A stretch of DNA of 64,000 bases, from positions 496,001 through 560,000 of the forward strand of contig JBMNHG010000008.1 in assembly GCA_050950285.1 (NCBI GenBank). Direction: 5' to 3'. Numbering within the stretch: the stretch's first letter is position 1; each line of letters opens with the position of its first letter. Under the pieces are notes generated by a model, which made no database searches, was not told the origin of the DNA, and saw nothing but the letters and a program-made list of their open reading frames with translations. The DNA is from Kiritimatiellia bacterium (GTDB taxonomy: Bacteria; Verrucomicrobiota; Kiritimatiellia; RFP12; JBMNHG01). Below, piece after piece: positions 1 to 64,000 of this stretch. A program made the translations under genes and the position numbers.

Positions 1-70
1 CCTTCTACGCGCCCCTACGGGGATCCAGCGGGCGCGCGTTGTTTTTTCAGGCGTCCAGCAGAGGGCCTTC

Positions 71-3928
<3,858 letters not shown>

Positions 3929-3958
3929 CGATTTTTCAACATCTGGATGGAGGAGCGC

Positions 3959-8161
<4,203 letters not shown>

Positions 8162-8256
8162 CCCCGCATGGCCAGGCGCAGGCTTGGCCACGCGGAATCG
8201 GCGGACGGCTTGAAGCCCTCCGGACGGGCGACGCCTCTGGAGCGCATCCCGTCCGC

Positions 8257-8299
8257 AACCCGCGCCGCGGCACCCGTGCCCGGCGCGGGTTTTGGTTTT
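8257..8299 (+). terminator. Intrinsic terminator after rpoC
   Basis: AACCCGCGCCG...CGGCGCGGGTT stem followed by TTGGTTTT. Confidence 0.7.
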
Positions 8300-8319
8300 G
8301 TCGGGGTCTTCTTCCGCCC

Positions 8320-8348
8320 TTGCGGGGCGTCTGGGAGGGTGCTATGGT
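8320..8348 (+). promoter_or_regulatory. Putative sigma70 promoter for the ketosynthase gene
   Basis: TTGCGG-17 nt-TATGGT with extended TG. Confidence 0.4.
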
Positions 8349-8408
8349 TGTCGGGAACATGGTACGGATGCGGCACATCTTCTTTCGCCCGCCCTCTGGA
8401 GGCCTTCG

Positions 8409-9806
8409 ATGAGCGACGGCGTCGCGATCGTCGGCATGGCCTGCCGTTTCGCCGGTTCGGCGGACGTGGACGCCTTCTGGCGGAACGTCCTTTCCTGCGA
8501 GCGCTTCTTCGACGATCCTCCGGAAGCCGACGCCTCGCGATGGCGGGACCCGGACGCCTCTCTCTTCGAACGCGTGCCGACGCTTCGGGCCGGCTACCTG
8601 GGCGACCTGTGGTACATCGACCGCTCCTCCCATCCCGCGCGGAGGGACGTGCGCGGGATCGATCCCGCGCAGCTGCTCGCCGTCGATCTGGCCGCCCGGG
8701 CCCTGCAGGACGCCGGATCGGCCGATCGCGCCCCCTGCCGGGAACGGGCCTCCGTGTACGTCGGCCATTCGCCGGGCCTGAACGCGGGAAACGTGGGCTG
8801 GATGCAGCTGGGGCTCGGACTGGACCAGACCATCGACCTCGTGCGGCAGTGTCTTCCGCAGGCGACGCCGCAGGCCCTCGCCTCGCTGCGGCAGGCCTTG
8901 CGCGCGGCGCTCCCCGAATTCGACCTTCGCACGGCCGCCTCGCTTCTTCCGGACGCCCTCACCGCGCGGATCGCCACGCGCTTGGATTTCCACGGCGCCC
9001 ACCACACCCTCGATGCGGGCGCCTCCTCGGCATTGCTCGCCCTCCGCGCCGGATGCGACGACCTGCTTGCGGGCCGCGCCGACATGGCGCTCGCGGGGGC
9101 CGTGCAAGGCGCGATCTCCCCGCAATCCCTCATGCCGTACGCCCGGCTGGGCCTGCTGTCCCGCCAGCCCGCCCCGCTCCCCTTCGGGCAGGACGCGGCA
9201 GGCACGCTGTTCGGCGAAGGCGGGGCGCTGTTCGTGCTCAAGCGCGTCGAAGAGGCCATGGACGAAGGCGACCGCATCTACGCGGTGCTTCGCGGCTTCG
9301 GCGTGGCATGCGAGGGCCGCGGCTTCACGTTGCGCGGCGGACCGGACGAGAAAAGCCACCTGCGGGCCCTCGAACGCGCCTACGCGGCGGCCGGCAGCCG
9401 TCCCGACGCAGGCTTCATCGAGGCGCACGGATGCGGCATCCCGGCCTGGGACCGCGCGGAGTTCCGGGCGCTGGACAGCCTGTTCGGACCGAGCAAGGGA
9501 GGATGGCCGGAGGTCGCACTGGGCGCATTGAAGGGGCAGTTCGGCCACACGGGCGTGGCGGCGGGCGCGGCGGGGGTGGTCAAGGCCGCCCTGGGACTCC
9601 ATCATCAGATTCTGCCGCCGTCGCCCGACAACGGCGACCCTCCGGTCTCCCTGCGCATGGCGGAATCGACCTTCTACATCGCCACCGAGGCCCGTCCGTG
9701 GGTCCACCACAGCCTGCGCCCGCGCCGCGCGGGCGTAAGCACCATCGGCTTCAACGGGCTTCATGCGCACGTCGTGCTCGAGGAAGCCGTCCCAAGCCTC
9801 GGATAG
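8409..9806 (+). CDS. Stand-alone type I PKS/PUFA-synthase-like ketosynthase domain protein, catalytic Cys replaced by Ala
   Basis: VAIVGMACRF start, DPAQLL, GEGGALFVLKR, EAHG, KGQFGH, PRRAGVS..GF.G..AHVVLEE. Active site reads DAGASS instead of DxACSS. GGAGG RBS before ATG 8409. Confidence 0.85.
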   Translation: MSDGVAIVGMACRFAGSADVDAFWRNVLSCERFFDDPPEADASRWRDPDASLFERVPTLRAGYLGDLWYIDRSSHPARRDVRGIDPAQLLAVDLAARALQDAGSADRAPCRERASVYVGHSPGLNAGNVGWMQLGLGLDQTIDLVRQCLPQATPQALASLRQALRAALPEFDLRTAASLLPDALTARIATRLDFHGAHHTLDAGASSALLALRAGCDDLLAGRADMALAGAVQGAISPQSLMPYARLGLLSRQPAPLPFGQDAAGTLFGEGGALFVLKRVEEAMDEGDRIYAVLRGFGVACEGRGFTLRGGPDEKSHLRALERAYAAAGSRPDAGFIEAHGCGIPAWDRAEFRALDSLFGPSKGGWPEVALGALKGQFGHTGVAAGAAGVVKAALGLHHQILPPSPDNGDPPVSLRMAESTFYIATEARPWVHHSLRPRRAGVSTIGFNGLHAHVVLEEAVPSLG

Positions 9807-9836
9807 ACCCTCGCCCCGGAGAAAAGGGGAAAGCCG

Positions 9837-9877
9837 AAAAAAACGGCGCGCCGCGAAAAAAGCGGCACGCCGTTTTT
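9837..9877. terminator. Bidirectional terminator between convergent ketosynthase and pnp
   Basis: A7-CGGCGCGCCGC-loop-GCGGCACGCCG-T5 hairpin with A and T tracts on either side. Confidence 0.7.
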
Positions 9878-9907
9878 GCCTTCTGCCAGGGGAGGGCGAG
9901 GGACGGG

Positions 9908-12046
9908 CTACTGCGCGTCCCCGGCTTCGGCGGCGGCCTGCCGGTCGCGCTCGCGCATGGCCTCGCGGCGGGAGAGCTTGATCTTGCCGCGGTCGTCCAC
10001 GCCGATGCACTTCACCCACATCCGGTCGCCCTCCTTGCAGACGGCCTCCACGGAGGGGACGCGCGAGTCGGAGAGCTCGGAGATGTGGCAGAGGCCGTCG
10101 ATGCCGGGGAGGATCTCGACGAAGGCGCCGAAGGCCTTCACGCCGGTGACCCTGCCCTCGTAGATCATGCCCTCCTCGGGCTCGGCGCAGGAGCGGTTGA
10201 TCTCGCGGATGGCGGCGTCCATCGCCTCCTTCGAAGTGGCGAAGACGAACACCTTGCCGGAGTCGTCCTCGGCGATGTCGATCTGCGCGCCGGTAAGGGC
10301 GCAGATGCCGCGGATGTTCTTGCCGCCGGGGCCGATGAGGGCGCCGATCTTCTCGGGGTTGACCTGGACGGTCTGGATGCGCGGCGCGGTCGGAGCAAGC
10401 TCGGCGCGCGGGGCGGGCAGAACCGTCTCCATGTAGTCGAGGATCTGGATGCGGGCGACGCGGTCGCGCTCGAGGGCCTGCTCCACCAGATCCCAGGTGA
10501 GACCGCGGATCTTGAGATCCACCTGGAAGCCGGTGATGCCGTCGCGGGTGCCGCCGATCTTGAAGTCCATGTCGCCGCAGTGGTCCTCGGCGCCGAGGAT
10601 GTCGGTCACGAGGACCGCCTTCGACCCGTCCTTCGCGGTGAAGAGGCCGCAGGAGATGCCGGCGACGGGCTTCTTGATGGGCACGCCGGCGTCCATGAGC
10701 GCGAGGGTGCCCACGCAGATGGAAGCCATCGACGAGGAGCCGTTCGACCCCATGATCTCGGAGACGAGCCGGATGGTGTAGTCGTAGTTCTCGGGGATGA
10801 CGGGCAGGAGGGCGCGCTCGGCGAGGGCGCCGTGGCCGATCTCGCGGCGGCCGGTGCTGCCGAGGCGGCCGACTTCCCCCGTGCAGTAGGGCGGGAAGTT
10901 GTAGTGGAGGTAGAACCTCTTCTCGAGCGGGCCGCCGGTGACGGCGTCGAGTTCCTGGGAGTCTTTCGAGGTGCCGAGGGTGACGACGCCGAGGGACTGC
11001 GTCTCGCCGCGGGAGAAGAGGGCGGAGCCGTGGACGCGCGGGAGCACGCCGACCCGGCCGACCAGCGGGCGGACCTCGTCGAAGCCGCGCCCGTCGATGC
11101 GCCTGCCGTGTTCGAGGACGTTCTTGCGGACGGTCTCGATCTCGAGGGCGTCGGCCATGGCGCGGAACTCTTCGGCGGTGGTCTCCGGGAAGGTCTTGGC
11201 GATCTCCTCCTGGATCTTCGCAAAGACGCCCGAGACCGCCTCCTGGCGGGCGAGCTTGCCGGGGATGGTGAGGGCTTCGGCCAGTTCGGCGCCGGCGAAG
11301 GCGCGGGCGGCGTCGAGCAGGTCGCGGCGGCAGTTGTCGCCATCCACGATGTTCTTCGGGGCCTTGCCGAGCTTGGCGCGGAGCTCGTCCTGGATGGCGA
11401 CGATCTTCGCCACCGTCTCCTGGCCGAACTTGAGCGCGGCGAGGAAGTCGGCCTCGGGAATCTCCTTGGCGCCGCCTTCCATCATGAGGAAGCGGTCGCG
11501 GGTGCCGGAGTAGAGAAGGTCGAGATCGCTTTCCTGGCGCTCTTGCTGGGTGGGGTTGACGATGAACCTGCCGTTCACGCGGCCCACGCGCACGGCGCCG
11601 ATCGGGCCCATGAAGGGAATCTCGCTGATGTGGAGCGCCGCGGAGGCGGCGATCACGGAGAGGAAGTCCGGCTCGTGCACGCCGTCGGCGGCGAAAAGGG
11701 TGTTGTTCACCTGCACGTCGTTGCGGTAGCCGTCGGGAAAGAGCGGGCGGATGGGACGGTCGGTGAGGCGCGCGGTGAGAACCTCCTTCTCGGAGGGCTT
11801 GGCCTCGCGCTTGAAGAAGCCGCCGGGCATGCGGCCGCAGGCGTAGAATCGCTCGCGGTATTCGACCTGCAGCGGGAAGTAGTCGATGCCTTCGCGCGGG
11901 GTGGCGGTGCAGGTGACGGCGGAGAAGACGACGTTCTCGCCGAGGGTGACGGTGACGGACCCTTCCGCCTGGCGGGCGAGGAGTCCGGTCTCGATCACGA
12001 GGGTCTGTCCACCGACTTCGGTGGAGACTTGGATGGTGCCTTCCAT
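9908..12046 (-). CDS. pnp: Polyribonucleotide nucleotidyltransferase (PNPase)
   Basis: [28 protein letters not shown] motifs, C-terminal KH and S1 domains; downstream of rpsO. Confidence 0.98.
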
Positions 12047-12188
12047 GATGGGCTTGCCTTTCTGTTTCTACCTTGTTGTATCCGTAAATCCGTAAAGCGG
12101 CGATGCGCCCGGAGGGAATGCACCCCGGGGGAAATCCGGCCGCCCGGGGCCGGTCCAGGCCGTGCGCGCGGACGCATCCATGTCCAGG

Positions 12189-12231
12189 AACAGAAGAAAG
12201 CCCGCCTGCGGGAGGTCCCCGGTGGGCGGGC
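12189..12231 (-). terminator. Hairpin/terminator between rpsO and pnp
   Basis: GCCCGCC/GGCGGGC stem followed on the minus strand by TTTCTTCTGTT. Confidence 0.5.
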
Positions 12232-12248
12232 GCAAATCGGGAGCCGGG

Positions 12249-12512
12249 CTAGCGACGGATGCCGAGCTGCTTGATCAAACTCTGGTAGCGCGGCTCGTCC
12301 TTGCGCTTGAGGTAGTCCAGCAGCTTCCTGCGGGAGCTGACCATGCGGATCAGCCCATAGCGGGAGCTGTGGTCTTTCTTGTTGGCCTTAAGATGCTCGG
12401 TGAGCGTCTCGATCTTCTTGGTCAAGACGGCGATCTGGACTTCGCTGGAACCGGTGTCCGTCTCGTGACGCTGGAACGGCTGACGGGCCGCCTGTTTGTC
12501 AATCTGGCTCAT
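12249..12512 (-). CDS. rpsO: 30S ribosomal protein S15
   Basis: 87 aa from ATG 12512: [36 protein letters not shown]; rpsO-pnp order. Confidence 0.97.
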
Positions 12513-12674
12513 TTCGCTCGGAATCCTCAGTTCTCGATGGAACGTTCTCTTGTCCTGGTTTTTCGATGTAAGCGACAACGATAGCCGAAAACCGGGGGGA
12601 AAGTAAAGCCAAAACGGCGTGCCCCGTTTGTCGAAACGAGGGCCGGAAAACAATCGGATACCGACGCTTGACGG

Positions 12675-12834
12675 CGCTACTAACTCGGCCACAATTCATA
12701 CTGTAAAACAGGGGAACGGGTTTTCCAACCCGTGACACGGACAGGAATGTCCATGCCCCTTTCCCAACTCCAAATTCCAGCTCCCAATGCCTGAATCTCC
12801 GTGAGCAACGCTATTTGTGGCCGGGTTAGTAGCG
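12675..12834. mobile_element. Putative MITE / short element with 20-bp terminal inverted repeats
   Basis: CGCTACTAACTCGGCCACAA (12675-12694) and TTGTGGCCGGGTTAGTAGCG (12815-12834) match 19/20 as an inverted repeat; non-coding interior. Confidence 0.5.
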
Positions 12835-12948
12835 AATCAATCGAGGCTGGGCGGCAAGCGCTCCGAGGCCAACCCCGTCGATTGGCCGATTGCCGCCCTA
12901 TGACAAATTGGTGTTACGTCGGCGTCTTGGTGGTGCTATTATAGCGAC

Positions 12949-13656
12949 ATGTTTCCTGCCCAACCCAACCGAAGCCTGATTGACGGCCTGCTGGTCCTCC
13001 AGCAGTTGGCCGCCGCGGCGAAGCCCGTCGGCACGCGACAGCTTGCGCGCGATCTCGGGCTCGATCCGACGCGCGTCAACCGTCTCGCGAAGACGCTCGC
13101 CGCCCTCGGCTTCCTCCGCCAGACGCCCGAGCGCAAATACGCCGTCGGCCCGGGGATCCACGTTCTCGCCGCGCAGAGCCTCCACGCTTCCGGGCTGCTC
13201 CGCGTCGCCCTGCCCGTCCTCGAAGAACTCCACGACGCCGGTTTCGTCGTGGCTCTGGGCGTTCTCTGGCGGCAACATGTCTGCTACCTCTACCATGGCC
13301 GGCGCGGCATGGCCGCGGCGGAGGCGGTCGGCACCACCGGCCTCTATCCCGCCGCCAGCTCCGGCATCGGCCATGCGTTGCTCGCCGCGCTTGACGACGC
13401 GGAGATCGCGGCGCGCTGCCCCGACGCCCCCGATGCGTTCCTGCCGTCGCTCGCCCGCGTGCGCCGTGACGGCTTCGCCTATGTCGTCCGCAGCCGCCAG
13501 CCGCTCGAAGCCACGCTGGCCGTCCCCGTGGGGAGCCCTCCCTACGCCGCCATCGCGCTCGCCGGCGCCCTTGACGCCGACGCCGTCCCCCATTTGCGAG
13601 CCCGGCTTCAAGCCGCCGCCCGCCTCATCGAAACCAACAATCCGCAAGGAATCTGA
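12949..13656 (+). CDS. IclR-family transcriptional regulator
   Basis: NRSLIDGLLVL, HTH (LARDLGLDPTRVNRLAKTL), SSGIGHALLA, VRRDGFA effector-domain motifs. Confidence 0.85.
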   Translation: MFPAQPNRSLIDGLLVLQQLAAAAKPVGTRQLARDLGLDPTRVNRLAKTLAALGFLRQTPERKYAVGPGIHVLAAQSLHASGLLRVALPVLEELHDAGFVVALGVLWRQHVCYLYHGRRGMAAAEAVGTTGLYPAASSGIGHALLAALDDAEIAARCPDAPDAFLPSLARVRRDGFAYVVRSRQPLEATLAVPVGSPPYAAIALAGALDADAVPHLRARLQAAARLIETNNPQGI

Positions 13657-13658
13657 CC

Positions 13659-15050
13659 ATGGAAAAGCAAGCCATCCCGCACCACAACATTTCCGGCGTC
13701 ATGCCGCATCTGGCCGTGAAGGCCGGGCACCACCCCCAGCGCACCGAGACCGGCATCGGCGCCCTCATGCCCTGGGCCGACCGCCTCTGGTTCGTCACCT
13801 ACGTGGCGCACAAGGGGCACTCCGGCTCCGGCACCGGGCTTTTCAGCATCGACGACGGCATGAACCTGACCCAGCATCCGGAGTCGGTCGTCGGCACCTA
13901 CGCCAACCGCATGATCCACCGCGAGAGCCACCAGCTCTTCATCGGCCCCCACGTGATCGACGTCGAGGGCGGGATCCGCACCATCGAGCCGCTTGTGGAC
14001 ACCCGCATCACCGCCACCTGCCGCCATCTCGCGGATCCCGGGAACAAGGTCTACATGGTCGGCATGGAGGGCGAGTTCGCCGAGGTCGACGTCCATACGC
14101 TCGAGGTGAAGATCCTGGCCGACCTCAAGCAGGAGCTGGCGATGGGCGAGCGCTGCCGTCCGCATTTCAAGGACGCTTACACCGCGCATGGCCGCGTCGT
14201 CGTCGCCAACAACAGCTACTACGCCGCGGACTTCCTCCGCGGCCACAGCGACGGCCGCCTGGCCGAGTGGGACGGCAAGGCCTGGACGGTGCTGGAGCGC
14301 ACGCAGTTCAACACGACGGCGGGCCGCCTGGCCGGCGACATGGGCGAGGCGATCTACGCCGTCGGCCAGGATCGCGCCTCGGCGCTGCTCAAGGTCTTCC
14401 TCCCCTCGACCGGCTGGCGCAACTACCGCCTCCCCAAGGCGACGCACACGCAGGATCACGCCTGGACGACCGAGTGGCCGCGCATCCGCGAAATCGAGAG
14501 CGAGCGCTGGATGGTCAACGCCAGCGGCCTCTTCTACGAACTGCCCTCGATGACCTACGCGGATTCCGTCTGGGGGCTGCGCCCCGTCTGCACGCACCTG
14601 CGCATCATCGGCGACTACTGCTCGTGGAACGGCCTGCTCGTCATGGCGGGCGACCAGACGACGCCGATCAACGAATCCAACGCCTACGTCGGCCAGCCGC
14701 AGGCCAACCTCTGGTTCGGCAAGTCGGACGACCTCTGGCAGTGGGGCAAGCCGACCGGCTGGGGCGGCCCCTGGTGGGAGACGCCGGTGAAGGCCGGCGA
14801 GCCCAGCGATCCGTTCCTGATGACCGGCTTCGAGCACAAGTGCCTCCACCTCCGCCACGACGGCGGCGACGGAGTCCAGGTGGCCGTGCAGGTCGATTTC
14901 ATGGGGCAGGGGCAGTGGGTGGACTACGAGCCCCTGACGCTCAGGAACGGCTACGCCTGCCACGTCTTCCCGACCGGCTTCAGCGCCCACTGGGTGCGCG
15001 TCGTCGCCGACCGCGCCGGCGTCGCCACCGCGCAGTTCGCCTATACGTGA
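13659..15050 (+). CDS. Conserved-looking hypothetical protein (Trp-rich, probably beta-rich enzyme)
   Basis: 463-aa ORF with strong codon bias and AAGGA RBS, 2 nt after the iclR stop; no function recognised. Confidence 0.75.
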   Translation: MEKQAIPHHNISGVMPHLAVKAGHHPQRTETGIGALMPWADRLWFVTYVAHKGHSGSGTGLFSIDDGMNLTQHPESVVGTYANRMIHRESHQLFIGPHVIDVEGGIRTIEPLVDTRITATCRHLADPGNKVYMVGMEGEFAEVDVHTLEVKILADLKQELAMGERCRPHFKDAYTAHGRVVVANNSYYAADFLRGHSDGRLAEWDGKAWTVLERTQFNTTAGRLAGDMGEAIYAVGQDRASALLKVFLPSTGWRNYRLPKATHTQDHAWTTEWPRIREIESERWMVNASGLFYELPSMTYADSVWGLRPVCTHLRIIGDYCSWNGLLVMAGDQTTPINESNAYVGQPQANLWFGKSDDLWQWGKPTGWGGPWWETPVKAGEPSDPFLMTGFEHKCLHLRHDGGDGVQVAVQVDFMGQGQWVDYEPLTLRNGYACHVFPTGFSAHWVRVVADRAGVATAQFAYT

Positions 15051-15086
15051 GGCGTTGCCTGCTCCCGCCTGTGCATCGGCGTTTTT

Positions 15087-15116
15087 TTGACAAGCATGTT
15101 GCTCGTATGATATGAT
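15087..15116 (+). promoter_or_regulatory. Sigma70 promoter for the glycine-rich protein operon
   Basis: TTGACA-18 nt-TATGAT with extended TG. Confidence 0.6.
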
Positions 15117-15186
15117 TTGCGGCAGCAAACACAACCATTGGTTTTTCGCGCATTTGGGCACTCTGGCAAGAGGAAGGAATCATGCC

Positions 15187-17505
15187 ATGGAAACAATGAA
15201 TACGATGAAACGAATGCTGATCTTGTGTGTTGCGGGTGCTTCAGGCCTCGCTTCTGCCGTCAACGTTGTCGGTGATGCGAACGCCAAGACGACCTATCTG
15301 AAGGAAAAGACGGTCATTACCGTGACGCAAGACGGTACGCTGACTGTGACGGAGCCGGGCGAGATCGAGGTGCTGCTCGTCGGCGGCGGTGGCGGCGGCG
15401 GCCAAGGCGTGGACAATGGCGGATTCTCTCCGGGTGCGGGCGGCGGTGGCGGCGGCGTCATTCACATGCAAAGCTTGTCCGTTGTCGCGGGGGACTACCC
15501 CATTGTCATTGGTGCAGGCGGTGCCGTCAATACGAGTGCGCGCCCGCTTGGCGGAGACACGACGGCCTTCGGCTTGACTGCGAAAGGCGGCGGATGCGGT
15601 GCAAAGGGGGCGGCCTTCACCCCGGGTGCGGATGGCGCCTCGGGGGGTGGTGGCACGATGGGGTGGAGTTCGACGCAGAACCCCAAAAAGGCAATCTACA
15701 CTGCCGCTCCGCACGAGAACCTTGGGCATGATGGCGGCGCGCCGGTCGACTTTTACACGCCTGGCGGCGGTGGCGGCGCGGGCACGGCTGCCTCGGGTTC
15801 CACGGGCGGAGAGGGGTATGTCTGCACTATCACAGGCGTGCAGACGTACTATGCCGGTGGCGGAAGAGCAGCAGCCGGAAAGGGCAGCGCCGCGGACAAT
15901 GGTTACGGCGGTGGCGGCGCCGGAGACAAGACGGGGCATGCCGGTGTCGTCATCGTCTCGTTTGTGCGCTCGCCGGGCGCTTGCAGCCAGGACTTTTCGC
16001 TTTCGGGCGGGGACAAGCGCTACTTTCACCCTGAAAGCACGGCGGTTGCCTTTACCAACAACGGCACGTTGACGGTCGCCGGAAGCGGCACGCTGGAGGT
16101 CCTGTTGGTCGGCGGCGGCGGCGGCGGCGGCGACAAGAAAGACGAAAATCAATCCGGGGCCGGTGGCGGAGCGGGTGGCGTGGTGCATTTGAAAAACTTC
16201 CCGGTGACGGCGGGAACGTATGCGGTGACGATCGGCGCCGGTGGCGAGGTCGGTGCGAACGGCGGCAACACGGTCGCGCTCGGGTTCACGGCGCATGGCG
16301 GCGGCTATGGCGCTGGCGGGAAAACAAAAGTCGGTGCAGGCGGATCAGGCGGTTGCGGCGGCGGCGCGACGACATACTATCAAGGCCCCACAAAGAATGG
16401 CGGCGCGGCGATTCATGCTGCCGATGGGAACATCGGCTTTCCCGGCGGATCCGCAGAGACCTACATTCGCCCGGGCGGCGGCGGCGGTGCCGGCGGCCCC
16501 GGTGGCGATGGCGCGGGCACAACCAAAGGCGGTTGCGGCGGCGCGGGCTACGTCTGCGACATCACGGGCCAGGCGGAGCATTATGCCGGCGGCGGCGGCG
16601 GATACTACTGGGGAGGGGCGGCCGGCGGCCTGGGGGGCGGCGGCGAAGGAGGCGTCAAGGGCGTCGACGGCCTTGGCGGTGGCGGCGGTTCGAACGCCAA
16701 GGGCGGCAGCGGCGTCGTGATCCTCCGCTATGCGAAGAAGGCGTATGTGGAGTCGTTCGATGACGCAACGGGCGGCGAGTTGAGTTCCTTCGCGCGTGAC
16801 GGCAAGTTGTATCGTGTTCACACGTTCACGGAAAACGGGCAGTTCGTCTTGCCCCGTGCCGGCAGGGTCGAGATCTTGCTTGTCGGCGGCGGCGGCGGTG
16901 GCGGCGCGCCTTCGGGAAATACGGCGTACGCCTCTGGCGGCGGCGGTGGCGGCGGCGGCGTCGTCCACCAGGAGACTCTTGTCCTGGAGGCCGGAACGCA
17001 TGACATTGCCGTTGGATCGGGCGGAGAGATCAACACGGGCTCGGCCGTTCTTGGCGGAGGAGACACGACGGCCTTCGGCTTCACTGCGAAAGGCGGCGGA
17101 TGCGGCGCCAAGGGCGAGGCGTTCACGCCTGCTCGCGATGGCGCATCGGGCGGCGGCGGGTCGAAGGGCTGGAGCTCGGAGAGGAGCCCTGGCTTGGCGA
17201 TCTACAAGGCGGCCCCGTATGAGAACCTCGGCAACGATGGCGGCGCAGCCGAAAACATCTACAAGCCGGGCGGCGGCGGCGGCGCCGGAGCGCCGGCCAC
17301 CGGCGTCAACGGCGGCGACGGCTACGCTTGCGGCATCGCGGGCATGGACGTTCATTATGCCGGCGGTGGCGGTGGATCGGGCGCCAATGGTCTCGGTTTT
17401 GACAATTATGGCGGCGGCGGACGTTCCGGCATGAAAGGCCAGGATGGCGTTGTGATCGTGTGCCATGAGATGCAGAGCGCAGGATTTCTGATCCTCGTGA
17501 AGTAG
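15187..17505 (+). CDS. Secreted protein with three glycine-rich domains
   Basis: Signal peptide (MKRMLILCVAGASGLASA). Three repeats that start E(V/I)LLVGGGGGGG and end G..GVVI. C-terminus SAGFLILVK. Confidence 0.85.
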   Translation: METMNTMKRMLILCVAGASGLASAVNVVGDANAKTTYLKEKTVITVTQDGTLTVTEPGEIEVLLVGGGGGGGQGVDNGGFSPGAGGGGGGVIHMQSLSVVAGDYPIVIGAGGAVNTSARPLGGDTTAFGLTAKGGGCGAKGAAFTPGADGASGGGGTMGWSSTQNPKKAIYTAAPHENLGHDGGAPVDFYTPGGGGGAGTAASGSTGGEGYVCTITGVQTYYAGGGRAAAGKGSAADNGYGGGGAGDKTGHAGVVIVSFVRSPGACSQDFSLSGGDKRYFHPESTAVAFTNNGTLTVAGSGTLEVLLVGGGGGGGDKKDENQSGAGGGAGGVVHLKNFPVTAGTYAVTIGAGGEVGANGGNTVALGFTAHGGGYGAGGKTKVGAGGSGGCGGGATTYYQGPTKNGGAAIHAADGNIGFPGGSAETYIRPGGGGGAGGPGGDGAGTTKGGCGGAGYVCDITGQAEHYAGGGGGYYWGGAAGGLGGGGEGGVKGVDGLGGGGGSNAKGGSGVVILRYAKKAYVESFDDATGGELSSFARDGKLYRVHTFTENGQFVLPRAGRVEILLVGGGGGGGAPSGNTAYASGGGGGGGGVVHQETLVLEAGTHDIAVGSGGEINTGSAVLGGGDTTAFGFTAKGGGCGAKGEAFTPARDGASGGGGSKGWSSERSPGLAIYKAAPYENLGNDGGAAENIYKPGGGGGAGAPATGVNGGDGYACGIAGMDVHYAGGGGGSGANGLGFDNYGGGGRSGMKGQDGVVIVCHEMQSAGFLILVK

Positions 17506-17515
17506 AGAGACCCCC

Positions 17516-20503
17516 ATGAAGTCGATCATAGCCAGCGTCGCGGTGGCATCGGCCTCGGTGCTCGCCGCCGCAGGCGGGCATCCACATTCTGGAGCCGCGG
17601 CGCCGCGCATTGTCTTTCAAGAGGATTTTACCCCGGAAACGGCGCCACATTGGTCGTTGACGAACGTGCGTCATGGCAAGAACGGGTATGTGTCGGCGTT
17701 CTTTCAGGACGGAAGACTCGCCTTGCAGGACTTCTTTTGGGACGACAAGCCCGCAGTTGCCGAATCGCCGACCTTTGAGCCCTGTGCGTTTTTTCGGCTG
17801 AGTTTCGACTTTCGCCTCCATCGTGCCGGCAAGAAGACGTCGGACGCCTGTTCGGCGTCCTTGGAGCTCCTTGACGAGCACGGCGGCGTGCTCGCCGTAT
17901 TGCCGTGGCGCTTTCGCGGCCATGCGCCCGGGGCGGAATTGCCGGGCGGAGTCGCGATCGGGGAAAAGACCTGGTATCGGATTCGTCTTGAAACAGGGGA
18001 AGACGGACGGATTGACTGCCGTCTCGGTACGGAGGGGGCTGGCGAGGAGAAGTTTTTGCCGTCGCTTCTGATGCTGCCGGACGGCGCCCGCGTCGCACGG
18101 CTCAGGTTCAAGGCGGTTGACGGGTGGGACCACATGGGGGTTCTTGATGTCGCAAAGCTGTCGGTTGCGGCGCTTGAAGGCCCGGTCGAGGATCGGCCGG
18201 AGGTTCTGACGGTGCTGGAAGAGAAGGCCTATCGGCTTTCGTTCCGTCCGGACGGCGGATGCGACGTCTTTCGTCGCGAAGGGGAACAGCTCGTCTGGCA
18301 GGCGCATCTTCGCGCTCCGGTTCTTCCGGGGGTGACGGGGAGTGTCTCGTATGTGGAGTTCAACCCAAAGTCGCGGAAGGAGTTTTTCAGCCACGTGAAC
18401 GTCGAAGGCATTGCGGGAGTGGCGGGCATTCGCGAGACCGAGCGACGGGGCGTTGTGCTTGCGGCGATCGGCGGGGACGGCGCGCCCAAGGCACTGTGCA
18501 AATGGACGGGGTTTGCGGAGGCGGCAAAGCTTGATCTCTTCGTCTTGACGCCGTGCGGAGAACAGGACCGTGTGAGCGTCTTTCATGCGGTCGGACGTCC
18601 TCTCTTGGACAAACAGGTTTTTGCGCCGGTCAGGACGTACCGTACGAACGGGGAGCCCGAGCAGGAGACGCGGGCCATGATGGTCGCGCATGGCGGTGCG
18701 GAGGGGGTTGGATTTGTTGCGGCGACGGCTGCGGGGCTGCCGGTTTTTGCGATTGGCGATGAGTGGCGGTTGCCGCTGAAGAACCACAAGACCCCCTGGC
18801 AGCCTGATCGCAGGCGCGCTTCGCTTGTGCTGTCGTTCCGTTCCGATGCCCGCCTGGCGCGCATGGAAGGCGAGGCGCTCGCATCGGATGAGCCGATCGT
18901 TGCCGATTCGCGAGCGGGGGACGCCTTCTTCCTCGTGGAGCAGCCCGGGACAGTTCCCGTGCGGACGACGCTGTACAATGCGTTTCGTTTGCCGCAGAAC
19001 ATGCGAGTCGAGTACCGTGCGTTTGATGCCGATGGGCGACGGGTCGCGGAAGGCGTCAGGAACGTGACGGCTCCGTCCTTCGGCTTTGCGGTGGCGGAAT
19101 TCCCGGTGACGCTGCGCGAGGCGGGCCCGCATTGGATCGAGGTGGACGCCTCGACTCCCTATGGCGCCGATTATCAGCGCATCTGTGTCGGGGCGTTGAA
19201 GCCGGTGGCGTTCGCCAATGACGCGGGGTCGCGGATGGGGATTTCGGCCTTCCGAGGCACGGCGGGGGCCGCGCATCCGGAAGCGCGGAGCGATGGGGAG
19301 CTCCTCGGCCTGATGAAACGCATCGGCGTCCGCTATCTTCGTTCGCATGGCAATTGTTCGGCCGAGGCTCGGCAAATGGGCTTTACGCTGTGGTATGCCA
19401 ACCAGCCGGGTGGCCAGGACTGGAACCGCTATTGGAAAGGCGAACGCACCTGGATGGACGATCCGAAGAACCGGCGTGCCTGGTTGGCGGGAAATCTTGA
19501 AAGGACGGCAGATCTCGGTGCGGAGACGTTTGAGTTCGGCAACGAATGGAATCTTGCGGACGGCGCCGAAAACCCGACTCGCGCAGAGCGATACGTCAAG
19601 GAGTGGCTCGGCCTTCTCAAGGAGGTCCGGGACGCTGATTTCCCGCAGATCCGGCTCGGCGGCTGCGTGGTTGCCAATGCCGACCTTCCGTATTTGAAGG
19701 TCGTTTACGACCAGGGCGGCTGGCCGCTTTTCGACGATCTGGTCTTCCACATGTCCGGATTGCCGCGGGCGGCGGACAACCCCGGAAAGGAATACTGGAA
19801 CGTTCTGAGGTCGCTGTGCGACATTCGTTCCGCGTTGCGGCAGTACGGCGAGAAACCGCTCTATCTGAGCGAGTTCTATGCGCCAACCGCCCCGAACGTC
19901 CTCGTTTCGAACAACGAACGCGGTTCGGCGGCGGATCTCGCAATCCAGATTGCCCTTGCGATTGCCGCCGACGTCAAGGGGCTGATGCTCTATTGCCTTG
20001 ACGATTTCGACCGAGTCCTCCCGATCAAGACCGCCGCAGAACTTGGCGAACCGAGTTTCCGGGAAAATTATTTCGGGCTCGTGCGGCGCGACTGGGTTCC
20101 CAAAGCGACGCTGTGGACGTTCGCGACCGCCGCGGAACTTCTGGACGGGGCGAGGTTTGTCGGCGATGTGGACCTGCCTGGCGCAAAGCATTCCTTTGGG
20201 CTTCTCTTCGAGACCCCGCGGGGGCCGGTGGCTTTCCTTTGGAGTCGCATTGATGGCTATCCGCAGCATGAAGGATCCAGACCCCATGCCGCCCATCGGC
20301 CGCCATGGCGCAGCAGTGTCATCAGGACGGAGCCCGTTGTTCTGCCGGGGGAATCCGTGCATGTCAGCGACGTGTTCGGCCGCACGCATGCCGTCGTTGG
20401 AAAAGAAGGCCGGATTCGGCTTGAACTCTCCTCGGAACCTGTGTTTGTCCAAGGACTCGACCTTGAGGCCGTCAATGGCTATTTCTCCAAGATGCTGAAA
20501 TAG
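17516..20503 (+). CDS. Secreted multidomain clan GH-A-like glycoside hydrolase (GH39-like)
   Basis: Signal peptide; EFGNEWN acid/base-like and LYLSEF nucleophile-like motifs; ENYFGLV..DW.PK; C-terminal beta-sandwich (DVFGR). Confidence 0.65.
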   Translation: MKSIIASVAVASASVLAAAGGHPHSGAAAPRIVFQEDFTPETAPHWSLTNVRHGKNGYVSAFFQDGRLALQDFFWDDKPAVAESPTFEPCAFFRLSFDFRLHRAGKKTSDACSASLELLDEHGGVLAVLPWRFRGHAPGAELPGGVAIGEKTWYRIRLETGEDGRIDCRLGTEGAGEEKFLPSLLMLPDGARVARLRFKAVDGWDHMGVLDVAKLSVAALEGPVEDRPEVLTVLEEKAYRLSFRPDGGCDVFRREGEQLVWQAHLRAPVLPGVTGSVSYVEFNPKSRKEFFSHVNVEGIAGVAGIRETERRGVVLAAIGGDGAPKALCKWTGFAEAAKLDLFVLTPCGEQDRVSVFHAVGRPLLDKQVFAPVRTYRTNGEPEQETRAMMVAHGGAEGVGFVAATAAGLPVFAIGDEWRLPLKNHKTPWQPDRRRASLVLSFRSDARLARMEGEALASDEPIVADSRAGDAFFLVEQPGTVPVRTTLYNAFRLPQNMRVEYRAFDADGRRVAEGVRNVTAPSFGFAVAEFPVTLREAGPHWIEVDASTPYGADYQRICVGALKPVAFANDAGSRMGISAFRGTAGAAHPEARSDGELLGLMKRIGVRYLRSHGNCSAEARQMGFTLWYANQPGGQDWNRYWKGERTWMDDPKNRRAWLAGNLERTADLGAETFEFGNEWNLADGAENPTRAERYVKEWLGLLKEVRDADFPQIRLGGCVVANADLPYLKVVYDQGGWPLFDDLVFHMSGLPRAADNPGKEYWNVLRSLCDIRSALRQYGEKPLYLSEFYAPTAPNVLVSNNERGSAADLAIQIALAIAADVKGLMLYCLDDFDRVLPIKTAAELGEPSFRENYFGLVRRDWVPKATLWTFATAAELLDGARFVGDVDLPGAKHSFGLLFETPRGPVAFLWSRIDGYPQHEGSRPHAAHRPPWRSSVIRTEPVVLPGESVHVSDVFGRTHAVVGKEGRIRLELSSEPVFVQGLDLEAVNGYFSKMLK

Positions 20504-20525
20504 CACGTCAACCACGGGAAACACG

Positions 20526-21614
20526 ATGCATCCATTCCCTCTGCTTTACAACTCCGACACCAACAACATGTTTCACGACAAAGGCGTTCTCACCGACGAG
20601 GTGCTCCATTCCTTTGTCGACGAAGTGGCCGACAGTCAAGTGACGGTCTTCCTCCTCTGCCAGGGGGGGCAGACCGTCTTCTATCGATCCGAGGTCACGG
20701 ATTACTGGGGCGAGCAGCATGGCCCGTCGGTTCGTGCAACGTGGCCGGAGCAAGTCCAGTTAGGAGTTGGAAATCTGGAGCGCTACCTGCAACGCGGCGT
20801 CGAGCCGTTCGATCTTCTTGTGGAGCGAATACGCAAGCGCGGGATGGAGGCATGGCTCACCTTTCGGATGAACGAGGCACATGTTCTCCCGGTGAACTAC
20901 CCGCACGTCTCAAGCTTTTGGACGGCACATCCGGAGTGGCGCCTGAACAGCGCGGATCCGGAGGCGTTGGTCGAGGACTACGGCCCCGAGGGCGTTCGCT
21001 CGCGCGCGCTCAACTACGCAATCCCCGAGGTTCGCGAACGACGGATGGCGGAGATCGTCGAAGCCGTCAAACGCTTTGGATTCGACGGTCTCGAGCTTGA
21101 TTTCACCCGCTGGCCCGTTTATTTCAAACCCGACGAGATTTCGGCCAACATCCCGACGATGAATGCCTTCATGAAGGAGCTGCGCCGACGCCTTGACGAC
21201 ATCGCTGGAGCGCGTGCGCAACCGCTGAAAGTTGGCGTCCGTGTCAATTCTACGCTTGAGCGTTGTCATGGCGTGGGCCTTGATCCCATCGCTTGGCACG
21301 CCGACAGGCCGCTTGACTACATTGCTCCCGCCACCTTCTTCAGAGGCCAGGACTTGCACATCCCGGGGCCGGCTCCCATCGACGTCGCCGGCTTCCGGGA
21401 AGCCCTGCCGGAAGCCCCCGTCTACGCATACGTCGGCATCCCGGCGAAGGCCGAGAGCGCCGAGGACTGGGCGGCCTCCTACCGCCGGGAGACACAGCGC
21501 GCGCTTGCGTCGGGCGCAGCCGGGATCGGCCTTTTCAACTTCTTCACCTGCCGACACCTGCCGAAAAAATTCGAACCTCCCTTCGCCCTCCTCAACGACA
21601 TCCTTGACAGGTGA
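20526..21614 (+). CDS. Glycosyl hydrolase-like 10 (GHL10)-type TIM-barrel protein
   Basis: YNSD start, FRMNEAH, HPEWRL, LNYAIPEVR, FDGLELDFTRWP, GIGLFNF. Confidence 0.7.
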   Translation: MHPFPLLYNSDTNNMFHDKGVLTDEVLHSFVDEVADSQVTVFLLCQGGQTVFYRSEVTDYWGEQHGPSVRATWPEQVQLGVGNLERYLQRGVEPFDLLVERIRKRGMEAWLTFRMNEAHVLPVNYPHVSSFWTAHPEWRLNSADPEALVEDYGPEGVRSRALNYAIPEVRERRMAEIVEAVKRFGFDGLELDFTRWPVYFKPDEISANIPTMNAFMKELRRRLDDIAGARAQPLKVGVRVNSTLERCHGVGLDPIAWHADRPLDYIAPATFFRGQDLHIPGPAPIDVAGFREALPEAPVYAYVGIPAKAESAEDWAASYRRETQRALASGAAGIGLFNFFTCRHLPKKFEPPFALLNDILDR

Positions 21615-21705
21615 CGGCGCCTGCATGGCAATAGCTTCTGGCTGACCAGGCGCTGCACGTGTTGTAAAAAACAGGGATTCTCCAAATGCCGACGTGGCGC
21701 CGTCT

Positions 21706-22851
21706 CTATTCGTGGCGGCGGCGATAGCCGGCGGGGGTTTCGCCAGTTGCAGCGCGGAACGCTCGACAGAACGTCTGCGGGGCGGGGTAGCCGCATTGGG
21801 CGCCGATCGCTTCAACCGTTTGCCTTGTCTCCCTCAGGAGCCGTTGAGCGCGATCAAGGCGGATTTGCTGGATCGCTTGGCGGGGCGAACGTTTGAGTTG
21901 CGTCGAAAAGGCGATTTCCAGTGCGCGACGGCTCATGCCGACGTGGCGCGCAAGGTCGGCCACATTGCAGGGGTCGCAGGCGTGTTCGCGCAACCACGCG
22001 AGCGCTTTGCGCAAGCCCGGGGATTCGACGGCCAGCGTGTCTGTCGATTGGCGTGCAACGACTCCATTGGGCGGAAGCACGAACGGCTTGGCTGGGACGC
22101 CGTCTCCCGCCAGCAGTGCGGCGAGGCGGCGCGCGGCTTCGATGCCGATTTGTCGGCACGGCAATGCAATGCTCGAAAGAGGGGGGCGACACAATTCGCA
22201 TAGAAAGGCATCGTCGTCCACGCCAAGAACCGCGATTTGGTCTGGAATGCCAACGCCGCGTTTGAAACAATCGTGCGCAATGTCCAGTCCCAGCATGTCG
22301 AACGAGGCGAAGATTGCAAGGGGGTGCGCGGCTTGGCGCACCTCGCGAACCAACGCGGGCCAGTCGGCGCGCTTTGCACCGGGTGGCAAGGCCGCTCCTC
22401 CCGGAAGGAATCGGCAGCGGCATTTCGCCGCCTTCGCGCGTTGCTGGAACCCCTCCCACCGCCGCAGCGCCGCCATGCCGCGGTCGTTTGAGGCGTAGTA
22501 AATCAGGTTTTCGAATCCACGTTCCAGAAAGTATTCCGCCGCGAGGCGACCAATGGCGACGTCGTCGACCCGCACCGTGGGAAACCCCATGGGTTCAAAG
22601 TGCGAAAGACAATTGACAGAGGGGATGTGCATGTCCAGCATTTGCCTGGCCACACCGATGTCGGGGGAGGCCAAGATCACGCCGTCTTGTCTGTCCCATT
22701 CGGCGCCGCAGGAACGCACGGGACGGAGCGCGATGTGGATTCGCCATCGCAGCCGTTCATGATGGATGTGATCCATGACCCCTCGTATCACGTCTCGGCT
22801 GAAACGCGAAATTCCATCGACCACGACCCGTATCGTTCGTTCGCGTTGCAT
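21706..22851 (-). CDS. XylR-type regulator (periplasmic-binding-like domain plus C-terminal AraC HTH)
   Basis: VRVDDVAIGRLAAEYF, IPDQIAVLGVDDD..LC, VVARQSTD, SRRALE..F, CGY..PQTFCRAFR..TGETP. Confidence 0.9.
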   Translation of the reverse strand: MQRERTIRVVVDGISRFSRDVIRGVMDHIHHERLRWRIHIALRPVRSCGAEWDRQDGVILASPDIGVARQMLDMHIPSVNCLSHFEPMGFPTVRVDDVAIGRLAAEYFLERGFENLIYYASNDRGMAALRRWEGFQQRAKAAKCRCRFLPGGAALPPGAKRADWPALVREVRQAAHPLAIFASFDMLGLDIAHDCFKRGVGIPDQIAVLGVDDDAFLCELCRPPLSSIALPCRQIGIEAARRLAALLAGDGVPAKPFVLPPNGVVARQSTDTLAVESPGLRKALAWLREHACDPCNVADLARHVGMSRRALEIAFSTQLKRSPRQAIQQIRLDRAQRLLRETRQTVEAIGAQCGYPAPQTFCRAFRAATGETPAGYRRRHE

Positions 22852-22952
22852 CGTCCTTCAACTCATTGGGAATCAGAAAAACAAGAACAAGACCTCTTTT
22901 CGATAAAGTAGCAAAACGAGCCCAATTCCACAAGTGATATTCCGAAAAACGA

Positions 22953-23019
22953 AATGCGCAATATGTGCATTATTATGCGCACAATGAGCATGCCGCGAGG
23001 GGGCTCGGCATTGTATAAT
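22953..23019 (+). promoter_or_regulatory. Putative XylR-activated promoter with tandem operator
   Basis: Direct repeats AATGCGCAATATGTGCAT (22953) and TATGCGCACAATGAGCAT (22974), 21 bp apart, abut the -35 position of TATAAT (23014-23019). Confidence 0.55.
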
Positions 23020-23085
23020 GATTGATGCCGAGACGAAGCCGTGTGCTACAGGTGTGGCGCCCTTCGCATGGCAATAGGAGTCCCC

Positions 23086-24885
23086 ATGAAATCGTTGCAT
23101 GCATTGAGACTTGTTTGCGCTTTTTGGATCGCGGCGGCGTGGCCCGCCGCCGCCCTCACGCTCTACTGGGATGCGGATGGCGATGCGTCCAACAACCATG
23201 TAAACGGCACGGGTCTGGGCGGCGCGGGGGCCTGGGGCGGCGTCGGCTTGTGGTGGGATGGAGCCAGCGCCACCAATCAGGACTGGGTCTCCGGCAGCAA
23301 GGCGGTCTTCACCGGGGCTCCTGGGATTGTCACGGTCGGCTCCACAACCGCCGCCCTCGAATTCGGCGCCTCCGGCTACGAGATCCAAGCGTCGGGTCGG
23401 CTGACCCTGACGCATGCCAGCGGCGAGGCGGCCACGATGCACGGCAAGCCGATCGAATTCGACAACGCGACCGACGTTTCATGGCCCGGCTCGGTGACGG
23501 GCGGCAACGGCACCGGCTTCGAAAAGAAGGGGGCGGGCAAACTGGACATCGCCTTGGTCAGCGTCGTCGGAACCTATGCACCGGTCACGCTCTTTGCGGA
23601 CGCCGGCAAAGTCACCTACACTTCGGATGCGTCTGGCGGAGTGAACCACACCTACTTCACGATGGAGGCGAACACACGGCTGGACGTCGGCAAGCGGATT
23701 GTGCAATTCCGCTTGTTTTCCATGCATCCTTCCGCGATCATGGAGAGCAGCCAAGGCGGCGGCATCGCCTGCTCCAGCCAGTACGACGACAAGACCGTCG
23801 CCGGCACGCTGCAAGGCAACTTGGTGGTGCAGTGCAACTCCACCGTGAGCTCGGGTCGTACGTTCAGCATCTCCGGGGACAACACGCACAGCGGCGGATT
23901 CCAAGCCGTCGCCGGGTCTGCGTGGATTTCATCCGGCCCCACCTATGTCGATTCGGACACCGGGCTCGGCAGCGGCCCCGTGGTGTTTTTCTCGACGGAC
24001 ACTCGCGCCTCGGTCGATTTGCGCTTCCGGTCCGCTTCGCCGTCGATCGGGTCGTTGGAAAGCACCTACCGCTCAACGAAGAATCGCACCATTTACCTTG
24101 GCAGGAACATTGCGCCGATCAACAATACCGAATTAAGCATTGGCGCGCTCGACACGGACACGGTGTACAACGACTTCATCACCGACTATGCCGCCGATGG
24201 AGCCACGGGCAGCGTCCGCAAGGTGGGTTCGGGCTATCTGGTGCTCACAGAGGCCATGACCTACGCGGGGCGGACAACCGTCGAAGCCGGCACGTTGCAA
24301 ACGGTCAAGAAGGACGCCTTCGCGGCCGGCACGTTGAAGTACAGCTGCGTCAGTGGTTCGCCGACGATCACAATAACCACCGGCAGCACGAGCCTCCTGG
24401 CCTTGGGGCAACTGGTCAACGGCGGAACGGGCGTGCCCGTCGGCTCCGTCGTCCGCGCCATTTCCGGGGACGCCGTCACGCTTGACCGCAATGCCACGGC
24501 GAACGCGAGCAACCAGAACCTCTCCGCCCATCTCGCCTCCGCAAGCATTGGCAGCGACATCCTCGTCAATGGCGGAACGTTCAACGGCAGCGGCACGGTG
24601 GTGTACGATTTTGGCGCAGGCGGCAAGCCGCTCGTGCTGGCATCCGGCACGCTGGACATCTCGCGGATGCCGATCAGCTTCACGGGTTCGCCGACGGCGA
24701 AGGCCTACATCTTGGTCGATTATTCGGCTGGCGGCACCTTCATTGGTGCGACGAACGACGACACGGCGGACAGTTTCGCCTCCGCCACAAATGCCCCCGA
24801 AGGCTACAAGTGGAACCATGACGCGACGGCGAAACTCGTGGTGTTGGAGAAAATTCCTCTTCCGACCGTCATCGTCATTCGCTGA
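23086..24885 (+). CDS. Secreted protein with autotransporter-associated beta-strand repeat
   Basis: AGGAG RBS, signal peptide, LYWDADG..GGAGAW start, KVGSGYLVLTEAMTYAGRTTVEAGTL repeat; no C-terminal barrel, ends PLPTVIVIR. Confidence 0.8.
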   Translation: MKSLHALRLVCAFWIAAAWPAAALTLYWDADGDASNNHVNGTGLGGAGAWGGVGLWWDGASATNQDWVSGSKAVFTGAPGIVTVGSTTAALEFGASGYEIQASGRLTLTHASGEAATMHGKPIEFDNATDVSWPGSVTGGNGTGFEKKGAGKLDIALVSVVGTYAPVTLFADAGKVTYTSDASGGVNHTYFTMEANTRLDVGKRIVQFRLFSMHPSAIMESSQGGGIACSSQYDDKTVAGTLQGNLVVQCNSTVSSGRTFSISGDNTHSGGFQAVAGSAWISSGPTYVDSDTGLGSGPVVFFSTDTRASVDLRFRSASPSIGSLESTYRSTKNRTIYLGRNIAPINNTELSIGALDTDTVYNDFITDYAADGATGSVRKVGSGYLVLTEAMTYAGRTTVEAGTLQTVKKDAFAAGTLKYSCVSGSPTITITTGSTSLLALGQLVNGGTGVPVGSVVRAISGDAVTLDRNATANASNQNLSAHLASASIGSDILVNGGTFNGSGTVVYDFGAGGKPLVLASGTLDISRMPISFTGSPTAKAYILVDYSAGGTFIGATNDDTADSFASATNAPEGYKWNHDATAKLVVLEKIPLPTVIVIR

Positions 24886-24894
24886 AGCCATTCC

Positions 24895-27030
24895 ATGTCT
24901 TCTTGGCTCCCGAAAACATGCCCCACCACATCGGTGGTCTTTCTGGATATCGCCCTTGAGTCGGCGTCGCCCGGGGCGCTGTTCGCGCTTGCGACGCTTC
25001 AAGGGCTCGTCAATCGAACCCACGCGCGCAAGGTGTTCCTGAACCATCCGCTTCGCGACCCGTCCCATCCGGGCGTGATGCCGCTGGAGAAGTGGTTCGA
25101 GGACGGGCTGATTCCCTATCCCGTCGAGCATCCCGCGCTCGACGGCTCGAAGCGATACCCGGCATTGGACTGGCTGTTGCGAGAACATGGGAGTCTGCTT
25201 CATGGCGCGGTCCTCACACCGCCACGCATCCGCGAGCATGAGGGCAGCATCGCCGCCGCCACAACGGCCGCCGCGTTTGAGCATGCCATTGCATTGACGC
25301 CCGACATCGCGGCGCATCTGCATGATGAAGGTTGGACCTTTCCGGTTCTTGGCAGCACGATCGGCCTGGACAACCTCGCCGCGTTGCGCTGGCAAATCGC
25401 TCGCTATGCGGACGACTCGCGCCGCAACGGCCGCGTGATGGGGTTCACCCATGGCGGCCGGCCGTGCTGGATGATCGACTACTGGGTCGCCACCTATAGC
25501 TTTTGCTTCTATCTCGACGCCCGGCTGCCCGAGGAATCCGCCGCTTTCGCGGAGATTCTCAACCCGGATCTCATGCCCCCGGGCGCGATCCTCTATGGCG
25601 ATGTCGAGGGCACCGACGCCCGGTTCGTCGCCCAGCAGCTCGGCTACACGGTTTCGGCCGGCGACTTGTGCAACCTGTCCGTCACCTCGTCCATTCCGAG
25701 CGAACCCGCCCGTCTGCGTCGTCCACCCGCGCCTCGGGCCCACCCGGTCGAACCGGATTTTGCGTTTGTGGGCTGGAACGGTCTTGACGGAGACTGCCCC
25801 GTCGGCGTGGGCGCTTACGGCTACCTTGCGTTGCGCGAGGCGCCGCCGGAAGCCGACGCGCCGATCGGCCTGTGGTTTCACCCGCACATGATCGACTTGT
25901 TTCCAACCATGGCGCAGTGGTGGTCCGAACGCGGGAACGGCCAGCTTGACATTGTCGCTTCGCTCAACGACGGCGGTGTCGCACCCTGGACGGAGGAGGG
26001 CCGTCGCGGCTGGCGCGAAAGCTACCGCAGCCTGATGGCGCGATCAAATGGTCTCTTCCAGGTGTTCAACGTCTTCTACGAGACCGAGGACGTCGTGCAG
26101 GACACGTTGGCCGCTCCGCTTGACTGGCCTTTTGTGATTCTTGGCTACGACCCTGGACATTACCGCATCGAGAACGAGCCGACCCGGTGGAAGCTTCTGG
26201 GAAACACGGTTTACTGCAGCCAGGGCTGCGATGCGCGCGGCTCCAAAGGCGCCGACGCCATTCGTGCGCTCATCGATGCGCAACCGGCTGGCACGCCCGC
26301 TTTTGTGATGGCACGGCTTTGCGGTTCGGAGGGAAGGTTTCTGGAGACGGCCACCGCCGCGATGCGCGCGTTGCGAGCCGATCCGCCTGCCGGACGCCGT
26401 CTCGTCTTCCTGCCGCCGCGCGACCTCGCCGCGACGTGGCGCGCCTGGGCCGAAGCTTCTCGTCCTGTTGCTCCGCCATCGGTCTGGCCCGGCCCTGACG
26501 GCGCCCGCTTCGAGCAGACGCCGTTGCATCCCGACGCCATCCGAGGGCGGTTGCCGCATCCGCGTTCATTGGAGGCGGACGCCCATCGGAGGACGTTGCC
26601 GGCTGACATGGATGTGGCCGGCATCACCGCCGCCGTGGCCGCCGTGCCTGCCGAGGTTCCCGTTTGCTGGCTGCTCGGAACGGGCGTCGATGAACGGGCC
26701 GAGAGCAACGGCGCCTGGCTCTTTGATTATGCGAAACGGTTGATGCACCTGCACGTCTGCCAGAAAAACCGCCCCCACGCACGTGTGGCGGTTGCGCTTG
26801 AAGCGCACGCTTCCAAAGAGGCGGTTCTCCGGCGCTACCATCTGTTTCGCGCGCTCGAAGTCGCGGCCGTCGGCGCGGTCGATGCCTTCCATGTGCCGAT
26901 CCCCGAACGCGCCGTGCGGATCGTTGCCGAACTGCGTCAATTCCACAGTCTGCGACACGTGCCTGTACACGTGCCTGTGGTTTCCGCATCTGACGATGCG
27001 GACTTTGCCCCTTGCTCAACGCCTGCCTAG
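24895..27030 (+). CDS. GxGYxYP-like putative glycoside hydrolase
   Basis: LATLQGLVNR N-terminus, AATTAA, NLSVTS, DGD motif, followed by an unrecognised C-terminal extension. Confidence 0.6.
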   Translation: MSSWLPKTCPTTSVVFLDIALESASPGALFALATLQGLVNRTHARKVFLNHPLRDPSHPGVMPLEKWFEDGLIPYPVEHPALDGSKRYPALDWLLREHGSLLHGAVLTPPRIREHEGSIAAATTAAAFEHAIALTPDIAAHLHDEGWTFPVLGSTIGLDNLAALRWQIARYADDSRRNGRVMGFTHGGRPCWMIDYWVATYSFCFYLDARLPEESAAFAEILNPDLMPPGAILYGDVEGTDARFVAQQLGYTVSAGDLCNLSVTSSIPSEPARLRRPPAPRAHPVEPDFAFVGWNGLDGDCPVGVGAYGYLALREAPPEADAPIGLWFHPHMIDLFPTMAQWWSERGNGQLDIVASLNDGGVAPWTEEGRRGWRESYRSLMARSNGLFQVFNVFYETEDVVQDTLAAPLDWPFVILGYDPGHYRIENEPTRWKLLGNTVYCSQGCDARGSKGADAIRALIDAQPAGTPAFVMARLCGSEGRFLETATAAMRALRADPPAGRRLVFLPPRDLAATWRAWAEASRPVAPPSVWPGPDGARFEQTPLHPDAIRGRLPHPRSLEADAHRRTLPADMDVAGITAAVAAVPAEVPVCWLLGTGVDERAESNGAWLFDYAKRLMHLHVCQKNRPHARVAVALEAHASKEAVLRRYHLFRALEVAAVGAVDAFHVPIPERAVRIVAELRQFHSLRHVPVHVPVVSASDDADFAPCSTPA

Positions 27031-27040
27031 GAGTCATGCC

Positions 27041-30000
27041 ATGAAAAACAGATCCATGTTTCGTTTTGCCGCGATCATGTTGGCCGTCACCCGCCTTCAT
27101 GCCGGGCCAGCTCCAAAAGCCTTCCCAAACGGTACGAAGGCTGTAGCATCATTCGCCACGGATGGCGATCGAGGAAAGGTTGAAAATCTGATCGACGGCG
27201 ATTCCGCCACGTCGATGAGCGGAGCGGCCGCTTCTTGCAAGGGGCCAACCGATCCTGTCTGGATCGACTTTGCGTTTCCTCGACCCGTCGCCGACCTCGT
27301 CGGCGTCGAGACCGGCAAGTCGGATCCCTTCAAGAACTATTATCCGAAGCAAGCCCAGTTCTGGGTGGATACGGACGGCAACGGCACGTTCGACACGCTC
27401 GGAGCCTCTGTCAAGTTGGGCCCGTCGGACGAATCGGCGGGTCAACACTTGTTTGCCGGGCGCATCCCCAAGGCCCATGGGCTGCGCTTCCTGGTGACCG
27501 AACAGAACCAAGCGGGCCTGAACCGCTGCTTCATGATGAACGAGATGGGGCTGCTCGTCGATCCGGCGGCCGATCCCATGGCGACGACGCCGGACGCGAA
27601 GTCCGAGGATGCCATTCTGGCGTTGAAGGCGGCGAAGGAAGCGGCGGACAAAGCGGCTGCAGAAGCGCGCCGCCGCAACGCTCCGAAGCCGCACCAGTCC
27701 ATTGTGCCCGGCTCCGAGAAGCTCCCGGGCGTGATCCTGCCCTTGCCCTCGAACACGGTCGTCCGCTGTTCCATGGGAACGGAAAAGGACGGCGGCCCTT
27801 CGGCTCTTTTTGACGGCAATCCGGAAACCGTCCTTCGCGCCGTCAGCGGGAGCTGCGGTTCGCCTTTCAGCACGGCCTCGATCTTCCTGCGCTTCCCCGA
27901 ACCCGTCGCCGACATCGGCGGCGTCGAGACGGGCAACTCGGATCCCTTCCACAACTACTATCCGGTTGAGATGGAGTTCTGGGGCGATTCGGACGGCGAC
28001 GGACGTTGCGACACGTTGCTGGGCCGCACACGCAAGCTCGGGCCTGCCGCGCAATGTGTCGGGCGCCATCGTTTCGATGCTCGGCTGCCGCTGGCGCATG
28101 GATTGGAGATCCGCGCTGTCGAACAACATGTCGGCGGAGGCAGGCGCGCTTTTCAGATGGATGAAATGCGGCTCGTGCGCGATCCGGATCTGCCAATCGC
28201 GGAAGCCACTCCGCTGAGTTACCGCGATCTTTTCTACAAGAGCGCCATGCCTGCGGGGACGACGATCTCGGCCTCCTTTGCCACGGAAGACGGGGGCGGC
28301 CCCGAGGTGTTGCTCGACAGCGACCCGACGACGTTCATGAACGCGAAGCAGGGCACTGCGAAAGCCGGGGTCCCCGCATCGCTCTTCCTGCGGTTCGCGA
28401 AACCGGTCTCCGACCTTGCCGGCATCCAGCTTGGCAATTCCGACCCGTTCAAAAACTATGTGTGGAAAGAAATGCAGGTCTGGGCCGACACGACGGGAAA
28501 CGGCGTGTATGACACGTTGGCGGCAACGCTGGAGAGCGGAGCAGGCGAACGGCGTTTCCGGAAGCCTGTGACGAAGGCATACGGACTTGAGCTGCGCGTG
28601 ACGCAGCAGTCCTTGCAGGGCACCTATCGCTGTTTCATGCTCAATGAAATCGGGGGGCTGGTCTTCAAGGACAGTGCGGGCGAAACTGAAATGCGCTACG
28701 TGGTCGAGGACTTCGAAGACCTGAGCTCTTGGCGGACCTGGGCGAACAACACGGCCCAGCCAGAAGGAGAACGTTATTACGGCAAGTACACCTATCTCGT
28801 TGGCGACTACCGCCCGGAACTCGCGAAAAGCGGCGTTGGGGTGGGGCGTGTTCGATGCTGTTTCAAGAATGGACGCAGCAGCCTGTGGGCGACTCGCGGC
28901 CGTGTGGCGGCTGAAGAAGGGATTGTCGAAGGCATTCGCTTTTGGGGCAATCCGCAAGGCTACGAGTGCTCTGTCCATTTTGAGATGGTGGACGCCAAGG
29001 GTCGGCGATTTCATACCCCGAGCGTGAAGTTGACGGGCAATGCCTGGCAGGAGTACAGCATCGACACGAGCGCGAAATCGATTCCCGCCGTGTCCGAGAT
29101 GACGTACCCCTTCGTTCTCAAACACATCTTCCTCGACACGGACAAGGGAGGCATTGGCGATGTGCTGCTCGACAACATTGCGTTCGTCGGTGCCGTCGAC
29201 CGCGGCAAGCGCGTGCGGATCCGCCCCGTTTACACCGGCTTGGGGTACGACCCCGCCAAGCCGCTGAAGATCCAGTATCGTTTGTGGAACGCGCTTGGGC
29301 GCGACGTCGTGGCTCCCCTGGAGGCGAAGCTGTTCTCCAGCTTCGACCCGAAGCACACGGCCGTCGTGGCGCAGAAAACACAGGCGGTGGCGCTCGCCCC
29401 GTATTCGGACGCCGTTGTGACCGTTGACTTTGGCGCCGTTCCCGTGGGCCACTACGAGGCGCTCCTGAGCTTGGAGGCCGAAGGGGTCTCGGCTGAACTG
29501 CGCGACCCCGTCGCCGTTTTGACCTTGAATGGCGGACGCATCAACAAGAAGCCGATGTGGTTTGGTTCGCAGCATCCGGGAGACTGGCTCGCGGATGCCG
29601 AGAACCAGTTCGTCTTCAAGCACGTCGCCGTGCCGCTCGGGCTGGATTGCTATCGAACCGGGGCACCGGACAAGGACATCATCGAGGCGGGGATGTTTTG
29701 CGCCGCCATGTTCGGCGGCGTGCCCCCCGCGTTGCGGCCAGCCGACAGGAAAGGCGACGACCGCGTCGAACCGACGGACTACGCCGCCTATGCCGAGTGG
29801 TGCAAGCGACAGGCGCGCGAGAAGTACTTGCCCTACGCCGACAAGATTCTTTCGATCGAATATTACAACGAGCCCGATTTGCCGGATTTCTGCTACCTGC
29901 CCGAGATCGACACCTACCTCAAGATGCACCGCACGTTCGCCCAGGCTTTTCGCGAGGTGATTCCCGGCATCAAGATCGGCACCGGCGGCAATACGGTGCG

Positions 30001-31621
30001 GCATGGGAAGGAGAAGAAAGACTTCAACCCGCGCATGTACACCGAACTCGCCAAGGAGGCCGATGTGGCCATCTGGCATGCACATGGGCCGTTGGAGAAC
30101 TACATCGGGCTCCAGCGCCTGGTCGAGGACTGGCTGGAGAAGGGCGGCAGACCCGGGGAGCAGATGCTGCTGGGCAATTCCGAAGCCGGGATCCCCGGAG
30201 GCGAGTCGGCCGTCGGAAGCCTCAATCAGGCGGACAACCTCGTCAAGAAGATAGGCTGGGCCAAGTCTCAGAAAAACTCCTATTTCTATGTGTGGTTTAC
30301 AACCACCGATACGTATGACCCGCAAGGCGGATACCTGAACAACGAGAATTGGGGCTTGGTCACTTGCAACCAGCGCCTCAAACCCAGCGGCCAGGCTTAC
30401 AATGAATTGATCCGCAAGCTGGCGAACACGGAGGGGCTCGGCGAGGTTGATCTCGACGAACGTCTGCAGGCTTGCGCCTATCGTCGCGACGACGGGACGC
30501 AGGTGTGGTTGGTGTGGCCTCGTGAACGCGGAGCCGTGCTGTCGTTGCGGTTTGCCGCAAGCGGCCCCGTGGTTCTCACGGATCTCTTTGGCGCTTCCCG
30601 CACGGTTGCGCCCGAGAAGGGGATCTTGCGCTTTGAAGGCAAACGGCTGGCCCTTCTATGTCGAAGCGCCGAAGGAAGGTCTCGTTCGGAGCGGCGGCCA
30701 CCCCCGGAGTTTGTGAGTTATGCCTCGGTGCTGGGCGTGCCGCCGGGTGCCGAGATATCCGTGCCGGTAACGCTTCGAAATGTCTGGGGACGCGCCGGTG
30801 ACGCTGAAGACCCGCGGCGCGTGCGCCCGGATGGTGTGGTCTTTGCCGACGGTTCAAACGAAACTTCCCGCAAATGCCGTCGAGACCGTCAACCTGGGCT
30901 GGACGCTGTCGCCAGCGGCTTCATTTGGTTCGCAAGGATGCGCCCTCTCCTCGTCAGCTCGGACGATCCGGGCGGTGGACGAAGTGCTGCCGCTGACGCT
31001 GGTCGTAGCCGAAATGGCCGCAAAGGCCGGGCCGTTCGTCATCGACGGCGTGCCGGACAAACTCCCGAACGGACGCCCCCCTCGTTCTCGATCAGGAGCG
31101 GTTCGTGCGCGAACTTGTCTCCGATCCGGACACCCTCGGTGTCGGAAGGACGCGGCCGATCTTTCGGCCAGGGCAGCCTTCGCACACGATGGGAAGGGCG
31201 TCCTATCTCTGCATCGATGTTCAAGACCAAAGCCACAACCCGGGAGAGGCGAGCGCAAAGCTGTGGGCCAAGGATAGCATTCAAGTGGCTTTTATATGCA
31301 GGCGACGCGCACACGGAAATCGGATTGACGGAAGCAGAGGGCGGCTTTGGCTGGTGTTGGATTGCACCGGACGCGGCCTATGCAAACCGCAAGATGACGA
31401 CGCCGCTTGCGGTGAAACGCACAGGGAACCATACGATCTACGAGGCGTATCTGCCGTTTGATTTTCTGGGGATCAAAGCCTATGCTCCAATGTTGCCTCT
31501 GCGCCTCGCGTTTTTGGTGAACGAAGACGATGGCCGCGGCCGCGTTCGCATTCTGCACTGGTTTGACGGCATCGCGGCGGATAAGAGCTCCGATCTCTTT
31601 GGACATCTCGTTTTGGAGTAG
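27041..31621 (+). CDS. Large secreted GH39-like hydrolase with three repeated N-terminal modules and a C-terminal CBM9-like domain (contains locally frameshifted segment)
   Basis: Signal peptide; 3x SDPF.NY...W.D..G.G..DT; YYNEPD and NSEAG motifs; YEAYLPF...FLVNEDDGRGR. 30630-31300 reads sensibly only by switching frames. Confidence 0.75.
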   Translation: MKNRSMFRFAAIMLAVTRLHAGPAPKAFPNGTKAVASFATDGDRGKVENLIDGDSATSMSGAAASCKGPTDPVWIDFAFPRPVADLVGVETGKSDPFKNYYPKQAQFWVDTDGNGTFDTLGASVKLGPSDESAGQHLFAGRIPKAHGLRFLVTEQNQAGLNRCFMMNEMGLLVDPAADPMATTPDAKSEDAILALKAAKEAADKAAAEARRRNAPKPHQSIVPGSEKLPGVILPLPSNTVVRCSMGTEKDGGPSALFDGNPETVLRAVSGSCGSPFSTASIFLRFPEPVADIGGVETGNSDPFHNYYPVEMEFWGDSDGDGRCDTLLGRTRKLGPAAQCVGRHRFDARLPLAHGLEIRAVEQHVGGGRRAFQMDEMRLVRDPDLPIAEATPLSYRDLFYKSAMPAGTTISASFATEDGGGPEVLLDSDPTTFMNAKQGTAKAGVPASLFLRFAKPVSDLAGIQLGNSDPFKNYVWKEMQVWADTTGNGVYDTLAATLESGAGERRFRKPVTKAYGLELRVTQQSLQGTYRCFMLNEIGGLVFKDSAGETEMRYVVEDFEDLSSWRTWANNTAQPEGERYYGKYTYLVGDYRPELAKSGVGVGRVRCCFKNGRSSLWATRGRVAAEEGIVEGIRFWGNPQGYECSVHFEMVDAKGRRFHTPSVKLTGNAWQEYSIDTSAKSIPAVSEMTYPFVLKHIFLDTDKGGIGDVLLDNIAFVGAVDRGKRVRIRPVYTGLGYDPAKPLKIQYRLWNALGRDVVAPLEAKLFSSFDPKHTAVVAQKTQAVALAPYSDAVVTVDFGAVPVGHYEALLSLEAEGVSAELRDPVAVLTLNGGRINKKPMWFGSQHPGDWLADAENQFVFKHVAVPLGLDCYRTGAPDKDIIEAGMFCAAMFGGVPPALRPADRKGDDRVEPTDYAAYAEWCKRQAREKYLPYADKILSIEYYNEPDLPDFCYLPEIDTYLKMHRTFAQAFREVIPGIKIGTGGNTVRHGKEKKDFNPRMYTELAKEADVAIWHAHGPLENYIGLQRLVEDWLEKGGRPGEQMLLGNSEAGIPGGESAVGSLNQADNLVKKIGWAKSQKNSYFYVWFTTTDTYDPQGGYLNNENWGLVTCNQRLKPSGQAYNELIRKLANTEGLGEVDLDERLQACAYRRDDGTQVWLVWPRERGAVLSLRFAASGPVVLTDLFGASRTVAPEKGILRFEGKRLALLCRSAEGRSRSERRPPPEFVSYASVLGVPPGAEISVPVTLRNVWGRAGDAEDPRRVRPDGVVFADGSNETSRKCRRDRQPGLDAVASGFIWFARMRPLLVSSDDPGGGRSAAADAGRSRNGRKGRAVRHRRRAGQTPERTPPSFSIRSGSCANLSPIRTPSVSEGRGRSFGQGSLRTRWEGRPISASMFKTKATTRERRAQSCGPRIAFKWLLYAGDAHTEIGLTEAEGGFGWCWIAPDAAYANRKMTTPLAVKRTGNHTIYEAYLPFDFLGIKAYAPMLPLRLAFLVNEDDGRGRVRILHWFDGIAADKSSDLFGHLVLE

Positions 31622-31649
31622 TCAGACAAGGGCTTGTCTGTTTTGGCGA

Positions 31650-31712
31650 GACGCGAGGCAGAGGCAGCCCCCTGCGTGCCACAGGGGCGCACTCCCTTCG
31701 TCTGCGTTTTTT
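31650..31712 (+). terminator. Putative intrinsic terminator after the glycan operon
   Basis: GC-rich nested hairpin (GCAGA...TCTGC around CCCCTG/CAGGGG) followed by a T-tract. Confidence 0.45.
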
Positions 31713-32095
31713 CGGGGCGCGCGATTTCGTGTACGCGAACCACTTCGCTGGGAACGGGTACGGAAACGTCTTCCACGGAATGGTGAACAGCCCCGCCGGG
31801 GACGGGCGGTCCCCAGTGCGCCCGCGAGCGCGCCCGCGAGCGCACACAGACAGCAGGGTGCAAGTCCCTGCCGCGCGCGGACGTGCATCCGCGCGTAATC
31901 GAACGCAACTGCGCCGCCGCGAGGCGGGGTGGAGAGGCAGCGGAAGGTGAACGACCGGTCCGAAGGCGACGAACTCGATTCGGCCAGTCAGGCAGGCGAG
32001 CATGCCGTGAGAATTTGCGAAGTCCAAAGCCGCCTTGGCGGCTTGCGGCTCACAACTCGATGACGGAGACGACAGATGCCTCTCCCCGTCAACCA

Positions 32096-32293
32096 TCAAC
32101 CACCCTTATCGCCGTTCCGCGAGCCGGAGAAATCCGGGGCGCGTTTACCGTCAAACGCCTTGCGCAGGCGCTTGTCGGAAGAGCTGGAACTGCGGCGGGA
32201 AGGAGAATCCAGGCCGTACTTGCGGAGCGTCTCGCGCCTGGCCGCGCGTCCCGCCTTCCACTCCTCCCAAGTGATGCGGATCTCCCTAGCCAT
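32096..32293 (-). CDS. Small basic hypothetical protein, partner of the nucleotidyltransferase
   Basis: 65 aa MAREIRITWEEWK...; GGAGG/GGAG RBS; start overlaps the end of the upstream gene. Confidence 0.55.
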   Translation of the reverse strand: MAREIRITWEEWKAGRAARRETLRKYGLDSPSRRSSSSSDKRLRKAFDGKRAPDFSGSRNGDKGG

Positions 32294-32836
32294 TCTCCAC
32301 CTCCGCCTTGAGACGCCGGAGTTCTCCCAAAATGTTGAAGCCGGGCATGGCGGCCAAACGCTCGACCTCTCCCCAATCCGTGGACGGATCATCAAGGCTG
32401 GAGGCCATCATCTGCTTGGCGGTCTTCAAGGCCTCGTCGGATGGTTGCGGGTAATAGGCCGCCAGCACCCGCTCCACCAGCGCCAATTCCCGTGGCATCA
32501 ATGTCACGGGGCCATACGGGGTCTCGATTGTCCGCATCGGAGCGTTCGACTCGTTTTCGAGAACTCCCAGCATGTCCACGAAAAGGCCGCACACCCGCCA
32601 GTTCCTGGGCCCACCCGTGGCACCGAGCCTGGCCATGATATCCTGGGCCAGCCTGAGGGGCATACGAAGTTCAAGTCGGCAGAAATCGATGTCGCCCGAC
32701 ATGTATCCACCCTCGGTGTAGAATTCAATTGCCGATCCTCCGACGATAATGAGCCGGTACCCGGCCTCGGCAAACAAGGCGGATACAAGACCGGCGAGCT
32801 TGAGCGCACGCTCAAGCAAATCGCCGGTCGAGGAGA

Positions 32837-34647
32837 CCCTGTTTTGCGGGAGATTTTTTGCGAGGGTCTCCGAAGTGCTGGAATGGAGCGGGGAAACGGC
32901 GATAATTTCCCGCTTGCTTCATCAAGGCCGTCTTGATAAAATATGCGCCCATGAGACCGAAAACCCCTACCCAATGGAAAATCCCCTACGAAATCTCCCC
33001 GGACCCCGTTCCCGGCACCGTGACCGGCCTTGGCGGCATGGCGGTGGCCTCCCGCGTCTTCCGCGGCATGGGGCTTCCCGGCGCGTGCGACGCGAACCTC
33101 GGCGCCCTGCGCCGCATCAGGCTCGGCTTCACGGCGGGCGAGTTCGTCGAGTCGGCGGCGTGCGCGCTGACGCTCGGCGCGGGATGCGTGGAGGACGTGG
33201 ACCGGCTGCGCGGGGATCCGGCGGTGTCGAAGATGCTGGGCTTCCAGGCGCCGGGCTCCCGCGCCCTTCGCGACTGGCTCGAGCGCTTCCACGACGCGGA
33301 GGCGGTGGCGCGGGCGCGGGAGCGGGCGCTCGAGCTGGACTTGAAGTCGAGCGTGCCCGAGCCCACGGAGGGGCTTCGCGGCCTGCAGGCGGTCGTGGGG
33401 GTTTCGGCGCGCGCCGCGGCGGCGCGCCAGCCCGGGGGGAGCCCCGCGGTGGCGACGGTCGACCTGGACGCGACGATCGTGGAGAGCAACAAGCGCTCGG
33501 CGACGGTCGCCTACACGGGGGAGCGGGGCTACCAGCCGGTGGTCGCGGTCTGGGCCGAGGCGGGCGTGGTGCTGGCCACCGAGTTCCGCGACGGCAACGT
33601 GCCCGCCTCCAAGGACCCCCTCCGCTGCGCGCGCCTGGCGTTCGCCGAACTCCCCCCGAGCGTGCGCGTGTTCGGCTTTCGCGGCGACAGCGCCTGCGAC
33701 AACAACGACCTGTACGGCTGGCTCGAGGATCCGGAGCGCGAGGGCGGCCCGCGGGGCAGGATCGACTACGCGATCAGCGTCCGGATGGTCCCGGAAGTGG
33801 CGGCCGCCGCGCGCCGCGTCCCCGAAGATGCGTGGAAGACGTTCGACCGCGAACCGGACGGCACGCTCAAGCAGTGGGCCGAGCTCGACTACGTCCCCGG
33901 CCTGCGCTCCGAGAACAAGCATGCGCGCCCCCGGCGCTGCATCGGGCTCCGCTTCCTCAAGCCCCAGGGCGAGCTCTTCGACGACGGGAACGACCGCAAG
34001 CACTTCGCCGTGGCGACCAACCGGGCGGAGTCGGGCGAAAAGGTCGTCGAATGGCACCGCGGGAAGGCGGGCACGGTCGAGCACGTCCACGACGAAATGA
34101 AGAACGACCTGGCGGCGGCCCGCCCGCCGAGCCAGAAGTTCGGGGCCAACGCGGCCTGGTTCGCGCTCAACGCGGTGGCCTACAACATGGCCGCCGCGCT
34201 CCGGGCGGCCGACCCGGAGCCGGAGAACCGCGTGCGGCGCGTGCGCGGCGTGCGCTTCCACGTGCTGACGGCCGGCGCGCGCCTTTCGCGGCTCAGCCGC
34301 AAGATCGTCCTGCGCTTCGCCGCCCCGAAGGAGTGGGTGAAGCGCGTCCTGGAGCTGCTCGAGGCGTTCCCCTGCCGGGTGCAGCCCACCGAATCGACGT
34401 AGCGCGAGGCAAAAGCCGGAACCGGACGGCTCCGGACGGACGGGCGACAGCCCGGCCGCGGCGGAGCCTGCCTGGATTTCGCCTGGAAGGGCGCCCGACG
34501 CCCTCCCCAAGGCTGGAAACGCCTGGAAAAGGAACAAGCAGGGCGTCGACGGAGAGCCGGCACCCTTCGATCCCCCTCCCGACAGCCGTCAAACCGTGCT
34601 CCCGGCCCTTCGAAACGCCCTCGCGCCAAATCTCCCGCAGTTTAGGG
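32837..34647 (+). mobile_element. IS1380-family insertion sequence (copy 1)
   Basis: Imperfect 20-bp TIRs CCCTGTTTTGCGGGAGATTT / AAATCTCCCGCAGTTTAGGG, flanked by direct repeat AGGAGA (32831-32836, 34648-34653). Confidence 0.9.
32951..34402 (+). CDS. IS1380-family DDE transposase
   Basis: VDLDATIVE, GYQP, FRDGNV, RGDSA, HRGKAGTVEHVHDEMKND, KFGANAAW. Confidence 0.9.
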   Translation: MRPKTPTQWKIPYEISPDPVPGTVTGLGGMAVASRVFRGMGLPGACDANLGALRRIRLGFTAGEFVESAACALTLGAGCVEDVDRLRGDPAVSKMLGFQAPGSRALRDWLERFHDAEAVARARERALELDLKSSVPEPTEGLRGLQAVVGVSARAAAARQPGGSPAVATVDLDATIVESNKRSATVAYTGERGYQPVVAVWAEAGVVLATEFRDGNVPASKDPLRCARLAFAELPPSVRVFGFRGDSACDNNDLYGWLEDPEREGGPRGRIDYAISVRMVPEVAAAARRVPEDAWKTFDREPDGTLKQWAELDYVPGLRSENKHARPRRCIGLRFLKPQGELFDDGNDRKHFAVATNRAESGEKVVEWHRGKAGTVEHVHDEMKNDLAAARPPSQKFGANAAWFALNAVAYNMAAALRAADPEPENRVRRVRGVRFHVLTAGARLSRLSRKIVLRFAAPKEWVKRVLELLEAFPCRVQPTEST

Positions 34648-34929
34648 AGGAGATGTCGGCCATGGCTTCACGAATGTTCACGGTTTTATCTTAGCATAGC
34701 TCAAATCTTCACGGCTATGGCAATCGTCTTTTCTGTCGTATCCGGCTGGCGGCAGGGGTGCGGGGCGAGTCGGGTGCGTATGGAACCGGGAGCATTGGGC
34801 GTCCCCCGCCCGCCATTCCGGATTGCGGACGAGCGGACGATCGTCCCTTGTCTTCCGGCCCCCTCTGGCGCACCTGCCTCCTGCCACCCGCCGGATGCCA
34901 CGAAACGGCGCGCCGCGATTCGGCGGTTT

Positions 34930-36369
34930 TCATGGGGAACGGGCGGACGGCGCGCCGCTTCGGAAGAACCAGAGCAGGCGGAAGGCCCCGTCCGCGTCGC
35001 GTCCGGCGAGCCCGTGGAGGACGGACCAGGCGGTGTGTCCGGGCATCCGGTTGAAGGAGACGAGCGGCCACAGCTCGCCGTGGGCTCCGCCGGTGCGGTT
35101 GCGTCCCCAGGAGAGGATCCCCCAGAGCACTTCGCCGCGCGTCCCGGCTTCGGGGTGGGAGCGCGCGGTGTAGAGCGACCAGAGCGGCGCCCAGGCGCGT
35201 TCCACGGAGGCATGGCGTCCAAGCGGATAGAGTTCCGGTACCCGCAGGAGCGATTCCCCGTTGTCGGAACGACGGAAGGAGTACAGCGGCCAGACGCGCG
35301 AGGCCGCGATCGACGCGTCGCCATCGGCGGCGGGGCCGGCCTTTCCCGGCGAAACGCCCGTGCGCGTCTCGTGGTAGACGATGGGGGCGGCGTAGGTGCG
35401 GGCGACTTTGCGGGAGGAGAGGACGGCGGTCTCGCCGCCGAAGATGGGCCATAGCGCATACCAGCGGCGGATGGCGCCATCGTCCACGTCGGTCCAGCCC
35501 ACGAAGGGCCAGAGACTGCGGCGGTGTCGGCGGGGTGAATCCTCGAACTGGATGAAGGGCCACGGGGCGTCCAGCCGCCGATAGCCGTCGCAGCCAACCG
35601 TGTGCGAGAAGAAGGGCGGCAGCACCATGCGCGTTTGCTGTCTGTCGAGATCGATCTCGCCATAGAAGGGGAAGAAGATGAATCCGGAGCCTTCGGCGCG
35701 CGGGCCACGCATCTCGAAGTCCGACCAGAAGGGCCAGCAGATGTAGCGGCGGGTCCACTCCTCGGATCCGGAGTGGTCGTTGCGTCCGTAGAAGGGGAAG
35801 AGGCTCAGATGGTCCACCTGCGCCCCCTTGCGCCGCCGGTAAATGGGCCAGAGCCAGGTTTCGCCGTCGACCCCGTTTCGCTCGAAGGCGGCATGCAGCG
35901 GGAAGAGTTCGAAGCGGGCGTAGTCGAGGGTGAGGATGTCGCGCACTTCGCCGTAGATCGGGAAGAGGGCGCAATAGTCCTCGCCTTCGTGCGTGCGGCC
36001 CTGGAAATAGAAGGGGAGAAGCCAGAAGTTCCAGCGCGAAAGCGGATCGGCCACGTCCGCATCCTCGCCAAAGGCGGGGAAGAAGCGCCAGCGCCGGGCC
36101 TGGTGCAGGCGTCGGAAGGAGCCAACCGGCCACAGCACGTCGGTTTCGGCGCGTTCCGGCTCGCCGCCGATGCCGGTCTCGCGGGCGAAGAGCGGGCGCA
36201 CGGCGAAAAGACTCCCGCCTCCGGCGGTCTCCCCCGCCTCGAAGAAGGGGGTGATGCGCCACGTGGCGTCGGCGCGGCCGGGCGCGGAAGGCGAGACGCA
36301 CCCCGCGCAAGCCAGCGCCAGGCCGGACAGCACGGCGAGACGGACCGCCTTCTGGATCGGGTTCATCAT
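34930..36369 (-). CDS. Hypothetical lipoprotein with repeated aromatic WP/FPFY motifs
   Basis: Lipobox-like LACAGC after a hydrophobic signal; many (L/W)WP(F/I/L) and FP(F/I)Y units. Confidence 0.75.
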   Translation of the reverse strand: MMNPIQKAVRLAVLSGLALACAGCVSPSAPGRADATWRITPFFEAGETAGGGSLFAVRPLFARETGIGGEPERAETDVLWPVGSFRRLHQARRWRFFPAFGEDADVADPLSRWNFWLLPFYFQGRTHEGEDYCALFPIYGEVRDILTLDYARFELFPLHAAFERNGVDGETWLWPIYRRRKGAQVDHLSLFPFYGRNDHSGSEEWTRRYICWPFWSDFEMRGPRAEGSGFIFFPFYGEIDLDRQQTRMVLPPFFSHTVGCDGYRRLDAPWPFIQFEDSPRRHRRSLWPFVGWTDVDDGAIRRWYALWPIFGGETAVLSSRKVARTYAAPIVYHETRTGVSPGKAGPAADGDASIAASRVWPLYSFRRSDNGESLLRVPELYPLGRHASVERAWAPLWSLYTARSHPEAGTRGEVLWGILSWGRNRTGGAHGELWPLVSFNRMPGHTAWSVLHGLAGRDADGAFRLLWFFRSGAPSARSP

Positions 36370-36524
36370 GGATGCCATCATAGCATATCCCCGAACGGGG
36401 CGAGTTCGGATTTGAAGCCTTTTATGGAGACGGCTTGCCTTTGGGGAACCCGCGGCCAGCCTCGCCTTTTGCAGCCTTGCGCCACCGCTTGCATCGTGCG
36501 GGGGGGCTGGCTTATACTGGATGC

Positions 36525-38474
36525 ATGGGAATTCGATTCTTTCTCCTGCTGCCGGCGACTGCGGGGATGCTTTGGATGGCGGGATGCCTGGGGGGCGCAG
36601 GGACGGCGCCGGAGGCCTCCTCTCCGCCCCTCCCCGCCCCTCCCGCGCACGACGCCGCGTTCGATGCGGAGGCCTTTTGGGCGATGCCCACGAACGTGCC
36701 GTTCAGCACGTCCGTGCTGTATCGCGGGCAGGACGAGGATGCCAACTGGCAAGGCGTCATGTTCACCAGCGAAATCTATCGCGGTCAACCCATGCGCATC
36801 TTCGCCTGGTACGCATGGCCGAAGGGGGAGGGCCCCTTTCCGGCGGTCCTCGCCATCCATGGGGCGGGCGAGGATGCCGATCTTCCCCTCGCCCGGGAGT
36901 TTGCCCGTTCGGGCTACGCGTGTCTTTCGATGGATTGGAACGCCTTCAACGAAGCGGGGCCCCGGTGGGTGGAGGGCGATCCGCTTCCCGCCTGCTCGAA
37001 CACGGTCTACTGCGGGATCTGGTATCCGGACTGGCCCGGCCACTTCTACCTGCCCGCCGAAGACGGCGACTGGACCTGGTGCGCCCTCTACCGCGGGGCG
37101 ATGGCCGCCCGCCGCGGCCTGGAATGGCTGGAAAAGCACGAGGAAATCGATGCGGAGCGCCTTGCCGTGGAAGGCCGTTCCTTCGGCGGCCTCCTTGCCC
37201 AGCTCGTGACGGGGCTCGACCCGCGCGTAAAGGCGGCGGTCTCCTCGGCCGGCGCCGACTCCTGGACTTCGCGGCTCGAAGCCGGCACGGAGGCCCGGCT
37301 GGCGCTTTGGCTCGCGCAGGAGCAGGGCCGGGAATTTCTCCGGCGCTACGATCCTGCAAACTACGCTTCGGGCGTTGCCGCCCCCCTCCTTGTCCGTCTC
37401 GCGGCGGCGGATTTTTTCACTTCGCCCGAAGCCCTCGCCGGGTATTGGCCCCGCCTTTCCGGGCCGAAGTGCCTTGAGATGGTGCCGGGGAGCAACCACA
37501 CCTTCCATGACGTCCCTGCGAGCGTGGCGTGGTTCGACCGCTGGTTCGGCGATGCGCCCGCCTTCCCTGAAATCCGATCGCACTCCATCCAGGCCGGCTC
37601 GACCTGCACCGTGCGCCTGGACGCCACGGGCGGACTCCCCATCACCCATGCGGAGGTTTCCTGGACCACCTCGACGAACGACGTGTGGAGGCATCGCCAA
37701 TGGTGCTCCGCGCCTCTGGAGAAAAGCAGGGACGGGCGCTGGGAAGGCGTCTTCCGGCCTGCGGCCAGCGGCGCGCCGCTGCGCTGGTTCGCCAGCGTGC
37801 GCGATGCACAGGGGCGCGGCGCCAGCACCCTGCAGCAGGAGTGCGTCCTGAAGCGTTCCCGCCGCCCTCTTCCGGAGCCGGTGCGCGAAGTCTCCGCCAC
37901 GATCCGACACGGCTCCGCCGGCGATCTGGCCACCGCGAAATCGCTCCGCGCCGTTCCCCCGATCGGCCCTGCCGCGCGCGATTCCACCACCCTCCCATCG
38001 GAAAACGGCGTGCTCCGTGCCGTGTGGGACGATGATGCCCTCCACCTCCGCTTCGACGTGCGCGACACCTCGCCCTGGCGCGCCGCGAACGAGCCGGGTG
38101 CCCGCGATGCGGTTTCCGCGGCCTTTTCGTTCGATGGCGAGGGCGCCCCCGCCGGACGCTGGGAAATCCGCTGGACGCCCGACGCGGACGGGGCCGCCGT
38201 AGCCGCCGCCTCCCATCGCGCGACGCCGCAGGCGGAGGCCGTGGAACGCCCCGGCGCCCCGGCGGCTTCCGTCGCCCGCGTGAACGGGGACAAGGCCGGC
38301 TTGTGCGGCTACGTCCTCGCCGCCTCCGTGCCCTGGGCGTTCTTCGGCGAGGGATTCCGGCCCCGGCGCGGCCTGGCCTTCACCTGCACGCCCCGTGTGG
38401 AATTCGGATGCTGCCTCGCACCCGAACGGCTGGCGGAGGTTTCCCTCGAGGCCCGGCTCGTCCTCGGCGAATGA
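36525..38474 (+). CDS. Alpha/beta hydrolase (acetylxylan esterase-like) lipoprotein with C-terminal CBM9/DOMON-like domain
   Basis: Lipobox-like MAGC; GPFPAVLAIHG, GRSFGG nucleophile elbow, SNH; C-terminal WDDDALHLRFDVRD. Confidence 0.75.
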   Translation: MGIRFFLLLPATAGMLWMAGCLGGAGTAPEASSPPLPAPPAHDAAFDAEAFWAMPTNVPFSTSVLYRGQDEDANWQGVMFTSEIYRGQPMRIFAWYAWPKGEGPFPAVLAIHGAGEDADLPLAREFARSGYACLSMDWNAFNEAGPRWVEGDPLPACSNTVYCGIWYPDWPGHFYLPAEDGDWTWCALYRGAMAARRGLEWLEKHEEIDAERLAVEGRSFGGLLAQLVTGLDPRVKAAVSSAGADSWTSRLEAGTEARLALWLAQEQGREFLRRYDPANYASGVAAPLLVRLAAADFFTSPEALAGYWPRLSGPKCLEMVPGSNHTFHDVPASVAWFDRWFGDAPAFPEIRSHSIQAGSTCTVRLDATGGLPITHAEVSWTTSTNDVWRHRQWCSAPLEKSRDGRWEGVFRPAASGAPLRWFASVRDAQGRGASTLQQECVLKRSRRPLPEPVREVSATIRHGSAGDLATAKSLRAVPPIGPAARDSTTLPSENGVLRAVWDDDALHLRFDVRDTSPWRAANEPGARDAVSAAFSFDGEGAPAGRWEIRWTPDADGAAVAAASHRATPQAEAVERPGAPAASVARVNGDKAGLCGYVLAASVPWAFFGEGFRPRRGLAFTCTPRVEFGCCLAPERLAEVSLEARLVLGE

Positions 38475-38494
38475 ATCTGGAAAGGAGCGTCTTC

Positions 38495-39292
38495 ATGGGC
38501 ATGCGGATTGGATTCAACGGAACGTTCCCCCTGCTCGAGCAGATTGCAGGGATGGGCTACGACTATCTGGAAGGCCACGCCAACGCGCTTGCGCCGCTTT
38601 CGGCCGGGGACTTCGCGTCCCTGCGGCGGCGCGTCCGGGAGGCGGGCATCGACGTCCCCTCGCTGTGCGGGCTTTTCCCCTGGAAGGGGTTTTCGCTTTT
38701 CGAGCGTTCCGACGAAGCGATCCGCGACTACCTGGAACGCACCTTCGATCGGGCGGCGGACCTCGGCGTCTCGCGCGTCGTCTTCGGCAGCGGGGGCGCC
38801 CGCAGCTTCCCCGAAGGCGAGACCTACGCCGGTGCCTGCGATCGACTGGCCGACGTCCTCCGCCTGTCCGCCGACCTCGCCGCGCCCTGCGGCATTTCGC
38901 TCCTCTTCGAGCCCTTGCGGCGCGCCGAGACGAATCTGGGCAACTCCCTGTGCGAGGGATGGTGGTTCGTCCGTTCGGCGGCGCGCCCCAATCTCGCCCT
39001 GCTCGCCGACTACTACCACATGGCGACGAGCGGCGAGCCGCTCGACGAAATTGTGCGCGTGGGCGGAATCCGCCAGGCGCACATCGCCACGAAGGCGGAC
39101 CGGCGCGTGCCCACCGGGGAAGGCGACGACGACTTCCGGGGCTTCTTCCGGAACCTCCATCGTCTCGGCACCTGCGATGCCATCAGCATCGAGGGCGGGT
39201 TCGGCGATGCGGCGGACCTCGATCGCGTCGGGCCCGCCGCCCTGGCACTCCTGCGCCGCCTTCGCGACGAGACCCTTCCCGACCCGGAGTGA
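38495..39292 (+). CDS. Sugar phosphate isomerase/epimerase (xylose isomerase-like TIM barrel)
   Basis: GYDYLE, VVFGSGGAR, FEPLRRAETN, ADYYHM, ISIEG; AAGGAG RBS. Confidence 0.85.
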   Translation: MGMRIGFNGTFPLLEQIAGMGYDYLEGHANALAPLSAGDFASLRRRVREAGIDVPSLCGLFPWKGFSLFERSDEAIRDYLERTFDRAADLGVSRVVFGSGGARSFPEGETYAGACDRLADVLRLSADLAAPCGISLLFEPLRRAETNLGNSLCEGWWFVRSAARPNLALLADYYHMATSGEPLDEIVRVGGIRQAHIATKADRRVPTGEGDDDFRGFFRNLHRLGTCDAISIEGGFGDAADLDRVGPAALALLRRLRDETLPDPE

Positions 39293-39324
39293 TTCCCAAG
39301 CCAACCGAAAGGACCCGCCCGCCC

Positions 39325-40644
39325 ATGGAGCCGTTCATCCCACCCGCCCATCTTCCTCGTCGCCTTGCCATCTCCTTTCCCATCTGGGCGCTCTTCGACA
39401 TGGCTCCCGGAGGCGCCTACCACGACCCCGACCGCTGGATCCGCGAAACCGCCGAACGCGGCTTCAACTGCATCCGGTTCGACGATGGCGCGGGCCTGAT
39501 CGATTTCTCGGGGCCCGTCCCCAACGGCAAGGTGCGCGTCCGCGCCCCCTTCGGGCCGACCTACAGCGCGCCCATGCGGCAGCTCTGGGTGATGGGCGAC
39601 GAAGGCGAATGCGACCTCGTGGAGCGTCTCCTCGCCATCGCCGAAGCCGCCGACCGCCACGGCGTCTACCTCATCCTTTCGTCGTGGTACTACCTCCACA
39701 CGAACTGGTACTTCGACAATCCCGCGAAGAACCGCGAATACTTCGAGCTCTCCGACCCCGAGCGCTTCGCCTTCTTCGCCCGGCAGCTCGATTCGATCCT
39801 CGGCCTCCTCCGTTCGCACAAGCTCATCCACCGCGTGGCCTTCGCCGAGATCCAGAACGAAATCGATGGCGCGTGGAACTTCTTCGGATCCCTCGACGGC
39901 CGCCCCTCGCCCCTCGCCCCCGGGCAGCAGGACGCCTTCCGCGAGGCCCATGCCAAGGCCCTCGCCTGGCTTCGTGCGCGCCACCCCGACGTGTTGTTCG
40001 CCGTGGACACCTGCACGCCCTGGACCCCCGCCGGACTCTTCCCCCCGAACCTGCAGGTGTGGAATTTCCACAGCTACTTCATGTGGGATCATTACGGGCT
40101 CTTCGAGCGCCGCCTGATGGATTCTTCCGTAGACGTGGACGATCCGGCCGAACTGGGCGAAACCGCCGGCTACCTTCTGCCGCCGGAGCGACGCATCCCG
40201 CTGGACGCCATCCTGGCCACGCGCGAGGGGCTCATCCCCGCAATGGGCGGATGGAACAACCGCATCTGGCTCTACAACAACATCGATCCCGCGAAGATCG
40301 GCGCGCTGAACCGGCGGCTGTCCGACGAACTCGACAAGAAGGCCGGCTTCTACCGGAAGAAGATCGTCGAGATGCTCGATGCCGCGGCCGCCTTCCGCGA
40401 CGCCCGCTGCCCGGGCGTGCCGCTCGTCCTGGGCGAGGGCGTCACCTACGAGTCCCTCCATGCGCTCGACTGGGAGGAGGAGTCCGACACCTACTGGGAC
40501 ATCGTGGAGTTCGCCGTGCGCGAATACCGGCGGCGCGGCCTCTGGGGCGCGGTGATCCGCACCTGCTCCAGCTGCGAAGACGTCTGCTGGGATCGTTGCG
40601 CCGACCGCCTGCGGCGCCTGAACGGGATCTTGCTCGCGGACTAG
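39325..40644 (+). CDS. Cellulase-like (clan GH-A) family protein
   Basis: HLPRRLAIS, ERGFNCIRFD, ILSSWYY, AEIQNE, VLGEG motifs; AAAGGA RBS. Confidence 0.7.
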   Translation: MEPFIPPAHLPRRLAISFPIWALFDMAPGGAYHDPDRWIRETAERGFNCIRFDDGAGLIDFSGPVPNGKVRVRAPFGPTYSAPMRQLWVMGDEGECDLVERLLAIAEAADRHGVYLILSSWYYLHTNWYFDNPAKNREYFELSDPERFAFFARQLDSILGLLRSHKLIHRVAFAEIQNEIDGAWNFFGSLDGRPSPLAPGQQDAFREAHAKALAWLRARHPDVLFAVDTCTPWTPAGLFPPNLQVWNFHSYFMWDHYGLFERRLMDSSVDVDDPAELGETAGYLLPPERRIPLDAILATREGLIPAMGGWNNRIWLYNNIDPAKIGALNRRLSDELDKKAGFYRKKIVEMLDAAAAFRDARCPGVPLVLGEGVTYESLHALDWEEESDTYWDIVEFAVREYRRRGLWGAVIRTCSSCEDVCWDRCADRLRRLNGILLAD

Positions 40645-41468
40645 TCCGGGAATTCGAGCGTGGCGGTGATGAGCTGTTCGGCCATGTGCTCGCGCACGAT
40701 GGTGCCGGGGGCCTGGGCGCGCAGCACGCCTTGTCCGTCCACGATCATGCAATGGCCCTGGTGGCAGGTGCGGGCGCCTGCGGGACCGAGGGCGTTGCAG
40801 GAGACGAAGCCGGTCCCCCACTTCGGGAATTCCGGATCGAAGGGGGTTGTCATGCACACGTGCGTGCGGTTCTCCGCGTAGCGCTCGCGCGCGGCGGGGT
40901 CGGACAGGTCGGCGGGGTGGAGCATCGCGTGGAGGTCGCCGCCCGCGCCGGCGGGGATGAAGCGCAACTCCACGCGGTCGCGCCGGAGGTCGTCGGGCAG
41001 GCCCTCGATGCCGTTGTCCGCGCAAATCATGACGGCGCACCGGACGCCGTTCAGGGTGAAGACCGTGCGCTTGCGGGGGCCGGGCGACACGTTGGCCTTC
41101 GTCTCGATCCCGGTGATGTTGTGTTTGCGCTGGGCGAGCAGGCGGCCGTCGGGGAAGGCGATCAGGTGGGTGTTGTAGAGGCGGCCTCCGGCATCTTGCT
41201 CGAAGATGCCGGCGAGCACGGCGATGCGGCGGCGTCGGGCGATGGCGCAGACCTCCGCGGTCGAGGGGCCTCCCACGGGCTCGGCGAGGGCGCGCAGGGA
41301 GGATTCGGTCATGTCGTAGTCGTAGCCGTGCACGGATCCTTCGGGGAAGAGCACGACTTCCGCGCCGAGGAGGGCGGCGGCGTGGCTCACGGCGTCGATG
41401 CGAGGGAGGGTCGCGCGGGGGCCGTCTCCCGAGACGATCTGGGCGGATGCGACGGAAAGGGTCTTCAT
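40641..41468 (-). CDS. Carbon-nitrogen hydrolase (nitrilase superfamily)
   Basis: Glu-Lys-Cys triad context: LFPEG, QRKHN, MICAD; LYNTH. Confidence 0.85.
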   Translation of the reverse strand: MKTLSVASAQIVSGDGPRATLPRIDAVSHAAALLGAEVVLFPEGSVHGYDYDMTESSLRALAEPVGGPSTAEVCAIARRRRIAVLAGIFEQDAGGRLYNTHLIAFPDGRLLAQRKHNITGIETKANVSPGPRKRTVFTLNGVRCAVMICADNGIEGLPDDLRRDRVELRFIPAGAGGDLHAMLHPADLSDPAARERYAENRTHVCMTTPFDPEFPKWGTGFVSCNALGPAGARTCHQGHCMIVDGQGVLRAQAPGTIVREHMAEQLITATLEFPD

Positions 41469-41482
41469 GGCGGAGGGCGGGA

Positions 41483-43444
41483 TCACGCGCTGGTGAACTG
41501 GAGGTTGCACAGGCGGCGGTAGCGGCCGTCGGGCCGGGCGTAGAGTTCGTCGTGGGTGCCGCGCTCGACGATGCGTCCGCGGTCCACCACGAGGATCAGG
41601 TCGGCGGAGCGCACGGTGGCCAGGCGGTGGGCGATGGCGAGCACGGTGCGGTTCTCCATCACGCGGGCGATGGCCTCCTGCACGAGGTGCTCGGTCACGG
41701 TGTCCAGGGCGCTGGTCGCCTCGTCGAGGATGAGGATGGGGGGATTGCGCAGGATGGCGCGGGCGAGGGCCACGCGCTGGCGTTCGCCGCCGCTGAGGGT
41801 GAAGCCCTTTTCGCCGACGATGCGGTCGTAGCCTTCGGGATGGGCGACAATGAAGTCGTGGGCGTTGGCGAGCTTCGCGGCATGGGCGATTTGTCCGGGG
41901 GTCGCGTCCGGATGCCCGTAGGCGATGTTGAAGGCGACGGATTCGTTGAAGAGGATGGTCTCCTGGTTGACCACGCCCACGAGGCGGCGGACGTCGACGG
42001 TGGAGATGTCCCGCACGTCCGTACCGTCGAAGAGCACGCGTCCGGCGGTGGGGTCGTAGAAGCGCGCGAGGAGGTTTGCGATGGTGGATTTGCCGGAGCC
42101 GGTTTCGCCGACGAGCGCGACCATGCCGCCGCGGGGGATTTCGAACGAGATGTCCTCGAGGATCATCCGGCCCCCGGGGGCGAACTGGAAGGAGACGCGG
42201 TCGAAGACGACGCCCTTCTCGAACGAGCGCATGGGGACGGGGTGTTCGGCCTCGGGGAGGCGGGTGTCGGTGTCGAGCAGCGTGAAGATGCGTTCGAGCG
42301 CGGCGGCGGAACGCTGGAGGGCGGGGACGATGCGCGTGAGGTGCTTGACGGGCTTGTACACCATGATGGCGACGAGGCCGATGGGAATGATCTGCGTGAT
42401 CCGGAAGCCGCGCACGTAGCAGAAGATGATGAACGCGCATGCGAGGAGGGTGGTCGTCAGCTCCATGGCGGGCGACATCAGGATTTCGGCCCGGAGAGCG
42501 CTCAGGACGGCCTTGAAATAGCGGTTGTTGATCTCCTGGAAGCGATCGCGCTCCGCGTCTTCGGTGTGGAAAGACTTCACCACGCGGATGCCGGTGAAGA
42601 CCTCGTGCATGCGCGAGACCACCTCGGAGATGCGCTCCAGCGCGCGTTTGCTCCAGCGGCGCACGCGCGTGCCGAGAATGGCGATGGGCACGATGCACAG
42701 GGGGAAGACCAGCGCCCCGATGCACAGGAATCCGAGCATTTCATTTTCAGCGGCGAAGACGATGGCGAAAACGAGGGCCGAAAGAATCAGGATGGGGGCT
42801 TCGGTGAGGTCGGCCACGGTGGTGGAAATCATGTTCTCGACGACCGAAGTGTCGTTGATGGCGCGGCTGATGAGCGTGCCGATGTCGCACTTGCCGAAGA
42901 ACAGGAGCGACTGCCGCTGCAGGCGGTCGAAGAGGTCGGCGCGCAGGTCGCGCACGATGCCCGCGCCCACCCGGCGGAGGCAGTAGTGGTTCAGGAACAC
43001 CGCCAGCGAGCGCAGCAGGACGATGAGCGGCAATGCGATGAGGCTCACCGCGAAGAACTGCCAGGAGGGCGCGCCGTCTTCGCGGCGCAGGGGGAGGTTG
43101 AAGCGGCGCGCCGTTTTTTCGGCCTTGAGAAACCATTCCGGCATGGGTTCGCCGGAATCGGCGGGTGTGTCTGCCGCGAAAGCCCCCTCCGTCTGCTCCG
43201 CCACGGGGACGGCCTTGTCGGAGAAGTCGAAGGTGGCAAGGGCGCGGGGGACGATGTTCAGCGCTCCATACGTGGATCCGCCCGTGAGAAGCGCGGCCAG
43301 CACGCCGGTCACAAGCCAGAAGCGATAGGGGCGGGCGCGCCGTATGAGGCGGCGGAAGAGCGACCAGGGACTGGGATCCGGCGGCGGCGCGCCGTGTCCC
43401 TCGGTCGTCGCGACCGTCTCCGGGGTGTTGGTCACACTGTGCAT
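41483..43444 (-). CDS. ABC transporter ATP-binding/permease, MsbA-like
   Basis: N-terminal TM domain, Walker A GETGSGKST, LSGGERQR, ILILDEATSALD, IAHRL. Confidence 0.9.
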   Translation of the reverse strand: MHSVTNTPETVATTEGHGAPPPDPSPWSLFRRLIRRARPYRFWLVTGVLAALLTGGSTYGALNIVPRALATFDFSDKAVPVAEQTEGAFAADTPADSGEPMPEWFLKAEKTARRFNLPLRREDGAPSWQFFAVSLIALPLIVLLRSLAVFLNHYCLRRVGAGIVRDLRADLFDRLQRQSLLFFGKCDIGTLISRAINDTSVVENMISTTVADLTEAPILILSALVFAIVFAAENEMLGFLCIGALVFPLCIVPIAILGTRVRRWSKRALERISEVVSRMHEVFTGIRVVKSFHTEDAERDRFQEINNRYFKAVLSALRAEILMSPAMELTTTLLACAFIIFCYVRGFRITQIIPIGLVAIMVYKPVKHLTRIVPALQRSAAALERIFTLLDTDTRLPEAEHPVPMRSFEKGVVFDRVSFQFAPGGRMILEDISFEIPRGGMVALVGETGSGKSTIANLLARFYDPTAGRVLFDGTDVRDISTVDVRRLVGVVNQETILFNESVAFNIAYGHPDATPGQIAHAAKLANAHDFIVAHPEGYDRIVGEKGFTLSGGERQRVALARAILRNPPILILDEATSALDTVTEHLVQEAIARVMENRTVLAIAHRLATVRSADLILVVDRGRIVERGTHDELYARPDGRYRRLCNLQFTSA

Positions 43445-43541
43445 GGCAAGGAAATGTACGGGGGGCGGGATGGTTCGTCAAGCCCTTGGGCCGGCGACGG
43501 AAAGGGATGGGGACAGCCGTCGGCCAAGGGGAGGTCGGGGG

Positions 43542-44249
43542 TCAGGAGGCAAGAAACCCTGCCATCCCCTTGCTGGCGGCGGCGCGGAGGGCGGCGAGGG
43601 CGGCGGGCATGTCCGGCGCGCCGAAGAGAAAACTGCCGGCCACCAGGGCGTTCGCGCCGTGGGCGGCGCAGAGGAGGCCGGTTTCGGCGTTGACGCCGCC
43701 ATCCACGAGGAGGGTCATGCGGTCGAGGCCTCGGGCGAGCATCTCGGCGCGAATCCGCGCCATCTTCGGGAGGGTTTGCGGCGAGAAGGCCTGGCCTCCA
43801 TAGCCGGGTTCGACGCCCATCACGAGCACGATGTCGATCTCGTCGAGGTACGGGAAGGCGGCCTCGGCGGGAGTGCCGGGGTTGAGGGTGATGCCGCAGC
43901 GCGAGCCGGCGGCGCGGATGGCGGCGAGCGTCCCGCGCACGTCGCACTGCGATTCCACGTGGAAGAGGATCTCGGCGGAACCGGCGGCGATGAAGCGCCC
44001 GGCGTAACGGTCCGGATGCGTGATCATCAGGTGGGTGTTGATGGGAAGGGAGGTCGTGCGATGAAGCATCGAGGCAACCGAGGGGCCGAAGCTCAGGTTG
44101 GGGACGAAATGGCCGTCCATGATGTCCAGGTGCAGCGCGTCCGCGCCGGCCGCTTCGGCCCGTTTCACCTCGGCCGCCAGGCATCCGACGTCCGCCGCCA
44201 GAAGCGAGGGAAGGATCTTCACGTGGTTTGTCGCGGCGGAGTCAGCCAC
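43542..44249 (-). CDS. rpe: Ribulose-phosphate 3-epimerase
   Basis: ILPSLLAAD, LHLDIMDGHFVPNLSFG, VEPGYGGQ, VDGG, VAGS; GTG start inferred. Confidence 0.95.
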   Translation of the reverse strand: MADSAATNHVKILPSLLAADVGCLAAEVKRAEAAGADALHLDIMDGHFVPNLSFGPSVASMLHRTTSLPINTHLMITHPDRYAGRFIAAGSAEILFHVESQCDVRGTLAAIRAAGSRCGITLNPGTPAEAAFPYLDEIDIVLVMGVEPGYGGQAFSPQTLPKMARIRAEMLARGLDRMTLLVDGGVNAETGLLCAAHGANALVAGSFLFGAPDMPAALAALRAAASKGMAGFLAS

Positions 44250-44844
44250 GGAACACCCCCAGGGCAAGCAGTGCGAAAAGCGCCCCAAGCACGGCCGAAA
44301 CGGCGCCGGCGCCCCGCTGGCGCACGGGGCTCGAGGCCACCCAGGCCAGCGGGATGCGCAAGTGATGGGGACTCATCAGGAAGACCATGCCCGCCACGGC
44401 CAGCAGGTACAGGAAGACGATGACGACCAGGCGCAGGGGCGAAGGATGGAAGCGCCCGACCGCGAGGACCGGCGCGGGAAGCAGGCAAAGCAATCCCCCC
44501 ATGGCCCGGCACGTGAGCAAATCCGGCATCGCGGCCCAGGAGAGCGGGATGGAAACGAGCATCGCCGGCCAAATCCACTTCTGGATGGGCAGGAGGAACT
44601 CGAGCGGCTTCGCGTAGAGCGTGCACGTTGCCCAGACGAAGGCGAGGGCGCACAGCGTACGCCCCAGGGCGACGTTCCGCGGGAACCGGGCGACGGGGCC
44701 TTCCGGCGAGGCGGGCGCAAACAGGAAAACGCCCCCGAGGGCCAGAAGGAACACTCCCATCCCCAGGACCCACTTCCAAAAGGCGATGGAAAATATCCAT
44801 TCTCCGGCGGAGGCAAACCAGGATTCGATGGCGGGAAACATCAT
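44242..44844 (-). CDS. Hypothetical integral membrane protein
   Basis: About six hydrophobic segments; its stop overlaps the rpe start. Confidence 0.7.
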   Translation of the reverse strand: MMFPAIESWFASAGEWIFSIAFWKWVLGMGVFLLALGGVFLFAPASPEGPVARFPRNVALGRTLCALAFVWATCTLYAKPLEFLLPIQKWIWPAMLVSIPLSWAAMPDLLTCRAMGGLLCLLPAPVLAVGRFHPSPLRLVVIVFLYLLAVAGMVFLMSPHHLRIPLAWVASSPVRQRGAGAVSAVLGALFALLALGVFRG

Positions 44845-44952
44845 TGGGCAACCATAGCAAACTGCGGCACGCCGCGCAATCCCGCCAGCGGTATTCGGTT
44901 GGCCTTCCTCGTGCCCCCTGTCGCCAACCGAACACCTCGCCGCCGCCCAGCG

Positions 44953-46008
44953 TCAGGAGCGTCGCCTTGTCTTCCGATGCGGACATTTGCCCCTCGCCCT
45001 GCGGTGAAGGATGAAAAGCACGGAAACCGCGGCAACCACTGCCAAGCCGCCGACGCCAACTATCCGGCGCCGCTCGGAACGGACTCGGGGAGCGGCTGCG
45101 TCCGGCTGGACGCCCCGTGGCGCAAAAATCACTTCCGGGCTGGGCGTGACGAGCTTGCCGCCCCACGTTCCGGCATCATCCGCCGCGCGTTCCCTGCTGA
45201 AATCGAGGGCCTGGAGCAGGGCGGCGTTGGTGTTCACGGATGTATGGTTCCTATACCTGCGGGACTCGGCGAGGGCGGCCTTGAGGTCGGCGTCCGTGTA
45301 CAGGTTCCTGGTCGGCGGCTCCAGGCTGTGATGCTCCAGCAAGGCCAGACGCTCTCCCGAACGCCGGTAGGTGTCGCTCCGCATGGCCAGGATGCGGTCA
45401 ACCTCGACAAAACCGATCTTCCCCTCCTCGCGGGCGGCGGCAACCATCAGCGCGGCAATGATGGCGCGGCGTTTGGCCTCATTCTCCGGCGGCGTTTGGT
45501 CATAAACTTCTGCGGCATGGGAATACACGGAAAGCGGGTCGATGCCGCAGCGATCTCCCGCCAGAAACTGGAGGAGCACGTCCCTCGCCTCTTCCGCGTC
45601 GGCGACGCGGAGGTAGGAGCCAATGGCGATCGTACGCAGGAATCCATCCTTGGATTTGTCGGCGGCCACCTCCAGCAGGAAATCCTTGACCGGGAACTCC
45701 TCGCACTTCGGGAGCCACCGAACAACGCCGATCTCAATCGCTTTGTAGTAACGCCACTCCTCCGTCTCGGAAGCAAGCTCGGACAACTTCATCTCGGCCT
45801 CGCGGAAAAGGCTCATCAATGATCGGTGAATCTGTTCATTCGTTATGGCTGAACGATCCACGAAGTCGTCGAATTCCTTCCAGGGATCTCCTTGATCCGC
45901 GTAAAAAAAAGCAATCAGGCGTTCTTTCAGCCAATCATCGCTCTTCTCTGCGAAAATTGACGCGGCCCCGAAAAGAAGAATGCTGCATAGTATGATCTGT
46001 GTTTTCAT
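44953..46008 (-). CDS. Exported helical protein with C-terminal membrane anchor (putative immunity protein)
   Basis: Signal peptide, C-terminal TM followed by basic tail; ATG overlaps the TAA of the HExxH fragment. Confidence 0.75.
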   Translation of the reverse strand: MKTQIILCSILLFGAASIFAEKSDDWLKERLIAFFYADQGDPWKEFDDFVDRSAITNEQIHRSLMSLFREAEMKLSELASETEEWRYYKAIEIGVVRWLPKCEEFPVKDFLLEVAADKSKDGFLRTIAIGSYLRVADAEEARDVLLQFLAGDRCGIDPLSVYSHAAEVYDQTPPENEAKRRAIIAALMVAAAREEGKIGFVEVDRILAMRSDTYRRSGERLALLEHHSLEPPTRNLYTDADLKAALAESRRYRNHTSVNTNAALLQALDFSRERAADDAGTWGGKLVTPSPEVIFAPRGVQPDAAAPRVRSERRRIVGVGGLAVVAAVSVLFILHRRARGKCPHRKTRRRS

Positions 46009-46425
46009 TAGTGTTCCGGCTCCCGCGTGCTCATCTGGTTCAGCCCTACGCTGATTGGAAGCCGGTTCGTGCCTCCCATGACGGAGAGAACGTCCAGAGG
46101 AAGATCCGCGCGTGGAATGGAAGCATGGGGAGCGTTCATGATGGCCCGATAGGTCAGGTCGCGGTAGGTGAGCGTCGGCGAGTGATACCCCGTTCCCTCG
46201 CCGCCGCTCCAGTTCAGGGGCATCACCTTGTCTTCCGAGACGAGGCCGTCTCCTGGGGGGAATTCATACAGGTCTACCAGTCCGCAGGCGTGGCCGAGTT
46301 CGTGCGCAAGCGTCGTCAGGGGAACATCGGCGCTCACCGCCATGCCCCGCCTCGGATCGTTTCCGAGCAGATTACGATCCGAATGCTTGCCGTTAGCCCC
46401 CACAATAGTGTCTACACAGTATAAT
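46008..46425 (-). pseudogene. Orphan C-terminal fragment with zinc-metalloprotease HExxH motif, truncated by IS
   Basis: LYCVDTIVGANG...TLAHELGHACGLVDLY. Upstream the frame runs into the IS end at 46426. Confidence 0.75.
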
Positions 46426-48139
46426 CCTAAAAAGAGCAGTTGGGTGTGCGGATTTTGAGCAAAGGCCTGTAAACACTGGCTTTCGTTGAGATTCGCGCCG
46501 CACCTATTTGGTGCAAAACGCAACGGTGCGCCCTATACTTCTGATTGAACCTAAAAAAAGGAGTACAGGATGAACGACACCGTTGCGTATGGGAATGATG
46601 GCACAGGGGCGCTTCTGGATCAAGCGGAGATCCGCAGGCTGCTGGTCCGCGGGGGCGGCGGATGCTTCGAAGTGGAGTGGGACGCCGACGCGAAAGTGAC
46701 GCCGACGGGCTCCGTCGTGTTCTTCGCCCAGTACCTTAAGACCGGCGGCCTGCCGGATCGTTTCTGCGACTCCTCGCCGCTGGAGTACAAGAGCAACAAT
46801 GCCCCCGCCGCGCGCGACGTGATGGGGACGCTGCTGCTTTCCGTCCTCAACGGGCAGACGCGTTACGCCCACATCAACGCGCTGCGTTCCGACCGCGTCG
46901 GGGCCGAGGTCCTGGGGCTTGGCAAGGTGGTGTCCGAAGACAGCGTCCGCAGGGCGCTGGGCCGCGGGACGGAAGAGGCCTGGGACACGTGGCTGGCGGG
47001 GCTGGAGCGGACGGTCGTCGAGCCGCTGCTCGCCGAGGCGTACGTCCTGGACATCGACAGCACGGTCAAGCCGCTCTACGGCCATCAGGAGGGCGCGGAG
47101 CTGGGTTACAACCCCAAGAAGCCGGGGCGGCCCAGCCACAACTGCCACACGTACTTCATCGGCGCGCTGCGCCTCGTGCTGGGCGTCGACGTGCAGCCCG
47201 GGAAGCAGCACTCGGGGGGTTGCGGCATGCCCGGCCTGTGGAAGCTCATCGACTCGCTGCCGCCCGGGTGCCGCCCGCGGCTGATACGCGGGGACGTGGG
47301 CTACGGCAGCGAGAAGGTCATGGCGCAGGCCGAGGCGCGCGGGCAGCCCTACCTGTTCAAGCTGAGGCGCTCGCCGAAGATCAAGTCGCGGCTCCGGGAG
47401 CTGGCGGCGCCCGGCCGGGCGTGGACCGACGCCGGCGAGGGCTGGCAGGCGTCCGAGAGCCGCCTGAAGCTGGCCGGCTGGACAGCCGAGCGACGGTGCG
47501 TGTTCCTGCGCCGCCCCGCGCGCGCGGAGCCGCCCCGCCCCTCCGGGCCGGAGTTCGGCTTCGTCCCGGAGGTCACGGACGCGCGGACATGGGACTATGC
47601 CGTGCTGGCGACCAACGACGGAACCCTGGACGCCGTGGCCCTGTCCCAGTTGTACAGGGACCGGGCGGACTGCGAGAACGTGTTCGACGAGATCAAGAAC
47701 CAGTGGGGCCGGGGCGGCTTCGTGACCCGCGACCTGCGGCGCTGCCGCATCATCGCCCGCATCATCGCCCTGGTCTACAACTGGTGGAACATCTTCACGC
47801 GCCTCGCCCGGCCCGACAGCCACATGGAGGCGGTCACATCCCGGCCCCTGCTGCTCCACGCGGTCGGCCGGCTGGTCACCACCGGCCGCCGGAAGATCGT
47901 GCGCCTGACCTCGACGCACGCCCTGGGCGGACAGGTCCGCCTCGTCCTGGACAGGATCGGCAGGTTCATGAACAACCTCGCGGCAATTGCGGAGCAGTTG
48001 AGCGCCGAGCAGGTCCGGGCGATCATTTTGTCGGCGGCGTTCGTCAAATGGCTGCGCGGAAGGGTGCTCCATCCAGTCTCAGAAGGCGACCAAATGCTGC
48101 TCCGGCTGATAACTTGAAAGTTCAACTGCTCTTTTTAGG
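46426..48139 (+). mobile_element. IS1380-family-like insertion sequence (copy 2, different from copy 1)
   Basis: Perfect 17-bp TIR CCTAAAAAGAGCAGTTG (46426-46442, 48123-48139); flanks differ, so no target duplication. Confidence 0.88.
46570..48117 (+). CDS. IS1380-like DDE transposase
   Basis: VLDIDSTVKPLYGHQEGAELGYNP, RGDVGYG, YRDRADCENVFDEIKNQWG; AAGGAG RBS. Confidence 0.9.
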   Translation: MNDTVAYGNDGTGALLDQAEIRRLLVRGGGGCFEVEWDADAKVTPTGSVVFFAQYLKTGGLPDRFCDSSPLEYKSNNAPAARDVMGTLLLSVLNGQTRYAHINALRSDRVGAEVLGLGKVVSEDSVRRALGRGTEEAWDTWLAGLERTVVEPLLAEAYVLDIDSTVKPLYGHQEGAELGYNPKKPGRPSHNCHTYFIGALRLVLGVDVQPGKQHSGGCGMPGLWKLIDSLPPGCRPRLIRGDVGYGSEKVMAQAEARGQPYLFKLRRSPKIKSRLRELAAPGRAWTDAGEGWQASESRLKLAGWTAERRCVFLRRPARAEPPRPSGPEFGFVPEVTDARTWDYAVLATNDGTLDAVALSQLYRDRADCENVFDEIKNQWGRGGFVTRDLRRCRIIARIIALVYNWWNIFTRLARPDSHMEAVTSRPLLLHAVGRLVTTGRRKIVRLTSTHALGGQVRLVLDRIGRFMNNLAAIAEQLSAEQVRAIILSAAFVKWLRGRVLHPVSEGDQMLLRLIT

Positions 48140-48203
48140 TTAGGTCATCTTATGCGGATCGTGCGCCGCAACCGCATGGCAAAGCTCATGGAGGTAACTT
48201 TGC

Positions 48204-49352
48204 TCATTGAACCTTCGTGGCCGGCAAGGCCATGCGTACCGCCCGCGTGTCCTGATCCAAGAACTGACCGCTCTTCACCTCGCTATAGGCCTGCCATGCC
48301 CGCGCATCCAAGTTGTGGTCTTTGGGGTCTTTGTCTTTTCGCTGATCCCATGCATACAAGAAGGCATCTTTCCCTGAAACATGATTGTTGCTGCTGATGT
48401 TGACCTTGATGCCGAGCTTTTCATGCAAACTCCGCATTTTCTCCCGTTCCTTTAGTTGATCGTTGGTATAAGCTATCTTTTCTGGAAAACATCCAACAAC
48501 CTTTCTGAATGCAAGCAACGCCAGTGCATTGTATACATTCTGCAACTCCAATCCGTTGACGATCCGCTCGTATCGTCTGGCATCCCACGAGTTGACAAGC
48601 GTCAGGGGTTCCGTCCCCGGCTCGTCGCGCTCGAAGAAGTCGAGATTGGCCTTGAGCGCCGGAGTCTCGACAAAGCCACGTCCCGGCGCCTGCCCCTCGG
48701 GCCGGGTTCTGCCGGATCGCTTCTCCCGCATCAGGAAACCGCCGGAGCCCCATGTCTTCTCCAGGTCCGCTTGCGTGCCGTCGACCGCGAAAAGGTTCGT
48801 TCCCGCCTCGTCGTTCAACGTCAGCGCCCTTGCCTCGACGCCCATCCACGCCGGGGTCATGCGCGCGGCCAGCTTCCCGCACCCGGCAAGCGGGAAGTCC
48901 AGGGACGCGGCAAGCCGCGCCAGACCGACGGCGGCGAGATCGAGGCAGCGCTGGGCGAGGAAAAGGTTGCCGTATCCCGGAGTCGAGGCGCACCAGTCGG
49001 ACAAGTCGCAAAGCAGGAGCGCCTGCCGGTGCAGTTCATCGCCTGGCGGCAGCTCTTGAAGCACGGTGGCAACGGCTTCCAGTTGCACGGCCATTTCCCG
49101 CCCGAACTCCCTGGCGGCAAGATCAACCCTTGTCTGCTCGTCCGATCCCGGACGATGCCCGACACTCCACCTCGAAGGCATGCGCGGCGCCTGCCACCGG
49201 TGTTCGCGCGCGGCAACCAGCAGGCCGGAAAGCCCGTCCTTTTGCAGGGCGGCATCCAATTCGCGAACGCGATCCATTCCGGTCGGTTCTTGTGCATGGG
49301 CCAAAGAACAAAGAGTGGCAAGAAGGATAATGCTGACGATCAACTTGTTCAT
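48204..49352 (-). CDS. Exported hypothetical protein, putative immunity paralogue 2
   Basis: 382 aa, signal peptide ending AHA-QEP; paralogue of 49438-50589. Confidence 0.85.
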   Translation of the reverse strand: MNKLIVSIILLATLCSLAHAQEPTGMDRVRELDAALQKDGLSGLLVAAREHRWQAPRMPSRWSVGHRPGSDEQTRVDLAAREFGREMAVQLEAVATVLQELPPGDELHRQALLLCDLSDWCASTPGYGNLFLAQRCLDLAAVGLARLAASLDFPLAGCGKLAARMTPAWMGVEARALTLNDEAGTNLFAVDGTQADLEKTWGSGGFLMREKRSGRTRPEGQAPGRGFVETPALKANLDFFERDEPGTEPLTLVNSWDARRYERIVNGLELQNVYNALALLAFRKVVGCFPEKIAYTNDQLKEREKMRSLHEKLGIKVNISSNNHVSGKDAFLYAWDQRKDKDPKDHNLDARAWQAYSEVKSGQFLDQDTRAVRMALPATKVQ

Positions 49353-49437
49353 GGTAACCTGACGTAAAGAAAATTAGGTCAGCTTATGCGGATCGTGTGC
49401 CGCAACCGCATGGCAAAGCTCATGGCGGTAACTTAGC

Positions 49438-50589
49438 TCATTGAACCTTCGTGGCCGGCAAGGCCATGCGTACCGCCCGCGTGTCCTGATCCAAGAACTG
49501 ACCGCTCTTCACCTCGCTATAGGCCTGCCATGCCGAGGAATAAAGGGTGTGCATCTGTGGGGTTCTGGCAGGCCGCTGACCCCAAGCTTGAGCAAAAGCC
49601 GCCTCACCTAGACTGCTATAGCCATCCTCGAACTTGACGACCTTGATCCCTCTTTTTGCGTATTCTGCGATGTCCTTGTCGCGTTGCTGTAGCTGCGCCT
49701 CGGTGAGTTCTGGCTTCTCGGGAAAACGTCCGACAACAGATCGGAACTTCAGGAGTGCCAGAGCCTTGTTTACATTCTGCAACTCCAATCCGTTGACGAT
49801 CCGCTCGTATCGTCTGGCATCCCATGAGTTGACAAGCGTCAGGGGTTCCGTGCCCGGCTCGTCGCGCTCGAAGAAGTCGAGATTGGCCTTGAGCGCCGGA
49901 GTCTCGATAAAGCCACGTCCCGGCGCCTGCCCTTCGGGCCGGGTTCTGCCGGATCGCTTCTCCCGCATCAGGAAGCCGCCGGAGCCCCATGTCTTCTCCA
50001 GATCCGCTTGCGTGCCGCCGACCGCGAAAAGGTCTGCTCCCGCCTCGCCGTTCAACGTCAGCGCCCTTGCCTCGACGCCCATCCACGCCGGGGTCATGCG
50101 CGCGGCCAGCTTACCGCACCCGGCAAGCGGGAAGTCCAGGGACGCGGCAAGCCGCGCCAGACCGACGGCGGCGAGATCGAGGCAGCGCTGGGCGAGGAAG
50201 AGGTTGCCGTGCCCCGGAGTCGAGGCGCACCAGTCGGACAAGTCGCAAAGCAGGAGCGCCTGCCGGTGCAGTTCATCGCCTGGCGGCAGCTCTTGAAGCA
50301 GGGTGGCAACGGCTTCCAGTCGCACGGCCATTTCCCGCCCGAACTCCCTGGCGGCAAGATCAACCCTTGTCTGCTCGTCCGATCCCGGACGATGCCCGAC
50401 GCTCCACCTGGACGGCATGCGCGGCGCCTGCCACCGGTGTTCGCGCGCGGCAACCAGCAGGCCGGGAAGCCCGCCCTTTTGCAGGGCACCATCCAATCCG
50501 CGAACGAGATCCATTCCGGACGGTTCTTGTGCATGGGTCAAAGAACAGAGACAGGCAAGAAGGGCAATGCTGACAATTAGCCTTTTCAT
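49438..50589 (-). CDS. Exported hypothetical protein, putative immunity paralogue 1
   Basis: 383 aa, signal peptide ending THA-QEP; ATGA overlap with the stop of the large upstream gene. Confidence 0.85.
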   Translation of the reverse strand: MKRLIVSIALLACLCSLTHAQEPSGMDLVRGLDGALQKGGLPGLLVAAREHRWQAPRMPSRWSVGHRPGSDEQTRVDLAAREFGREMAVRLEAVATLLQELPPGDELHRQALLLCDLSDWCASTPGHGNLFLAQRCLDLAAVGLARLAASLDFPLAGCGKLAARMTPAWMGVEARALTLNGEAGADLFAVGGTQADLEKTWGSGGFLMREKRSGRTRPEGQAPGRGFIETPALKANLDFFERDEPGTEPLTLVNSWDARRYERIVNGLELQNVNKALALLKFRSVVGRFPEKPELTEAQLQQRDKDIAEYAKRGIKVVKFEDGYSSLGEAAFAQAWGQRPARTPQMHTLYSSAWQAYSEVKSGQFLDQDTRAVRMALPATKVQ

Positions 50590-53500
50590 GGCAACTCCGT
50601 GTAAAGCTTGTTAAACTCGATGCGATCTATGAAGATTTTGCCGCGATTGCGCGAAGGCCCATACGAGCCGTTGCCGTAGCCGATCTGCAAGATCGCGGCA
50701 TCCTGAGAGTGGCCGCCAGCATCGTGGTTGAAGTCGTAGAGGTCGGTCACTTCTCCGATTGTTTCCACACTCGTTACTACCAAGCCGCCGGGCTGCTTCA
50801 CGACATGGTATCGTGCCTGATGGTAGGGAATCCTGCCTCGGCCAATAGTTCCGTTCACATCGTCAATGAGATTGTACAACCAGGTGTCAAATGTTACCGT
50901 GTATGGCGTGACCCACGACGGGCTTTCGCTTGTGTGCGCAACATCGAAGAATGTGGTAGCCGAAGGGAAGTCGGCTTCTGATCCAATCGGCAAACCGGCA
51001 AAGTAGTTCGTAACGATTGGTGAGACCGTGCTGTTATAGAAGGCTGTGAGTACGTTTTCGACTTGCGGGGCTGTAGCGACAAGATCAGCCAGAGACGTAT
51101 CCTTGTTCCATGTGTATTCAGTCAGCGTGGCATTCCCGCCATCATCGAACGAAGCCCCCGAATTGTGCGTAAGCCACTCGGCGAAGCAGCCGGCAAACGC
51201 ATTGAAGCTCACGTTTGTGGAACTGGTCGGCTGCTTGTCGGCCGGCACCCCTACCGCGTTTCCATCGCGGAATATCTGGAGAAGGCGCTTGGCATGCGGA
51301 AGAACCAGGCTTGTCGCCCAGCCGGGTGATGTCCAGTCGCCATCTATAATGGCATCTATACTTCCCTTCGCGGATGCGTACCGGTTTACGCTGCTTCCCC
51401 TAACCATCGGATCGCCGATAACTTCATCGGTTGTCGTGTTCTTCACGACACAGGGCAACAGCAAGTCCCCGCCGTCAAGCCCACCGCTGTTGTTCCAGTC
51501 AAAGCCGACCCTGATGGTGAAGTCCTCGACTCCCGGCGATGCCCCGGGATGCCGGAAGTTCAGCCCGCACTCGCCATTGGCGTCAAACGGGATTTTCCCG
51601 CTCCCCAGGATGATCTCGCCGCCCACATACCCGGCAGCATAGAACCGCGTGCGCAAGCCCGCCGGTTGAATGTCCGCCTTTATAGTCGCATAGTATATGT
51701 CGGTATCCCCCGGGGGAACCATGTAAACATAGTTTCGCGGCACGCCATAGGTGTCACCGTTGGAATCCGGGTCGGGATTGCCATAGGTGGGGTCATCTTT
51801 ACGCGCCGGATTGAAAATCTGGTTGGCCTTGTTGTTTGTCTCCCACATTTTTATGAATGTTGCACTGATGACATACAGCGTCGCCTCGTCCGCGAGGTCG
51901 GGGAAGGTCCTGGACTGCACCGTCAGGGAGTGCGCGCCGGCGGCGAGGTTGCTGACGGACACCGGCCAGGGCGGCTGGCCGTCGGCGATGGGAGTGCCGT
52001 CGAGGCTGAGCGTGTAGCCTTCGGGGTCGTGGCTGGAGGGCGCGAGGTTGACGGTGATCCCGGCGGTGCTCCCGCAGGCGGTGTAGTAGGCGTTCGTCGC
52101 CAGTCTGGCGACGATGGCCTCGACGAGGAGGTTGGTCGAGAGGCGGACCCTTTGCGCGGGATCGAGCAGCTTGTAGCCCAGCTCGTAATCACCGCCAACC
52201 TGGGCGCTTAGCCAGAAGTCGCGGCTGGCCGCGACCGAGGCGGGGGGCGTGTTCGTGAGGGCCGACCGTGCGGCGGCCCAGGGCGCGCCCTCGACAACGC
52301 TGAAGCGCAGCCCCGCGGAGGCGGCGAGCCGCAGGCTTCCCTCCGCCAGCGCCGACTCGGTGAGGACCCGCCACGCGCGAGACGCAGCCGGTGCCGCCGC
52401 GGATGCGGCAGTGCCCGCCGGCAGTGCCCGCCGCGTCGAGGCCGATGGCGGCCACCGTCCAGGACGAGGTGGCCGTGTGCGACGGATGCAGCTCGTGGCT
52501 GGCGACGACTTGGGCGTCGCCGAACGCCGTGCTGGGAACCAGCCCCCCGGCCGTCAGCGGGGCCGGGCCGGCGAAGCGGTCGCCGGCCGCGACCGGGGCG
52601 CCGTCGCGCCGCACATCGAGGCGCGCCGAGATCCGGCGGACCACGTTGGTCTTCTTCTCCGCCCACCAGCCGCCCAGCGCCATGTGCCCGGGACAGGCGC
52701 AGCAGCGCGCGTGGTGGATGTGGCGCATGCAACCGTCATTTTCGGAGCCAAGCATGAAGCCGGCTTCGCCACCCGGCGCCAGCATCCCGCCGCCGCCCAG
52801 CGTCAGGCAGGCGCAGACGCATTTCCACTCGCCGTGAAGCGAACACCACTCCTCCGGACTTCCGCCCGTGCAGATGCCGCACTCGCGCGCCGGCCGGCCA
52901 TGGTCGCAATAGAAGCGGTGGCACTGCTCGACCATCGCGGACGTCCCGCACCCGACCCCGTTCCCGTCGTCGGGCAGGAACCGCACCGTGAGCCGGCCGG
53001 GCAGGATCCACGATGGCGATATCACGGGGCTTCTGCCGCCATAGATGGCGCCGTTGATCCACTCCCAGTTGTAGGTTCCCGGAAGGCCGTCCGTGACGCT
53101 GGCCACGATCGGCTGATGCGCATCGTGCAGGCAGACGATCCCGCCGGAACCGACGGTGACGGCCGGCAACACCAGGGTCGCCGCGCCCGCGCCCTTCCCG
53201 CCGGGCGCCAGGCCGCCGGTGCGGCCGGCCAGGACGATGCAGCCGGTCGAGGCGGCCGACACCGAGACGCCGGGGGCGTTGCCGAGCGCGAGGGGGATGG
53301 ACGAGCCGTCGGGCAGGTCGAGGCTGAACTCTTCCCGTCCCTCCAGCAGGAGGGGACGGCCGCCAAGCGCCAGCACCGTGCCGGGGCCGGGCGTGCCGGC
53401 GACGGTGAAGACGACGGTGCGGAAGCCGTCGGCCAGGAGTCGTGCCACGTCGCCGGGGACCGCGTCGCTGGTCCCATGGAGCAGTTCCTGCCAGAGGGGG

Positions 53501-54681
53501 CAGCCGTCGCCGTCGGCGTCGGCGTCGGGATCGTTCCAGGCAAACGGCTCCGGGTCGATGCCGTCCGGCAGCCCGTCGCCGTCGGCGTCGGGGTTGCGCG
53601 GGCCGGTTCCGAGGGCCAGTTCGTCCGGGTCCGCGAGGCCGTCGAGGTCGGTGTCGGGCAGGCGGGGGTCGGTGCCGTGGACCATCACCTCGTCGCAGGT
53701 GGAGAGTCCGTCGCCGTCGTGGTCGGCGATGTCCGGGTCGAGCATGCCGAAGGCGCGCCAGTGGAGTTCGAGGCCGTGGACGAGGACGCCCGTGCCGCCG
53801 AAGGCGAAGGTCTCGCCGCCGCCGCCGTTCTGGGCGCCGACGACCCAGTTGGCGGCGGGCGGCGCGTTGGTGGCGGACAGCCGGGACAGGTCGTAGCGGT
53901 AGACGAAGTCGCCGGAGGGGAAGAGTTCGGCCTGGAAGGTGACGGGGAGGCCGGCGTCGCGGCCGGCGAAGACGTCCTGCCAGGCGAGCAGCAGGCTGTT
54001 GGAGGCGGTCGGGGCGTGCCAGAAGCGTCCGGCCGGCGGGACGATGCCGAGGGAGGTCTGCAGGGGGGCGAGGAAGTCGAGGCCCGAGCCGTCGGGCATC
54101 CGGCGGGCACGGGGCGAGCCCTTGGGCCAACCGAAGGAGAGCGTGCCGCTGCTGGAGACGTGCAGCCCCCCGACGCGGTTGGTGCCGAGGGTGAAGGACC
54201 AGTTGGTGGCGGGGAGCCAGAAGGTGTCCTCGGCCACCCCGTAGCGGGTCCAGGGGGCGTGGACGACGGCGTTCGACGGGACGGAGGCCAGGGCGGGAGA
54301 CGGATTGGTGGCGACGCGCGCGAGCGCGAAGCCGGCCCGGTACTGGCCGGCGGTCAGGCGGGGGCCGGAGGAGGGGCCGCGCGCGGGCCGCGCCGGGAGG
54401 CCGCCGGAGACCATGCCCGCCGGGGGAGGGCCGGAAGACGGGGCGTTGCTTCCGGGCGGCACCTTCGGGACGCCGTGCAGGGTGGCGACCGCCAGGAGGG
54501 CGGAGAGCGCCGCCCTGACGGAGGGCGAAAGCGAGCGGAACCGGTCGCCGAGAGCGCGGAAGAGGCGGCGCAGGCCGGGCGACGTCCCGGCCCAGGCGCC
54601 GAGGCAGAAGAGCAGCGGCACGCCGGCCAGCAGGCAGGCGCCCGCGAACATCCAATGGTGCATCGACTGCAGGAGTCCCAT
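50586..54681 (-). pseudogene. Large membrane-anchored/secreted protein with TSP3-like repeats and variable C-terminal domain (putative polymorphic toxin), frameshifted
   Basis: Deleting one copy of the 13-bp tandem repeat at 52407-52432 joins ORFs 52189-54681 and 50586-51962 into one 1360-aa frame. Confidence 0.8.
52407..52432. repeat. Perfect 13-bp tandem duplication GGCAGTGCCCGCC x2
   Basis: Read directly: 52407-52419 and 52420-52432. Confidence 0.95.
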
Positions 54682-54881
54682 GGCTCTACCGCAGAAGGAT
54701 CACGGCGCCGCGACAAGACAGGCGGCGATGGCCCGGAGAAAAACGGCGCGCCGCCGGAACCGCGGCCCAAGGGAGGAAATGCAACCTGCATCCATGGTGG
54801 GGAGCGTAGCACGGGGCAACGGCGGCGGCAACCCTTATTCGTCCAACAATACAGGTCCAACCATGCAGGGTATGGCGCGGT

Positions 54882-54910
54882 TTGCGCGCGGGTTTCCGCG
54901 GTGATATACT
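54882..54910 (+). promoter_or_regulatory. Putative sigma70 promoter for batD
   Basis: TTGCGC-17 nt-TATACT with extended TG, 11 nt before the ATG. Confidence 0.5.
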
Positions 54911-54921
54911 GCTTCGAACGC

Positions 54922-57519
54922 ATGAGGGCAAAAGACCGAATTCGAAGGCTCCTTCTTCTGGCTTGCGCGGGACTGGCAGTGCTCCCCGCGCTTGCGGACG
55001 TCCACGTGCAGGTGCAGGCGGATCGAAACCAAATCTATCTGGGCGAGTCGTTCCTGCTTTATGTGAAGCTTTCCGGGGACGAGGCGGGCGAGGCCGAGCT
55101 CGATCTTTCGCGGCTTCCCCCCGCGGAGATGGAGCGCTACGGCGCACAGCGCAGCCAGTCGATGACCATCGTCAACGGGAAGGTCACGCGCGACACTTCG
55201 GTTTCCTATCCCATCGCCGTCCGGCCCAAGGAGGCGGGCGCCTACCGGACGGGTCCGGTGCGCGTCACGGCGGGCGGACGCACCCTCCAGGCGGAAGGCC
55301 CGGTGGTCTCCGTGACCGGCATCGAGGCGCAGGACGTCGTGCGGGTGTCGGTTGCCGCATCGGGCGACACGCTGCTTGTGGACGAGCCTTTCACGGTGAC
55401 CCTCACCCTGTCGGTGGCGGCCATCCCCTTGCCCTATGAGCGCGTCGAACCCTTTTCCCCGAGCCTTCCCCCGCATCTCGACGTGGATTTCCTGGATCCG
55501 GCGGAGGTGCGGGGTCTCCAGGGGCCGGACATCGCCGCGAAGTTGAATGCGCTGGTCTCCCGAAAGAACCGCGAGCCGGCCTTCACGATCAACGACTACC
55601 GCTCGCGCGGGATGGGGTTTTTCGGCATGGGCATGCCGTTCCAGGAAGACCCCGTCCGCTTCCGTTTCCCTCCGAAGCGTCTCGATTCGCCGGAAGGGCC
55701 GCGCTGGGAGTATTCCGTCACGCTGGACTACGTGGCGAAGCGGGAAGGCGACTACACCTTCGGCCCGGCCACCTTCAAGGGGAAGGTCATCACCGGCGCG
55801 GACGCGGGCGGCAATGCGTTGTTCCGCGACGTCTTCGCCGTGGGGCCTGCCGCGACGGTGCGCGTGGTGCCGCCGCCCGAGGAGGGTCGTCCCGACTGTT
55901 TCGTGGGGAGCGTGGGCCGAGGGATGACGGTCCGCGCCGAACTGGACGCGAACGACTGCAAGGTGGGCGATCCGCTCCTGCTCGACATCCACGTCGCCGG
56001 CGCGATTTCGCTCGACAACCTTCGTCCTCCGGTGCTTTCCATCCAGCCCGGGATCGTGGAGGACTTCCGTGTGTACGAGGACGAGGTGGACAGCTCCCCC
56101 GTTCCCGGCGGCCGCCGCTTCCGCTACCGCGTGCGTCCGCTTCGCGCGGGGACCCTTGAATTTCCGCCTGTGGAAATCGCCTATTACGACATCGGGAAGA
56201 GGGGCTATGAAATCGTCCGGACGGACCCGATCCCCTTGCAGGTCCATGCCACGACGCAGATCGCGAGCGAACCGTTCGAGGAACCCGGCAACGGTGGCGA
56301 GGATGGCGCGGAGCCGGACGCTTCGCCTGCCCCTGCCGGGATCACGCTTTCTCCGGAGGGGGCTGGCGTGCAGCCGTTGCTGCCGCCCCTTCGCCGGATG
56401 GTTGCGATGCTCGCGATTCCGCCGGCGGCGGTTCTTTTCGCCGGCCTGCTGGGCGCGCTCCGGCGTTCGCGCGAACGCTGGGTCCGCCTCTTCGTCCGGG
56501 GGCGCGCGCGGCCTCGCGCCCTGCGCGGGATTTCGGCGGCGCGCCGCGAGTGCGCCGGGGACGGCGCCGCGATGGCGGAAGGCTTTTCCGCCGCGTTGCG
56601 GTCGTTCGTCGGCACCCGGTGCAAGGTCGAAGGGCGCGCCTTGTCGCCGGGCGAAGTGGCGGCGCATCTTCGTGCCGCCGGCGTCCCCGGCGAAACCGCG
56701 GAAGAGGCGGCGTCCCTTCTTTCACGCCTCGACGCCTGCGCCTTCCAGCGGGGGAGCGTCAGCCCGGAGGAGGTCGCCGCGCTCGAACCGGCCCTGGGCG
56801 CGCTGCTGGCCCGCCTGGAGAAGCGGTCGCGGAAAGTCCGCGGCGGGGGCGCCGCCCTTGTGCTGCTGCTGCTCGTCGTCTCCTCCGCGACGCCGCTTGC
56901 CGCCGGGGATGCGCGGATGCGCTTCTCGTGGGACCGCGCGAACCTCGCCATGGCGCGGGCGTCGACCCCCGAAGCGTATCACGAAGCGGCGCTTCTCTAT
57001 GCGGAGATGGTGGAAGAAGGCGCGCGCAATGCGCCCCTGTTCGAAAACCTCGGCACCGCGCTGCTGCTGTCGGGCGACGCGGCGGGCGCCCGCGAGGCCT
57101 TCGCCCGCGCGGCGCGCTATGGGGGGGCCACGCCCGCGCTGGGGCGGAACCTGCGTCTCGCGGAGGCTGCGGTGCAGGGGCGCGACAATGCGTCCATCCC
57201 GTGGACGCACGTGGTCTTCTTCTGGCACCACGGGCTTTCGACGCGCGTGCGCGCGGACATCGCCCTCGCCGCCTGGGCCCTGCTCTGGCTGGGCGTCCTG
57301 ATCGCCCGCCCCTTCCGCCGCCGCGCGGGTGTTCCGGACGGATCCACGGGTTCGGCCGGCCGCGTCCTGATCTTCGCCGGCGCCTTCTTTTCGCTGGTCT
57401 TCGGGGTGAGCGTCCTTCTCAGCTGCCTCAACGAGCGGCATGCCGCGAATCCCGTGCCGGCGGCGGTGGCGGAGGCGGAAGCCGCCGCCGCGCAAGTCCC
57501 GGAGCCTGCGGGCGGCTGA
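54922..57519 (+). CDS. batD: BatD-family protein fused to a BatE-like TPR/membrane module
   Basis: Signal peptide, DRNQIYLGESF, SQSMTIVNG, VGDPLLL, PLRAGTLEFPPVEIAYYD, TM; then TPR-like LFENLGTALLLSGD...AFARA and further TMs. Confidence 0.7.
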   Translation: MRAKDRIRRLLLLACAGLAVLPALADVHVQVQADRNQIYLGESFLLYVKLSGDEAGEAELDLSRLPPAEMERYGAQRSQSMTIVNGKVTRDTSVSYPIAVRPKEAGAYRTGPVRVTAGGRTLQAEGPVVSVTGIEAQDVVRVSVAASGDTLLVDEPFTVTLTLSVAAIPLPYERVEPFSPSLPPHLDVDFLDPAEVRGLQGPDIAAKLNALVSRKNREPAFTINDYRSRGMGFFGMGMPFQEDPVRFRFPPKRLDSPEGPRWEYSVTLDYVAKREGDYTFGPATFKGKVITGADAGGNALFRDVFAVGPAATVRVVPPPEEGRPDCFVGSVGRGMTVRAELDANDCKVGDPLLLDIHVAGAISLDNLRPPVLSIQPGIVEDFRVYEDEVDSSPVPGGRRFRYRVRPLRAGTLEFPPVEIAYYDIGKRGYEIVRTDPIPLQVHATTQIASEPFEEPGNGGEDGAEPDASPAPAGITLSPEGAGVQPLLPPLRRMVAMLAIPPAAVLFAGLLGALRRSRERWVRLFVRGRARPRALRGISAARRECAGDGAAMAEGFSAALRSFVGTRCKVEGRALSPGEVAAHLRAAGVPGETAEEAASLLSRLDACAFQRGSVSPEEVAALEPALGALLARLEKRSRKVRGGGAALVLLLLVVSSATPLAAGDARMRFSWDRANLAMARASTPEAYHEAALLYAEMVEEGARNAPLFENLGTALLLSGDAAGAREAFARAARYGGATPALGRNLRLAEAAVQGRDNASIPWTHVVFFWHHGLSTRVRADIALAAWALLWLGVLIARPFRRRAGVPDGSTGSAGRVLIFAGAFFSLVFGVSVLLSCLNERHAANPVPAAVAEAEAAAAQVPEPAGG

Positions 57520-57541
57520 AAAAAACGGCGCGCCGTTTTTT
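57519..57541. terminator. Palindromic putative bidirectional terminator between convergent genes
   Basis: A7-CGGCGCGCCG-T6. Confidence 0.55.
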
Positions 57542-57546
57542 GCGGG

Positions 57547-59586
57547 CTACCGGAGAACCCGGAGGCGGAGGAGCGCGCTGGCGCGCGGGCGGCCGAGGCG
57601 GATGGGGATGCCTTCGCGCAGGGCGGAGCCGGGGAGCGTCCGGATGGCGCCGGTGTCGGCGTCGGCGACTTCGTAGGTCGCGGCGGGGTCGGCGAAGGGC
57701 AGGCGCGCGGTGAAGGCATCCGCCTGCGCCTCCTCCATGCGGAAGGCGAGCACGAGGCTTTCGCCGAGGTCGGGCGCGTCGTACGCGAAGACGGTCCAGC
57801 TTTTCCGCGAGAGGTTGTGATGCCAGGGCGTCAGCACGTAGAAGTCGCGGGTGAGCAGGTGCCGCACGCTCTTCCACTCGGCGAAATTCCGGCGCATCAG
57901 ATCGAAGTCGAGGTCGGGGTTGTGGGTGAAGGCTTCGCCGAAGTTGTAGATGGGCAGGAAAGAGGCGCGCGCCGTGTAGGCGTCGCTGCCGGCGCCCGTG
58001 CTGGCCTCGAGCTGCGTGGCGGTCTCCTTGGTCGCCGAACCGTGGAAGGGGATCCACTTGCAGAAGGTGGAGGTCTGCGAGAGGCGCATGGAGGACGATG
58101 TGCGGTCGTAGTCGCTCCGCATCATCGGGAAGCCGCGGCGCATCGATTCGATGTCGTTGCGTCCTCCGCCGGAGGCGCAGGAATCCACGTACGGGCACTT
58201 CCCGTTCGCGGCGCAGTAGGCGATGATGCCGTCCCAGAGCGCGTAGTGGCCCTGGATGCACTTGTTCTCGTTCACGCCGCGGCGTTTGAGGCCGGGATGG
58301 GCGGCCTCGTCGCGGTCGTCGAGGCGGGACCAGGAGCCGGCGGGGTCGGAGTTGTTGTCCTCGCGGTACATGTCCACCGCGTTCTCGTCCATCATTTTGA
58401 CGATGCGCCCGAGCGTCCAGGCGAGGCAGTCGGGGTCGCCGAGGTTGCTGGTGACGCACCATCCGCTGTCCACGCCCCATCCGGGGTTGTATCCGAAGTT
58501 CGCGGCGAGGTCTTCCACGTGGGTGACGCGCTCGGGCTCGAACCAGGCGAAGACCTTCATGCCGAGGGCGTGGCAGGCTTCGTTGGAGTCGCGGAAGGAG
58601 GTTCCGGGCCACTTTTCCCTGTCGAGTTCCCAGGCGCCGACGGTTCCCCACCAGTCGCTTTCGACGGTGTTGCCGGCCGGATCGACGTACCATCCGGCGT
58701 CGAACCAGCGGAAGTCGGCGACCATGCCCTCGGCGGCGAGGCGGTCGAGGGTGGGCTTCCACGTGAACCAGCGTTCGGAGATGCTGCCGTCGGAGTTGGG
58801 GAGGCCGGTATCGCTGGCGAAGCCGACGGTGGAGAAGGGCTGGAGCGGCGTGCCGCCGGCGTCGGCCTTGGGCAGGTTGTACTTCAGGAACCATTCGCGC
58901 CAGAGGTTTGTGGCGTCGTCGGCGTTGCGGCCCTTGTACGGGAGCATCACGACGAGGCCGGTGCGGATCGTTTCGCCGGGGAGGAGCGCGGCTTCGAGGC
59001 CGAGGCAGGTTTTGGCCCAGAGGGAGACGACGTCGTCATGCGCCGCGAAGAGGGCCTCCCACGTGCCTGCCCAGCCGAGGGCGACGAGCGTTCCGCCGTC
59101 GCCGTGCACGAGGTCGAAGTACGGGAAGACGATGTGGGTGGCGCGGCCGTTGGTGGAGAGGAAATGGCGGTCGGCCTTGAGGAGGTCGTGCTCGTAGGCG
59201 GCGTAGAAGTTTTCGTGGTCGCCGAGGCATCCGCGCAACACGGGGTCGCCGCCGGGGAAGTCGATGTCGAGGGCGCGCACGTCTTCCAGGGTCTTCGAGG
59301 GACGGTCGCCCGTGTTTTCGAACCACACGGTGTACTCCATCTCGCCGAACTCGGCGCAGAAGGCGGCTTCGACGCGCGCTTCGAGCACGTCGTCGAGGCG
59401 GAAGCGCAGGGTGGCCTTGCGGCCCGCCGGCGTGGCGGAGACGGTGCTTCCCGTGAACTCGGCGCCCGCGAAGGATCGGCGGGGTTTCCCGTCGTAGGTG
59501 AAGGAGACGGGGAGTTTCGCGGGGTCGAGCAGCAGCGACTCGAACTGCTTGCGGGCCGCATCGAGATGCAAGGCGTTCTTGGACAT
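57547..59586 (-). CDS. Alpha-galactosidase-like glycoside hydrolase (GH36-like)
   Basis: LGWAGTW, WFDAGWY, WFEPERV, NLGDP, YREDNN, DSCASGGGRND, RSD. Confidence 0.85.
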   Translation of the reverse strand: MSKNALHLDAARKQFESLLLDPAKLPVSFTYDGKPRRSFAGAEFTGSTVSATPAGRKATLRFRLDDVLEARVEAAFCAEFGEMEYTVWFENTGDRPSKTLEDVRALDIDFPGGDPVLRGCLGDHENFYAAYEHDLLKADRHFLSTNGRATHIVFPYFDLVHGDGGTLVALGWAGTWEALFAAHDDVVSLWAKTCLGLEAALLPGETIRTGLVVMLPYKGRNADDATNLWREWFLKYNLPKADAGGTPLQPFSTVGFASDTGLPNSDGSISERWFTWKPTLDRLAAEGMVADFRWFDAGWYVDPAGNTVESDWWGTVGAWELDREKWPGTSFRDSNEACHALGMKVFAWFEPERVTHVEDLAANFGYNPGWGVDSGWCVTSNLGDPDCLAWTLGRIVKMMDENAVDMYREDNNSDPAGSWSRLDDRDEAAHPGLKRRGVNENKCIQGHYALWDGIIAYCAANGKCPYVDSCASGGGRNDIESMRRGFPMMRSDYDRTSSSMRLSQTSTFCKWIPFHGSATKETATQLEASTGAGSDAYTARASFLPIYNFGEAFTHNPDLDFDLMRRNFAEWKSVRHLLTRDFYVLTPWHHNLSRKSWTVFAYDAPDLGESLVLAFRMEEAQADAFTARLPFADPAATYEVADADTGAIRTLPGSALREGIPIRLGRPRASALLRLRVLR

Positions 59587-59656
59587 GGCGGAGGTCTCCG
59601 GGAAGCGGACGATCGGGCGGGGATGGCGGCGGGCCGCGCGGCGGGCCGCGGAAGCG

Positions 59657-60496
59657 TCAGAGCAGGAGGGAGAGCTGCACGGCGAGGGAGAGGTCTTCCT
59701 TCTCGGCGCCCGGGGCCGGGGTGTTGTCGTAGGCGTACTGGAAGACGACGCCGAGCTTGAGGGTGGTGGTCATCGCGGCGTCGGCGCCGATCCTGGCGGT
59801 CACGAGGTAGTCGTCGGAGTCGTCGAAGCTGCAGATGCAGGAGACGTCTTCCCAGAGGGAGGCCGTCTCGGAGAGGGCGTAGGTGGCACGCTCGCCGAAG
59901 AGGTAGGTGGCGTAGTTGTCCGTAACGCCGTCGACCTGCTCCCGGAGGAAGCCCACGCCGGCCTGTGCGGAGAGACGGAAGGCGCCGGTGTCGGCCAGGA
60001 AGGCGCCGGCGCCGGCGCTGGGCATGGCGCGGTAGTCGATGTCGGCGATGTCGTCGGTGAGCAGCAGGCCGTCCACGAAGAGGAAGGGCTTGCCGAAGCG
60101 GCGCTTGTAGCCGAGGAGGAGTTTGGCGTTGTCGATGTTCTTTTCCGTGTAGGAGGCACCGTCGGCGCCGGTCTGTTCGGCCTCGCCGTAGGCCGCCTCG
60201 GCCGACCCGTTGAAGAGGTTGTCGCCGACGAGCTTTTCGGTGGCGAGCCGGGTGTTGGCGACGAGCGTGTCTTTGTTGCCGCGGGTTATGGAGCCTCCGA
60301 AGGAGAAGGTGGTGGTCCACTCCTTGGGGCCATCGAGGGCCTTTCCGTCCTCGAGGGCGGCCTGGATGGCGGAAGCGGTGCCGGCAACAGCGGTGCCGGC
60401 GGGGGGGACGGCGGCGGGGGGGACGGGGACGGCGGTCTGGGCGAAGAGGGCAGGAGCGACGAGGAGGGCGGCGAAGAGGGCAATGGAGTGCTTCAT
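59657..60496 (-). CDS. DUF481/YdiY-like outer-membrane beta-barrel protein
   Basis: Signal peptide, GGSITRGNKDT, DDIADIDYR, YDNTPAPG..KED, amphipathic C-terminal strand. Confidence 0.8.
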   Translation of the reverse strand: MKHSIALFAALLVAPALFAQTAVPVPPAAVPPAGTAVAGTASAIQAALEDGKALDGPKEWTTTFSFGGSITRGNKDTLVANTRLATEKLVGDNLFNGSAEAAYGEAEQTGADGASYTEKNIDNAKLLLGYKRRFGKPFLFVDGLLLTDDIADIDYRAMPSAGAGAFLADTGAFRLSAQAGVGFLREQVDGVTDNYATYLFGERATYALSETASLWEDVSCICSFDDSDDYLVTARIGADAAMTTTLKLGVVFQYAYDNTPAPGAEKEDLSLAVQLSLLL

Positions 60497-60664
60497 GGCA
60501 TTTCTTGCGGATGGATGGGGTGGGGGGAAAGCACAGGGATGAAAGCACAGGGGGAAGCCCTTTGCCAACTGTTTTCCGTGTGCTATCCTTACGTCTGCCC
60601 GCCTGCAGGACGGAATTTCGCAAGACGCGTTCCGCCGCGGGCGCCAATTGCAAAGGAACTTGTC

Positions 60665-62860
60665 ATGAGCGAACCCGCGACGCGCACCTGGACCGCCCGC
60701 TGGATCACCGCCGGCACCCTTGCCGCCGACGCTCCAGCGCCCTATCTCCGGAAGACCTTCACGCTGGAGGCGAAGCCCGCCGAAGCCACGCTGTTCCTCT
60801 GCTCCGCCGGCTGGCACGAGGTGTACGTGAACGGCGAGAAGATCGACGACCGCGTGCTCGCGCCGGTGGCCACGCAGTTCGACCGCCGCATCTCGTACAT
60901 CGCCTACGATGCGGCACCGCTGCTTCGCGCCGGGAAGAACGCCATCGTCGTGCTTCTTGGCAACGGCTGGTACAACTGCTTCACCGAGAATGTCTGGCTC
61001 TTCCAGCACGCCAGCTGGCGCTCGTCGCCGAAGATGCTGTGCGAACTGGTTGTGGACGGCCGTGTCGCGCTGCGTTCGGACGACACCTGGAAGACGCGCC
61101 CCTCGCCCATCGTCTTCAACGCCCTTCGCAACGGCGAGCACTACGACGCCCGCCTCGAAACGCCCGGCTTCGCCGATCCCGATGCGAGCGAACGCGGCTG
61201 GAAGCGCGTTGCGCGCACGCCTTCGCCCGGCGGCCTCGTGGTGGAGGAAGAGGCCGCGCCCTGCCGCGCCGGCGAACGCTGCAAGCCCGTGAAGCACATC
61301 GTGCTTCCGGACGGCGCCACGGTCTTCGACTTCGGGCGCAACCTCGCCGGGTGGTGCGAAATCGACGTCGCGGGCGAGGCCGGCGCGCGCATCACGCTGG
61401 ATCATGCGGAAAAGGTGCTCCCCAATGGCGACATCGACCCCTCGAACATCGACCTCTTCGTGAAGTCCGGAAAATTCCAGCACGACGAATACGTGCTGGC
61501 GGGCTGCAAAGAAGGCGAATCCTGGCATCCGCGCTTCACCTACCACGGCTTCCAGTACGTGCGCGTCCGCATCGAAGGCGCCGCGGAACTCCGGGCCATC
61601 CGCGCGCGTTTCGTCCACTCCGGCTTCCCCTCGGCGGGATCGTTCTCCTCCTCCTGCGCCGTGCTCGACAAGCTGCAGGAGATCACGCTGCGCTCCTATC
61701 TCTCGAACTTCACCGGCTTCCCCACCGACTGTCCGCACCGCGAGAAGAACGGCTGGACCGGCGATGCCGCCCTCGCGTGCGAAACCGGCCTGTGGAACTT
61801 CCACGCCGCCCCCGGCTACCTCCACTACGCCCAGATGCTGGTGGACACCCAGCGCCCCGACGGCTCGCTCTGCTGCATCGCGCCCACCGCAGGCTGGGGC
61901 TACGAGTGGGGCAACGGACCCACCTGGGACTCGCTCCTCTTCGAAGTGGCCTACCAGCTCTACCGCTTCGAAGGCGACGATACCGCCATCCGCCGCTTCT
62001 ATCCCGCGATGCTCCTCTACCTGCGCTACCTCGACAACATCGCCTGGCGCGGCATCGTCGATTTCGGCCTGGGCGACTGGTGCCCCGCGGATGAATCGCG
62101 CGCCGCCCCCGGCCCCCTCCTCAACACCGGCTACTACTACCTCGACACCCTGCGCACCGCCGCGTTCGCCCGCTTGCTCGGGGAGGATGCCGAAAGCGCC
62201 CGCCTCGCCCGCAACGCCGGAAAAATCCGCGACGCCTTCAACCGGACCTATCACAAGGGAGACGGCCACTACGCCAAGGACGAATGGACCTCGCTCGGCG
62301 CCGCCCTCTTCTTCGGCCTGGCCGAGTCCGAATGGGCGCCGAAGACCGCGAAGCTCCTCGCCGAAGCCGTCCGCGCCAACGCCCACAAGGCCGATTTCGG
62401 CATCCTCGGCGCCAAGTACGTGCCGCGCGTCCTCGCCGCGTACGGCTATGCGGACGACGCCTTCCGGCTGGTGACGCAGACCGACTACCCCGGCTGGGGC
62501 CACTGGGTGGCCCGGGGCGCGACCACGCTGCACGAACAGTGGAACGATTCCGCCTCGCTCAACCACATCATGTTCGGAGACCCCTCCGCCTGGGCCTACG
62601 AGTTCCTCGGCGGCATCCATCCCTCCTTCGAGCATCCCGGCTTCGCGCACGTCCTGCTGCAGCCGATCTTCCCGTCGGACCTCGACCACTTCAAAGCGAA
62701 GCACGACACGCCGCATGGCACGATCCGCGTCTCGTGGAAGCGCGGCGCAAACGGGACGATCGTCTACACGGCGAACCTCCCGAAAGGCGTCACGGCCGAT
62801 GTCCGCCTGCCCGGCACGAGGCAGGAGGGCGTCTCCGGCAAACTCTCGTTCGAAGTCTAG
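60665..62860 (+). CDS. Alpha-L-rhamnosidase (GH78)
   Basis: APYLRKTF, GEHYDARLE, FDFGRN, PRFTYHGFQY, PTDCPHREKNGWTGD, GATTLHEQW, SLNHIMFG; AAGGA RBS. Confidence 0.93.
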   Translation: MSEPATRTWTARWITAGTLAADAPAPYLRKTFTLEAKPAEATLFLCSAGWHEVYVNGEKIDDRVLAPVATQFDRRISYIAYDAAPLLRAGKNAIVVLLGNGWYNCFTENVWLFQHASWRSSPKMLCELVVDGRVALRSDDTWKTRPSPIVFNALRNGEHYDARLETPGFADPDASERGWKRVARTPSPGGLVVEEEAAPCRAGERCKPVKHIVLPDGATVFDFGRNLAGWCEIDVAGEAGARITLDHAEKVLPNGDIDPSNIDLFVKSGKFQHDEYVLAGCKEGESWHPRFTYHGFQYVRVRIEGAAELRAIRARFVHSGFPSAGSFSSSCAVLDKLQEITLRSYLSNFTGFPTDCPHREKNGWTGDAALACETGLWNFHAAPGYLHYAQMLVDTQRPDGSLCCIAPTAGWGYEWGNGPTWDSLLFEVAYQLYRFEGDDTAIRRFYPAMLLYLRYLDNIAWRGIVDFGLGDWCPADESRAAPGPLLNTGYYYLDTLRTAAFARLLGEDAESARLARNAGKIRDAFNRTYHKGDGHYAKDEWTSLGAALFFGLAESEWAPKTAKLLAEAVRANAHKADFGILGAKYVPRVLAAYGYADDAFRLVTQTDYPGWGHWVARGATTLHEQWNDSASLNHIMFGDPSAWAYEFLGGIHPSFEHPGFAHVLLQPIFPSDLDHFKAKHDTPHGTIRVSWKRGANGTIVYTANLPKGVTADVRLPGTRQEGVSGKLSFEV

Positions 62861-62887
62861 GCCTTCCCCAAAGAAAGAGACCCGCCG

Positions 62888-64000
62888 ATGCTCCGGTTGC
62901 CCGTCGCCCTCCTTGTCTTCGCCGCCGCCGCGTCCGCCTTCGCCCTCGAAGGGGAGCTGTCGCTCGACCGCGCGCTCGACACCCCCTCCGTCTGGGCCGA
63001 CGGCGACGAGGTCTTCATGCACGACTTCGCGCCCCTGGGCTTCGCGTTCGCCTCCGGGCGCGACACCGCGCGCTCCACCGACGCCGCGCTGTCGTTCCTC
63101 GGCCATCCCGTGGCGGAGGCCTTCGCGGACTTCCGCGACGGCAAGGTCGTGCGGATGCGCTTCACGGTCTACAACCGCGGCGACGCGGCCGAGGAGCTCG
63201 ACGAGGCCGCCTTCGCCGCGCTCGCCCGGGATCTCGACGACAAGCTCCGGGCATGGGCGGGCCGGGCCGGCCGCCCCCTGTCGGAGGACAGCGGAAGGCA
63301 GCACAAGCGCAGTCGCCAGTGGGGCCGCCGCCCCGTCCACGTGCTGCTGGAGTGGGCCTACACGGCCCCCCCGCGCGGCAGGGACGCCTCCACGCCCTTC
63401 CGTGCCGAATACGTGCGCGTCACGCTGATCCCCTTCAAAGGTTCGAGCGCCGCCTCCTTCACCTCCGCGAAGCAGCAGATCACGGGCTATGGACTCAAGA
63501 AGAACGTGGTGCGCCATCCAAACGGCGATGTGCTGCTGTATGGCGTCCCGATGGTGGACCAGGGGCAGAAGGGCTATTGCGCCGCCGCCACCGCCGAACG
63601 GCTCCTGCGGTACTACGGGCGCCAGATGGACCAGCATGACGTCGCGCGGCTCGCGGATACCGCCCGCGCCAGCGGCACCTCGTCCGACGGCATGCTCCAG
63701 GCCTTCCACGAGATCGCCCGGCAGTACCAGCTCGACGTGAAGAAGCTCCGGGATCCGGACTGGAAGGATTACCAGCGCCTCATCTCCGACTACAACCGGC
63801 AGGCGAAGATGGAACGCCTCCCGCCGCTGCCCGACTACGGAAACGTGCTGGACATCAACCAGCTGTACGCCGACATGGATGCGCTGGCGCTGAAAGGGGC
63901 GCGCCTGCGCCGCAAGACGGATTTCCAGAAGTTCCAGCAGGACATCCGGACCTACATCGGAAACGGCGTGCCGCTCCTCTGGTCGTGCATCGTGGGCAAG
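62888..64000 (+). CDS. Secreted protein with C39-like cysteine peptidase domain (3' partial)
   Basis: Translated from ATG 62888: signal peptide MLRLPVALLVFAAAASAFA, then VPMVDQGQKGYCAAATAERLLRYYG..MDQH; open to the window edge. Confidence 0.7.
   Translation, partial: MLRLPVALLVFAAAASAFALEGELSLDRALDTPSVWADGDEVFMHDFAPLGFAFASGRDTARSTDAALSFLGHPVAEAFADFRDGKVVRMRFTVYNRGDAAEELDEAAFAALARDLDDKLRAWAGRAGRPLSEDSGRQHKRSRQWGRRPVHVLLEWAYTAPPRGRDASTPFRAEYVRVTLIPFKGSSAASFTSAKQQITGYGLKKNVVRHPNGDVLLYGVPMVDQGQKGYCAAATAERLLRYYGRQMDQHDVARLADTARASGTSSDGMLQAFHEIARQYQLDVKKLRDPDWKDYQRLISDYNRQAKMERLPPLPDYGNVLDINQLYADMDALALKGARLRRKTDFQKFQQDIRTYIGNGVPLLWSCIVGK

Follow-up and report, generated by a model that had tools for sequence, protein, structure and literature searches.

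Organization of the locus

The Kiritimatiellia, a little-studied group of bacteria, live in digesters, rumen and sediments. The stretch of 64,000 nucleotides analyzed here (the window; contig JBMNHG010000008.1, positions 496,001 to 560,000) likely comes from a Kiritimatiellia digester bacterium, and the metagenomic runs in which the locus was found come from digesters, bioreactors, landfill and wastewater; no RNA run was listed among them. A first-pass annotation had described five co-oriented minus-strand units, all of which we found again at 44953..54681 (Table 1). The overlap at the carrier stop that couples the carrier to the next ORF, the tandem relationship of the second exported-type protein to the first, and the orphan HExxH C-terminus TAATG-coupled to a different ORF beyond the IS element were all seen as well. 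The partner proteins had been called exported; we retain the word for N-termini that look signal-peptide-like by eye and by hydropathy alone, without a signal-peptide predictor. A scan of the locus for promoters and terminators gave results at chance level.

Relative to two intact paralogues, the window carries a single additional base near 52367–52369, which splits the carrier between two frames. The base is absent from all contigs spanning the site in 4 of 4 independent runs, and an assembly error is the probable cause of the frameshift near 52368.

Table 1. Features of the locus in window coordinates
Feature	Position	Strand	Details
Remnant of upstream exported-protein gene	54682..54839	-	~544 bp deleted at 6-nt microhomology
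Carrier (predicted toxin) gene, ~1360 aa	50586..54681	-	start 54681, end 50586; two frames here
First N-terminal hydrophobic segment, aa 11-29	54595..54651	-	hydropathy 2.11
Lineage-restricted N-terminal domain, aa 100-313	53743..54384	-	no known family
TSP3-like DxDxDG repeats	53503..53724	-	four motifs at aa 320-393
Rhs-free stalk with Cys/His-rich segment (aa 541-700)	51870..53496	-	99% identical in two paralogues
Tip part 1, predicted Ig-like (IPT/TIG-type) domain	51387..51872	-	begins at switch point ~51870
Tip part 2, predicted colicin M-fold domain, 266 aa	50586..51386	-	DLYDFN at 50744-50727
Cognate partner, 383 aa, likely immunity protein	49438..50589	-	signal-peptide-like N-terminus; overlaps carrier stop as ATGA
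Tandem partner paralogue, 382 aa	48204..49352	-	84% identical to 383-aa partner
IS1380-type element	46426..48139	+	transposase 46570-48117; 17-bp terminal repeats; no target-site duplication
Orphan C-terminal 138 aa of metzincin-like tip, HELGHACGLVD	46008..46425	-	cut by IS
HExxH-tip partner, 351 aa	44953..46008	-	signal-like N-terminal segment; C-terminal transmembrane helix, basic tail

A lineage-restricted N-terminal module and its upstream gene

In the family alignment the first hydrophobic segment is followed by a basic linker and a second hydrophobic stretch that runs to near a conserved Lys (aa 73). Two such segments had been annotated; in this copy only the first passes our hydropathy cut-off (1.6 over 19 residues), and the second is clear by eye in homologues, where it terminates in a conserved GG[ST]K. 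The domain that follows has no match in Pfam or NCBIfam. Within one order, 169 of 319 genomes carry it, and a sample of 401 genomes of the phylum gave 15 matches, all in the same order and none outside it. A PDB sequence-profile search with the N-terminal alignment found matches at the TSP3 repeats only. A guess that the domain is NIDO-like was not supported on checking. The TSP3-like repeats themselves stand as annotated, and the TSP3_bac model scores on other members of the carrier family.

The first ~400 aa of the carrier occur in 16 near-identical copies in the genome. Out of about 16–17 copies of the module, 13 head Rhs proteins or N-terminal parts of them, often with orphan arrays, and three, this carrier included, head an Rhs-free stalk. 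Near-identity between the carrier and the Rhs paralogues stops at ~53497, after the TSP3-like repeats. YD repeats and the Rhs core are present on the four Rhs paralogues scanned and absent from the Rhs-free carrier. The first-pass annotation recognized no Rhs, FHA, VgrG, PAAR, LXG or MafB motif and proposed that the carrier might be a different delivery class. In agreement with the first part, scans of the window pieces and of both intact paralogues gave no score for an Rhs, FHA, VgrG, PAAR, LXG or DUF1020 family. Because the same N-terminal module also heads 13 Rhs proteins, the carrier is better described as belonging, although Rhs-free, to a family that delivers Rhs proteins as well.

Where intact, as at C2:213195, the upstream exported-protein gene encodes ~190–210 aa. 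We examined 29 loci of relatives with the N-terminal domain; 19 have at least 700 bp of upstream sequence, and 16 of these 19 carry the gene intact. The gene has no match in Pfam or NCBIfam, and its ESM Atlas matches are Kiritimatiellota clusters. Neither VgrG (TIGR03361) nor Hcp (PF05638) was found in the genome, which is 99.35% complete, and the carriers show no PAAR and no Pfam match to the haemagglutination-activity domain or FHA repeats. The single TpsB match of the genome lies on contig C11 beside another large gene, and the Rhs core has 57 matches.

Two exchange points and the tip repertoire

The Cys/His-rich segment annotated in the stalk contains 13 Cys and 7 His residues. The stalk (aa 410–930) is rare, occurring in 2 of 401 genomes of the class, its own genome counted, and is common to 15 of 124 proteins examined. 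An Ig-like stalk had been proposed; the part for which an Ig-like fold is predicted here is the first ~163 aa of the tip. The three Rhs-free carriers end in three unrelated tips joined at one shared switch junction (window ~51870, ~aa 935). Comparison of the copies in this genome reveals two kinds of exchange: behind the TSP3-like repeats a copy continues into either an Rhs body or a short stalk, and at ~aa 935 one tip replaces another. An orphan cassette at C2:813955–814209 carries ~85 aa of the tip junction.

Variable C-termini, the prediction made for homologues of the carrier, extend across the family: 68 family proteins and 6 reference tips, some of the proteins partial, fell into 32 C-terminal clusters. 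These include PAD (PF03068, E 1e-25 to 1e-34), Rhs and HExxH tips, and the HELGHACG domain does terminate other carriers of the family, as had been asked of it. One family tip matches an alpha/beta hydrolase with an E value of 8e-5, below the cut-off. The tip at C2:801552 gave an Ntox44-like match with an E value of 0.57, a lead only, and papain-like and caspase-like labels were given to other tips by eye alone.

A predicted colicin M fold in the tip

Structure searches with the whole 428-aa tip returned just Ig-like folds (part 1: Z 7.8, rmsd 2.5, 90 residues aligned), and therefore we folded the last 266 aa alone. The resulting AlphaFold model has a pLDDT of 94.9 and is predicted to adopt the colicin M fold. 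Foldseek ranks 1–11 are all colicin M family or BtpeA (best E 2.1e-3). The top 5 of 48,161 entries in VIA belong to the same group (Z 4.9–5.7, rmsd 4.1–5.6, 144–166 residues aligned), and the next row has a Z of 3.0. Each of these scores is weak alone, all VIA Z values being under 8, and a third comparison, in which this group again ranks first, is a re-alignment of Foldseek's matches and so not independent. The fold gives some substance to the earlier proposal of envelope-acting effectors, since a colicin M fold looks envelope-acting.

Within the tip family the DxYD motif is nearly invariant (D377 95/95, Y379 94/95, D380 95/95), and profile comparison places DLYDFN in register with the DKYDFN of colicin M over 129 colinear columns. 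The hhalign probability against the colicin M profile is 11%, as compared to 0.2–2.2% for four controls and 1.7% for a single colicin M sequence. Colicin M catalysis requires an HR pair (PMC8469651), and no counterpart in register was found in the tip family alignment or the profile comparison. PF14859 does not score on the tip, Pfam and NCBIfam give it no name, the PDB sequence-profile search with the tip family found nothing, and the ESM Atlas gave no usable match. The family comprises 195 clusters at 50% identity. Among 150 listed matches, all 135 that reach the end of the tip lie within 30 aa of the protein C-terminus, behind varied N-termini. The genome also encodes a MurG homologue (233 bits, just under the cut-off).

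Partner families and the orphan module

The partner family of the colicin M-like tip lies downstream in 22 of 25 other loci, adjacent in 21 and ~0.6 kb off in L062. The three remaining loci comprise a fragment (L059), a locus with a different gene (L060), and one with at best a remote homologue (L065). Sequence identity between tips rises with that between their partners (rho 0.79, n = 20), a value inflated by kinship. The tandem partners in the window are near-identical except for a variable segment at about aa 290–350. Sequence searches of Pfam, NCBIfam and the PDB gave no match to the partner families. The gene neighborhoods suggest that the 383-aa protein is likely the immunity protein of the tip.

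The IS element carries a transposase matching DDE_Tnp_1_4 (E 4e-21), the Pfam family that we take to be IS1380. The junction between orphan and IS was recovered in 3 of 4 runs, with 30 letters inside the IS; no IS-free allele was seen in the 4 runs, and the missing part of the HExxH gene was not found elsewhere in the genome. The orphan piece is probably a dead remnant, and in the window it has no recombination junction because the IS cut it off. Its match to the M6 metalloprotease model (E 5e-4) is far below the cut-off and related family models score weakly, and the PDB sequence-profile search with its family found nothing. The metzincin zinc pattern is HExxHxxGxx(H/D) with a downstream Met; in all 15 sequences compared, the residues H, E, G, H, G and D do not vary, nor does an M that comes after them. 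The family of its 351-aa partner is next to the tip in 15 of 30 loci by BLAST and in 22 of 30 with a profile built from those 15, its own locus counted. There were no cross-hits in either direction between the colicin M-like and HExxH tip and partner families. A separate downstream exported-type protein accompanies each tip family, which is the co-variation with the next gene that the first-pass annotation had anticipated, and tips also occur on unrelated N-termini.

Discussion

Switching tips, cognate downstream genes and an orphan cassette with its junction are the layout of toxin, immunity and orphan module that had been proposed, and we are fairly confident from gene content and arrangement that this is an antibacterial polymorphic toxin-immunity locus. 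The genetic elements of the definition in PMC4436062 are present: one N-terminal region with distinct C-termini, a tip-specific downstream gene, and orphan modules with a junction. The locus is likely an undescribed, lineage-specific antibacterial weapon, because it combines a constant front, a swapped tail, a predicted colicin M fold and adjacent likely antidote genes. The best overall explanation, which we think probable, is a toxin-immunity locus with a swappable tip of colicin M fold acting on lipid II or a similar lipid; the modeled fold makes a lipid II-type substrate a reasonable, mildly favored choice. Once in the periplasm of a neighbor, the tip would split lipid II or a related undecaprenyl-pyrophosphate sugar. 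A divalent cation at the pyrophosphate would be bound by the aspartate of DxYD, and the role of colicin M's HR may be taken over by Arg, Gln and His residues conserved elsewhere. The 383-aa partner would neutralize the tip outside the cytoplasm, and the tandem paralogue and the HExxH-tip partner may guard against the variants of rivals. Counterpoints to this explanation include that PAD, peptidase and hydrolase tips could be ordinary secreted enzymes and that this copy has no intact upstream gene.

Delivery is sketched more tentatively, as one possible route. The carrier would enter the Sec route via its hydrophobic N-terminus and then be displayed or released, possibly through a secretin system aided by the upstream exported protein, as proposed for MafA/MafB; for this copy the helper would come in trans.

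The tip could share no more than its fold with colicin M and act on another lipid head group, bind lipid II without hydrolysis, or damage the membrane. The modest fold match, the absence of HR in register, the additional conserved motifs (EWLTH, GRGR, AAxQxG, R408) and the ability of catalytically dead pectocin M1 to lyse cells (PMC5821083) are in keeping with such a toxin, but the only invariant residues of the tip family are in DxYD, aligned with the catalytic DKYD, and we consider this unlikely. More improbable is that the carriers are enzymes displayed on the surface to serve the cell itself, whether for remodelling the envelope, releasing nutrients or recognizing kin, and that each is paired with a dedicated exported inhibitor or chaperone. 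Peptidase, hydrolase and deiminase tips, large partners, TSP3 and Ig-like parts typical of adhesins, and weak matches to CglD and MtsD models could be read this way. Against this, the N-terminus is shared with Rhs proteins that have orphan arrays, the genome is rich in Rhs cores, the tandem partners differ in one variable segment, and partners are retained after tip truncation, which fits conflict and not housekeeping. We give very little weight to effectors against eukaryotic predators or hosts, like the APD effectors of Amoebophilus, in which case the downstream genes would encode secretion chaperones. A eukaryotic target is conceivable for PAD and hydrolase tips, and PMC3482391 (section 37) describes effectors of this sort with lineage-specific prodomains, but the target of the colicin M fold is a lipid of bacteria, the strict pairing of tip and partner and the orphan cassettes fit bacteria that protect themselves against one another, and the metagenomes with the locus are from digesters and similar sites.

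Among known systems, MafA/MafB/MafI of Neisseria and the toxins with lineage-specific N-terminal domains in PMC3482391 (MAFB-N, Microscilla-N, APD1/2) share a constant lineage-restricted N-terminal domain, a variable tip, a cognate downstream gene, orphan cassettes, an upstream exported partner and the absence of a T6SS or T5SS signature. Because the layout parallels MafAB, a kind described in PMC3482391, the locus is a variant and not a new category. It differs in that the DUF1020 of MafB has no Pfam match on the carriers, the upstream gene is of a family unrelated to MafA with no conserved lipobox Cys by eye, and the partners are large and exported-type, with tips that, where examined, look envelope-acting. 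Two hydrophobic segments, TSP3-like repeats, a Cys/His stalk and a module heading Rhs bodies characterize the carrier family here and not Maf. Rhs/WapA proteins (PF05593, TIGR03696) are related through the shared module, which leads into Rhs bodies in this genome, and WapA is likewise thought to be Sec-exported (PMC4436062), but this carrier has a ~430-aa tip on a stalk without YD repeats or Rhs core.

Members of the colicin M family (PF14859: ColM, PaeM, syringacin M, pectocins M1 and M2) share the predicted fold and DxYDFN in register. The tip differs in falling below the family thresholds by sequence, lacking HR, having large insertions and being fused to Ig, TSP3 and other carriers. The ColM immunity proteins known to date associate with the membrane, and those of Cmi type, at 110–230 aa, are far smaller than the 350–380-aa partners here (PMC5821083, with sizes from its Table 1). 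Remote colicin M-fold effector tips with an immunity gene are also found in BtpeA CTD-BtpiA, according to the title of the PDB entry (9jdi, a Bacteroides fragilis T6SS effector and the longest alignment to the tip: 166 residues, Z 5.5), and in T6EC1/DUF3289 (PMC11148199). Both are T6SS cargo, in contrast to a genome where VgrG and Hcp were not found; DUF3289 and DUF943 do not score here. The Cystatin-like-domain and broken-hairpin systems with a colicin M-like tip in PMC12419801 also pair novel carriers and exchangeable lipid-targeting tips with periplasmic immunity, but have a lipobox, a Cystatin-like domain and BamE-like immunity, and the readable supplements do not mention Kiritimatiell-, Lentisphaer- or Colicin. 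In the literature searched, which reached few subscription journals, we found nothing on polymorphic toxins of Kiritimatiellia or on this family, work on Rhs toxins from another lineage only, and no paper on BtpeA.

A bolder joint reading, which we think rather unlikely as a whole, is that the upstream exported protein, the membrane hairpin and the 200-aa N-terminal domain together make up a delivery pathway of their own, so far undescribed, in one uncultured order, over half of whose genomes would use it. Rhs shells as well as bare envelope enzymes would travel by it with no T6SS, T5SS or T7SS involved, and two nested swap points would generate its diversity. The tip would then be a new catalytic subclass (DxYD with distal Arg, Gln and His), and the ~380-aa protein that blocks it would have a new immunity fold, soluble and periplasmic.

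The N-terminal domain and the partner gene are markers that pick out hundreds of such systems, and the locus is a case of Rhs and non-Rhs toxins built on a common N-terminal module where the genome has no detectable T6SS. The conserved residues of this remote colicin M-like family differ from the canonical motif and bear on the catalytic mechanism of colicin M. The tip family may provide new candidate lipid II-targeting antibacterials together with a putative immunity family.

The carrier family in the genome

The window is C8:496001–560000 of the genome G000 (4.05 Mb, 12 contigs, 99.35% complete). Housekeeping genes lie on both sides of the locus, and all five minus-strand units of the first-pass annotation are present as described. 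Homologues with names are labeled mostly Kiritimatiellia. At least half of the words of the locus are present in 13 runs, among 24 runs listed; all 13 are metagenomes, from bioreactors, digesters, landfill or unspecified sources.

The first ~400 aa of the carrier, the large predicted toxin, occur in G000 as 16 near-identical copies (mostly 89–100%; two broken) and one distant copy. In 13 of the 17 copies an Rhs body, or the N-terminal part of one, comes next, and in three the stalk found in the window; the distant copy matches neither the Rhs nor the stalk query at the threshold used. Rhs identity was confirmed by PF05593 on four paralogues and TIGR03696 on one, and G000 has 57 Rhs-core matches genome-wide. 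Several of its carriers are frameshifted in this assembly.

The three stalk carriers share 99% identity to window position ~51870 and then diverge abruptly: their tips are unrelated, and so are the ORFs behind each tip, which have signal-like N-termini. An orphan piece on contig C2 retains ~85 aa of this junction; the final 23 residues of the window's tip and another paralogue of the partner, the third, come next. The distant carrier on contig C6 ends in a tip of the same family (33%) followed by three tandem partner paralogues. Outside G000 the N-terminal domain or stalk was found in 68 of 124 proteins examined; the last 220 aa of these 68, some of them partial, fell with six reference tips into 32 clusters. 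The variable C-termini proposed in the first-pass annotation are thus observed, as three tips at one junction and as 32 C-terminal clusters, and the modular genetics are shown, as are the pairing of tip and partner and the range. Tips with names are PAD, alpha/beta hydrolase (below cut-off) and Rhs; the majority are unnamed. Searched without the TSP3 repeats, the N-terminal domain (aa 100–313) occurs in 169 of 319 genomes of the order, and all 15 matches in a phylum sample of 401 genomes lie within that order.

Compared with the intact paralogues C2:801552 (1266 aa) and C2:806453 (1192 aa), the carrier has one additional base. It is absent from the single contig spanning this position in 4 of 4 runs, with the caveat that assembled contigs can drop variants. 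In run X1 the depth is 93 on the base-free contig versus 35.5 on the tip-specific contig (2.6x), consistent with three collapsed copies, none with the extra base. The database protein P0002, whose source may be the same sample or a related one, matches both carrier pieces without a change of frame (99% over 769 aa, 100% over 456 aa). An assembly error is therefore the probable cause of the frame break, unless it is a feature of one strain.

Coordinates of features in the window (positions alone) and elsewhere
Feature	Location	Remark
Additional base	near 52367–52369	in carrier
Partner gene of the HExxH orphan	44953–46008	351 aa
Repeat at end of that gene	44935–44977	43 nt, 81% identical to 46196–46238 in orphan tip; possibly relic of another tip copy
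Strain-variable segment of orphan tip	46110–46133	eight clustered substitutions in 5/6 runs, absent in one
rpoB/rpoC-like genes	71–8161	window start; by eye
Lower-GC block	17516–31621	large unannotated ORFs, probably carbohydrate-related; by eye
Other IS copies	C2:682702, C3:242279, C12:5078 (G000)	in or beside Rhs arrays
Sister tips on C2	L021:5355–6350, L021:10256–11029	one weakly Ntox44-like (E 0.57); the other with His...NCTDY pattern, papain-like by eye
PAD tip (PF03068, protein-arginine deiminase)	L035:8822–12751 (genome G022); also proteins P0172, P0192, P0221	unusual; ends family carriers; G022 carrier followed by own exported-type partner
Second set of large TSP3-bearing carriers	C3:739014, C8:658100, C3:668731, C11:262626, C3:220095 (G000)	different N-terminal region; located via protein P0153, which also ends in the HExxH tip
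Stand-alone 546-aa gene	L027:4977–6617	two HExxH-tip partner domains, no tip beside
Secretin gene	C6:59239	~3 kb upstream of distant carrier C6:56017, same strand; may be chance

The tip and its partner

The 428-aa tip has relatives in 195 clusters at 50% identity. Among the 150 listed, the match extends to the tip's end in 135, and every one of these sits no more than 30 aa from the C-terminus of its protein; just four of the 150 contain the carrier's N-terminal domain or stalk. In the 36 scanned, the N-termini carry domains of TSP3, Ig, RCC1, lamin-tail or cadherin-like type. The whole-tip model (pLDDT 94.5) is Ig-like over its first 163 aa. A likeness of DLYDFN to colicin M was spotted before folding, and the last 266 aa, then folded alone (pLDDT 94.9), have a predicted colicin M fold. 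Foldseek ranks 1–11 are PaeM, pectocins, colicin M, syringacin M and BtpeA (best E 2.1e-3). An unbiased VIA search placed the same five proteins at the top of 48,161 (Z 5.7, 5.5, 5.1, 5.0 and 4.9; rmsd 4.1–5.6, 144–166 aligned; next row Z 3.0), a range in which, by the tool's warning, matches may be common, so that what counts is how coherent the top group is, together with the motif.

When the tip profile was compared with one of 53 colicin M homologues, 129 colinear columns placed DLYDFN on DKYDFN with a probability of 11%, against 0.2–2.2% in four control alignments. Across 95 aligned tip-family sequences D377 and D380 are invariant, Y379 is present in 94, H236, D338, R345, R347, Q396 and R408 are also conserved, and the HR pair of colicin M is missing. 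Colicin M requires D226, Y228, D229, H235 and R236 (PMC8469651), and motif degeneracy is documented (PMC5821083). The domain is therefore outside PF14859 yet likely works like colicin M; we infer its toxicity and substrate.

A genome scan yielded 25 tip loci; in 21 the title is informative and points to Kiritimatiellia, Lentisphaeria or Verrucomicrobia. The partner family lies downstream in 22 of the 25, and in 20 chosen full-length pairs, among which kin are not independent, the pairwise identities of tips and partners are correlated (rho 0.79; 0/2000 permutations), bearing out the suggested co-variation of the tip with the next gene. The three G000 partner paralogues are 75–100% identical block by block except at about aa 290–350 (34–62%), the pattern that would be expected of immunity variants. 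The family has no match in Pfam, NCBIfam or PDB.

The orphan HExxH tip

Nineteen longer proteins (38–70% identity) end in a domain whose final 138 aa correspond to the orphan fragment; this domain occurs in 80 of 319 genomes of the order. Four of the 19 (1010–1112 aa) share N-terminal regions with the window carrier (E 1e-31 to 1e-62), so carrier homologues do end in the HELGHACG domain, a possibility raised at first pass. Among the 30 best loci, its own included, the second partner family comes after the HExxH tip in 15 when sought by BLAST and in 22 when sought with a profile. Where tip identity is at least 38% (15 loci besides its own), it is present in 14, and the remaining contig stops short. 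Neither partner family was found behind the other's tip among the tip loci compared both ways.

The IS beside the orphan is without the 5-bp target duplication present at the three other two-ended copies, which suggests that a deletion or rearrangement took away the front of the gene. Because of this putative loss, the orphan is probably a dead tip with a retained putative immunity gene rather than a ready cassette.

Upstream gene and proposed export

A conserved upstream gene encodes a ~190–210-aa protein with a signal-like N-terminus and stops a few bases before the carrier start; it is present in 16 of the 19 loci with enough flank, out of 29 examined, and Kiritimatiellota is the commonest source of its clusters. 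Beside the G000 copies it is intact in five cases, broken in one and reduced by an identical ~544-bp deletion in 11, the window included. VgrG and Hcp gave no match in this nearly complete genome, which holds 13 Rhs carriers or fragments headed by the shared N-terminal module (L023–L026, L028–L034); it has six secretins, and its single TpsB match has its own neighbour gene. Given these results, the carrier may be exported by Sec first and then possibly by a secretin system; the upstream protein would serve as anchor or chaperone.

Relation to known systems

Remote colicin M-fold tips are already known on other carriers (PMC11148199, PMC12419801 and, by its entry title, PDB 9jdi), so the idea of such a tip on a novel carrier is not new. 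The literature searched gave no description of the carrier module, its partner gene, the tip family or either putative immunity family, and the locus did not fall into the Rhs, CdiA, T6SS-effector or MafB families. An upstream exported partner followed by a toxin is the layout described for MafA/MafB, with further cases expected (PMC3482391). By the definition in PMC4436062, the locus shows all those features of a polymorphic toxin system that can be tested from sequence, with MafAB closest in layout and colicin M closest to the predicted action of the tip.
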